From positions 3,658,001-3,722,000 of the forward strand of contig CM102283.1 in the NCBI GenBank assembly GCA_046563655.1: a stretch of DNA of 64,000 nt, written 5' to 3'. The position numbers and the translations under genes are program-made. Origin of the DNA: Yuukianura sp. NJ FZ-2021 (taxonomy: Eukaryota). Numbering within the stretch: the first letter of the stretch is position 1; each line of letters starts with the position of its first letter. The notes under the pieces were generated by a model that did not search any database, was not told the origin of the DNA, and saw nothing but the letters and a program-made list of their open reading frames with translations. Positions 1 through 64,000 of the stretch are shown one piece after another.

Positions 1-202
1 CTGACACTTCTATTGTCATTGTCATGACCTCATTATTTCAATGTCACCTTGTCATACTCATGTCGTCATCAACCATAAACGTCAATACTTTAACAAAATT
101 ATTCAAAATTTATATTTAAAATGGTCCAAATGTTAATTCAAAATTATTTAGTTCCAAGCATCTGTGATATAGACAGGAGGTAAATGCGTGGTTTTCAGCA
201 GA

Positions 203-285
203 GCCTCTATAGCTCAGTGGTTAGAGCATCTGTCTTGTATCCTCAATTTAACAGAAGGTCGGTAGTTCGAACCTGCCTAGAGGCT
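203..285 (+). tRNA. tRNA-Thr(UGU) with a 10-nt intron (240-249)
   Basis: Acceptor stem GCCTCTA/TAGAGGC; D-arm GCTC-AGTGGTTA-GAGC; anticodon stem TCTGT/ACAGA with loop CT-TGT-A[TCCTCAATTT]A; T-arm GGTAG-TTCGAAC-CTGCC; T-run terminator just downstream. Confidence 0.9.
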
Positions 286-813
286 TAATTTTTTTTAAAA
301 TTAATTAATGATCAATTAAGTTTTGATTTTGAATTATTTCAACACGTAGAGTCTTCTATTTTGGAGTAAAACACGATTTTCGTATTTTTAATTCGCAAAA
401 TACTTTAAAAATCTTTAACAACAACGCTTTGCAAAGATTTTTGAATTAAAAATTGATTAATTTTAAAAATTTATTTTGGAAAATGAACACTTATGTTTCA
501 TGGTTTGTGTGAACCGTGCTTAAAGTTGGGGTGAAAACATGTTTTCTGCTTCCTTGAGCCTCTTTGGATTTGCTTTAAAAATTTTATTGAAAAAAATGAA
601 TAATGTCGACTCTTATGGCCGAAGGCTGATTTTGGGCAGAAATCAGCGTCAGTTCCTATTATGATAAGGTGAACTGATTGCGAATTTGATAAGACTGGGA
701 AGCGCTGAATGCAAACAGCGACACTACGTTAGGCAACCTCAGTTTTATTGAGCATAGCTCAATTGTTTGCCAAAACTGATCAGTGCAATTCCCCAAAATT
801 TTAGTTGAATCAA

Positions 814-2230
814 ATGGCAGAGCACTTTACGTGTGCCATTTGTCTCGATTTTGCTTCTGGTAATTACAAGCAGTAATTACTTTAATTTCGTTTGATTTGA
901 ATTAATTTTACTTAATTTTTCCCGGGTAGAATATCCTAACAAAGACTATTTTGTGAGCACCCGCGGAGGACACATCTTCCACTTTCTCTGTATCAAACAA
1001 CACATCAACAACGGAGATGACACGTCAGTATAACAGTCAAAGTCCAAACTTCAAAGAATCAAATTTCAAAATCAGTTTTCAAAATTTGGAATTTCGTTTA
1101 CTCAAAATTTTGGTAGATGCCCATTGTGCCGAGAACCAGTAGTGCTAAACGACCTGACGCGTCTTTACGGTATCCGAATCAAGAAAACAGCAATGTCGGT
1201 TCGATTGCAATCCGACGGCAGCGACGGAACGTTACCGTAAGTTTCCAAAAATTCGAAACGAAAAGACCACAAACTTTTTCAAATGGCAAAAATTTCAGGT
1301 CAATCAAAATTGTGATACTTGGGAACAGCAGTGTTGGAAAATCCAGCATTCTCAGAAGATTCGCCGTAAGTTTTTCTAAATAAGCAGTACAAACCACAAT
1401 ATTCTAAACTTTAAAATTTAAAACAGCTCTGTTTCTAAAATTTTTAGAACAAAGAATTCAACGTAGAACTGAACCCCACATGTGGCTGTGATGTCGTAAG
1501 TACTTTTGCTACTCCATATCCTTAAAAACCGAAATTTCAGTTGTTGTTTTTTTTTCAAAATCAAAATTGAATTTTGAAAACTAGGTTTTCCGGAACATTG
1601 CAATCGGTGGAAAAGTTTTTCGACTGAACCTGGTACGTTATCTCAATTTTCCTCAATCTAAATCAAACATTGACCCAGATCGTTGACGTTTGTGTAAAAA
1701 TGTTGACCTTTGACCTTTGAAGTGGGACACAGCAGGTCAAGAAAACTTTAGATCCGTCGTGTCCACTACAGTAAGAGGTGCCATGGGTGTCATCTTGGTC
1801 TATGACGTCACAGACATACTTTCACTTAACGACGTAGAAGGCTGGCTAAAATTTGCACAATCAAATGGACCAGAAGATTCTGTCAAAATTTTAGTCGGAA
1901 ACAAAACGGATTTGACTGAACATCGCAAAGTGACTCCACTCATAGGCCAGGTCACACCTTAAACAAAATTAATCACAATTAATTAAAACTTTTAAAAATT
2001 TGAACTTTTTTTGATTTTTTTTATCTTAGGCTGTCGCTGAAAAATTAGGACTCCAATTTTTCGAAACGTCGGCCAAGACAGGAGAAAACATTGAAGCCGT
2101 TTTCCGCACTTTGGTGGCCAAAATTTTGGAAAAACCGATTTTATCTCAAACTGAAACAAATTTAGTACAACTGGAAATAGACGGTGGGGGAAGGAGTGGG
2201 AAGGGGTGGTGTCAATGCTCGATTCTTTGA
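814..2230 (+). CDS. RING-H2-like finger fused to a Rab8/Rab10-like small GTPase (8 exons, about 283 aa)
   Basis: Exons 814-859, 930-1023, 1117-1236, 1299-1365, 1448-1495, 1585-1632, 1723-1950 and 2030-2230 join in frame through GT-AG introns. N-terminus CAICLD...TRGGHIFHFLCIKQH...CPLCR, then G1 GNSSVGKS, G2 PT, G3 WDTAGQE, RGAMG, G4 NKTD, G5 ETSAK and C-terminal CQCSIL. Confidence 0.85.
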
Positions 2231-2345
2231 AAAAATCTATTTCTATTTATAAGTAATCGATTACTTCAATCAAAAATTACTTTTGATTTATTAGACTGCG
2301 TTATTTTTACTTTTTCCCACCAAAAACACAAATTTTTACTAAAAG

Positions 2346-5300
2346 TCAATCGTTGTCCCCAGGCGATGGGGCGTAAATGAACATATGAGCATGTGCCAAA
2401 ATGATTTTGATTTCTGGAATAAACGACTCCCAATCTCTTTGCACTGAAGATGGATCATTCTCCAGAGAATCCAGACAGTCACCAAGACTAAACACGTTCT
2501 GGACCTGCGCACAAAAGTAATTCATGTTAATTCATGATAATTCATGGTAATTCAAGGTAATTCATGGTAATTTCTGCTGATGTATTATATTGGGGAGTTC
2601 ATCTGAAATTCAAAAATGGAAGAACTTGAATTTGAATTAACACGAATTTTCAAAATATTCTAAAAAAAATTGGTAAAATTTAAGCGGTCTGGGGCGAAGC
2701 CCCAGCAAGCATGCGAAGCATTCTCGTTTAAACTACATAATTCATGGAAATTGGCGATAATTAATAGTATTTCACAGGAAATTCATAGTAATTCATGGTA
2801 ATTACTTGTAGTTCGTAATTACAATGACTTTGAACTTACTTGTGGTCCATCACATGCCGAATCATGTACAATCCACTCTCCATTGGTTGTTCCACATTTG
2901 ACGAAAGCTATAGACTGATTGTCTCTTGTACAAATGATTGACTGCAATTCATAGACTAATTTTCTCTTTTCAGCGTCTGGAAGTTTTTTGTTGTGATTTC
3001 TGCGTGTCCAGTGCTGATGAAAGGCTTCAAAACACTGATTGCAAAAAGCGTTTGTGCTGGAATCGGAGGAGCTTGGATCAGAAACTACCAAATCTGCACA
3101 ATCTGCACACTCCATGCTGGAATTCCCACCGCACAAGGCACATGAACTAGAAGATTCTGGACTAGGAGCTAAAGTTTCAAAATAGTAAAAATGTCAATTT
3201 TTGAACTACTTTTTCAAAATTTTTCAAAATTTTGGTTTACCGTTGAGTGTCACTAGATTACTGAAAGAGATGGATGGATTAGGAATGAACAGTTTGGAAG
3301 GAGCAGCCGATCCATCAGTTCTGTCTGGCAGGACAATGACAAGAGCAGGAACTGGCAAATTTTGAAATTTTAAATTTTGAAGATTCAAATCTGCCGCCAA
3401 AAGATTTTCAACTGAAATGACATTTTCTGAAAAATTTGATGTGCTGGACATGATTCGGTGGAGGTAACTTTTAGTTCCGTTTGAGTATGAAATTATAGGA
3501 TTCGGTGCTTCAGTTTCATCCACCTTTTGTAACAAAGTTTCTAAAATTTGATCTGACTTTCCTGAAAACCAAAAATTTCCAAAATTTTCTAAACATTTCT
3601 TTTACAAAACAAAAATTTAGTTTTTAGTATCTTACCGGGTAGAATTGAGTGTTGAGCACAACTGAATACTTGAGCAACTGCTTGGATGTTGGATGCTGGG
3701 CAGTAGTACTTGCGTCTCAGTCGGTTAGCAACTTCTGTCCGCAGTATTTCTTTGTAAATCTGGACAGTGAGTGGATCAGCATCTTGGGTATGCAGCAGCA
3801 TTTTGTCAAAAGAGTCTGAGCAACTGAAAACGGCAAAAAGTAGTGCGTCCATGTGACTCGAATTGCTCCTTCCCTGGATTCCACGTTTGTAACCTAGCAA
3901 CAACAGCAAAAAATAATGAAAATTATGAAATTTTGACAAGTGAAATTGAAATTTTTAAAGTAGGATTGAAATTTTTGAGTTTTTGTGCTTTTTACCAATG
4001 AGGCGTTTTAGTTTTTCCGTGGAAATGGATGGGGCAATGACTCCTTTTTGCGGGAACCATTCGTGGGAAGCTCTGGCAGTTGGATTGTGCGTTCTTGTGC
4101 GGTTGCTAAGACGACGACTAGCTAAAGCATGGATTTGTGAAAGGGGGGAGGGGGCGGTGGGTGGACTTTCCTCCCCCTCCGGAACTATCCGAGTATATGT
4201 CACGAGGGTATCAAACGGAACAATGTCAGTCACTTCCGGTGGACAGTCGCTTGGCAACGGATCGGTGTAGTGTCTACTTCCAGTTTTCAAAGGAGTGTCC
4301 TACATCAAAGTCAAAGTTAATAGGTCAATACATGGCAGCAAGATTTCAAAATTTCCCGGCGGGATTGTCATATTTCCCGATATTTCCCGGCAGGATTTTC
4401 ATATTTCCCGGGAAAAACTTACAAATTGAATTCCCGCCATTTGACTATTACTACCAGCGGAGCTTCCAAGCCACTTGACTCTTCCTGTATAGTAGGAACT
4501 GGAGTCACGCTGATACAAAACGGCATCTCCAACTTCAAAATTTCCTGAAAAAAGATTTTCAAAAATGTTCAATTTTGGAACTTTTTTGAAATAGTTCCAG
4601 TTGTGTAAAAGCATACTTGGAACACTTTGTTGTCGCTGCCAGTGATTAGCCAAGTCCTGATTGGTGAAATCAAAAGTTGTGGTAGACATGAGTCCATTTT
4701 CAGCGGGAATTTCAGTTTTTGAACTCCATTCGTGCTTTTTAACACAGCTTACACATAGGAACTTTCCGAAATTCGGTTTACATTCAAACAGCTTGTGGCC
4801 TTCAAACGTCCCAGAAGAGTTTCCAACAGCACTTTTCTAAAAAAGAATCAAAAAGTGAAATTTTGAATATTTTTTTTAAACTTTGTTTTCCAAAAACTTA
4901 CAAATTCGATTCCAACTGTTAATCCGCTTTGACAACTGAGGTGACCCAGCCACTTGACTTGACCTGTGTAGTTTGTACCTTCCCTGGACCAGATTATTTT
5001 GTCTCCCACTTTCAGTCCACTCGGCCCTGAATCTTTAATTCAAAATTCAAAATTTTAATTTTTTCAAAATTTCAATTTTTCGTTCAAATTTTCTTAAGAA
5101 ATCAGAATTCCTACCGACTGCAAATGGATAAATGACATCAAACTGCTTGAGTTTCTGTGGATCAATTGCAGTTTCTTCGACATTTCTCTCGCGTGGTCTC
5201 TCCCGAATGGACACTTTGCGCATGAGCTTTGACAAGGTTCGACTGAGCAAAGACTGTCTCTGCGCATAGTCAGACTTCAGAATTAGTTCAGACACGCGCA

Positions 5301-5949
5301 GAATCAAGGAATGCCCGGCAGGAGTGTAGAATAAGCGACGATTTCTCCAAACTATCGGAAATGGAGACCCCACTTTCTCATCCTGAAAAAAAAACATACA
5401 CAAAGTTTTTCAAAATTTTGGTTAAATTTCAGATTTTGAATTTTAGAATTACGGTAAAGACGCCTGCGCAGAGAATTCTTTCGATACTTCCGAGCCATTT
5501 GACGGTGCCCTTGAAAGTTGTGCTGTCACTGCCAAACCAAATCACTCGACTGCCCACTTTAAGGTCTCCGATACATTCTGAAATTTCAGAAATTTTGAAA
5601 TTCCAGAAAATTTAAAAAAAAAAAGTTTCGAAATTTCACTTACCAACATTTACGAATGACCTGTCTTTGTCCAGAGGTTGCTTGACGAGTTCCTTGATAT
5701 TTGGTACGTGTTTTTCCAGGAATTCTGGAAAAGTCTCTGATCCAAGACGCTCATACGGAACTTCCATTTCCAGCATCGATAGAGTAAAAGCTAAAAACCA
5801 AAAAAATAGAAATTTCAATTTCACATTTTCAGAAATTTTGAAAAAAGTGTTGTCTTACTTTCTTCAACTGGCAGACCACATTTGAGTTTAAATTCGACAT
5901 ATTTTGCCCAGTCACTCACTCCAAAAGTGACGCGTTTAGCCATGTCCAT
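2346..5949 (-). CDS. CYLD-like: CYLD-like protein (CAP-Gly repeats plus USP domain with B-box-like insert), predicted catalytically inactive
   Basis: CAP-Gly-like segments (LKVGSRVIW...GTVKWLG; LKVGDKIIW...GQVKWLG; FEVGDAVLY...GRVKWLG); Cys-box GIQGRSNSSHMD; Zn insert CALCGG..ECADC..FCNQC..H; His-box ELQSIICTRDNQSIAFVKCG; C-terminus AHMFIY. Multi-exon; start codon inferred. Confidence 0.8.
2517..2810. repeat. Degenerate 10-bp GTAATTCATG-type repeats in CYLD-like gene introns
   Basis: taattcatgt/taattcatga/taattcatgg/taattcaagg tandem at 2518-2570, with a looser cluster at 2738-2805. Confidence 0.6.
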
Positions 5950-6844
5950 AATTTTGTTTAAACTGAAGTCAAATTTTAAAAAAAGGAATCACTTGTCACT
6001 TTTTTTTAAACTTTAAACAATATGTTCAAAAATAGTTTTGGGAAGAATAGTTTCTATTGTTTGTGGGTGACTAATTCTAGTAAACTCTTCGTAGTTTATG
6101 AAACTTTTGTACTAATGAAATCATCATCACACACAAACTTATCAAAATGTTATCAACTTAACAAAACACTTCTGCAACTTTTAGCACGCCACTCTCACTT
6201 CTCAAAAATAGCAAACACCTACAAAATTCTAAACTTGCAAAAAACGACTAAAGAACGAAATGTGATCGTACTTGAAATTTCGAAACACAAAACACGTTTT
6301 GTTACACGAAAACTGAAATAATAAAATAATAAAATTTCAACACTCGACGCACCTTTTCACAAAATAGAAATAAAAATTCATGTTTTTTGAAAATTTCCAA
6401 TGAAAAGAGCAGAAGCAGTGGTACAGATGGGTAAATAAACAGAAACTGCGCCACATCCTTCTGTCTCCTGCCTCCATTGTTCTCTCCAGTCATAAACTGT
6501 TTCAAAAATATGGGGAAACACAACCTACAAAACACTTTTACATTTCACTTTTACAAAAATTACACTTTTACATTTGAACTTGTACACTTTTTCACACTTT
6601 TAGAACTTTTACACTGTAGAATATCTGGGGAAAGACTAGTAACCAAGGGACCATAGCGTCTCCTCTTCCCTGTTCAAGGGCCTTGGGATTTTAAAACTCT
6701 TTTGAGAACAGGATGGACCCCTTTTCAAAAAAGGGTCCATGGGCCCTTCTTAAACAAAAAGAAATTGGAAGACTCCTTGAGGCACTTGGAATCACCGTAG
6801 TTCCTATTTCCAGAGACCATGAACAAACAACAAGTTTCCATTTA

Positions 6845-7182
6845 CCGTAAAACTTCGAATAAATGCCAGGCCCTTAAAAGTTTCTGAGATAAGTCGTGTC
6901 TGAAGGGGCGAGAAATACATGGAGTACAAGGTTCAAGGGCTCAGATGGATTGAGTGGCAAAGATTGACAGTGAAGAAAAAAAAAGAACCGAGTGGGACTC
7001 GAACCCGCATCTCTTCCATCCAGGAAGAGCTCTAACCACTGAGCTATCAGGTTCCATTCTAAAAAGGGTGGAATCCGAACAGGCACTTTCCATACACCTT
7101 CATGTTTGGTGGCGGCAGCAATAGTGTTGCCACACGCACAAACTAAAATAGTAGCCCCGGCTTCTATTTAGAAGTTTTACGG
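6845..7182. mobile_element. Tc1/mariner-pogo-type MITE flanked by TA
   Basis: TA|CCGTAAAACTTCGAATAAATGCCAGG ... CCCCGGCTTCTATTTAGAAGTTTTACGG|TA: imperfect TIRs of about 30 bp with TA on both sides. Confidence 0.7.
6985..7054 (-). pseudogene. tRNA-like / tRNA-derived Pol III cassette inside the MITE
   Basis: Minus strand reads GAACCTGA TAGCTCAGTGGTTAGAGC TCTTCCTGGATGGAAGA GAT GCGGGTTCGAGTCCCAC TCGGTTC TTTTTTTTT: A box, B box and T9 terminator, but a bulged acceptor stem and an atypical anticodon arm. Confidence 0.7.
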
Positions 7183-7942
7183 TATTCTTTCCCAATCACT
7201 CCCCGATGCTTATGAAATGTGTCACTTCCTAAACTTAACTTTGTGTGATGACTATGTTCTGTACCTAACTGCTACTTAGTTGGAACTTTTAAGAGTTGGA
7301 AGTGTCATTGGATCCTAAAGTCATAAAAGTTTATGCCGAGACATGAAATCAAACTGTAATTATGAAAACTAGAATAGCTGATGTGTCAATTCGTTTCAAC
7401 TTTTCATTTTTATTGACTGGGTTTAATGGGTTTTATCTACTCGGAATTACAATTATAAGAGGCCTCTCAAGAGTCTAACATTTCACTTTTTAAACTGAAC
7501 TTTTTAAACTTGGGGTTTTGAAAGTCTAAAAGCAAAAAATTTAGTCCTAACAGTAACACTCTCTGGATTCTTTGAAAACTAAACTTTTTAGTAGAACTGG
7601 AGCTATGAATGACTAAAAAGTTAACTTAAAAGGGGGAAATCGAACTTGATTGACAGTTGTATAATGTTTGGGTTTCTGTAAATTTTTAGTCTTTTAGTCT
7701 ATGAATTTGGTAGTGTTAGTGTTTGGAGTCTATAAATTTCTAAACACTGTGTGTTTATGACTTTGAATGAATTAGGGAGAAAAAAAGCGTAACTTTAGTA
7801 GTTAGGGAGAAACTGCGTAAACAGACAGAATTCTACGTGTGTGTCTGTGTTTTGTAATTTTTGAATGGAAAAGTTGAATTTCTGAAATGAAAACTGAACT
7901 TTTGAAAGGAAAAGTGAAATTTTGAAATGAAAATTGGACTTT

Positions 7943-9543
7943 TTAGGAATTGAGTGACATTTGGTTCATTTGGCGAACGAGGGTCTTAAGATCCCAAATG
8001 ATGATTTGTCCATCGATTGATGAGCTGGACAGTTTGAGTGCATTTTCCTTTGAGCCTGTGTGGATCTGTAGGGCAGTGATGGAGTTCTGGTGCAGAGTGG
8101 TCAACTCATTGTCCTAAATGTCATAAATCATAAAAGTAATTAGAAAAGTAATTAAGAGGGAAACTAAAGTTGACTTACATCTTCGGTGAGTACGCGTGCA
8201 TGTCTGTCGAGGGATTGGAATCTTTTCATGGCAGACATTCCGGACTGCTCTTTCTTCTGGTCAGTGCTTTCCAGTTTCCCATTGAATTCCAGTCTAATGC
8301 CGTCTCCTGATTGGACCAAAGTGTACATCAATGGAGTCAGCGTATGCCCGGCAGTGACGATGGAGTCGGGACTGATCCAAACGACGGACAGAAATGGCAA
8401 AAATGGAGTCCGGACGGAACACAAGCTCACGCCCTGTCCATTCCCATTTCCTTGTGCAATTGAAATTGAGGCGTCATGACCAACCTAAAACATAAAAATA
8501 AACATAAAACATAAATTTATGTAATCTTATGCTATATAAGTTGTTATGTAATCGAAAGTACCCAGGCTAATCTTGACCCGTCGTGGCTGAAAGAAATACT
8601 GTGAACCCATCCACCACTTCCAACGGAATTGTTAGGTACTTCGTGCATCAGCTGACCCAGAGGCATCTTAGAACCCCACACAGTCGGCTGGGGCTTGTCT
8701 TCAATCTCCTTTATGTAGGCCGAAAATATCCGAACCTAAAGAGAGCAATTACGGTAACGTTAAGAGTTAGATTAGCGGGCAAGTAAGTACTAACCTTGAA
8801 ATCGGCGGATCCTGTTGCAAGTAAGACGTTGTTGGGATGCCAGTCGATGGCAGTGACGGTCGATCTGATTGGTTTCTTGATGTGTTTAGAAACCCACCAA
8901 TCATTTTCCTTTTCAAAGTAACAGACCTAGCAACAGCATCACAAAATTAAGGATTATCTGCGATGTCATTTACTTGGAAAGAACAAAAGTTCTTACCGAA
9001 ATCAATCTGGCTCCAGAACCAACAGCAAATTTGTTTTCTAAGGGAGACCATTTGACACATGTCGCCGCTCTGTTTATACGCAGCAAAACTAGCGTAGGCT
9101 TCCACTTGTGCTCTGGCCCTTCCTGAGTCCAAACGTAAGCGTTTCGATCCTAAAGCAACAAAATCCAGTTAAAAGCGATGCCAAGTATAATGCAGTTATT
9201 TGACGACGAAGACGAAACGTTTTCCCTACGGCAGCACAAGTGACGATCCGGTTTGTCCTGGAACCCCAATCGATTCCGGTTACTCTCAAATCGTGCTGCT
9301 TCAGAACATCAATCAACACGAAATCGTTGCCGGTCTTCTTGTAGATGTGAACCTCTGGACTGTTTGGTGAAATTGCAATTTCTAAAACACAAAACAATAC
9401 ATTAGTAATTGCAACAAGTTTAGGAAAATCGGATGCCAACGCCAAGTAAACAACTTCCGGAATTCGGACTTACGTGTTCTATCTTTATTCCAGGCATGAC
9501 AAGTAATCGGCTCAACACCGAAGCAGTTCAGTCTTTCCGTCAT
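7943..9543 (-). CDS. ARPC1: Arp2/3 complex subunit 1 (p41-Arc/Sop2)
   Basis: [76 protein letters not shown]; ends [18 protein letters not shown]. Confidence 0.95.
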
Positions 9544-10648
9544 AACGACCTTGAAGAATTGACAGTTGGGCTAACCTTGCTTGACCTCTTTGACACGAAA
9601 TGTCAAGAAAAGTTTTTTTTGGCCCCTCCTCGTCTGACGTGTTTACTCTGTACTCTTCCTTCCTTATTCGGTTTTTCTTTTGGGAAATGAAATGACTCAT
9701 TACTTTTCTGTCATAAATGGGAGAATTTAACATTTCAAGTAGCGATAATCGTTTTTAGTTTTCTAGATTATAATGAATACATTATTAATTTATAATTACT
9801 ACATTATTGACGAATTACTCCATCCAGTTAATCTTTCCGTTCCTAACCATTAACGTAATAATTCAAGGATTTTGCCCAAATTTCTTGTGATATCCGATTT
9901 GGGCATCTTCAACGCTGTGCAGAATTGGTGCGGCACGGTACTGAACCGGAAAACCGTTTAAAAATAATAATAAGATACTCGTGATGTTGACACATCACGA
10001 AATTCACTTTGAGCGCTAGGTTATACTTGGATCAAACGAAAATACTAGTGGATTGTTGACACGAAGATAATTATTAACATTTTGCCAAAAATCTTCTAGT
10101 TATTTCTAGTGATCCAAGCATGACCTAGTGCTCAAAGTGAATTTCTTGATGTGTTGACATCATGGGTGTCTGGCTATTTAAAAATATATTGTCGAGAGAA
10201 ACTAAAAGATATTTCAGTTTAATTTTTTTTAATATTATAATTTGACTTTCTTCGGTATTTTCGGTTTCGTAGTTTGGGCGAGCCGCTCCCGACTGATTGA
10301 TTAGAGAGAGTGACATTTGTGGAACATCCCGCCGCGCGTGCGTGCCAATGACCTTGTGCTATAATCTGTACCGTTCCGTATACCAAATTTTCCCACTGTA
10401 TAAATCCGCACCCCTACCGACCTTCTCTGTGTTAATTTTATTTTGCCTCCTTCATTTTTCGTAGCTTTGCCTTCAATTCCGTCAAAGAAAGTCCGAAAGT
10501 CCGTTTGTCCATTCTTTGCTTTCGCTAAAAAGCCCGCTTCTTAAATTTTTAATTAATTAATCGGTTCCTGTTTACCTAAGGGTTCTTAAGTTTTCAGGTG
10601 ACTTAGCTACAACTGGGAGACTCCGTTACTCAACATTAACTGAACGAC

Positions 10649-11354
10649 ATGTCTGGAATTGCTATTTCCCGACTTGCTGAAGAAAGAAAAGGCTGGAGGA
10701 AAGATCATCCCTTCGTAAGCAGTCTTCGTTAATTAATTATTAACAAATGAGGATTACAACTTCATTTATAATTTGATTTCAGGGTTTTGTCGCACGACCA
10801 ACTAAAAAGGACGATGGAACGATGAATTTGATGAACTGGGAATGTGTTATACCTGGCAAGAAATCGGTTAGTTTGTAATCACAGTTTATTATGTAACCTT
10901 TGAATCTTCGTAAACGTTGAATACATTTTGTATTGTGTTGATTTAGACTCCATGGGAAGGTGGTTTGTACAAGCTGCGCATGATCTTCAAAGATGACTTC
11001 CCAGCAACTCCACCGAAATGCAAATTTGAGCCACCGTTGTTTCATCCTAACGTGTATCCCTCTGGAACCGTGTGTTTGTCACTTCTAGATGAGGAAAAAG
11101 ATTGGCGTCCGGCAATAACGATCAAGCAAATTCTTCTCGGCATTCAAGATCTCCTCAACGAGCCAAACATAAAGGATCCAGCACAGGCTGAAGCTTACAC
11201 TATCTACTGGTGAGCTAATCAATCATACTCTAACTACTTAGTTTCAGAGAATAACGTTAACATTTTTGTGTTTGTTTGCAGTCAAAACCGCTTGGAATAT
11301 GAGAAACGAGTCCGTGCCCAGGCGAAAGCCATGTCATCCTCAGACATCTGCTAA
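10649..11354 (+). CDS. UBE2I: SUMO-conjugating enzyme UBC9
   Basis: [22 protein letters not shown] / GFVARP / [43 protein letters not shown] / [10 protein letters not shown]; 4 coding exons. Confidence 0.97.
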
Positions 11355-11967
11355 ATAGGCAGTTCCAACTAAAATCTTCGCATTTCTTCAGCATCACACA
11401 AAGGATGAGTGCAGTGCAGTGGACTACGACTGGAATTGAACGTTGTTTGGCTAAGTTATTGAAACCCAACGTAATAAGTTAAGTTGAGAGGGTGAGTGAT
11501 CTTGTTTCTTCTTATAAATACAAGTAATTAAAAGTTAATTAATTTTGAGCAGTTTGTACTTCCCAAGTTCTCTTCACGACAAGCTTAGGAAAGTAATTAA
11601 ACTTGTACAACCTAACTTTAAATGTCCTTTCGAATAAATGATACCCATTTTCAATCTATGACTCACAATCGGCTATCCAATCACTTTCACCTTTTCAATA
11701 CGATTACATAAACAATTAATTTCTTAATCTTAAGTTAACTAAATTAACTTGAGGTTTTTTAACGTGATTTAGTGACTTAATTTTCTTATTGTGCGTACAT
11801 TTGAGTCATTCGCCCAAACGTGAGACACTTTCAAAATTTCACGTGGCGGGAATGTTATATTCCGCTTTTTTTTCTTTTGTCAAACAAAAACAAACATTCA
11901 CATTTAAAGTCATAATTAGCGTTAATTAGTTTCTATTTTGGTAATAATCAAGAATTTGCAATTGGCA

Positions 11968-14900
11968 ATGCTGGAATACGAGAATGAGATTCTGCTGGAC
12001 AGCATGGAGGACAGTGGACTTTTCATTATGGCAAAGGGCATAACCATTCACAAAGTAAGCAAATTCATAATTTATGAAAAATTGAATTTCTGAGTAACGG
12101 TTTTTCATGATTTTAGGTACTTCAGAAGATATTCCAGATTTACGGAACGGATTACAACCTGGTGTTTGTCTTATCGGCAAATCCAGCGGAAGAATCCTTC
12201 TTCCTGAACACCAGTGAACACAAAGCACGCATTTTTAGAATCACTACTGAATTTACATCCAGTGAACGAAAGTCAATGTACACTAGTGGAGGGATCTTCT
12301 TTGTTACACCTCGAATCATGGTCGTAGATTTCCTAAAAGATGTCGTTCCAGCAGAAAAAATCACAGGAATCATCGTCTTCCGAGCTCACAACGTTCTAGA
12401 ATCGTCACAGGTTCATATACAATATCACATTGTTCGCAGTATATTAAATACTAATTAATTTATGTTTCTTTGATGATAGGAAGCTTTCATCCTTCGTCTC
12501 TACCGAATCAAGAACAAAACTGGATTTGTCAAGTGCTTTTCCCACTCTCCGACTTCTTTTCTTCTTGGATTCTCTCGAGTAACTGCTGTAATGCGATCAT
12601 GTTTCCTTCCTAAACTTTCACTCTGGCCCCGATTCCATGCGACCATTAAAGAATCACTCAAGATTCCTGAGCAATCGACTTCCGAAGATGCAGTAATCGA
12701 AATCCAGTTGAAACTTACTGATGAAATGCGTGAAATCCAGTCTAATCTGATGGATTTAGTGTCTTCTACCGTATCAGAACTGAAACGAATCGTTCCAGCT
12801 CTAAATGACGAAGAAATTTCCGTAGAAACAGCGTTAACCAAAGGATTTGAGAAGATCATCAGAGCCCATGTAGATCCCGTTTGGAATACAATCGACCGCA
12901 AGTCAAAAGAAATCCTAAGTGACCTCAAGCTCTTCCGTCTTTTGCTAGCACAACTAACTAAATCCGATTGTGTCACTTTTTACTCCATCCTGTTCAAGTA
13001 CATGTCCATGTCACCCGAGACGGCTCTCAAATCTGATTGGGTCATGTCAAAATCAGCTGAGAAGATTCTGTCAGCAGCCAAACGACGTCTGAAACCAGTC
13101 AAGAAAGCTGAAAATGGAAGTTCCAAGGGTGATTCCACTTGTGTGACCTTTGACCCCGAAGTGCATCCGAAATGGCAAGCAGTTGGAGACATTCTGGACG
13201 AGACCAAAAGTAAATTTGAACAAGAGAGGGCGGAGGAAGAAGAACAGTTTGACCCTGGCTGTAAATCAAAGACGGTGATTTTTGCTCAAGATGGCAAGAC
13301 ATGCAGAACGATAAAAAGTTATCTAGCGAATGGTGGAATTTTAACATTGGCCAAGATTGCGATCAAGTGTGACAATGTAAAACTGGACATTCCTCCAGAA
13401 ATTTTAGAAGAACTGGAAAACAGTTCTTCCAGAAATGACCTTGACGAGACCGGTGATAAACAGTCTAAAAGTGACAGTAACAAGAGCGACGATTTCATTC
13501 AACTGGACGACTATATAGACGACTATAGTCGTCCCGAAGAGGTGCAAACAACTACATTTAACTTTTATAGACTTATTTTATAGACTATTTTTATAGATTT
13601 ATTTTATACAATTTATAGTCTTTTACTGTAATTTATAATCTAGTGTGATTGAATTTATAGTCGCAAGTGCTGGTGCTTCCACTGAAAAATTTCGGAGAAG
13701 AAGAAGCCTATCGAATACCAAATCTCTTGGAAAAGATAATGCCAAACAACATCATCATCTTTGATCCAGGTACTTATAAATTACTAAAGTACTGGCAGTA
13801 CTATTGGCAGTACTACTGGCAATACTGTCCTGTACTGCTAATACTGCATTGCTGTTGTTTTTAGATTTGGAGCTGATTCGGAACATTGAGATTCACCGTG
13901 CAAGAGTAGCTGGAAATCAGTCGATTAGGATTTATTTTCTGGTGTTTCGGAATTCCGTTGAAGAGCAAATCTACCTAACAGCGATTTCCAGAGAAAAAAT
14001 GGCATTTGAAAAACTTATTGAAGAGAAGACCACGATGGTACTTTTCAAAAAACTGAAAATTTTGTAATAAACTAGACTTCTTTTAATCACTTTGTTTACA
14101 ATTTGTTGTTGTTCAGGTCATACCGAAAGAGAGAGAAGGAAAAGACGAGCTGAATCAGGATTTATGGAGAGATCCAACCAAAGCAAGTCAGTCTTCGTTA
14201 ACTTCTGGCCTATCCAGGAGGAACATGGAGAACGTTGAGCAAGGTTAAGGTTGATACACACGTGATTAATTAGATTAACTTTTGATTAATTAGTTGAGGT
14301 ATAACTGATTCCTTTGTGTTTTGTACTTAGTAGGTCAAGAGGTTGTGTTGGTTGACATGAGGGAATTTCGAAGTGACCTGCCATCCCTTATTCACAAAAG
14401 GGGGATTGACCTTGAGCCTTTGACTCTTGACGTGGGTGACTACATTTTGACACCGGACATTTGTGTGGAGAGGAAATCTATCTCCGATTTGATTGGAAGT
14501 TTAAACTCTGGTCGACTTTATAAACAAGCAGAAGCAATGGGCAGACATTACAAGAAACCTGTGCTGCTGATTGAACAAGAACAGAAGTTCGGAACTGGAA
14601 GATACAAGAACGGTAATTAACAATTAATCGATTAATTAATAACCATAGATTGACACTTTTGACCTTTGACCTTTGCACTCCTTACATTGTTTAATTTGTT
14701 CCAGATTTGGCCCAAGTCATGTCCAAACTCCAACTGCTGACGATTAACTTTCCGAAGCTTAGGCTCATTTGGTCCCCTGGAGCGCACTACACTTCAGAAA
14801 TTTTTCATGTATGAATACCTGAATTTTGAAAAAAACTTTGCTTTTGAATTAGTTTTTGAATTTTAGGAACTGAAGCGAGGGAAGGCTCAACCGGAAGCGG

Positions 14901-15214
14901 CAGAAGCACTGGCTATCATGAAAGATGAAGCTGGATCTCACAGTACTTCCAAGTTCAATCCCATTTCTCATGCTCTAATTTCTAAACTGCCTGGAGTAGA
15001 CTCCAGAAACATTTATACAATACTGAACCGAGTGAATACTGTGGATGAATTGTGTGCCCTTAGCTTAGAAGAGCTGACTTCCATTCTAGAAAACAGTACT
15101 ACTGCCAGTATCCTCCACTCTGGAATTCACAACAAACTGGTTGAAACGTCCAGGAAATCTGTAGAAGCAAAGTCAGACATTCGAAAGTACTTGAATAAAC
15201 GCAGTACCAAGTAA
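11968..15214 (+). CDS. ERCC4: DNA repair endonuclease XPF (mei-9/Rad1)
   Basis: MLEYENE start; [23 protein letters not shown]; nuclease motif [13 protein letters not shown]...[16 protein letters not shown]-terminal HhH KLPGV. Confidence 0.95.
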
Positions 15215-15336
15215 GTTCTCTTCCAGAATGCATGCAATGTCATCTTTGTCTATACAAATCATTGTTCGGCACTTTCGCGATCCCAAGTTGGGATTCCCAA
15301 CCGAGCGATCCTGTGCTTTCCGATCTCCGATCCCTG

Positions 15337-15840
15337 AAAATCACTCTTTTTAAATAACGTAATTCCAAATTTTAAAACGTTAAAAATTTAGTAGGAAAAC
15401 CACTCTTTTTCAATAACATAATTCCAAATTTTAAAACGTTAAAAATTTAGTAGGAAAATCACTCTTTCTAAATAACATAATTCCAAATTCCAAAAAGTTA
15501 AAAGCTTAGTAGGAAAATCACTCTTTCTAAATAGCATAATTCCAAATTCCAAAAAGTTAAAAGTTTAGTAGGAAAATCACTCTTTCTAAATAGCATAATT
15601 CCAAATTCCAAAAAGTTAAAAGTTTAGTAGGAAAATCACTCTTTCTAAATAGCATAATTCCAAATTCCAAAAAGTTAAAAGTTTAGTAGGAAAATCACTC
15701 TTTCTAAATAGCATAATTCCAAATTCCAAAAAGTTAAAAGTTTAGTAGGAAAATCACTCTTTCTAAATAGCATAATTTCAAATTTTAAAACGTTAAAAAT
15801 TTAGTAGGAAAATCACTCTTTTTAAATAACAATTCCAAAT
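15337..15840. repeat. 59-bp AT-rich minisatellite, about 8.5 copies
   Basis: Unit AAAATCACTCTTTCTAAATAGCATAATTCCAAATTCCAAAAAGTTAAAAGTTTAGTAGG. Confidence 0.95.
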
Positions 15841-15892
15841 AGGCGATCGCCTCCAGTAAGATCGCAAGGTGGTCCCAGAGATCGGAGACAGA

Positions 15893-16158
15893 GTTCGGCA
15901 CTTTTGCTCCGCTCCCATGCACCCGCTCCCCGATCTTTTCTCTCTACCCTCCGCTCCCATGCATCCGCTCCCCGCTCTTTTGCGTCTACCGTCCGCTCCC
16001 ATGCACCCGCTCCCTGCTCCTTTGCCTCTACCCTCCGCTCCCATGCACCCGCTCCCCGCTCTTTTGCCCATACTCTCCGCTCCCATGCACCCGCTCCCCG
16101 CTCTTTTGCCCCTACTCCCCGCTCTCAAGCGATCTTTTTCCGCTCCCCGATCCCAACC
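15893..16158. repeat. GC-rich 42-bp tandem repeat element (about 5-6 units), same family as 27748-28030
   Basis: Unit CCCTCCGCTCCCATGCACCCGCTCCCCGCTCTTTTGCCTCTA, preceded by TCGGCACTTTTG. Confidence 0.85.
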
Positions 16159-16198
16159 ATGTAATTATAGCTGAATACTCCGCTGTTACAGCTATAAT

Positions 16199-16591
16199 CA
16201 GTGTTGGTGGATGCTTAAACGTCCAGTGGCTTAATTGCCACTGGATATCTACTGGAAGAAATGCACCCAAAATGGATGAAACTTTTAGTGGATGGAAGAA
16301 ATTAAGAATTTAACGCCGAATTAAAACAAAATCAAATTTAAAAGCTCAAAATAATAGCAAAAGTAGTTTCTTTCATCGTTAAAATTAATTATTTATTTAA
16401 AACATACGAAAACGATTTTTCCTGCGTTCTTCTTGTACAGTATTTTGAATTGTTTACGCTTTTTGCATTTAATCAATTCAAACCCCGCGGGCAAAGCTCC
16501 GCCCATTTGGATTCATCCATTTCGTCCATTTCTTCCACTGGATATCCAGCCGTGGATGAAATGTCGAAAAAGTGGATATCCACCAACACTG
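16199..16591. mobile_element. Non-autonomous hAT-type MITE (393 bp)
   Basis: TIR CAGTGTTGGTGGAT/ATCCACCAACACTG; exact 8-bp TSD GCTATAAT (16191-16198 and 16592-16599); subterminal CTGGATATCCAG/TGGATGAA motifs. Confidence 0.9.
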
Positions 16592-16730
16592 GCTATAATA
16601 TATTAAAATGTAAGCAATCAAAAACCATTAACAACATTCGGTGATGCTTGCTTGGGCTACATTTATTTCTCTACAGCATTTACTTTGGTTTGACGACAGT
16701 CGCGTAACCGGCAGTTGATTATGTTGTATG

Positions 16731-19700
16731 CAGCGTTGCTGGATATCAACTTTTCCGACATTTCATCCACGACTGGATATCCAGTGGAAGATATGGGCGA
16801 AATGGATGAATACCAGAGCCATCAGCTAAAATTTTAGAGTTCAAAGTGATTTAATACCAGAGCCATCAGCTAAAATTTTAGAGTTCAAAATGATTTAATA
16901 CCAGAGCCATCAGCTAAAATTTTAGAGTTCGATGTGATTTAATACCAGAGCCATCAGCTAAAATTTTAGAGTTCGATGTGATTTAATACCAGAGCCATCA
17001 GCTAAAATTTTAGAGTTCGATGTGATTTAATACCAGAGCCATCAGCTAAAATTTTAGAGTTCAAAGTGATTTAATACCAGAGCCATCAGCTAAAATTTTA
17101 GAGTTCAAAGTGATTTAATACCAGAGCCATCAGCTAAAATTTTAGAGTTCGATGTGATTTAATACCAGAGCCATCAGCTAAAATTTTAGAGTTCAAAGTG
17201 ATTTAATACCAGAGCCATCAGCTAAAATTTTAGAGTTCGATGTGATTTAATACCAGAGCCATCAGCTAAAATTTTAGAGTTCGATGTGATTTAATACCAG
17301 AGCCATCAGCTAAAATTTTAGAGTTCGATGTGATTTAATACCAGAGCCATCAGCTAAAATTTTAGAGTTCAAAGTGATTTAATACCAGAGCCATCAGCTA
17401 AAATTTTAGAGTTCAAAGTGATTTAATACCAGAGCCATCAGCTAAAATTTTAGAGTTCGATGTGATTTAATACCAGAGCCATCAGCTAAAATTTTAGAGT
17501 TCAAAGTGATTTAATACCAGAGCCATCAGCTAAAATTTTAGAGTTCAATGTGATTTAATACCAGAGCCATCAGCTAAAATTTTGGAGTTCAATGTGATTT
17601 AATACCAGAGCCATCAGCTAAAATTTTAGAGTTCAATGTGATTTAATACCAGAGCCATCAGCTAAAATTTTAGAGTTCAATGTGATTTAATACCAGAGCC
17701 ATCAGCTAAAATTTTAGAGTTCAATGTGATTTAATACCAGAGCCATCAGCTAAAATTTTAGAGTTCAATGTGATTTAATACCAGAGCCATCAGCTAAAAT
17801 TTTAGAGTTCAATGTGATTTAATACCAGAGCCATCAGCTAAAATTTTAGAGTTCAATGTGATTTAATACCAGAGCCATCAGCTAAAATTTTAGAGTTCAA
17901 TGTGATTTAATACCAGAGCCATCAGCTAAAATTTTAGAGTTCAATGTGATTTAATACCAGAGCCATCAGCTAAAATTTTAGAGTTCAAAGTGATTTAATA
18001 CCAGAGCCATCAGCTAAAATTTTAGAGTTCGATGTGATTTAATACCAGAGCCATCAGCTAAAATTTTAGAGTTCAAAGTGATTTAATACCAGAGCCATCA
18101 GCTAAAATTTTAGAGTTCAAAGTGATTTAATACCAGAGCCATCAGCTAAAATTTTAGAGTTCAAAATGATTTAATACCAGAGCCATCAGCTAAAATTTTA
18201 GAGTTCAATGTGATTTAATACCAGAGCCATCAGCTAAAATTTTAGAGTTCGATGTGATTTAATACCAGAGCCATCAGCTAAAATTTTAGAGTTCAAAGTG
18301 ATTTAATACCAGAGCCATCAGCTAAAATTTTAGAGTTCGATGTGATTTAATACCAGAGCCATCAGCTAAAATTTTAGAGTTCAAAGTGATTTAATACCAG
18401 AGCCATCAGCTAAAATTTTAGAGTTCGATGTGATTTAATACCAGAGACATCATTTAAAATTTTAGAGTTCAAAGTGATTTAATACCAGAGCCATCAGCTA
18501 AAATTTTAGAGTTCAAAGTGATTTAATACCAGAGCCATCAGCTAAAATTTTAGAGTTCGATGTGATTTAATACCAGAGCCATCAGCTAAAATTTTAGAGT
18601 TCAATGTGATTTAATACCAGAGCCGTCAGCTAAAATTTTAGAGTTCAAAGTGATTTAATACCAGAGCCATCAGCTAAAATTTTAGAGTTCGATGTGATTT
18701 AATACCAGAGCCATCAGCTAAAATTTTAGAGTTCGATGTGATTTAATACAAGAGCCATCAGCTAAAATTTTAGAGTTCGATGTGATTTAATACCAGAGCC
18801 ATCAGCTAAAATTTTAGAGTTCAAAGTGATTTAATACCAGAGCCATCAGCTAAAATTTTAGAGTTCAAAGTGATTTAATACCAGAGCCATCAGCTAAAAT
18901 TTTAGAGTTCGATGTGATTTAATACCAGAGCCATCAGCTAAAATTTTAGAGTTCAAAGTGATTTAATACCAGAGCCATCAGCTAAAATTTTAGAGTTCGA
19001 TGTGATTTAATACCAGAGCCATCAGCTAAAATTTTAGAGTTCGATGTGATTTAATACCAGAGCCATCAGCTAAAATTTTAGAGTTCAAAGTGATTTAATA
19101 CCAGAGCCATCAGCTAAAATTTTAGAGTTCAATGTGATTTAATACCAGAGCCATCAGCTAAAATTTTAGAGTTCAATGTGATTTAATACCAGAGCCATCA
19201 GCTAAAATTTTAGAGTTCAATGTGATTTAATACCAGAGCCATCAGCTAAAATTTTAGAGTTCAATGTGATTTAATACCAGAGCCATCAGCTAAAATTTTA
19301 GAGTTCAATGTGATTTAATACCAGAGCCATCAGCTAAAATTTTAGAGTTCAATGTGATTTAATACCAGAGCCATCAGCTAAAATTTTAGAGTTCAATGTG
19401 ATTTAATACCAGAGCCATCAGCTAAAATTTTAGAGTTCAATGTGATTTAATACCAGAGCCATCAGCTAAAATTTTAGAGTTCAAAGTGATTTAATACCAG
19501 AGCCATCAGCTAAAATTTTAGAGTTCGATGTGATTTAATACCAGAGCCATCAGCTAAAATTTTAGAGTTCAAAGTGATTTAATACCAGAGCCATCAGCTA
19601 AAATTTTAGAGTTCAAAGTGATTTAATACCAGAGCCATCAGCTAAAATTTTAGAGTTCAAAATGATTTAATACCAGAGCCATCAGCTAAAATTTTAGAGT

Positions 19701-22700
19701 TCGATGTGATTTAATACCAGAGCCATCAGCTAAAATTTTAGAGTTCAAAGTGATTTAATACCAGAGCCATCAGCTAAAATTTTAGAGTTCGATGTGATTT
19801 AATACCAGAGACATCATTTAAAATTTTAGAGTTCAAAGTGATTTAATACCAGAGCCATCAGCTAAAATTTTAGAGTTCAAAGTGATTTAATACCAGAGCC
19901 ATCAGCTAAAATTTTAGAGTTCGATGTGATTTAATACCAGAGCCATCAGCTAAAATTTTAGAGTTCAATGTGATTTAATACCAGAGCCATCAGCTAAAAT
20001 TTTAGAGTTCAAAGTGATTTAATACCAGAGCCATCAGCTAAAATTTTAGAGTTCGATGTGATTTAATACCAGAGCCATCAGCTAAAATTTTAGAGTTCGA
20101 TGTGATTTAATACAAGAGCCATCAGCTAAAATTTTAGAGTTCGATGTGATTTAATACCAGAGCCATCAGCTAAAATTTTAGAGTTCAAAGTGATTTAATA
20201 CCAGAGCCATCAGCTAAAATTTTAGAGTTCAAAGTGATTTAATACCAGAGCCATCAGCTAAAATTTTAGAGTTCGATGTGATTTAATACCAGAGCCATCA
20301 GCTAAAATTTTAGAGTTCAAAGTGATTTAATACCAGAGCCATCAGCTAAAATTTTAGAGTTCGATGTGATTTAATACCAGAGCCATCAGCTAAAATTTTA
20401 GAGTTCGATGTGATTTAATACCAGAGCCATCAGCTAAAATTTTGGAGTTCAAAGTGATTTAATACCAGAGCCATCAGCTAAAATTTTAGAGTTCAAAATG
20501 ATTTAATACCAGAGCCATCAGCTAAAATTTTAGAGTTCAAAGTGATTTAATACCAGAGCCATCAGCTAAAATTTTAGAGTTCAAAGTGATTTAATACCAG
20601 AGCCATCAGCTAAAATTTTAGAGTTCAATGTGATTTAATACCAGAGCCATCAGCTAAAATTTTAGAGTTCAATGTGATTTAATACCAGAGCCATCAGCTA
20701 AAATTTTAGAGTTCAATGTGATTTAATACCAGAGCCATCAGCTAAAATTTTAGAGTTCAATGTGATTTAATACCAGAGCCATCAGCTAAAATTTTAGAGT
20801 TCAAAGTGATTTAATACCAGAGCCATCAGCTAAAATTTTAGAGTTCAAAGTGATTTAATACCAGAGCCATCAGCTAAAATTTTAGAGTTCAATGTGATTT
20901 AATACCAGAGCCATCAGCTAAAATTTTAGAGTTCAATGTGATTTAATACCAGAGCCATCAGCTAAAATTTTAGAGTTCAATGTGATTTAATACCAGAGCC
21001 ATCAGCTAAAATTTTAGAGTTCGATGTGATTTAATACCAGAGCCATCAGCTAAAATTTTAGAGTTCAAAGTGATTTAATACCAGAGCCATCAGCTAAAAT
21101 TTTAGAGTTCGATGTGATTTAATACCAGAGACATCATTTAAAATTTTAGAGTTCAAAGTGATTTAATACCAGAGCCATCAGCTAAAATTTTAGAGTTCAA
21201 AGTGATTTAATACCAGAGCCATCAGCTAAAATTTTAGAGTTCAAAGTGATTTAATACCAGAGCCATCAGCTAAAATTTTAGAGTTCAAAATGATTTAATA
21301 CCAGAGCCATCAGCTAAAATTTTAGAGTTCAATGTGATTTAATACCAGAGCCATCAGCTAAAATTTTAGAGTTCAAAGTGATTTAATACCAGAGCCATCA
21401 GCTAAAATTTTAGAGTTCGATGTGATTTAATACCAGAGCCATCAGCTAAAATTTTAGAGTTCAAAGTGATTTAATACCAGAGCCATCAGCTAAAATTTTA
21501 GAGTTCAAAATGATTTAATACCAGAGCCATCAGCTAAAATTTTAGAGTTCAAAGTGATTTAATACCAGAGCCATCAGCTAAAATTTTAGAGTTCAAAGTG
21601 ATTTAATACCAGAGCCATCAGCTAAAATTTTAGAGTTCAATGTGATTTAATACCAGAGCCATCAGCTAAAATTTTAGAGTTCGATGTGATTTAATACCAG
21701 AGCCATCAGCTAAAATTTTAGAGTTCAAAGTGATTTAATACCAGAGCCATCAGCTAAAATTTTAGAGTTCGATGTGATTTAATACCAGAGACATCATTTA
21801 AAATTTTAGAGTTCAAAGTGATTTAATACCAGAGCCATCAGCTAAAATTTTAGAGTTCAAAGTGATTTAATACCAGAGCCATCAGCTAAAATTTTAGAGT
21901 TCAAAGTGATTTAATACCAGAGCCATCAGCTAAAATTTTAGAGTTCGATGTGATTTAATACCAGAGCCATCAGCTAAAATTTTAGAGTTCAAAGTGATTT
22001 AATACCAGAGCCATCAGCTAAAATTTTAGAGTTCGATGTGATTTAATACCAGAGCCATCAGCTAAAATTTTAGAGTTCAAAGTGATTTAATACCAGAGCC
22101 ATCAGCTAAAATTTTAGAGTTCGATGTGATTTAATACCAGAGACATCATTTAAAATTTTAGAGTTCAAAGTGATTTAATACCAGAGCCATCAGCTAAAAT
22201 TTTAGAGTTCAAAGTGATTTAATACCAGAGCCATCAGCTAAAATTTTAGAGTTCGATGTGATTTAATACCAGAGCCATCAGCTAAAATTTTAGAGTTCAA
22301 TGTGATTTAATACCAGAGCCATCAGCTAAAATTTTAGAGTTCAAAGTGATTTAATACCAGAGCCATCAGCTAAAATTTTAGAGTTCGATGTGATTTAATA
22401 CCAGAGCCATCAGCTAAAATTTTAGAGTTCAAAGTGATTTAATACCAGAGCCATCAGCTAAAATTTTAGAGTTCAAAGTGATTTAATACCAGAGCCATCA
22501 GCTAAAATTTTAGAGTTCGATGTGATTTAATACCAGAGCCATCAGCTAAAATTTTAGAGTTCGATGTGATTTAATACCAGAGCCATCAGCTAAAATTTTA
22601 GAGTTCGATGTGATTTAATACCAGAGCCATCAGCTAAAATTTTAGAGTTCAAAGTGATTTAATACCAGAGCCATCAGCTAAAATTTTAGAGTTCGATGTG

Positions 22701-25700
22701 ATTTAATACCAGAGCCATCAGCTAAAATTTTAGAGTTCAAAGTGATTTAATACCAGAGCCATCAGCTAAAATTTTAGAGTTCAAAGTGATTTAATACCAG
22801 AGCCATCAGCTAAAATTTTAGAGTTCAAAGTGATTTAATACCAGAGCCATCAGCTAAAATTTTAGAGTTCGATGTGATTTAATACCAGAGCCATCAGCTA
22901 AAATTTTAGAGTTCAAAGTGATTTAATACCAGAGCCATCAGCTAAAATTTTAGAGTTCGATGTGATTTAATACCAGAGACATCATTTAAAATTTTAGAGT
23001 TCGATGTGATTTAATACCAGAGACATCATTTAAAATTTTAGAGTTCAAAGTGATTTAATACCAGAGCCATCAGCTAAAATTTTAGAGTTCAAAGTGATTT
23101 AATACCAGAGCCATCAGCTAAAATTTTAGAGTTCAAAGTGATTTAATACCAGAGCCATCAGCTAAAATTTTAGAGTTCGATGTGATTTAATACCAGAGCC
23201 ATCAGCTAAAATTTTAGAGTTCAAAGTGATTTAATACCAGAGCCATCAGCTAAAATTTTAGAGTTCGATGTGATTTAATACCAGAGCCATCAGCTAAAAT
23301 TTTAGAGTTCAAAGTGATTTAATACCAGAGCCATCAGCTAAAATTTTAGAGTTCGATGTGATTTAATACCAGAGCCATCAGCTAAAATTTTAGAGTTCAA
23401 AGTGATTTAATACCAGAGCCATCAGCTAAAATTTTAGAGTTCAAAGTGATTTAATACCAGAGCCATCAGCTAAAATTTTAGAGTTCGATGTGATTTAATA
23501 CCAGAGCCATCAGCTAAAATTTTAGAGTTCAAAGTGATTTAATACCAGAGCCATCAGCTAAAATTTTAGAGTTCGATGTGATTTAATACCAGAGCCATCA
23601 GCTAAAATTTTAGAGTTCGATGTGATTTAATACAAGAGCCATCAGCTAAAATTTTAGAGTTCGATGTGATTTAATACCAGAGCCATCAGCTAAAATTTTA
23701 GAGTTCAAAGTGATTTAATACCAGAGCCATCAGCTAAAATTTTAGAGTTCAATGTGATATAATACCAGAGCCATCAGCTAAAATTTTAGAGTTCAATGTG
23801 ATTTAATACCAGAGCCATCAGCTAAAATTTTAGAGTTCAAAGTGATTTAATACCAGAGCCATCAGCTAAAATTTTAGAGTTCAATGTGATTTAATACCAG
23901 AGACATCATTTAAAATTTTAGAGTTCAAAGTGATTTAATACCAGAGCCATCAGCTAAAATTTTAGAGTTCGATGTGATTTAATACCAGAGCCATCAGCTA
24001 AAATTTTAGAGTTCAATGTGATTTAATACCAGAGCCATCAGCTAAAATTTTAGAGTTCAAAGTGATTTAATACCAGAGCCATCAGCTAAAATTTTAGAGT
24101 TCGATGTGATTTAATACCAGAGCCATCAGCTAAAATTTTAGAGTTCGATGTGATTTAATACCAGAGCCATCAGCTAAAATTTTAGAGTTCGATGTGATTT
24201 AATACCAGAGCCATCAGCTAAAATTTTAGAGTTCAAAGTGATTTAATACCAGAGCCATCAGCTAAAATTTTAGAGTTCGATGTGATTTAATACCAGAGCC
24301 ATCAGCTAAAATTTTAGAGTTCGATGTGATTTAATACCAGAGCCATCAGCTAAAATTTTAGAGTTCGATGTGATTTAATACCAGAGCCATCAGCTAAAAT
24401 TTTAGAGTTCGATGTGATTTAATACCAGAGCCATCAGCTAAAATTTTAGAGTTCGATGTGATTTAATACCAGAGCCATCAGCTAAAATTTTAGAGTTCAA
24501 AGTGATTTAATACCAGAGCCATCAGCTAAAATTTTAGAGTTCGATGTGATTTAATACCAGAGCCATCAGCTAAAATTTTAGAGTTCAAAGTGATTTAATA
24601 CCAGAGCCATCAGCTAAAATTTTAGAGTTCGATGTGATTTAATACCAGAGCCATCAGCTAAAATTTTAGAGTTCGATGTGATTTAATACCAGAGCCATCA
24701 GCTAAAATTTTAGAGTTCGATGTGATTTAATACCAGAGCCATCAGCTAAAATTTTAGAGTTCGATGTGATTTAATACCAGAGCCATCAGCTAAAATTTTA
24801 GAGTTCGATGTGATTTAATACCAGAGCCATCAGCTAAAATTTTAGAGTTCAATGTGATTTAATACCAGAGCCATCAGCTAAAATTTTAGATTTCAAAGTG
24901 ATTTAATACCAGAGCCATCAGCTAAAATTTTAGAGTTCAAAGTGATTTAATACCAGAGCCATCAGCTAAAATTTTAGAGTTCAATGTGATTTAATACCAG
25001 AGCCATCAGCTAAAATTTTAGAGTTCAATGTGATTTAATACCAGAGCCATCAGCTAAAATTTTAGAGTTCAATGTGATTTAATACCAGAGCCATCAGCTA
25101 AAATTTTAGAGTTCAAAGTGATTTAATACCAGAGCCATCAGCTAAAATTTTAGAGTTCAAAGTGATTTAATACCAGAGCCATCAGCTAAAATTTTAGAGT
25201 TCAATGTGATTTAATACCAGAGCCATCAGCTAAAATTTTAGAGTTCAATGTGATTTAATACCAGAGCCATCAGCTAAAATTTTAGAGTTCAAAGTGATTT
25301 AATACCAGAGCCATCAGCTAAAATTTTAGAGTTCAATGTGATATAATACCAGAGCCATCAGCTAAAATTTTAGAGTTCAATGTGATTTAATACCAGAGCC
25401 ATCAGCTAAAATTTTAGAGTTCAAAGTGATTTAATACCAGAGCCATCAGCTAAAATTTTAGAGTTCAATGTGATTTAATACCAGAGCCATCAGCTAAAAT
25501 TTTAGAGTTCAAAGTGATTTAATACCAGAGCCATCAGCTAAAATTTTAGAGTTCAATGTGATTTAATACCAGAGCCATCAGCTAAAATTTTAGAGTTCAA
25601 TGTGATTTAATACCAGAGCCATCAGCTAAAATTTTAGAGTTCGATGTGATTTAATACCAGAGCCATCAGCTAAAATTTTAGAGTTCAATGTGATTTAATA

Positions 25701-27644
25701 CCAGAGCCATCAGCTAAAATTTTAGAGTTCAATGTGATTTAATACCAGAGCCATCAGCTAAAATTTTAGAGTTCAAAGTGATTTAATACCAGAGCCATCA
25801 GCTAAAATTTTAGAGTTCAATGTGATTTAATACCAGAGCCATCAGCTAAAATTTTAGAGTTCAATGTGATTTAATACCAGAGCCATCAGCTAAAATTTTA
25901 GAGTTCGATGTGATTTAATACCAGAGCCATCAGCTAAAATTTTAGAGTTCAATGTGATTTAATACCAGAGCCATCAGCTAAAATTTTAGAGTTCAAAGTG
26001 ATTTAATACCAGAGCCATCAGCTAAAATTTTAGAGTTCAAAGTGATTTAATACCAGAGCCATCAGCTAAAATTTTAGAGTTCAATGTGATTTAATACCAG
26101 AGCCATCAGCTAAAATTTTAGAGTTCAATGTGATTTAATACCAGAGCCATCAGCTAAAATTTTAGAGTTCAAAGTGATTTAATACCAGAGCCATCAGCTA
26201 AAATTTTAGAGTTCAAAGTGATTTAATACCAGAGCCATCAGCTAAAATTTTAGAGTTCAAAGTGATTTAATACCAGAGCCATCAGCTAAAATTTTAGAGT
26301 TCAAAGTGATTTAATACCAGAGCCATCAGCTAAAATTTTAGAGTTCAAAGTGATTTAATACCAGAGCCATCAGCTAAAATTTTAGAGTTCAATGTGATTT
26401 AATACCAGAGCCATCAGCTAAAATTTTAGAGTTCAATGTGATTTAATACCAGAGCCATCAGCTAAAATTTTAGAGTTCAAAGTGATTTAATACCAGAGCC
26501 ATCAGCTAAAATTTTAGAGTTCAATGTGATATAATACCAGAGCCATCAGCTAAAATTTTAGAGTTCAATGTGATTTAATACCAGAGCCATCAGCTAAAAT
26601 TTTAGAGTTCAATGTGATTTAATACCAGAGCCATCAGCTAAAATTTTAGAGTTCAATGTGATTTAATACCAGAGCCATCAGCTAAAATTTTAGAGTTCAA
26701 TGTGATATAATACCAGAGCCATCAGCTAAAATTTTAGAGTTCAATGTGATTTAATACCAGAGCCATCAGCTAAAATTTTAGAGTTCAATGTGATTTAATA
26801 CCAGAGCCATCAGCTAAAATTTTAGAGTTCAAAGTGATTTAATACCAGAGCCATCAGCTAAAATTTTAGAGTTCAATGTGATTTAATACCAGAGCCATCA
26901 GCTAAAATTTTAGAGTTCAATGTGATTTAATACCAGAGCCATCAGCTAAAATTTTAGAGTTCAAAGTGATTTAATACCAGAGCCATCAGCTAAAATTTTA
27001 GAGTTCAATGTGATTTAATACCAGAGCCATCAGCTAAAAGCTAAAAGAGAGTTTTTTGGTTTCTTCCTGATAATTACTACTGGTTTTAATTGGTTAAATA
27101 AACTGGTTTAATTTGAACATATTCAATACCACTGACTTGATTAGAGCCATTCTGATAGCTTTTTCAAGTTAGTAAAGTCAAACGTTAGGTTCCGACAAAA
27201 ACGAAAAGTGACCTTTGACCTAGGACCTAGGCATTTTACAGTTGTTTTCTAAAACATAGTTTCAACACACACAAACATAGTTATTATAGAATTTCTGTTC
27301 TATTATAATTATATATTCTATAATTAGTTACACAACACAACTATGTTTAACATAGTTTCAGTTAATTGAAGTGATGCTCAGGTTGAGTGGTGCGCTGAGT
27401 GCGTGAGGAGCTGCTACAGTAACCACCTTTTAGTCAATTCGGTTAGCATAAGGTTTAACGACAGGTATGGCGTCCTAACCTAACCTAACCTAACATGAAA
27501 GAAACACTTTTTTTAAGTTTTCGCTGAATTCTTAATTTCTTGCCTCCACTAAAAGTTTCATCCATTTCAGGTGCATTTCTTCCAGTGGCTATACAGTGGA
27601 AATGGCAATTAATCCACTGGATGTTTAAACGTCCAGCAACACTG
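16731..27644. mobile_element. Second hAT-type element of the same family, inverted, enclosing the 44-bp satellite
   Basis: 16731-16811 matches the reverse complement of the right end of 16199-16591; about 27520-27644 matches the reverse complement of its left end; TIR CAGCGTTGCTGGA/TCCAGCAACACTG; flanks GTTGTATG and GTTGTGTG (7/8 identical TSD). Confidence 0.8.
16809..27039. repeat. 44-bp satellite array, about 232 copies, highly homogeneous
   Basis: Unit AATACCAGAGCCATCAGCTAAAATTTTAGAGTTC[AAAG/AATG/GATG/AAAA]TGATTT; the line pattern recurs every 660 nt (15 x 44). Confidence 0.99.
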
Positions 27645-27747
27645 GTTGTGTGCCATAGGAACAAGTTAAGAACAAAGTAAACTTAAGTAGTGGTAACTAT
27701 GCGCAATACTTAATTTCCCCCTGATTTTACAACTCTAATAACCTCAC

Positions 27748-28030
27748 CTCGGCACTTTTGTTCCGCTCCCATGCACCCGCTCCCCGATCTTTTGCTCGTA
27801 CCCTCCGCTCCCATGCACCCGCTCCCCGATCTTTTCCCCCAACCCTCCGCTCCCTACCACCCGCTCCCCGATCTTTTGCCCTTACCCTCCGCTCTCAATT
27901 TTTCCGCTCTCCGCTCGGGATCGGAGAGCGGGGAATGCAGGAGCGGAGAGCGGGGAGCGGAGAAGTGCCGAGCTATGATCGGAGATTGCAACCACTAAGA
28001 TCGCTGTATAGGGCCTAAAGATCGGGAATG
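27748..28030. mobile_element. GC-rich MITE-like element with internal 42-bp repeats
   Basis: Inverted ends CTCGGCACTT (27748) and AAGTGCCGAG (about 27963-27972); internal CCGCTCCC units mirrored by GGAGCGG units; related to 15841-16158. Confidence 0.65.
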
Positions 28031-28825
28031 GCGTCTGGGAATGAGTTTGGCCGTATTTCAACCATGTATTCACTTTTGGCAAGCAAAAACTCCCAGCTGT
28101 CTGCTTTTGTGTGTCATCCTCACCGGACCCTGATCTGATCTTCTGATCCAGAACTAATTAAGCTGATAATCGGGTATTAGCACAACCACAAGATCTGGAA
28201 GAGAGAACAGTGACGACACTGGACAAAGAGTGGTAAACGATTTCGATACGTCGGGCAGGCGACCAAGGTAAATCAGTGGCTGATTTTACGACCAACGATG
28301 ACAGTGAAGATTGGCCTTCCATTTAATAATCATAAATCTAAAACGACCTAATTGATTATGCTTTTGTGTTGTTTATCAGATACTACGCTGATTACCTTTG
28401 AACTGTTCCTTCATCGTTTCCTGTATCCGAGAACATCCTATATCCGAAATCAATTAACTTTTGCCTTCGTCACTGGTTCGTGACAAGACTCGCCGTAATT
28501 CTGCGGCTGGACTTTGTCTACAACGCAGTTTCCGGTTACAAGCTTAAGCAAATCTAAAAAGTAATTAAACGGTGAGTAATCAAGTATTTCCTTAAACTAC
28601 CTTAAACTTAAACTAAAAACTATTATTCAATACGCACCTCTTTTAGTTTTTCTCACTTTGCTTTATGCCTAAACTCCTAATAACATGCTGGGCCATGTGT
28701 GACATGGTCGATGTCAACATGTCATTGCATGCTCCCAGTGTTTTGTGCAGTCTCTTTACAATTTTGGACAGTTTCCAATGACCTCAATTACTGACTGACA
28801 GGAGAAGCCTTTAACTGGTGGAAGG

Positions 28826-30635
28826 ATGAACGCTGTTCAGTCAGTTCGTCACTATGTCGACAAAATGATCCAAGATGCTGGACCAGGCATGAAGATCCTC
28901 CTCATGGACAAGGAAACTACTTCAGTCATATCCAACGTCTACTCTCAGACAGAAATCATGACAAAAGAAGTCTATCTCTGCGACAGACTGGACAACATGA
29001 AGAACCGAGAACCTCTGCATCACTTGAAATGTTTAGTATTCCTACGTCCAACGGACGAAAATGTGACCTACTTGTGTATGGAACTGAAGAATCCGATGTA
29101 CGGATCCTACTACCTCCACTGGACCAATATCATTTCGAAATCAGAGGTGAAAAGATTAGCGGAAGCAGATGAACAAGAACTGGTGCGGGAGATATCCGAG
29201 TGTTTTGCCGATTTCATTCCAATTAACTCTCATACATTCATAACAAACACTCCGCATGGACACATTTTTACTGGAGCGGGAGACATTCTGAAGGAGCCGG
29301 TGGTCGTTGCACTAACTCAGGCTGTCATTAGTTTCTTGCTGGCTTCGAAGAGACTTCCGTACATAAGATACACTGATTGGTCCAGACCGTGTGAAAAGTT
29401 GGCCGAAAGATTAGCAAGTACGATGGACAAGGAGAGACATGACAAGGGGCTTTTTAGTTTTACACAACCCAGAATCCAGGATGGGAGTGGCCAAGCCCTG
29501 TCACGGCCGGTCATACTGATCCTGGACAGACGAGACGACTGTGTCACGCCGATACTGAACCAGTGGACGTATCAAGCGATGGTACACGAACTACTTACTA
29601 TTAAGAATCAACGTGTCAGTCTGGCCGATGCTCCAGGTAAGAATTCCGTCAACTTTAAAAAAAAAAGAATTAAAAAAAAATTTTTTTTTTGATTTTTTGT
29701 TAGATATTCCAAAGGACTTTCGAGAAGTTGTTCTGTCGGCATCACACGACAGTTTTTTTGCTGAAAATTTATACGCTGACTTTGGCATGGTTGGGCAGAA
29801 CCTGCGTCAACTCGTAGAAGAATTCCAGAACAAGGCCAAATCTCAACAAAAAGTAGAGTCAATCGACGACATGAAAACGTTTATCGAAAACTACCCACAT
29901 TTCAAGCAAATGTCAGGCACCGTATCGAAACATGTTGTTGTCGTAGGAGAGTTGGCCCGTCTCAACGAAAAGTACTCCCTTCTGGAAGTATCCGAACTGG
30001 AACAAGAAATTGCTTGTCACTCTAATCACTCCAGTAGTCTCCAGTCTCTTCAAAAGTTACTCTCGAACGTCAAAGTGCGTGACCGTGACTGCCTGCGACT
30101 CGCACTTCTCTACGCTCTTAAGTTTGAAACGCACTCAAACAACGACATAACTGGACTCATCAGGAAGCTAAAGACGAAGGGACTTCCAGATGAAGATGTC
30201 AACTTGGTCAAAGCTATTTTAAGATTCGGAGGAGTGAAGAAACGCAAATCAGATTTGTTCGGAAGTCATCCGGTAGCTGTGACGAAGCGGTTTATGAAGG
30301 GACTCAAAGGAGTTGAGAATATTTACACTCAGCATACACCGTGGCTCAAAACTGTTCTGGATGACATTCGGAGAGGGAAGTTGAGGGAGGACCAGTACCC
30401 TTATTACACGAAATCACAAGATTATGCTCCGCCAATGAACGAATTGAATTTTAGAGCTTCGGAGGTCATCGTTTTCGTTCTGGGAGGAATCACTTATGCA
30501 GAGTCACTTGTGGTGCACAACATCAATCGACTGGATGGTCGCACATCAGTAGTGCTTGGAGGAACGCAAATGCACAACATGAATTCGTTTCTGGAAGAAA
30601 TCAGGGCGTCCATGCCGAAACATCAAGAACACTGA
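28826..30635 (+). CDS. VPS45: Vacuolar protein sorting 45 (Sec1/Munc18 family)
   Basis: GPGMKILLMDKETT...EVYL; HLKCLVFLRPT; LDRRDDCVTPILNQWTYQAMVHELL; KGLKGVENIYTQH. Exons 28826-29636 and 29704-30635. Confidence 0.97.
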
Positions 30636-30639
30636 TTAC

Positions 30640-30800
30640 CTCAACACATCAGCTGATTATCATCAGCATCAGTCTTCACCAGCTGATCATCAACATAAAT
30701 CATCATATCAGCTGATCTTCAACAACAGACCATCAGCTGATCATCACTCATCATTCATGAATTATCATCATCGATCATCATCAGTCATCAGTGATCATCA
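30640..30800. repeat. Low-complexity CATCAGCTGAT repeats downstream of VPS45
   Basis: Several CATCA/CAGCTGATCATC copies. Confidence 0.5.
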
Positions 30801-30977
30801 ACCAGTGCAGTTGATATCCGAGTGCCCCACCTAACCTAACCTACTCGCTTTTCAAAAATTATTGATTAAATTATATTTGCTTTGATACTGCCCTGTCTTT
30901 CTTCATGTTTAAAACTAAGTTTACTTATTTTTATTTACTTTTAATTATTTATGTTAACTAATTTTGTTGTTTCAGAA

Positions 30978-31577
30978 ATGTTCAACGGTTTCATGCAAGC
31001 GTTCAAGGAAATTGGTGCTGGTGGTCCGCCGATTCAAGATGGCAGAGTGATTCACGATCCGAAAACGTTCGGAACCGAGAAGCCTGTAGAGTTTGATGAA
31101 GATGGAGAATTGACTGAAGAGGGATTTGTGTCCATAGGTCAAAGTTCATTCATCTACTCTATGCAAAAGTATCCAGAACAATACTCTGTCCCACCAAACC
31201 TCTCTGCTCTGTATCCCCATCTACCGAATTCAGGCTCGGCACAATCATTCAACGGCCAGCCAAAATCAGGGCCGTCACCATCCCTCTCCAACGGAAGAGT
31301 CATCAAGGCACCCGCACCACCGCACAACAACTTGAGCAGCATTTCGTATCAAAGTACTTCCGTTGACTACGACAATCGGAACGACTCGGAACTGCTTCGC
31401 GGTTTGCCGTTTGTCCTCCATCCGACGCTTAGAAACTACGATAGCAACTCTGCAGCCAATCAGAAACGACTTTCAATTTATGAAAACTTGCGAAATCCAA
31501 TTGGCGACCTATCAGCATTCTCCTACGATTTCGAATTTGAACGCAGCGTACTCCGAGCTATTCAGCAACAATTTTGA
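30978..31577 (+). CDS. UMAD1: UMA (UBAP1-MVB12-associated) domain protein, UMAD1-like
   Basis: EEGFVSIG motif; C-terminal LLRGLPFVLHP...DLSAFSYDFEFERSVL matches the UMA domain pattern; ATG directly follows the acceptor TTTCAG. Confidence 0.8.
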   Translation: MFNGFMQAFKEIGAGGPPIQDGRVIHDPKTFGTEKPVEFDEDGELTEEGFVSIGQSSFIYSMQKYPEQYSVPPNLSALYPHLPNSGSAQSFNGQPKSGPSPSLSNGRVIKAPAPPHNNLSSISYQSTSVDYDNRNDSELLRGLPFVLHPTLRNYDSNSAANQKRLSIYENLRNPIGDLSAFSYDFEFERSVLRAIQQQF

Positions 31578-31782
31578 AAGTTCCCGCTCAAGCAAGAAAT
31601 TCAAAAACCAAAACGTGACATGCACGGCGTGATATACTTAATTTTGATTGAAAAAATTACAATTTACTAACGAATTACGCTTTGTCGATTGTGTCGCTGG
31701 AGAACATTTGCTAAGTAACTTTTAGTATAAACTAAGAATTTTGTATTAATTTTGAATTTTCGAGGGGTTTGGATAAGTTGGT

Positions 31783-33297
31783 TCAGCGCGCAAAGTACCC
31801 TCCGTCAATCTTAGAAAACAAATTTCGAAAAAATTTAGAAACAGGAATTTCGAAAAATTTAGAAATTGTGATTCTGAAATTAAAAATTCTTGAACTACCA
31901 TAATGGATTCTCCAGTGATCATTTTGCTGTTGTCACTCATCAGGAACAACTGCAAAATAGAAATAAATAGTTTTTCGGAAATGTTTTCAGAAAATTAAAA
32001 TTTTGAAAGTTTACGATTGTGCTGAGAACGTCTTCAATTTCAGCAAATCTTCTCAAGGGCGTCAATTTTTTCAGAGTTTCAGAAGCAGCTTTTGACGCTT
32101 CGTCGTTAACCCAGAAATCCTTTCTGAAGTCATCAGTGACAATTGTAGGATTGACACTGTTGACACGAATACCATATTCACCCAATGCCACTGCCATACA
32201 CCGCGTAAGCATATCTTCACAAAAGTAATTGAATTAGTTGTAATTCAAAGTATTTCAAAGTAATTCAAAGTAATTTCAGGTGTCCTATGACCTTACCCTG
32301 CGCTGCTTTGCTGGCACAGTAAGCAAACAACCCGTTTCCAGCCTATTTCAAGTAACCGGTAAAATATTTTTTATAAACATATTTTTATGTGGAATATTAT
32401 ATATATTATAATATTATAAAAACATATTATTTAAATTGTGTTGATCGTTTTACCGTAGGACACTTTGCAGCGAGACTGGAGAGGTTGACTATGACTCCGC
32501 CTTTCCCAGCATCAATCATGTTCTTTGCCACAAATTTACTCACGCACACCACAGCTTTTACGTTGATGTCAAACAACCTCAATTAACAAAGTAATTAACT
32601 AATTAGTTAAATAGTTAATTAAGCAATTAATTAAAAAAAATGCAGATTTTAATGTAGACTGTTTACCTGTCCAGTGAATCCGATTTCATTGACAGAAAAT
32701 CTTCTCGCACAATTTCTTCCGAATTGTTCAACTAGAAAAAAAAAGTTGGAGAAAAATTTGAATTTTTACTGTGTAAAAATTTTTTGTATGGAAAGTAATC
32801 TTGAGAATTGGAAATTACGAGACAATCGATTGGTCCATCGATTACTTCCGTCAAAGCCTCTTCAGTGTCTTTCCAATTTCGAAAGTTTGCAGCAACAATA
32901 GTCACACTAACATTTATAATATTAAAATTACATTTTAAATTATTATATTTAAATTATAACGTTTGTTTAAGTAACCTACTTGGGACACTCGCGTTTCAAA
33001 CTTTTCAAATGTTCTTCAAATCTTGACACGGCAAAGCAAAAGGCTCCTTGTGCACTCAACAATTTAACAAGTTCACGACCCACGCCTTCAAAAATTAAAT
33101 TTTGAAAAAAAAAACTTTAAAAAAAAAATGTTTTTTAAAGTAATAGCTATACTAACGTACCATGACGAGCGCCAGTCACCACAACCCCTTATTACACAAA
33201 AAAAAAGTCATTTTGAACAAAATTTTTGAATTGTTTTTGAAATTGTAATTTTGGAATTACGTTTTCCTCTGAAAGCGTTTTCGTCCACGAAAGCCAT
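31783..33297 (-). CDS. Short-chain dehydrogenase/reductase, L-xylulose reductase (DCXR)-like, copy A
   Basis: VVVTGARHG; GGVIVNLSS; YCASK; ALGEYGIRVNSVNPTIV; TPLRRFAE; MITGES..IDGGYFAR*. Confidence 0.9.
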
Positions 33298-34055
33298 TCG
33301 GCTAACAGAGACTCTGCGAGCTCGTAGAACTTCGGAATCGACACTTAAAGACTCCAGCGTCCTGATTGGTCCGTGGGATTCACACTCGCAGCTGATTGGT
33401 CACTTCTGACCTTTGGTCTCTTCCGACTGTCCGTGGGCGAATGACCACCAAAAACAAAAACATCCGCCTACTTAAAGGCTCTAGAATTTGCAAAAATTTT
33501 CCACAAATTAACAAATTTCGTAATCTCATCAATCTTCTGATCCACACGATTACTACTTCGTTTCTTACAAAAAAAAATCAGTTCAAGAACACACAGTTGC
33601 GTGTTCTAGAACTGATTTTTTGTATTGCTAAAATAAATTTCGTTCTCATTTTTAGTTGCTTCATTTTTTTTTTATATATATTTAAAAAGTGATGTATTTC
33701 AAAAAAATTTATATCTATCCAGACAGACAAACAGACATGAGGTAGACTATTATAAGTAGCTTTCCATTCCATATAAAAGATATTTTTTTGTAATTGCACA
33801 GCATGCTACGTATGCGTGCTGGGGCTTCGCCCGGACTCGTTTATCATATTAATTTTTAGTTTTATGGAGTAATTTGTCATTGCATGATTTTATTGATCAT
33901 ATTTTTGCTAATGAATCAAATTGTCGCATGTTTCAGTTTTGGAATCGATTACTTTTTGATTTCTTACACAAGCGAGATTACTTTTGGTACTAATTGATTA
34001 CTGGATTGACTTTCTAAATGGATTTTGCTGTTTCGACACAAGTGACTTGATTTTG

Positions 34056-35280
34056 TTAGCGTGCTGTGTAGCCTCCATCAATCTTGAGGATTTGTCCAGT
34101 GATCATGTTGGCCTTGTCACTCAGAAGAAAGGCCACAGCCTGAACCACGTCCTCCATTTTAGCAAATCGCCCCAGGGGAGTCAGTTTTGCAAGCGTTTCA
34201 GCCTGCTCCTTGCTCTTTTCACTTGCAACCCAAAAGTCTTTCCGGAAATCATCCACGACTATCGTAGGATTTACGCTGTTCACTCTAATCCCATACTGAC
34301 CAAGTTCAACTGCCAAGCAACGCGTAATCTAAAATTTTGAAAAAAAAGAAAGTAATTTAAGAAACGTATACGGCGATTTTGGCTGAATTTTTTAAATGTT
34401 GATATTTAGTATGGCACCATGTCAGCGGCAGCCTTCGAAGCACCTGGAAGCAAGAAGGAGAAAATATTACTGCTGATGTTTCAAAATTTCGAAAAAGTAT
34501 TTTTTTTTCGAAAAAATATTTTCTTGAATTACAGTAAGGAAAAAGATCGTTGGCGAGTGAAGGACTTGTCGATGCGAGTGACGAAATGTTGACAATGGAT
34601 CCTCCTTTTCCGCCTTTAATCATGTTGTCCGCAATGATTTTACTTACAGACAGAAGACCCTTAACGTTTACGTCAAGGACCCTGAAAATTTTGAAATTTT
34701 GGATTTTGATTTTCAAGATTTTCGAAATTTTGGATTTAGAAGATTTTGTTTTACCGATCGAATCCATACTGCGTCGCATGCAAAAAGTCCTCTCGGATGA
34801 GTTCTTCGGCGTTGTTCACCAGAAAATCAACTTGAGACACAAAAATATGACAGAATAAAATTTTTCAAAATTTTGAAAAAAAAAAAATAGTACTCAAGTA
34901 CCAGACCCTTCCAAAACTGCATTCATTTCTTCTTCCGTGTCTTTCCAGTTTTTCAAGTTGCAAGCAATTGGGATGACCCCTGGATATCGTTCCTTAAGGG
35001 TCTTGAGATGCTCGGGAAACCGAGACACTGCATACACTTTGGCCCCTTCAGCATTAAACAACTTTGCCATTTCACGTCCAAGTCCTAAATTCAAAAAAAA
35101 AAAGTTAAAAATTTTGAAATTGATTCTTGAAATTTTACTAAAAGGTTTACCCTGGCGTGCTCCGGTGATGACGATTGTCTTGCCCTTGAAGTAGCCCTTG
35201 TACTGACTCAAAATCTGAGACTTTATGGGACTCGCTTCGACAACGTTTTTTTCAACCGTGATTTCATTCGTTTCTCCCAT
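34056..35280 (-). CDS. Short-chain dehydrogenase/reductase, DCXR-like, copy B
   Basis: IVITGARQGLG; LVNNA; GGSIVNISS; YCASKAA; ELGQYGIRVNSVNPTIV; TPLGRFA; MITGQILKIDGGYTAR*. Confidence 0.9.
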
Positions 35281-35552
35281 GTTTTTTAATTCAAATTTCA
35301 AAAACTTACAAAGTTTGGAAAATTTTTTCTTTTCAAAATTCTCAAAATGGTAAAGCTTCTCGCTGTCCCGAGACTCTGACTGGTGAAGTCCAGCAACACA
35401 GCGGTGGCTTTTAAAGCCAGACTTTGGAGGGGGCTGAATCAGCGTGACGCTGGAAATGACGCTGCAGCGTGCGTGTCGTTGCCAATCCCCAACAGATTCA
35501 TTCCAGACTGACCGCATGACTTTGCTTACACTCAGCAAATCGGTAGTAGCTT

Positions 35553-36841
35553 TTAATTTGAAGCGATTTTGAAAATAAGGCCATTCATTCTTTCATCTTC
35601 TGAGCTCCACGTATGAACTTGTGCAAAATTGTGATTAATTTTTTCTGAAATCCGTCAAAGAAAAAGGTCAAATCAATTTGAGACGTTGATGTTGTTAAAA
35701 TTAGAAAAAGTTACCCAATTCCTGGAGTAAGATGTTCATAGTTACGTCATTCCTAATAGTACAACTTAGAAAACACGAAGCTTTGTTTGGCGGAAACGAT
35801 TTCAAAAATACGTCAATCAGATTCAATAGCGGAGGTATCAAGGCTGAATCGAAAACTATGTCTATTCAAAAAAAAATTATGAATTTCAAAAATTTTCAAT
35901 TTCAAAAATTTTGTGGCCTACCAGCTCCAACTAGAACAGCATGATCATTGACTACTGAATGTTTTGAAATGAGATTTTGGAATTTTTCGGTATCTGAGAT
36001 CCAGTCGACAGTTTCGAACGTAACTTTGGACACTTCGGAAGATGAAAAGTTGGCAACGAAATTTTGACGACAATTTTCCAGTGCTTCGGGACTTCCATCA
36101 GTTGTTACAAGTTTTGAAACGTTTTGAAACGTTTTTAAAATTCCAATTCCTAGCAACCCCGTTCCAGCTCCAAGCTCAACAACGAATCTTGCTCTGGAAA
36201 GATCTTCGCACTGGCCAGTGAAGATCCAATTCAAAAATTCTTGCGATGCCTGTTTTCAAAAAATCAAAATTTCAAAATCTGAATCCCCTTTAGAATCTTA
36301 CGTTCATAAAAAACATCCTTACTGTCCATGTCATGAGTCCCGTTGTCCCGTGTGAGACAAATGTGTTTTCATTTTCGAAAATTTTGATTCGTGATACTTT
36401 CAGTTCGCCTTTTGAATTTCGTTGCTCAAATTGGTAGAATCTGTAGAACGGTTCTGGAGCCCTGGAGGCCAGTTTCGCCAGTTCGTCGTACCACAAGTCA
36501 ATCCCTGTCGTCACTTCGTCATCTCCGTCCAATTTTCCGTTCTCTCGGCCCCATTTCTCTACCTGCCAAGGTCAAATGTCAAAGTGTATAGTCAATGAAC
36601 CACGAAGGTCATTTGATAATTGAATCATTACGTGATTGATAATATGCTTGATGAACGCTGCAGAATACTGGACTGGCATTTGGACTTGTGCGCAGGCCCC
36701 AACAGTACCATCATAGACCAGCATCAGTTGGTTGTGGTGGCAGGCTTCATCCAAAAGTACTGCCAAGCATTTAATTTGATTGACACCTCTTCCTTCAAAG
36801 TACAGCTTAGTCACCTTAGCCAAGTGACACTCAAAGGTCAT
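35553..36841 (-). CDS. EEF2KMT: Protein-lysine N-methyltransferase EEF2KMT/FAM86A-like
   Basis: FVSHGTTGLMTW; VVELGAGTGLLG (SAM motif I); TTDGSPEALENCRQN; VLVGA-DIVFD; IRNDVT. Start codon inferred. Confidence 0.85.
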
Positions 36842-37560
36842 GCTTGGATTTTAGGATCTAGAAACAGAATCGAATTAATTAACAGATTAATCGAGCAAGA
36901 TTTAATTGATTTACCTCGTCATGCTTGATTAACTTATTTCAATTGTTTTGAGTTTTCAATCTTTCGAAATAGTTCCCGGAATTTTGTCTCAACTTGCCTC
37001 CAGAATGCTAATGGCCCCAATTTGAGAATTTTAAATTCGCGTATAATAAATGGCTCCGAGAAACAACTACTTCCCCTTCACCGGTTTCTCTTTTCATAGA
37101 TGGGCACTTACACATAAATTTAGCACATAAGCTTTGCACTATCACTTTTATACACTAATTTTAATTAGTTTAATTGTAAAACAATAAGTATTAATTATTT
37201 GGTGCTAAGATAGACCAATTTTATTAACTACTGATTTAGTTTTTAGCTAAAATTATTTTGCTTTTTACTGATGCACTGGGTGAACAGGCGTTGTGTGTAA
37301 CCGCTACAACGAGTGTAGTCAAATTCAAAATTGTAAAAGTAAAAGACAAGAAAAGAAAAACTGGTAAGAAAACTAAAGTATGTAAAAGGTATTCAATTCA
37401 AGTTGATTTAAATTATTTAACGTTTACGTGTTTTTGTTTTAATTAGTCATCAACGATTGATGGAAAACTAATCGAGGAAACGGGGATAAGGGGTAGATCC
37501 ATGAGTGACTGAACTGGTAAGTTGTACTGGCTTACTTAGGCAGAATTACACAAAAAGGTG

Positions 37561-37801
37561 GGTAGGAGTAAGGCAGAGAACCCGTGTGCTAACTACTCAT
37601 ATCCCCTCCCATATCTCCTCCAATACTACTGTCAGCAGTGTTGCCGCGCCGAAGGCGCGGTGTTAGGTTTTTGTAACCCGACAATAGTGATTGCATCTGT
37701 AGGTTTGGTTAGCAGTGGCAACGCTGCTGCCAGTAGTATTGGAGGAGATACGGGAGGGGATATGACCAGCTACCACACGGGTTCTCTGCCTTACTCCACC
37801 C
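37561..37801. mobile_element. Long-TIR MITE with GG..CC ends and 8-bp TSD (Merlin/Mutator-like)
   Basis: TIR of about 85 bp GGTAGGAGTAAGGCAGAGAACCCGTGTG... and its reverse complement ending CTTACTCCACCC; TSD AAAAGGTG on both sides. Confidence 0.85.
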
Positions 37802-37933
37802 AAAAGGTGATATGTTGACCACTTTTTGTTTTAATTTATCACTTAGTGACGTATCATCTCATTGGTGACACGGACATCTTGGAAGATAAGTTGGCTTTGG
37901 AGTCCGGTGGCAGCTTAAACAAAAGAGAGAGAC

Positions 37934-40328
37934 ATGACGACTGTTTGCAAAGTGTACACAAGTGAGACCTACTCGGGCAAAATACTCCAAAACTTCTACG
38001 ATTTATGGAAGACAGAGTCATTTTGTGATTTGGAAATTACTTGTGATGGAGCAACCTTCAATGTAAGTTGACAAATGAAGTTGTAATTGAGGTGAGAAAG
38101 ATGTAATCTGTACTACTTTTGACTTAGGTTCATCGAACAGTACTTGCCTCCAGTAGCAGCTACTTCAGAGCCATGTTCTTGGCAGGGATGAAGGAATCTC
38201 GAACGGAGAAACTGCAACTCCAAAATATTTCGGCCAGTGTATTCTCTACTCTTCTTCATTTCATCTACACTGGACAAGTACTGCTTACGCAAAGCTCTGT
38301 TCAAGAAGTCCTTGTTGCGGCGGACATGCTTGGCCTAGCTGATGTCATTGACTCGTGTACTGAATTTCTCAAATCGGAACTTCATCCATCCAATGCAATT
38401 GGCATTTATCGGTAAGCAAAACTCAACTTTGCTTATGTATGATTCCCTAAGTAAGTTTTGAATTCATTGTTTCAGATTCGCAGATGCACATTCATGTGGA
38501 AGCTTAAAATGGCACTCTCAGGCTCACATTTTTCGGAACTTTCCGCAAATTGTCCAAGAAGAGGAGTTTCTGGACACACCCAAAGACATCCTCCTTCACT
38601 TTCTGGAAAGTGAAAAGCTCAAGGTCGATTCCGAGTATCAAGTAAGTATCAACATTTCATTTGAAAGCTTTTTAATATATTTAAAGTTAAAATCGTATTT
38701 GGTTGGAATGTAGGTTCTGCAGGCAGCTTTAACATGGCTCAGTCACTCAATTTCTCAACGTCGTCAATACGTATTCCAAGTACTGAAGACTATTCGACTC
38801 GCTTTAATTCCTTCGAGACTCCTAGAACACTGTGTGCAACAAATCCAAGATAAATCAATCCAAATTGCTCTAAGAGGCTTACAGAAGGACTTACTTTTAC
38901 GCAGAGGTTCCCTAGTTTGTCTCATTACTCAACCACGCAAAAGGTACTCACTCAACTTTAGATTAAGTTACGCAGTTTTCAAAATTTCATGACGTTTTCT
39001 GTTTTTCCAGCGCTAAAAAGTACATCTACCTTATTGGAGGATCACGAAAGCAGTTGGGACATGGGTGGAAGCAACTGTCCGAAAGCACACTTTCAGCGTG
39101 TGACTGCTTTGATACGTTTCAGTAAGAATTTTCATCTTGTTACATTCATCTTCAAGCAATTTTTGACGAAAAGTAGAAGTTTTTAAGTTTCGTTTTTTAG
39201 AAAAACATGGACGAGCGTTGCACCTATGAACATTGGACGAATTACACCCGGTGTAGCAGTTCTCGGTAAGTAAAGCTACAAATCATGTGTTAATTAGTTT
39301 TCCAACGATTTAGTATCAATTAACTCGCCGAAAGGTTAATTACTTTCTGTATCAATTTTTTAGAAGGACTAATTTATGTCGTCGGTGGAGAGCAAGAGTC
39401 AAAGATCTTAGCAAACGGAGAAGTAAGGATTCAAATTCGGAACAATTTTTGAAAGCGAAAAGAGTTGGATTTGTGTGACTGTGTTGCAGGTTTACAGTCC
39501 ACAAGAGAATACTTGGACCCGAATAGAACCGATGATCATTCCTCGGTGTGCTTTTGGCCTCACGACGTGGGAAAACGAACTGACGAATGAATCTTTCATC
39601 TTTGCATTTGGCGGTTGGGTGGGAGAAGGAATTGGCGGATCAATTGAAAAGTACGATCCTTATAGGAACGAGTGGATCATGATTGGAGAAATGGAAGAAC
39701 CACGGTTCGGAATGGGCTGTTTTACGTACAACGGACTCATCTACTTACTTGGTGGTTGCACTTTGCAAGATAGACAAGTACGTGACCTCTCATCGTACTG
39801 CCCCTTCAGCGGAGAATGGAAAAAGTTGGCTCCGATGAAGACTTCCAGGTTGAATTAGCATAATTTTTATAAATTTTGATCAACCAAGAACGTTTTTGAG
39901 ACGTTTTTTTTTTGTTTCTGCAGGAGTCAAATGGGGTTTGCAATTATGAATTCGTACTTGTACATCATTGGTGGAAGTAGCAAGCAAATGGGAGTGTTGC
40001 GATCAGTGGAGAAATATTCGTTTGAAACTAATCAGTGGACAGACGTGTGTCCACTTAACGTAGGAAGAGCCAACCCCGCGACGACGGCAGCCAATGGGAA
40101 AATATTTTGTATCGGAGGAGACCAATCACATGAAAGCAACTTTTTCAGAGCACAGGCAAGGCTTTTAAGAAAATTGTGAAGTTGGTTGATTTGTTTTTAG
40201 TTGAACCTTGACTCTGTTTTTAGGTGACACTGCCAAATGTAGAAATCTATGATCCACTGACGGATACATGGGAAGAGGCCTACGATCTGCCAGAGTCAAG
40301 GTCCGAAGCAGGAGTGGCTGTCGTTTAA
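37934..40328 (+). CDS. IPP: BTB-BACK-Kelch protein, IPP/KLHL27-like
   Basis: FCDLEI..VHRTVLASSSSYFRAMFLAGMKE; LHPSNAIGI; BACK domain; QPRKSAKKYIYLIGG; Kelch repeats (IYVVGG, IFAFGGW, IYLLGG, LYIIGG, IFCIGG). Confidence 0.85.
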
Positions 40329-41251
40329 GTGCCTTGAAGACTCGCGTTCACAACATGGTCACACCAGCCTCAATTCAACACATTTAGAAAAAACGCTTAA
40401 CAATGTGTTGATTTTCAATACGTCGCCGGTAACGTTAAACCAAAGTTTTTCATCGTCTCATTTCCGATCCGCGTTCCGCAGTTGTGAATTCTGGACTCGA
40501 TTTTTTTTTTAAATTTTAATTTTAACTTTAATTAATAAGGATTTCAAGCTTAAGTTTTGTTGCTACCGCCGCTTTCGAACTGTAATGTCGCCCACCAGTA
40601 ATAAAAGTAGACTAAAGTTTTTATTCCTAGCTTATTAATTTCACAAAGGCATTCTGTTCTGATAACAATTTTGCGTAGGTTTAAATACGAAACGGTGACT
40701 GGAGTAGAATTTTAAAACTTAGATTCCAGAGATTTTAGAACTTTTTTCAAAAAAGAAAAGATATTTATTAAGTCTCTGAATGGAAAAGTTGTAAACGGGG
40801 TAATAAGGTGGAACTTGCCGTAGGTATTTAATCCGCTTTGCACATAAAACTTACAACTTGTATATTCAGCGAACGCTAATTAACATCTCCTGGTTGAAAA
40901 CTAATCCGATTGGTGTTAATTAACTTATTTAATTAACGCTCCTTAACTTATTCACTTATTGATTTAAGTTTTTACTATTGTTCTTACTTTTTGTTGAAGT
41001 AAATCTGCTTTAGGAGACGATTGGAAAAAGTGGCGGGAATTTTGAATTAAAATTTTGATTTTGCACTTACCTTTTTTTTTGGCTGCGCGATACTTTCATT
41101 CATTCTCATTGGTTTCATAATTTTTGATTACCGGAAATTCCAGTATTCTTGACGATTAATCCAACAAATCAATTAGTAATCGGAACCAATTCCTTTCTTG
41201 GTAGTTGGTAGCTTGGTTAAAAATTTGGGATCTGGGAATTACAATTACATC

Positions 41252-41948
41252 ATGGTGCTCCTTGAACATGATTTGGTAAACCAACTGGACATATTGTTGT
41301 CTCATTTTTTACTTAAGTTTAACCACAACATTAATCGATTAATCTAATTTGAAACCTAAAACGATTGATGAGTGTGCTGGTGACTGGTTCCTTTGTTTTC
41401 CTTAGTTTCTTCTGGAGCTGACGAGGCTGTTTCAGAGGTCAAGAACCACGGGAACGGGAAATGTCACAATGACAATGAAAAAATGTAAGACCAGTTGACT
41501 TAAGTACGTAATGGTTATATAATCAGGACGTTACAACTAATGTCCATTGATTTGTTGTTAGATAACGGTACTACGAAGCCTATGCCTAAAACTAATCCCC
41601 GGAAATCCAAAAAAGGAAAAGCCAAGGGCAAGGGAAAGGAGGCTGAAGCGAAACCGAAGGTTGCTCCAGCACAACCAACAAGCCCACCGGAGATGTCTTG
41701 TCTAATCAGAGCTAAACTGCACATGAAGAAGATATCAACACTCGTAAAATAAAATATTACGCAACCTAATTGTTCAAATATTGCGAAATTTAGTAACAGA
41801 CTGACGACATTCATGTTTTTATGTCGTTTAGGTTCATCCCAAAGACGTAACTCGATTCCAAATGGCCTTCTTCAGTCTGCTCAAGGGAAACATGGACGGA
41901 CTCAAGAAGATTAAGAAGACTAAGGCAAAGGCCACCAAGGCCAACTAA
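41252..41948 (+). CDS. SRP14: Signal recognition particle 14 kDa protein
   Basis: MVLLEHDL/FLLELTRLFQRSR...MTMKK/...CLIRAKLHMKKISTL/VHPKDVTRFQMAFFSLLKGNMDGLKK. Confidence 0.93.
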
Positions 41949-42380
41949 ATTCCAAGGGAGAGGGTCAATTAATCACTAATCCTAAGTAATTAAATAATTA
42001 GTTAGGTAGCATGCAAGATTACTTTACACTTTCTGATGTGATTGTTCAGAATTTTATTTATTATTAAGAATTTTTGGTTTTACTACACAAGTCACTCGGG
42101 TTGTTCAACTTTCAAATCTTTTTTGTGAATCTGAGATAAACGTTTACAAAACGTTTGGAGTTCAAAGCTAAAAGTAGTTAAACAATATGTTGACAATGGA
42201 CAGAAACTTCCTGTGAGGGCCACTAGCCTAACAACATTAACATTCTAAGTTTAGGTGATCAGTACCTAATGTGCTGACAGTATAACAAGTACAATGTTGA
42301 ATACTTGACAGTATTCCGATACACAAAAACTATGTAGACAGTTTAAGTTTGTTTTGGTTGCTTAGCAACGACTGTTCTGT

Positions 42381-42706
42381 TCAGTTCCTGAGTCTTGCGT
42401 AGCCTGTGAACGCCACAAAATGGCGGCAAGTGTGAGTCCAGATAGGGCCAACAGACCCCTCCTGCGTTAAGCACTCGTTCGCACACTTCACCAGAGCCTC
42501 ACCCTGAAAAAACACAACGTTTTTCAAAATTGAAATTGATTTTTCAAAATTTTGAAATTGGTGACCTTAAAACAAGAGTCGCAGTTGAAGATGCAGAGGT
42601 CAATGGGGTCAAACTCTTGGTTGGATTGAGGAGGACGACACTCTGCACTCCACACAATCAGCAACAGCACCAGCAACCCAACAAATGAAGTTTCTCGAAC
42701 ACCCAT
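42381..42706 (-). CDS. Eclosion-hormone-like neuropeptide precursor (87 aa, 2 coding exons)
   Basis: Signal peptide MGVRETSFVGLLVLLLIVWSAEC; mature region FDPIDLCIFNCDSCFK/GEALVKCANECLTQEGSVGPIWTHTCRHF with 6 Cys in the C-x3-C-x2-C..C-x3-C..C pattern; exons 42706-42566 and 42503-42381. Confidence 0.7.
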
Positions 42707-44006
42707 GTTCCTAAAATTTCAAAATCGGAATTACTTCTTCAAAAAATTTTAACCTTTTAAACATTACCTAATTTTTCCTTTGCAGTTCAACTTTTCGTTT
42801 TCAGAATGCTGGGAAGCGCTGATGCTTGTGAAGTTGTTCTTTCTGCACTGCTTTCACCATTGACCAAAATTGAAGTGAAAGCGTCTCCTTATAACACCGC
42901 TGCCATCAACTCTCATGACGCCGCCGCGGTTCCAGCCTTTAGGTTAAAACGCACCGTGACTTTCTCCTCCGCAGAACAGCACAGAGTAGCATCTTAACTG
43001 ACTTCATGTACTGCCTAATGACCAATTCAACATGAGAAAGGTCAAAGGGCATCACTGTAAAGGTCAAAGGTCATCAGTTGTACTAATTAAGAACTACCAC
43101 CTTTAAAAATTAAATTCATTTCAAATGTTTCCATCAGAATCCCTGGGATTCCTTCGGAGAAAGTGAAAAGTCATTGAAAGATCACAAATCCATTGTCGTA
43201 ATTAACGAAATCATGAATATGCTTGTTAGTCTTTCAAAATGCTTGCCAACTTTTCAAAGTAAACATCAAAATTTACGCTCCGGTGAAAATTTGATTTTAG
43301 AAAATGAAAAGTTGAAGGTCAAAGGTGAGTTACGAGTAGGAATAAACGAAAAGTAAGTAAAGCCCATTCAGCCGGAAATTAAATTTGACTTGAGTAAATT
43401 ATATTAAATGGAAAGTGTAAATTTTGTAAAGGAGATGAAAAAAGTTCCTGCTAAAAAAATTCAATTATTTTTACAATCCCCTGTGAATTTCCTTTTTCGA
43501 AATTCCATGAAAGCTTTTAATACCGAACACGAAACTTTCACTTTCATTTTTCAGCTGAAATTTCAAAATTCTTCCAACTAATTCTCCTAACTAGGTCTAA
43601 GTATTCCGAAAAAGTTTTCTAATTCAAAGGGAATTTACTAATTCTAAAAAAAAATCATCTCATTTTTCCATTGGCAAAAAAAAAACGTAGCCAGACTCTT
43701 ATTTTTTTTTCATAAATCACAAAAGAAAAAAAAATTGAGCACATAATCTTACTGCAACCTTTTTGTGTTTTTAAATTCAAAAATCAGCGCGGCATGGAGA
43801 TTCCCAAATCAAATGGTCATTAGAAATCAAAAAAGACGCTCCGATTTCCATCTTCTGAGCTGATGAAATCCATTTCTAGAATACAAATTTATTACTTATA
43901 ATGTCAAACAAGTCAAAAGTCTGAACACGAATTTCAAAGTTTCGAAATCAAAATTTCGAAAATTCAAATTGAGGTGGTTAGAAATTAATGGCAGTGGACT
44001 TTGGTT

Positions 44007-47000
44007 CTAGAATCCTGGATCCCACTCACACTTCTGCGTCACTTGGATCATGCGATAGCAAATGAGCGTATCTCCTGGTGCTGGCTCCACCCCTCCATCG
44101 CTGAAAGCAATTCCACACTCTACTCCGTTCTTGATCGAGTCTACTTCGTTCTTCAAATGTCGAATGGAGCTCACTCTCCCTGCAAACAACAAAAGAATAT
44201 TAATCAACTCAACTTCTGACAGGCTTCAAGATATCAAATGCCCATTAAAAATTTCCAACCACATTTCAAATATTTGCTTTTTCCAAAAAACGGATAATGG
44301 CAGTGGTGACCGTGACATGGACAAAAAAGTGTCCAAAACTAAATCCGCCTTGGCATGATTAGCCTCTCGTATCATATTTCAGGATTACGGTATCGCCTTC
44401 CAGAATATTAATTAGTATTCACAATTTCAAATTCTCAGTTTTCTAAAAAAAAACTTTCAAAAGCTCAATGTACTAACTTTTGAATGTAACTGAAACTTTT
44501 GAAAAAGTTCAAAAAATTCCCGCCTCCACAGCCGCAAAGTAGTCAGAAATGAATTCAAATTTTACCGGTATGGATGACTTCGTTCTCTGGACCGCGGATG
44601 AGTTTGAACAAAGAATCTTTGCGCAGGACTCCTTTGGTGCACCGTGACCCCGCCACTGCCACTTTCTTCTTGCCATCCGTCACTTGAAATATTTGGAGCA
44701 CATTTCCAGTTCCTAGCTCCTCCTCCACATCTTTCTTGGGCAGTATGGCTTCAATGTCTTTCTTTAATTCCTCCACCAGACGATAAATCACTTTGCTCTG
44801 TCTGCACTTCAGCCCCACCTGACTACATGTTCTCTGGAGTACTTCTGGAATGGAGACATTGAAGGCATATATGTGAGCTCCGAATAGTTCAGCCAGCTTA
44901 ACATCATTGTCAGTCAAATCTCCTATGCCATAGTGGACCACGTCCAGTCGACACTGCGTGTCACAGTCATAAGAGTCCAAAAGATCCAGAAAAGACTCTA
45001 CAGATCCATCCACGTCTCCTTTCACTAAAATGTAAAGTTTGGGAGTCGGATCCGAATCTTCAATGATTTCTTTCGACCGTGGACCGCGGCGACGACGACG
45101 ACGTTTCAGAAGAAGTCGCTCGGCTAACTGGGCCTTGTAATCCTACAACCACAAAACAAACTTAATAATTTACATAATAAAAATAATAAAAAAATGTAAT
45201 GTAAATAACCTCCTGGCACAAGCAAACAAAGTCACTAATGAATTCCGACCACGCGCGAAGAATTTCCACCAATTCCGCACCGCCAGCGCGAAAGAATTTC
45301 TCAACATTTCGTCACAATTTTTATTCTAAATGACAAATCTTACTTAAAAATAAAACATTTTAGTTTTTTTTTGTATTTTGAAAATAAAATGTCGGAATTT
45401 TATAATTCGTCTTTGGATTGTTCTGGAGAAGTCTTGACTTCCAGCTCCTTCACTTTTTGTTGCAGCGATTTCCAGTACTTTTCAATTTTCTTTGAATGCT
45501 CCGCATAATCTTCTCCCAGCGCTTCATAGTTTTCGCTGATTTTGGCCTGGAAGAATTCGCTGATATCTTCCAGCGTCCGAATCATCTTGGGCAACCAAGT
45601 GGCTGGAGTGACTCCATCGTTCTTCTTGAGCACCAAGCGATCAGCCAGCTCTCGCACAACTTCATCTTTGCTCAATTTCTCAACTTCTTCATCCGTCGCT
45701 GGAATTCCAGCCTCGTTTCTCAGTTGTTTTAGACTCGCTGGAAGATCCTGGATAACTCCGATAGACATTTTTAGTACTTCCACTTCTATCAGCGTCGATA
45801 GACTATGATGTCCATAAGGGTCAAAGGTCGCTCCATATTTCTTGTCCAGCAGGGTGTCCAGTTCAGCCTCTTTTTGCTTCTCTTCAAGTTCCTTCATTTG
45901 CGCCAAAAGTGCGTCTATTTTTGCAACGACTTTTTCACGAATTGAATCTCCCTCGGCTTGTAAATTGGTAAACTTGATTTCCAAATCAGCGATTCCAGCC
46001 ACCACAGATTCTTGCATGAGTTTGAGCTGAGACAAATCGCTGGAATCGCCGAATGATGTTATACTGGCTGAAAACTGTTTGAGTTGAGTTTTGAGAGGTT
46101 TGATGTGATTTTCTAAAAATGGCTTCCATGGATCTTGGTTACTCAAATCTCCAGTTTCTTGGTCCAGATCTTTAAATTTGTTGTAAAGTGCAAGAATTGA
46201 GTCAAAGTGGGATTCAACTGGATCAATATCCACCGTATTCTCGTCTTCAGTTGACACAAATTGAAAAACTAACAGTGTTAAAAATATTTTGAACAACATT
46301 TTCGAAATTTAATACAAAATTAAACTTAGGAAGTGAAAAATTTGACTGAAGTTAAAGTTTTCAAGTTGACTTTTGAAATGAATTTCGTCGACTTTGTAGG
46401 GTAAAAGAAAACTTCACAGCCGATAGAATTTAAAAACCTGTTTTTCCTTATTGCCGATGTTGCGAAAAAAGTTAGCCTCGAGCAAAAAGTTGAAATGCTA
46501 CGTGTGCTTAGCTTTGAAGTGTTAAAAAGTAGCAATTCAGCAGAATTTTGATTTTCATGAGAAAAAATGCTGGCCAATAAAAATTTTCGTAATGAAAGAA
46601 ACTGCTTACCTTGAGATGAGCTTCTGATTTTGCGTTGATTGCTACTAAATCCCCTTCTTGCTTCTCATTGATTCGAAGTGATTCTCGGTATTCCACCACT
46701 TGCTTCGCTTTGTGCTAAAAATTTAGTTAGTAACAGTAACATTCTAAATTCAAAATTTTTCAAAAACTTGGACCTTACTTCAGAGTCAACTTCAAAAATT
46801 CGGTCTCCTGCTGACGGAATTTCTCTCCAACCGATGATTTGAACCGGCATGGACGGGGAAGCTTCTTGCATCGTATCACCAAACTCGTCAAAAATTCCAC
46901 GTACCTAAAATATTTTATGGAAAAAACAGTATAAACATAAAAATTTCGTTAAAAGTGGGGAAAAATTGTTAGTTTTAGTGTTACTTTTGCCCATGCTGTC

Positions 47001-48844
47001 CCAGCTACCAAGATTGCAGACTTCCGAAGTTTCCCACGCTGGATGAGAGCAGTACTTGAATTATATAGAAATAATCAAAAGTTAACCATGATCAAATGAA
47101 TTTGTATTTTAACAGCATGATACGCATGCTTGACCCAGACCCGTTCAATCAATTTTTAGCCTAATACTGACATTTTCCAAAAGTCCTTCTGTAGAAAGTT
47201 AGAAGGTGTGATGGTCTTTTAAAAAAACAATATTTTAGAATTTTTTAAACTTTTCATAAATTAGGAAAATACATTTAACTAAATTCCGGAATTACTTGTC
47301 ACCTGCAACTTTTCTTCAATATAATAGTTAGATTGGTATTTACCTAAGCTTTCCTCGACCAGGATCAATGCTTGATTCAAGTACAACTCCTTCCACGCGT
47401 CCCCGAATTTCACTTTTCAGGTTCAGAAGCTCCGCCTGAAAAAAATATCGTTAAAAATCAGCTCCAAAGCAAAACAATTTAGCTTACCTCCTGCTTATTA
47501 GCGTACCTGCAGCAGAATTGTGTCCAGAAGCAGCGGAATATTTGTTCCTTTGAGGGCCGAAATTGGAACTGCTTGGACATCGCCTCCGAAATCTTCCAGT
47601 TGAATTCCTTCCTGGAGCAACATGCTTTTGGTACGCTCAATATCAGCGTTCGATTTGTCTATTTTGTTAATCGCCACCACAATTGGAACTGTAGAAACAA
47701 AATTTAAAAAACAGCGTTATAAATTATAAACGATTTTTAAAACTGGTGAGTGTCAGAGCTCAAAATCTCAAATGACAACATACCGTTTGCTTCTGTGGCC
47801 ATTCTGATTGACTCTTTCGTTTGTTCCATTACACCGTCATCAGCAGCAACAACCAGAATCACAATGTCAGTCGCCTGTTTACAAAAAAAAAGTATTTGGT
47901 TTGTACAAGTTTCTTGAAATTTTTTCAAATCCTTACTTGAGCACCTCTGTTCCTCAGTGACGAAAAAGCAGCATGGCCCGGAGTGTCAAGGAATGTGACA
48001 TATCGCTTTCCAATTGGAACTGAAATTCATCATTGTTAATTTCGTATAAATTGATTAATTAATGAATTCGTTAGTTAAACGTTTTTACCTCGGAAGGCCC
48101 CGATGTGTTGAGTAATTCCTCCAGCCTCTCCTCCAGCAATGTCCGAATGTCGCAGGAAATCCAGTAAAGTAGTTTTCCCGTGGTCAACGTGACCCATGAT
48201 GGTCACAACGGGCTCTCTGGGAGCAAGGTCAGCTTCTCTCACTGGACTCGGATGGAGGTCAAGGTTTTCAATCTTGGCAGCGCGAGCTGCATCTTGTTTA
48301 CTGTGATCAACTGGTGCTGAAACAACGGTTCTAAATCCACACTTCTTCGCAATGTCACGACTGATGGCCAAATCGTCTATGGCACTCTTAGGAGTGTCGT
48401 ACATGTCAGCATTCTTGACATAAATCATAGCTTCGAATACAGTGTCTACAAAAACATAACAAGTTGAACAATTTAGTAACTTCTTGAAACTGTTAGTTAA
48501 CTGAAACACTTAGTTGATTATTTACCGAGCGGTTTTTTGAGCGAATTGGCCAAGTCCTGTACCGTCATGTTTTTCCAGATAGGGATACACGGTGTGCGAT
48601 TCTTCTTCGGTAGATCTTCCGCTGTAACTACAATCTCCTCTTCTTTCGGCTTCGGTCGTTTGGTCAACGTCGCACTTGTGGATATCCATTTCCTTGTACT
48701 CTTGTAGTATCCTTCTGAATCAAGTCCGGTAATCTGGACAGCCCTGTGACCGTTGAAACACAGTGTACATTTCTTCCGGATCCGAAAATCCTTAGCAACG
48801 GCTATCGTCAGCTGACGAATTACTTGACTGATTTCCGAAATCAT
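44007..48844 (-). CDS. MTIF2: Mitochondrial translation initiation factor IF-2
   Basis: [82 protein letters not shown]; ends WDPGF*. Start codon inferred. Confidence 0.95.
45400..46299 (-). CDS. Intronless secretory-pathway coiled-coil protein with C-terminal KDEL, nested in an MTIF2 intron
   Basis: 299-aa ORF; N-terminal signal peptide [17 protein letters not shown]; helical E/K/L-rich body; ends SKDEL*; AATAAA about 75 nt downstream. Confidence 0.85.
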   Translation of the reverse strand: MLFKIFLTLLVFQFVSTEDENTVDIDPVESHFDSILALYNKFKDLDQETGDLSNQDPWKPFLENHIKPLKTQLKQFSASITSFGDSSDLSQLKLMQESVVAGIADLEIKFTNLQAEGDSIREKVVAKIDALLAQMKELEEKQKEAELDTLLDKKYGATFDPYGHHSLSTLIEVEVLKMSIGVIQDLPASLKQLRNEAGIPATDEEVEKLSKDEVVRELADRLVLKKNDGVTPATWLPKMIRTLEDISEFFQAKISENYEALGEDYAEHSKKIEKYWKSLQQKVKELEVKTSPEQSKDEL

Positions 48845-49194
48845 CTGATCTGGCTATCTTGGCCGGTCGATTCCTCGAAGGTACATTCCCTGCAAAGTGA
48901 AAAATTAATTTAAAATGGATCAAAAGTTAAGTATCAGTGTTTACCTTTTATAAATTGTTTGTTGTTGATTTCAAATTCAAAACATGTGTTTTTGGCTTAC
49001 CCATGCGCAGATAGCTTTCCCTGTATAAGACCAGTGGTCTTAGACCACCCACCTACTGACTGTCACACTGCCACTGTGCCACTTAACACCTCTTACCAGC
49101 TGGTAAACCTGAGTAAAGTAAAGAAGGCGTAATAAAAAGTACTCTAAAATAAGTGTCGTTGCATTAATTAAGTTAGTCTTTTGTAATTAGCAAT

Positions 49195-51582
49195 ATGTTG
49201 GATCTTTTTGCAATTTTTAGCAAAGGGGGCTTAGTCCTTTGGTATTGCCAAGGGTCCAAGGACATCATTCTAACGTCTGTCAATGCCCTGATCCGATCTG
49301 TCATTCTTCAGGTAAGCAAATCAATGTCATACGTTACGTTATTATTGCTGAAGTTAATCGATTAACGTAATTTCAGGAGAGAACTGGAGAGAGTCAGTTT
49401 GAACATGGATCTCTGATGCTGCAGTATAAACTGGACAATGAGTTTGAACTAGTCTTCGTAGCTGGATATCAAAAGGTGTTAAAACTGTCGTACGTTGACA
49501 AGTTCCTGGACGATATTCATCGAGAGATTCGCGATAGGTTTCGCTCTAAACTGTCCGACAAGAGATTCCATGCCGCTGGACTGGACATTGAGGAGCTCTA
49601 TGCTCAAATTCTGGAACAAGCTGAAGTATGGGGCTTTCAAATGTCAAATAAACCTAAGACTATGCGTACCTTTATGGAGTCGGGTAAATCCAAGAAGACG
49701 GTGTCTTCCATGATTGAACGTCCGGGAGACAACAAGAACAAAAAGGCGGTGACCAAGGTTAAGGTCAAAGCGTCGAACGGAGATGTCAATGAAAATGAAG
49801 AACACGAGGTCATGGACGACGGTGACGAAGATGACAAAGACATGGATGTCAAGGAAGCTGGAGATGCTGGTCAGGAAGACTTCGAGTTGCCCAAGATCAT
49901 TCCGAAGGGAATCCAGCGGAAGCCTGGTCCCGGAAAGTTTGCGTAAGTTAACTAAATCATTACTTCATCTTTTAGTTAATTAACTTATAACAATTTATTA
50001 GTTTAATTGTTTCTCCTTTTGTTTTTTAGGAAGAGCCCGAAAGCTAAGACGGTAAAGGCCGAGAAGGAAAAGGGGAAGAAACCAAGAATGTGGGAACTTC
50101 AAGGGTCCCCGAAGGACTTGGCCACTTTGGACCGTACCGTAAAAGATCCAGAAGGAGGCGCACCAGCTACTCAGGAAATCGTTCTGGACCAATCGGTTAG
50201 GATTCCAAATACACTTTCTGACGTTATCCGGAACTTTACGGTATTAATTTTATTTTTTTTTAGATGCGTGGGAAGATGAAGGGGATGATCAAACCGCTTG
50301 AAGTGTCGGAAGAAGAGAAGAAGAAGGAGAGCGGAGTGTTGAATTTGTTCAAAGGGCTCGTCGGCGGAAAAACGTTGACAATTGACGACGTTACGCCGAG
50401 TTTGGAAAAATTGAAGGACCATTTGATTGGAAAAAATGTCGCTTCTGATGTGGCCGTGAAGCTGTGTGAAAGTGTCGCCACGAAACTGAACGGCAAGGTA
50501 AGGATTTTGAAAATTTTTGGAAATTGAAACTTTCAAAATTTTGACAAATGTTGTGTAGGTTCTTGGAACTTTTCAAACTGTGAGTTCAACTGTGCGGAAT
50601 GCACTTGAGGAATCTTTGCTTGCCCTTTTACGACCGAAACGACAAGTGGACGTTTTGCGTGAAGCACTGGAAGCGAAGCGACAAGGACGACCGTTTGTCG
50701 TCACTTTCTGTGGAGTCAACGGTGTTGGAAAATCCACCAATTTGGCAAAGGTTAGAACTTATCAAACATTGTTATAAAGTTCATGAACTTAATTTGTTTA
50801 AACTTTTTCAGATTTGTTTTTGGCTGATTGAAAACGATTTGCGAGTGCTGGTTGCTGCTTGTGACACTTTTCGTGCTGGTGCTGTTGAACAACTGCGAAC
50901 TCACGCAAGACACTTGAATGCCCTTCATCCAGCGAAGAATGGCAAAGTTTGTGTAGAATTGTATGAGAAGGGATACGGAAAAGACGCTGCTGGAGTAGCC
51001 GCTGAAGCGATTTCATATGCCAAAGATGGACGTTTCGATGTCGTTTTGGTCGACACAGCTGGGAGAATGCAAGATAACGAACCGTTGATGAGAGCCTTGG
51101 CTAAAGTAAGGTTTCCCAGACTTTTGGAAAATGACTTTCAAAATTTCGAAATTTTGACATATATAAAATTGGTATTTTTTTTTACAGCTGATCCGTGTCA
51201 ATGACCCGGACTTGGTTCTATTCGTGGGAGAAGCTTTGGTTGGAAACGAAGCTGTTGATCAGCTGGTCAAGTTCAATCGAGCTCTGGCAGATTTCTCGGA
51301 TCAAGCTCATCCACGACTAATTGATGGCATGGTTCTTACCAAGTTCGACACAATTGACGACAAGGTCAGTACAAAGTTTAAGAAAAATACCGTAAATCCT
51401 CGCACTTTCTCCCAGTGTGATTTGGAATTTTTAATGTTGCTTTAATTTTATAAAAGGTGGGAGCTGCCGTGTCCATGGCATACATCACTGGCCAACCAAT
51501 CGTTTTTGTCGGAACGGGACAAACTTACACGGATTTAAGAGCACTGGACAGCAACGCCGTGGTTTCCGCTCTCATGAAATGA
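49195..51582 (+). CDS. SRPRA: Signal recognition particle receptor alpha subunit
   Basis: [88 protein letters not shown]. Confidence 0.97.
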
Positions 51583-52174
51583 ACATCCGCCATAATACTT
51601 GATGCCGCACCGCCAGCATTTCAAACTTGGCTCCACGCTTTCCATTGCAATGTCCAATCAAAATGCATTTTACAAACAACTGTAATCAATTGCTTGTGAT
51701 TTCCTTATGATTTAATCGATTAATTCACTGATAAATATCGATGGCGGTGGAGGTTAAATAAACTTGATTATTTTCATACTGTCCACAGTCGTATAGTCCA
51801 AGTGTCTATGTCTAAAGTTCTTATCATTTACTGTTAATTGTTAATCCTATGCTCATCAATTAATCTACTAATCCCTATCTTAGTATCGTTGTATCTACCG
51901 TCAGATTATCAATTACTAATCGTCCCGCCTTATAAGCGAGGATTTACGGTATTCCAAGAAAAGGGAGAGTGACGGAGGACTTTTTTTTTGCTCTGTTGGC
52001 AACAAATTGTTGCCACTTTTGGAAGGCGACAGACAGGAGCAGCTGAGAAGAGACAAGTCAATTACTAATTGACGATTACTAATTAAGAATCTTAAGAGGC
52101 TGTTGAAGGCAACTAAGCTACTGAAGCATCCAGGTACGAGGGTACGACGTCCGACTAACGTCTTTCGATCAGAT

Positions 52175-54147
52175 ATGGCAAACAAAACTATTCGCAAAGC
52201 ATCTCATGCTGGCAGCTGGTACACCGCTTCCGGTAACATACTTGGCAGTACTTTGGGCTTATATTCGGCAAAACGGCCACTCGATTTTTTACGATTAAAA
52301 TATCATTTTATATCAACTCTTGGGTGTAGATTCTGAATCTGAAATCCGTTTTTGGCGGTCGCACCTCCTTCTTGGTAAGATTTATTAATTAAGATTCTAA
52401 TTAACGATGTGAATTTCACATAAAGAATGAGAATTCCAAGTGTAACCAATGGATACCAAGAATTGTAGTTTGTTATACCCCCGCGCCGAAGGCGCGAGTT
52501 AGGTTTGGTTAGCATATAACAGCAACAATTTCTAATCTCCATTGGTTACATAATAAAAAATCTCATTCTGTATGTAAAATCCTCATTAGAATCTTAATTA
52601 ATGAATCTTACCAAGAAGGAGGTGTGACCGCCAAAAACGGATTTCAGATTCGGAATCTACACCCAAAAGTTGATATAAAACGATATTTAAATCGTAAAAA
52701 ATCGAGTGGCCGTTTTGCCGAATTTGTTCCGTACTTTGAACTTTAATTATGACAAAGAAATTGACTAATTAAGTTTGGAATACTCGTTACAGTGAAGGAG
52801 TTGGACCAGCAGTTGGAAAATTGGCTATCACGAGCGGAGCTGAGTCATGGTCCGGCTCGAGCCATCATCGTTCCGTAAGTTCTGTCAATTGATAATCGAT
52901 TCACAGTTAGCACAAGGATTACCGAATGTCAATCTTTGTAGACATGCTGGCTACTCCTACTGCGGTGAAACGGGAGCCTACGCTTATCGTCAGGTATGGA
53001 CGATACCGTATCGTCATCAGATACTTGACATATTGAGATTAACGATTACTAATTAACTGATGATTTGTTTATCTAGGTGAGCCCAAGTGTTGTGAAGCGA
53101 GTATTCATTCTAGGTAATCTATGAAGTAAAAGTCATTGAAGTTGAAAGTTGACATGGATTTTGATTGATGACCTTTGACCTTAGGACCATCTCATCATGT
53201 CCGCCTTAGTGGATGCGCCTTGTCGTCACTCCAAAAGTACCAAGCACTCTTCTATGATCTGACGATTGACCAACAAGTTTATGCTGAACTGGAAGAGACT
53301 GGAGCCTTTGAACGGATGAATCAGGAGGTGGACGAGGACGAACACAGTTTAGAGATGACACTTCCCTATGTCGCAAAAATCATGGAAGAGTAATTGACTA
53401 AACATTCAATTAATCGATAAGTTAATCAACTAATTGAGTAATTTACATGGGTTTTATCTGTGACAGCTACAAGAACAATTTCCGGATTGTGCCTGTCATG
53501 GTGGGGTCGCTCACACCCGAAAAAGAGGCCAAGTACGGAGCAATCTTTGCCCAGTATCTGGCGGATCCAGCAAATCTGTAACTTTTTAAAAAGATGCTGA
53601 TGCTGTTCAAACAGCATCTCTTGTACTTTGAAAGACGATTGTTTCATTTTGTGTTACAGGTTTGTCATATCATCTGATTTCTGCCACTGGGGCAATCGTT
53701 TTCGGTACACTTACTTCGACCAGACCAAAGGCAGCATACATCAATCCATCCAGCATTTGGACAAAATGGTACATTTTTAGTTTCAAAAAACTTGAATTTT
53801 GATAATGTTTTGAAAATTTTGAAAAAAAATGTTAAGGGTATGGATATCATCGAAACGCTGAATCCAACGGCCTTCACGGACTACTTGAAAAAGTACGGCA
53901 ACACAATCTGTGGTCGCCATCCAATCGGAGTTCTTTTGAACGTAAGCTTTTCAAATTCAAAAAACAAAATTCTTAAATTCCTTCGTTCCAAATTTTCAAA
54001 ATTTTTGAACAGGCCGTGAAGTCGCTTCCAGAGTTCGAGCGGAAACGTTTGAATTTACGTTTCGTGAAATATGCTCAGTCCAACCAATGCGTCAATCACA
54101 ATGACTCTTCAGTCAGCTACGCCTCAGCTTCTCTCATCTCTCAATGA
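52175..54147 (+). CDS. MEMO1: Protein MEMO1
   Basis: [60 protein letters not shown]. Confidence 0.96.
52256..52730. mobile_element. Long-TIR (foldback-like) MITE in MEMO1 intron 1, GG..CC ends, 8-bp TSD
   Basis: TIR of about 140-190 bp (ATTCGGCAAAACGGCCACTCGATTTTTTACG... / ...CGTAAAAAATCGAGTGGCCGTTTTGCCGAAT); TSD GTACTTTG at 52248-52255 and 52731-52738. Confidence 0.9.
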
Positions 54148-54387
54148 TACCAAATTAAAAATCGATTTTAATCCACGGTAAGAATCGATTTTAATCGATG
54201 GTAAAAATTTTAATCGATCTTTTGTAAAAACCGATTTTGTAATCAAGTGACACTGTATTGTAATAATCTTTTTTCTAAAACTTTGTTGTGATTAGAACTA
54301 AATCATGAGAATCACTAACACTAACAACTGTATAAAGTTAGAATTAGAATTACTTCAAAAAAAGTAAAAATTTTTTGAAAAATGACG

Positions 54388-57300
54388 TTAATCGTCGTAA
54401 AAGTTAAATTTTTTGGCTGGATTCATCCTGGATCCGACTGGACATTGAAAAACTTTTGAAAATTCCTTGGAATTGGCAGCCGCGAGGTTGACCGAAATTG
54501 AATTAGGAATCGGTCCATAGTTTTTCATGTGCTTGAGTCTATTGACGGAGTAGGGCTCGCACGAACGCTGTTTCAAAATTTGGAAGTTCAGAATTTAAAA
54601 TTTTTCGAAAGTTTGAAACCGTTCTTGACACATACTGCTGCGCCTTGGATGAATAGTAGCTTTCGAGCATTGTACTTCTCCAGTCCACGCAGAACCATTT
54701 TTCCAGCGATTGGATTTTTCAAAATAATTTGTTCGTGAAGATCGTAAGTCAATTTGTAGGCCATTTGCAAACTGAGTTGGTCCGAGTACAGGTTATTCAC
54801 GTCTTTTTTCTAAAGGTCAAAGGTCAACTTCAAAATTTCCATTTTTTTTGAAATAGTCAAAAAAAAATCGAAATTTTGATTCGTACCAATGTGTTGTACA
54901 TTTCCGGTTTTCCTGGAACTTTCCAGAGACTGGAATCCGATTTTTGTGCAAATTCGATCACTTTTTTCAATTTTTCATCAAAGTAGTTTTCAATTGTGGA
55001 AATATTTATGCCCTGAGTGGAACTCATTGCAAGAACTGAAAGATCAAGAAATCAGATTCCGAAATTTTGCGTCAAAATTTTTTGAATTTTGAAACCTTGA
55101 AAAGTAATCGTACACATTCCTTCGCCAGTTGCAAATTCAACGACTTTCCGCATCGAATACCTTCCAATACCACCAAGGTCAAGAGCACTGACACAATTTT
55201 TTTAAATTTGAAAAATTGAAACCAAATTTTAGCAGATTTAAAAAAAATGACGGTATAAAAAAATTTTTTTTTATGATGTTGGAAATATTTACGGGAATTT
55301 GGTTCCAAAATACGGAAGTTCAAGGGTCCCAATTGGCATTGCTGCAAATGAAAACCACAAAAGTAATCGATTACTTTGGATTACGTCTCGATTAGAGCTG
55401 ATTGCAAGTAATCGATTACAGAAAAAGAAAAGTTTAGTACACAAAATTTGGATTACCCAAGATTTTTCGACCGCCTTGCCCCTCTTTGAAAAGTGGTCGA
55501 TTGATAGTAGCATGTTTGGTAAGGGAGTTGAGTTCCCTACAGCAAAACAAAATTTATAATTATAAAATTTATGTTATATAAAAATATAATATAATAAATT
55601 AATTATAAATTAAATGTAAAGACAAAATACCATTGAACGTGGAATTCAAATCCAGCCAGAAGAAGTTTCTCATGGACTTCTCTGAAATCTTGGAGTTGAG
55701 CAACATTCAAGAAGTGACTGTCTTCTAGCTAAAGTGGTAAGTAATTAAGTAATTACCAAATGAATTACTGCTGAATTACTTTAAATACTTTTTTTTACTT
55801 TCAAGTAGCGCAAGTAGCTGGGAGGTGTAACTTTAGCATCAAAAAATTTCTTGGGCCACTGCAGTTCAATTGCATTGAACGCCATTTTGCTCAAATTTCT
55901 TCTTTGTTCTTCACTTCCGGCCAATTCAAAACCCGCCAATTGCGGGAAATTGAATTTTGAACTCAATTGATCAATCACGAGAGGGAAACCGCCCTCCAGA
56001 GTCTCCAACTTAAAATATTTACATAACTTATATTAATATATTATTATATTATATTAAAATATTTTAATATATTTTAATAACGTCTTACGTATTGGGCATC
56101 CTCTGGAGGCACAGTGCGCATGTACAGTTCCTGTGCTCGGTTTGGCATCTTCTCGAACATGGTCGAAATACATGTCGCGATCCAGTCACTTTATAAAAAT
56201 TAATTATTTTATGTATAATAAGTACTAATTATTCAATTTATATTAATTACTAATTATATAAAATAGAAATATATTTTTACCAAAGGTAAACATCTCGAGT
56301 GATGGGCCAAAATATTTTGTCCAGAGTTTCGTCCAGGGTGTGGCCATATTGTTTCAACAGGTTCCATTGGAGGAATCGCACTTCAAAACAAAAAAAATAA
56401 TTTCGAAATTTCAAAAAAAATAACAATTTCCAAATTTTGAACTTTTTTTTCAAAAAAGTAAATTTACCCATCATGTTGTAGTCAGTGAAGAGATAGTCGA
56501 GAGCAATAAAGAAAGAGTCTGGTAGCAATATCTCGTAGTACAACGCCCTCGGAAACCACGGACCAATCACAAGGTTCAAAATTTCTTCAAACAGAAATGC
56601 CGTTTCCTCTTGATTCTAAATTTTTGAAATTTTCAGCTAAAAAATGCATTTTTTTTTCAAAATTTCTTACTTTCGATGCCACTTTGTTGTAGATGTTTTG
56701 ATCTTTGAGGAAATCCGACCACTTTAGAGCTCGAACCTTCACGATTTCTGTTGGAAATTTCATATCCAAAGTGCCGGTTGGCACGCGGTAGTTGCACAAC
56801 TCTGAAAGTTTTCCGGTGGCGTCATTTCTGTCCCACAACGGTGGTCCCACTTCTCCATTCTCCGAGTATGGCAACAAGTTGAGTTCTGCGCAGATGAAGA
56901 GCTTAGCATAAGCATCGATGCTGGCAGCATCCCCCCAAGTAGTTTTGTAATGCTTTGACCTTGACCCGAGGTCACTCAAGTAGGTCAGAGCATTTTTGAC
57001 GACAGACAAGTACGTGTCAAATCCAAAAGTGAAAATGCTGTGAGGCGAAGAAATGTTGTTGAGAGTGGCCTTCAAAAACAGATTTTCAAAACATTTTGTA
57101 TTTTGAAGAAGTGGCAAAGTTGAATCTTACAAAGAAATAAGTTTGTTCCTTGTTGATATGGAGTGTGATCAATTTTGGAGTGAGGAGGTCATTGACCCTG
57201 GAGAAGGCACGCGGGAGGTCACAGTAAACCGGAGTTTTTAAACGTAGGTTATTAGTACAGTGTTTTTCAGCCTCATGGATACCGTGGAACTTCAACAACC

Positions 57301-58621
57301 AAAAATACGGATCCAACTTTTCCGTATTTCGACGTTCTAAAGAAAATTAAAATTTTTGAAAATTTTGAAAATTGAGCATTTTTTAGATTTAGAAAAATAT
57401 TTACGGATGTCCATGCAGGTTTTGTGAAAGGGCAAAATCCAGGGGTCATTTTGACGCAACATTTTTCCTGAAGAGTGCAAAAATCCAAAGTTAAAAATTC
57501 AGAAATTTTTCACAAGGTAAAATTCAAGGTGAAAAGTTAAAATTCAAGTTGAAAAGTGAAAATTGAAATTTTTTACCGATGGTCTGACTGCTTGAGAAAT
57601 CGTAGTAAATTTGTCCCTTGGTGATGAGTACCCAGTCCTCGTCAGGATCATTCCCCTTGTCAGCAATTTCAGTTTCCCATAGTTTTCCGCATGTGAAGAG
57701 GAAGAAGTCTTGACAGGGGTCAATGACCTCGTTCATTTTGGACAAAAGGTCAGAGGCCACCACTTTACACGCAGCAGAGTCACAGAGATACGCATTCTGC
57801 TGCGGCGCAGGCGTCAGAATCCACCCCATTCCAGCCACAAAGTGCGCAGTCGCAAACACTACCATCAGCAGCAGCAGCAGTACCATCCGCTTATGTGCTT
57901 GGGTCGACTGCTTCACCCACCACCTTCAATGGCAAAGGTTAAAACCTGGTTAAAACTTCGGTTGAAACTAAAAGTCAAGGTTAAAACTGCTGCTAAAACA
58001 AAAAGTCAGGGTTGAAACTGCGATTAGAACAAAAGTTAATGCAAAAATCCCGGTTAAAACAGAAAGTCAATGTTAAAATTGTGTTAAAACCAAAAGTGAG
58101 GGTTAAAACTGACTTTTCCAAAGTGTCTTCATCCAAGTCCGTTCTACGAGAAATGTCCAGTTCGCTTGTAATTTCTTCTGATCGTTTGAGGACACTTCCA
58201 CTTCCAGCCGACACGCTGTCACTGTCCGAGTCGTTTGTCAACTCAGGAGAGTCCATTCTAAAAGTACTGCCGCTGGAAATCGCTGATGCTGCCAAATCGC
58301 TGTCGAGTGAGCGCGTAGGAGAACGAAGTTTGACTCTTCTGCTGCTTCTGAGTCTTCTGTGGTAAACGTCGTTCAAGGCTGCCTTCCACCGCGGAATATT
58401 TGAACTCCGAAGGTTTTGTTCAGTATCATCCTACAAAAATTAAAATTTCGAAATTTGTAAATTTTTCAAAATCTAAAAAAAAAACAATTCGGTATTACAA
58501 TTTCGCCGGTGGATACTTGTACCGAATCCGAATCGTTTATCCATGCAGCAACACGGCCTGAAACACTTCCGTCTTCACTCGGTAATGCAAATGACACTGA
58601 ACTACTTCGACCTGAAGCCAT
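54388..58621 (-). CDS. Neprilysin/M13-like type II membrane protein, paralog 1 (no HExxH)
   Basis: Ser-rich cytoplasmic tail, TM helix, CDSAACKVVASDLLSKMNEVIDPCQDFFLFTCG; PIGTLELPYF; LLFIQGAA..C; NSKEFSKVFQCPVGSRMNP. Confidence 0.85.
57930..58110. repeat. Degenerate roughly 32-bp intronic tandem repeat (GTTAAAAC...AAAAGTC)
   Basis: Recurrent ggttaaaac/caaaaagtca units in the intron before the TM exon of paralog 1. Confidence 0.6.
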
Positions 58622-58862
58622 TTTCAAAATTTTTTCGAAAAATTTTCAAAAAAAAAGTTTTCAAAAAATTTAAAGTAATAGAGTTGCAGTTGTGAAAGTG
58701 TTTTGAAACGAGACCACTTTTTACGTTTGAAAAAGTTTACCGAAACTTTTAGCAAAGTGGAACAGTTTTTTTTAATCCAAGTGTCGCCATGGTAACAGTA
58801 CTTTCTTGATTTTTTTTTTGAAATCGTGCATACTTTTTTTTTCGTAATTTCTTTTTCGAAAG

Positions 58863-61800
58863 TTAGTCGTCGTAAAAGTTAAATTTTTTGGTTGGATTCA
58901 TTCTGGATCCCGCTTTACATCCAAAAACTTTTGAAAATTCTTTTGAATTGGCCGCCATCAAATTGACTGAAACTGGGCCTGGAAGGGGTCCATAACTCTT
59001 CATGTGCTTTAATGTGTTTGGAGAATAGTCTCCGCACAAGCGCTGTTCAAATTTTCAAAAAAAGTTCAAAATTTCAAAAAAGTTCAAAATTTTTGAAATT
59101 TGGTTTCATCTTACTGCAGCACTGCTGATGAACAGTAATTTTCTGGCATTGTACTTTTCTAGTCCAGGCAGAACAAATTTTCCAGCGATTTCGTTTTGTG
59201 AAATAATTTTTTCATGCAGTTTGTAACTCAATTTGACCGCTAACTGCAAACCGAGCTGCTCAGAGTACAGGTTGTTTACATCCGTAGTCTACAGGTCAAA
59301 GGTCAACTTCAAAATTTTCATTTTTGAAATAAATTTTTGAAAAAAAAAATTGAAATTTTGAGCAAAATTTTGATTTAAAGGTACCAATGTGTTGTACATT
59401 TCCGGCTTTCCTGGAATTTTCCAGAGACTGCGATCCGATTTTTGTGCAAATTCCATCACTTTTTTCAACTTTTCCGCCAAGTAATTTTCAATTGTGGAAG
59501 TATTTGTGCCTGGGGTGGAACTAATTGCACGAGCTGAAATTCAAAATCAAAAAATCACATTTTGAAATTTTGTGTCAAAATTTTTTGAATTTTGAACTTT
59601 AGAAGAGTAAACATACCCATTCCTTTGCCAGTTGCATGGTCAATGGCTACACGCATCGCGTATCTCCCAACACCACCAATATCAAGCGCCCTAAAATTTG
59701 AAATTGAAACAATTTTTTAATTTTAAGAATGTTTTATTTTCATTTTTCGCAATTTTTAAAAAATATTTACGGGAATTTGGTTCCAAAGTACGGAGGTTCA
59801 TAGGTTCCCAATGGCATCACTGGAATTATTAGTAATCACAAGTAATCGATTACTTGATTACACCGAAGTACTCGGCAACTTAAAGTAATCCATTCACAAG
59901 TAATATATTTCTTGCGAATCAATAACTAAGTTACCATTTACTTCGGAGTAATCAAGTAATCGATTACACTGAGGTGCCGATTACTTTGGATTACAATTAA
60001 TATGGATTCTTGATTACCGAGAGACAACTTTTTAGGATTTTTTCCAAGGTTTTGAAAAACTGGCCGATTGATGTTGGCCAATTTGATTATAGAGTTGGCT
60101 TCCCTGTGATTGGTCAAATTTTAAAAACTATTTAAAATATTTATAAATTAATTCAAATACATTAATTAAACTAATTATAAAACTAATTAAACTAAAATTA
60201 GCAACAAATTACCATTGGATATCCGTTTCGAATCTGAGCAGAAGCATTTTTTGGTGAATTTCGAGAAAATCCTTGAGTTTGATGACATTGAAGAAATGAG
60301 TGTTTTCGAGACCCAACTAAAACATAAATTAATTAATTAATTACATTAATATCAATTAATAGTTTTCTCACGGTTAAGGAGCGTAGATTGCTAGTTGGCA
60401 AGAAATTTGATTGGTCAGAATCGTAAATTTTCTTTGGCCAAGTGAGTTCCAGCGTATCGAAAGCCATTTTGGTCAAATTTCGTCTTTGTTCTGCACTTCC
60501 CGCAAATTTCGAATCCACAAATTTGGGAAAGTTGAATTTCGGACTCAATTTGTCAATCTCTGGGTAATAACTTTTAATCAGAGTGTCAATCTGTGGATAA
60601 CATAACATATAATTAATTAACTTATTTAATTAATTAGTTATTTTATTTAATTAATATATTTCATTACGTGTTCGATGTCTTCGGGAGGAACACTGCGCAT
60701 GTACAGTTCTTGTGCCCTCATCGGTAATCTTTCGAACATGGTCCAAATACACGCCGAGATCCAGTTGCTAATTATTTAAATAATGAGTTAAACAATTAAA
60801 TAATTTAATTAATTAATTGAAACAATTCAATTAATTATAATTAAATAAGTTATGTTTTTACCAATCAAAGAGGTGGCGCGTGATTGGCCAAAAGATTCTG
60901 TCCAAATTTTCATCCAAAGTGTGACCATAGCTTCTCAAAAGCTTCCATTGCAAAAATCTCACTTTTTATTAGACAAAAAATTGTACAAAATTTTTTGAAA
61001 TTTTTCATTTTTTTTTTAGTTTTTCAAAATTTTATACGTACCCATCATATTGTAGTCATTAAAAAGCAAGTCAACTGAAACTTCATCATCGTTTTCAATT
61101 GGGCGTTGAAAACTCCAAGGATTAGGCACCCAAGCTCCAATCAACTCTTCCACCATCTCTTCAAATTTAAAATGATCTTGTACCGCATTCTGAAAAAAAT
61201 TAAAATTTTCAAAATAAAAATTTAAATTTTTTGAACTTTTTCAAAAATGTTCACTTTTGATGCAATCCTGTTGTAGATGCTTTGGTCTTTGAGGAAATCT
61301 GACCATTTGAGTGCTGGAATTGTTCCGTTTTCAATGTACAGAACTCCAGAAGCATTTCGGTAGTTGCACAACTCTGAAAGTTTTCCGGTGGCGTCGTTTC
61401 TGTCCCACAATGGTGGTCCCACTTCTCCATTCTCAGAGTATGGCAACAAATTGAGTTGTGCGCAGATGAAGAGCTTAGCATAAGCATCGATGCTGGCAGC
61501 ATCTCCCCAAGTAGTTTTGTACTCCTTTGACCTTGACCCGAGGTCACTCAAGTAGGTCAGAGCATTTTTGACCACAGACAAGTACGTGTCAAATCCAAAA
61601 ATAAAGACGCTGTGAGGTGTGGAGTCGTTGCGAAGTGTGACCTTAAAAAATTGAAAAAATCAAGGTGCCTTGACAACAAATTGTATTTCCTACAACAGGT
61701 TGTCCAATAACTCGGAGTTTCCAAAAATCTTCCTGCAGACAATTTTTCCTCTAATTTCTATTAAATTACATACAAGTTATAACCATAGAACCCCACGGCA

Positions 61801-63700
61801 ATAAGTTTTGCAAATTATTTGAGAAAATTATAAAAATTATTTGAGTTATTGGACAACCAGGTGTAGAATAAACAATTTGTTTGCTGACGAACCTTGGAAA
61901 AAATGATGAAAAGTTAACTTTTGAAAGAAAAAAACTTACGGTGTACAATTCATAATCGAAGTCGACGTCGAGTTTGATTAGTTTTTCAGGAAGAAGGTCA
62001 TTGACCTTGTAGAAAATGCGCGGCAGGTCACAGTAGGTCACGTTTGGAGTTGCTTGGTATGGGTAAATAGTGCACCGTTTCTCAGCATCATGCAACCCAT
62101 AGAAACGTAGCAAACGAAAATAGGGGTCCATTTTTTCAGAATTTCGACGTTCTGTTCAAAAGAAAAATTTAAAATTTTTAAATTTTTAAAACTCAAACGG
62201 TTTTTGAACGTTTTGTACCGATGTCCATGCAGGCTTTATGGAAAGTCGAAATGAGTCGGTCATTCTGTCGCAACATTTTTCCTAAAAAGTCCAAAAACGA
62301 TCCAAAGTTAAAAATTCAGGAATTTTTCACAGGTTGAAATTCAAGTTGAAAGTTAAAACTCAAGTTGAAAAGTTGAAATTGAAGCTTTGTGTACCGATGG
62401 TTTGACTGCTTGAGAAATCGTAGTAAATGTGTCCCGCTGTGACGAGTGCCCAGTCGTCGTCGGGGTCATTCCCCTTTTGAGCCATTGAACTTTCCCATTG
62501 TTTTCCGCAAGTGAAGAGGAAGAAGTCGTTACAGGGGTCAATGACCTCGTTCATTTTGGCCAAAAGGTCAGAGGCCACCACTTTACACGCAGCAGAGTCA
62601 CAGAGATACGCATTCTGCTGCGGCGCAGGCGTCAGAAGCCATCCGACTCCAGCCACAAAGTGCGCAGTCGCAAACACCACCAGCATGAAAAGTAGCAGCA
62701 CAATCCGCTTGTGCCCAGGCGTAGACTGCTTTACCCACCACCTTCAAATTCAAAGTTAAAACCAGGATAAAACGTCGGTCAAAACAGAAAGTCAAAGTTA
62801 AAACTTTGGTGAAAGCAAAAAGTCATAGTTAAAACGTCGCTGGAAACAAAAGGTCAAAGTGAAAAATTCAGTTAAAACAAAAGGTCAAGGGGGAACTTTT
62901 AGATAAAAACAAAAAGGCGCCGTTTATATTTCATTTAAAACAAAAAGTCGCCGTTTATATTTCATTTAAAACAAAAAGTCACCGTTAAAACTAATGTTAA
63001 AACAAAAAGTCACAGTTAAAACTTCAGTTAAAACAAAAAGTCAAGGGGGAAATTTCAGATAAAAACAAAAAGTCGCCGTTTATATTTCATTTAAAACAAA
63101 AAGTGACCGTTTAAAACTAATGTTAAAACAAAAAGTGAAAGTTAAAACCCACTTTTCCAGAGTGTCTTCATCCAGATCCGTCCTTCGTGAAATGTCCAGT
63201 TCGCTTGTGATTTCCTCTGACCTTTTGACCACACTATCGTGGGTGATTGACATGCTGTCGCTGTCGGAGGAGTCCTCTGCCCAATCAAATGAGCCAATGA
63301 TCATGCCACTGCTGGGACTTGCGAGTTGGGCGACATTGGCTTCTGAGTCGCTGTTTCTCGGTGAGTGGTGTCTGTGGTGATGTCGCTTCGGCACCGCCGT
63401 GCTTTTCCGTCGATGGAACACTTCGTTCAGAGCTCGTTTCCATTGCGGCACTTTTGCAATTCTGTCCGACTTGTCCGTCGAAGATGAGCGTTTCTACACA
63501 AATCCTTCTTGAGTTAAAACTTTTTTGAGTTAAAAGTTAAAACTTGTGAGTTAAATGTTAAAAGTTTTTTTTACTATTTCTGGGCGTGACTCTTTTCTCG
63601 GACTCGGACTTGTTTTTGCAACCCAAGCGGCCACATCTTCTACTGAACGGCTTTCTGCCTTAGGCAATGAAAATATAACACGATTAGCGGCTGCCTTCAT
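58863..63700 (-). CDS. Neprilysin/M13-like type II membrane protein, paralog 2 (no HExxH)
   Basis: Same exon layout as paralog 1; CDSAACKVVASDLLAKMNEVIDPCNDFFLFTCG; PLGTYEPPYF; NSKEFSKVFGCKAGSRMNP. Confidence 0.85.
62745..63150. repeat. Expanded copy of the same degenerate intronic repeat in paralog 2
   Basis: aaaacaaaaagtc(a/g)ccgtt units, including duplicated blocks at 62870-63000 and 63030-63140. Confidence 0.7.
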
Positions 63701-64000
63701 TTTGGAAATTCAAAAAAAAATGTTTTGAAAACTGAATTTTTTTTTATAATCCTAGGAATTTCGATTGTTGTTGTTTAAAACTTGAAATTTGAAAAGAACA
63801 AAACATTTGTTGTCATGTTTAGGTTCGATTTATTTTGATTTTGGGAAAATCACACATACACTTTTTGCAAGAAATTTTAATACATTGCCCATAACCTAAA
63901 TTACGACAATTCTTGCAGCATCTATGAATAGTCCAGCATATTTGTCGTTTTTCAATTTTGAATCCCTGTTTTTCCAAAACATCTGTCAGTTTTTCGGATT

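Follow-up and report, generated by a model that had tools for sequence, protein, structure and literature searches.

Positions 814–2230 on the forward strand of the window, by which we mean the whole 64-kb stretch of DNA analysed, hold a single intact protein-coding gene of an animal with small introns. Joining of the pieces by their coordinates, with a three-frame reading of positions 780–2300, gave eight exons in frame and an 852-nt coding sequence for a product of 283 residues (Table 1). The coding region spans 1417 nt including the seven introns, which are all of the GT...AG type and measure, in order, 70, 93, 62, 82, 89, 90 and 79 nt. An in-frame TAG lies shortly upstream of the start codon. 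GC content is 0.446 in the exons versus 0.267 in the introns of this gene, and each of the seven introns, if retained, introduces an in-frame stop after 2–18 codons. The original prediction had proposed eight exons joined in frame through canonical GT-AG introns and a 283-residue protein; this model was reproduced exactly, and all of its coordinates proved correct, including the 1236/1299 junction and the position of the internal methionine codon.

Read from its N-terminus, the product consists of a RING-H2-type finger (residues 7–51), a conserved linker of about 35 residues, a Rab-type GTPase (approximately residues 88–252) and a variable tail. That the gene and the RING-Rab fusion are both real we regard as close to certain. 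The 64-kb window contains a single copy of the gene, no second one being found there by tblastn with ten family proteins. The DNA of the window is AT-rich (GC 0.32–0.43) and of eukaryotic character, with short introns.

Table 1. Coordinates of the gene encoding the RING-Rab protein, in window positions
Feature	Position	Strand	Content
In-frame stop (TAG)	802..804	+	shortly upstream of the start codon
Exon 1	814..859	+	start codon ATG (814–816); RING ligands C7 (832–834) and C10 (841–843)
Exon 2	930..1023	+	RING core; Gly28 (965–967) at the ligand-3 position; H30 (971–973), H33 (980–982), C36 (989–991)
Exon 3	1117..1236	+	RING ligands C48 (1118–1120) and C51 (1127–1129), with Arg52 right behind the last Cys; L-x-x-L-Y-G motif (1154–1171), kept across the family; linker with internal Met73 (1193–1195)
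Exon 4	1299..1365	+	start of the GTPase domain; P-loop GNSSVGKS (1321–1344); Pfam Ras and Roc matches
Exon 5	1448..1495	+	switch I; Thr120 (1478–1480), invariant in the family
Exon 6	1585..1632	+	two beta strands leading from switch I to switch II
Exon 7	1723..1950	+	WDTAGQE (1723–1743) with catalytic Gln147; NKTD (1900–1911); Pfam Ras 72.2 bits
Exon 8	2030..2230	+	ETSAK (SAK 2069–2077); variable tail; C-Q-C-S-I-L (2210–2227); stop codon (2228–2230); Pfam Ras 26.2 bits

The RING of the window is split over three exons; Pfam was scored exon by exon, and the full-length score was taken on the ortholog P0008 described below. In the scan by exon, Ras matches were returned for exons 4, 7 and 8, and exon 2 alone gave a weak RING-family match (zf-C3HC4, 16.1 bits, under the cut-off of 21). 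The spread of the RING across three short exons makes the gene easy to miss or to split during annotation.

An ortholog and a family of RING-Rab proteins

A search with exon 7 led to P0008, an uninterrupted open reading frame of 277 residues on a public JGI contig of 1000 bp. Its protein is identical to the spliced product in 186 of 278 alignment columns (67%), with a single gap of one residue, and is colinear with it over all seven junctions. Every exon junction of the model thus falls within continuous, conserved P0008 protein sequence, and because the P0008 frame is continuous and colinear across all seven of them, RING and Rab belong to one protein. The first 13 residues, encoded by exon 1, are the same in both. 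As the reading frame takes up 834 nt of the 1000-nt contig, the contig contains no introns; judged from its size and the absence of introns, it is most simply a spliced transcript. In Pfam, P0008 scores 167.1 bits with Ras and 45.8 bits with Arf, and its RING part reaches 30.2 bits with zf-RING_2 (cut-off 27.3) and 26.6 bits with zf-C3HC4 (cut-off 21). Taken by part, the window protein and P0008 are identical at 41/56 positions of the RING (73%), 22/31 of the linker, 113/165 of the GTPase and 11/31 of the tail. The RING is thus the most conserved of the four parts, no less so than the GTPase, and is under constraint.

With P0008 as the query, a HMMER search of 1.84 billion representatives returned 61,027 hits, nearly all of them ordinary Rabs. 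Among the best 150 of the 61,027, seven were matched in a single stretch from RING to GTPase (P0135, P0143, P0147, P0160, P0165, P0194 and P0229) and three were relatives cut at the N-terminus (P0155, P0162 and P0168). Together with the colinear frame of P0008, these further proteins carrying both RING and Rab bear out the RING-Rab fusion that had been predicted. Two of these proteins, P0135 and P0143, belong to Allacma fusca, and P0160 comes from Orchesella dallaii; the two species are springtails (Collembola), and the UniRef label of all three reads only ‘RING-type domain-containing protein’. The remaining RING+Rab relatives lie on contigs of 1.0–1.4 kb. In the family alignment the members share the RING, the GTPase and a motif L-x-[RK]-L-[YF]-G situated 8–13 residues past the last RING cysteine, whose two leucines correspond to L59 of P0008, without variation in the alignment, and L62, with almost none. 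The window protein has the full set of family features, namely RING, L-x-x-L-Y-G linker and GTPase in one open reading frame, with the GTPase inside the family clade.

That clade was obtained in a maximum-likelihood tree of the GTPase domains only (64 rows, 175 columns; P0050 was left out, since its P-loop was unmatched by the trimming pattern). Eleven RING-Rab rows and P0232 form one clade with support of 98/95, apart from the rows named Rab1/ypt1 and Rab8, and the pairing of the window protein with P0008 has support of 100/100. The union of the GTPase domains in one clade points to a single old fusion followed by duplication. P0232, which starts with Met and has no RING, lies within the clade and shows that loss or skipping of the RING can occur. 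P0229, which represents a cluster of 15 members, has a different RING of C3HC4 type and no linker motif. It falls outside the clade, grouping with two plain Rabs (97/81), and was not counted as a family member; its type is probably a separate fusion.

Two more clusters of RING+Ras proteins were found in the ESM Atlas, one with 56 members and no recorded taxa, the other with 63 members, mostly Nematoda. The RING+Ras architecture is thus recurrent and already present in databases. Searches of other kinds added no further member. None of the 80 loci kept out of 509 relatives on metagenome contigs, with P0008 as the query, has a RING, the matches beginning at residue 76 or 88; the contig of P0008 itself was not among them. 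A word-index protein search with exon 3 alone gave 10 candidates, none of which scored, and one with residues 1–90 of P0008 gave only P0008 among 6 candidates, the index being insensitive to a short, fast-evolving part of this kind. No description of the family was found in full-text searches of the literature; architectures of this kind may yet be listed in the supplementary domain tables of Rab surveys. In the text of two such surveys (PMC3192815 and PMC3504004), the word ‘RING’ occurs 0 times. The RING-Rab proteins are a real and conserved family, present in databases without a name and undescribed in the literature searched. The architecture is confined to a small number of lineages and its named members are from springtails, which agrees with the lineage-specific origin proposed at the outset. 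The accompanying remark that no standard RING-Rab family was known holds for the literature searched, but not for the databases, in which three springtail proteins are annotated and the two ESM Atlas clusters are deposited. Wide prior annotation of the architecture had been named at the outset as grounds for refuting the proposal, and these entries partly supply such grounds.

The GTPase and RING halves

All five nucleotide-binding motifs, G1 to G5, are intact in the spliced product: GNSSVGKS at residues 95–102, T120, WDTAGQE at 142–148 (with Gln147), NKTD at 201–204 and SAK at 231–233. The Rab switch is therefore apparently competent, as far as can be told from these motifs. All of the 60 best sequence matches in the PDB are Rab, Ypt or Sec4 proteins, with Rab1B in first place (140.5 bits), followed by Rab18, Rab12, Sec4 and Rab11. 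When the AF2 model was submitted to Foldseek, the matches listed were all Rab or Ypt, at TM scores of 0.87–0.94 normalised to the target; Rab1 came first, with about 40% identity and a TM score of 0.93 on the same normalisation. Both lists put the domain nearer to the Rabs than to Ras, Rho, Arf or Ran. Among named representatives, a Rab1A-like protein and a ypt1 come closest. By its sequence, the GTPase is a divergent, lineage-specific Rab whose nearest canonical relative is Rab1/Ypt1. It forms its own clade and reaches at best about 40–43% identity to a canonical Rab, which places it outside the canonical subfamilies.

An affinity to Rab8/10, suggested originally by the RGAMG stretch and the CaaX-like end, was rejected. 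Rab10 scores 121 bits in the PDB ranking, against the 140.5 bits of Rab1B, and Rab8 is absent among the 60 best matches; the closest named representatives are likewise of the Rab1 type, and in the tree the family forms a clade of its own.

Stretches corresponding to RabF1–F5, the definitions of which are reportedly those of Pereira-Leal and Seabra, were located by eye as CGCDV, RLNLW, NFRSVV, TVRGA and LVYDVT. On this reading RabF5 is nearly canonical and RabF3 well kept, and RabF1, RabF2 and RabF4 are partly altered. Among the changes are C-G-C-D-V for I-G-V-D-F and T-V-R-G-A for Y-Y-R-G-A of the Rab family.

In the C-terminus of the window protein, C-Q-C-S-I-L, three residues come after a C-x-C pair; a CaaX box with Leu at its end is another possible reading. 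A C-terminal cysteine motif is shared by the ortholog, which ends in the classic Rab form C-S-C, and by P0143 and P0165, which end in C-x-C. P0135, P0147, P0155 and P0162 have no such motif, and some of the paralog tails are long; as several paralogs lack the motif, not every family member is anchored to a membrane. For the window protein itself, the description as a complete Rab with a cysteine end holds, with all five G motifs and a putative prenylation site in place.

The RING follows the pattern C7-x2-C10 ... G28-G-H30-x2-H33-x2-C36 ... C48-x2-C51. Seven of the eight zinc ligands are present (C7, C10, H30, H33, C36, C48 and C51), one fewer than a strict eight-ligand definition of the RING requires. 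Ligand 3 is replaced by Gly28 (codon GGA) in the window, and the same glycine is found in P0008, whereas six paralogs have Cys-Gly-His at this place in the family alignment. Since the glycine is common to the window and P0008, the change is old and tolerated and is no sequencing slip. With Gly as ligand 3, the second zinc site of both proteins is left, as read from the alignment, with three protein ligands. Other members each miss a different ligand: in P0147 the eighth-ligand cysteine (C8) is changed to D, P0160 has C-x3-C, and in P0194 the second-ligand cysteine (C2) is changed to D. These differing losses suggest relaxed constraint on the canonical zinc sites.

An AF2 model of the ortholog P0008 shows a strand-strand-helix arrangement over residues 23–42 (strands 23–25 and 31–33, helix 34–42; block pLDDT 79–90). 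The fold expected of a RING is accordingly present in the model of P0008, which stands in here for the window protein. The window protein has Ile9 between ligands C1 and C2, Pro49 after C7 and Arg52 straight after C8, at positions which usually contact E2 or E2~Ub. The N-terminal domain had been called RING-H2-like; the RING part of this assignment stands on the Pfam scores and the RING-like fold model of the ortholog, and must be qualified by the presence of only seven of the eight ligands, with glycine at the third.

Comparison with other GTPases and RING proteins

TRIM23/ARD1 resembles the window protein in that its single polypeptide has a RING E3 module at the N-terminus and a small GTPase at the C-terminus and couples a GTP switch to ubiquitin ligation. 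However, the TRIM23 GTPase is of ARF type and has no C-terminal prenylation, whereas that of the window is Rab-like. B-boxes and a coiled coil stand between RING and GTPase in TRIM23, where the window protein has nothing but its short linker, and the Pfam scan of P0008 is free of B-box and coiled-coil families, so that its architecture is not that of TRIM23/ARD1. TRIM23 is widespread in Metazoa, whereas the RING-Rab family has so far been named only in springtails. TRIM23 and RING-Rab are separate, non-homologous fusions.

Rab40 is alike in being a Rab that directs local ubiquitination; one report describes localised ubiquitylation of EPLIN that depends on Rab40b-Cullin5 (PMC8129794). Rab40 is without a catalytic RING of its own and recruits Cullin5 and its RING subunit by a SOCS box behind the GTPase. 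In RING-Rab, by contrast, the RING stands ahead of the GTPase and there is no SOCS box: the SOCS-box family is not among the 16 Pfam hits of P0008, and the tail behind the GTPase has only about 30 residues. The large Rabs Rab44, Rab45/RASEF and Rab46 are described as having a functional N-terminal extension before a C-terminal Rab domain (PMC8303950); as described there, none of them has a RING, unlike the window protein. Rab1/Ypt1, although the nearest canonical Rab by sequence and fold, likewise has no RING extension, and the RING-Rab clade stands apart from the Rab1 group in the tree.

For the RING part of P0008, the sequence matches in the PDB are E3 RING or U-box domains. The best solved match is the RING of RNF4 (32.1 bits, E 7.8e-07, a single RING against P0008 residues 6–57), with which P0008 shares a V-S-T-x-x-G-H-x-F stretch, and RNF4 is also at or near the top for the paralogs P0165 and P0135. 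RNF4 differs in being of C3HC4 type with all eight ligands and in having SUMO-interaction motifs and no GTPase. A specific descent of the RING from RNF4 is not shown, because the other RING-H2 domains of EL5, RLIM and RNF13 reach similar scores when the paralogs are the queries.

By its domain content, the window protein belongs to neither the TRIM23 nor the Rab40 group and is a Rab outside the canonical subfamilies. RING-Rab, in which a ubiquitin-ligase module is fused to a small GTPase, takes its place alongside TRIM23 and Rab40.

Proposed function and its alternatives

In the mechanism that we propose, the C-terminal cysteines would be prenylated and the GTP-bound form would reside on a particular membrane, the GDP form being extractable as in other Rabs. 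The RING would then stay at the membrane only for as long as the switch is on, and would recruit there either an E2 charged with ubiquitin or a RING partner that is catalytically complete; membrane or cargo proteins close by would become marked with ubiquitin. In this way the Rab cycle would set the place and time of ubiquitin attachment. We give about even chances to the prediction that the protein is a membrane-bound ligase, or a subunit of one, that is gated by GTP.

In the AF2 model of P0008 the linker (residues 61–80) is predicted to be disordered, with a pLDDT of about 52, which provides no fixed contact between RING and GTPase in support of allosteric gating. The predicted disorder argues instead for tethering and against tight allostery. 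Prediction of a complex between the RING (residues 1–70) and the GTPase (residues 84–256) with GTP and Mg gave scores of 0.31, 0.34 and 0.10 where the mark was 0.34, values that speak neither for nor against docking of the two.

The fusion may also be real and the RING of the window/P0008 orthogroup nevertheless no ligase, but a dimerisation or protein-binding module, or an additional surface by which a lineage-specific Rab binds effectors. One variant has it pair with a paralog whose RING is complete, much as BARD1, MDMX and BMI1 act as inactive RING partners. The glycine at ligand 3, where six paralogs retain Cys-Gly-His, and the loss of a different ligand in each of the other members are consistent with such a role. 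Partners would be available, since there are several paralog lineages, at least two of them in one species, Allacma fusca, and the RING resembles that of RNF4, which is a dimeric RING. Dimeric RINGs carry a tail aromatic near the position of the L-Y-G motif; the conserved aromatic L-Y-G motif found here 12–13 residues past the last cysteine may be taken as a lead only. Against a non-ligase RING stand conservation between the orthologs that equals that of the GTPase, the retention of the presumed E2-contact residues Ile9, Pro49 and Arg52, and an AF2 model of P0008 that still yields the RING-like strand-strand-helix. On balance we consider this alternative, the main rival, less likely than not.

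Production of two proteins, or of the Rab only, from a downstream start such as Met73, with the RING exons forming a small gene or an untranslated leader, is very improbable. The existence of a clade member without a RING, P0232, speaks for it, as does P0168, which as called has its Met start just ahead of the last RING cysteine. Yet Met73, the internal start about which the original prediction itself had been concerned, is replaced by Val in P0008 and thus is not conserved as a start of the Rab; RING, linker and GTPase are continuous in P0008 and in six further full-length relatives; and the linker, in which this start would lie, is 71% conserved. Moreover, the exon phases are compatible only with the joined reading, and an open reading frame of the RING exons by themselves would have no stop codon at the end of exon 3 unless intron 3 were retained. 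To the idea that the gene is a decaying or non-functional duplicate, its open frame being a chance or recent survivor, we give hardly any credence. It could appeal to the lost zinc ligand, to the weakly conserved tail and to a C-terminus unlike the C-x-C end of the ortholog, but an 852-nt frame is kept intact across seven canonical introns, all motifs of the GTPase are retained, and 67% identity to an ortholog that shares Gly28 marks the change as old and tolerated.

The reading that we prefer remains that of an intact gene belonging to a RING-Rab family of single origin, the product of which is predicted to act as a GTP-gated membrane ligase or as the partner of one; taken as a whole, we hold this to be slightly more probable than its negation. 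A more specific form of it is improbable in our estimate: the RING-Rab proteins, with several paralogs in springtails, would be self-contained, membrane-anchored ligases gated by their own Rab cycle, and the orthogroup with glycine at ligand 3, whose RING is nevertheless strongly constrained, would supply the non-catalytic half of heterodimers with the complete-RING paralogs. If this were true, ubiquitin transfer would require two different Rab switches to come together on the same membrane, amounting to a coincidence detector of membrane identity.

Membranes and cargo are labelled mainly by two systems, the small GTPases and the ubiquitin ligases. Direct fusions of a GTPase with a ligase are rare, TRIM23 being the textbook case for the ARF type, and Rab40 reaches its ligase only via an adaptor box. 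A natural Rab that carries a RING of its own would offer a minimal, genetically compact case of ubiquitination switched by membrane identity, and could serve directly as a design by which ligase activity is tethered to a Rab compartment. Some members of the family have complete zinc sites and others do not, prenylation motifs are present in some tails and absent from others, and one member has no RING; this natural series of variants could reveal which of the parts are required.

Departures from the canonical pattern within the family

Five relatives of P0008, a 277-aa ortholog of the RING-Rab protein encoded in the window, depart from the canonical pattern (eight RING zinc ligands and a WDTAGQE motif with the catalytic Gln in the GTPase) in ways that differ from member to member. 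Within the RING, the last Cys is replaced by Asp in P0147, a C-x3-C spacing is found in P0160, and Cys2 has become Asp in P0194; in P0232 the RING is wholly absent. The departure in P0165 lies in the GTPase, where R-D-T-G-G-S-E stands in place of W-D-T-A-G-Q-E, and this protein therefore lacks the catalytic Gln.

Further RING-GTPase proteins

A second kind of RING-Rab protein is represented by P0229 and P0269–P0282, a 15-member cluster drawn from several sources. The protein, 272 aa long in P0229, carries a C3HC4 RING, a type unlike that of the springtail family; it has no L-Y-G linker (the L-x-x-L-Y-G motif that the springtail-type family keeps between RING and GTPase). Its Rab domain is more canonical, the protein ends in C-C-N, and in the GTPase-domain tree the GTPase of P0229 falls outside the springtail-type clade.

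RING and Ras families also occur together in two clusters of the ESM Atlas, at ranks 5 and 6: one of 56 members (~389 aa) with zf-RING_UBOX on 93%, and one of 63 members (~291 aa), mostly from Nematoda, with zf-C3HC4 on 48%.

Other features of the window

The coordinates of further features are collected in the table. The uninterrupted 299-aa ORF has a hydrophobic, signal-peptide-like stretch at its N-terminus and K-D-E-L immediately before the stop codon, and looks like an intronless gene for a predicted ER-resident, helix-rich protein; an exact-sequence look-up returned no exact counterpart in the protein collection. The GC minimum of the window is an 8-kb stretch (GC 0.319–0.325) in which the AT skew is steadily positive (0.074–0.091).

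Features in the window (window positions)
Position	Strand	Feature	Remarks
203-285	+	tRNA	Rfam
2340-5611	-	CYLD-like deubiquitinase gene	downstream neighbour of RING-Rab gene, convergent
2519-2575 and 2738-2812		tandem ~11-nt units	flank 2580-2740 on both sides
2822-3193	-	B-box-like exon	CYLD-like gene
3592-3954	-	USP start	CYLD-like gene; match to solved CYLD, E 4e-09 to 9e-11
3856-3858	-	Ser codon (AGT)	CYLD-like gene
4402-4836 and 4851-5039	-	CAP-Gly exons	CYLD-like gene
6983-7055	-	tRNA-Ser(GGA)
18001-26000		GC minimum
28826-30635	+	long exons, resembling a Sec1/Vps45-type protein	ORF translation, by eye only
45400-46299	-	ORF
49416-51204	+	long exons, resembling an SRP-receptor-alpha-type protein	ORF translation, by eye only

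Neighbourhood of the RING-Rab gene

The start codon of the RING-Rab gene lies ~530 nt downstream of an 83-nt tRNA (60.5 bits), which is absent from the ARAGORN listing and is probably an intron-bearing eukaryotic tRNA. Beyond the other end of the gene, tandem units resembling G-T-A-A-T-T-C-A-T-G seem to fall within an intron of the CYLD-like gene.

The catalytic Cys of CYLD, which sits in the motif G-I-Q-G-x-x-N-S-C, has a Ser at its position in the CYLD-like gene. Because of this substitution, the neighbour of the RING-Rab gene may, judging from its sequence, be a natural pseudo-deubiquitinase.
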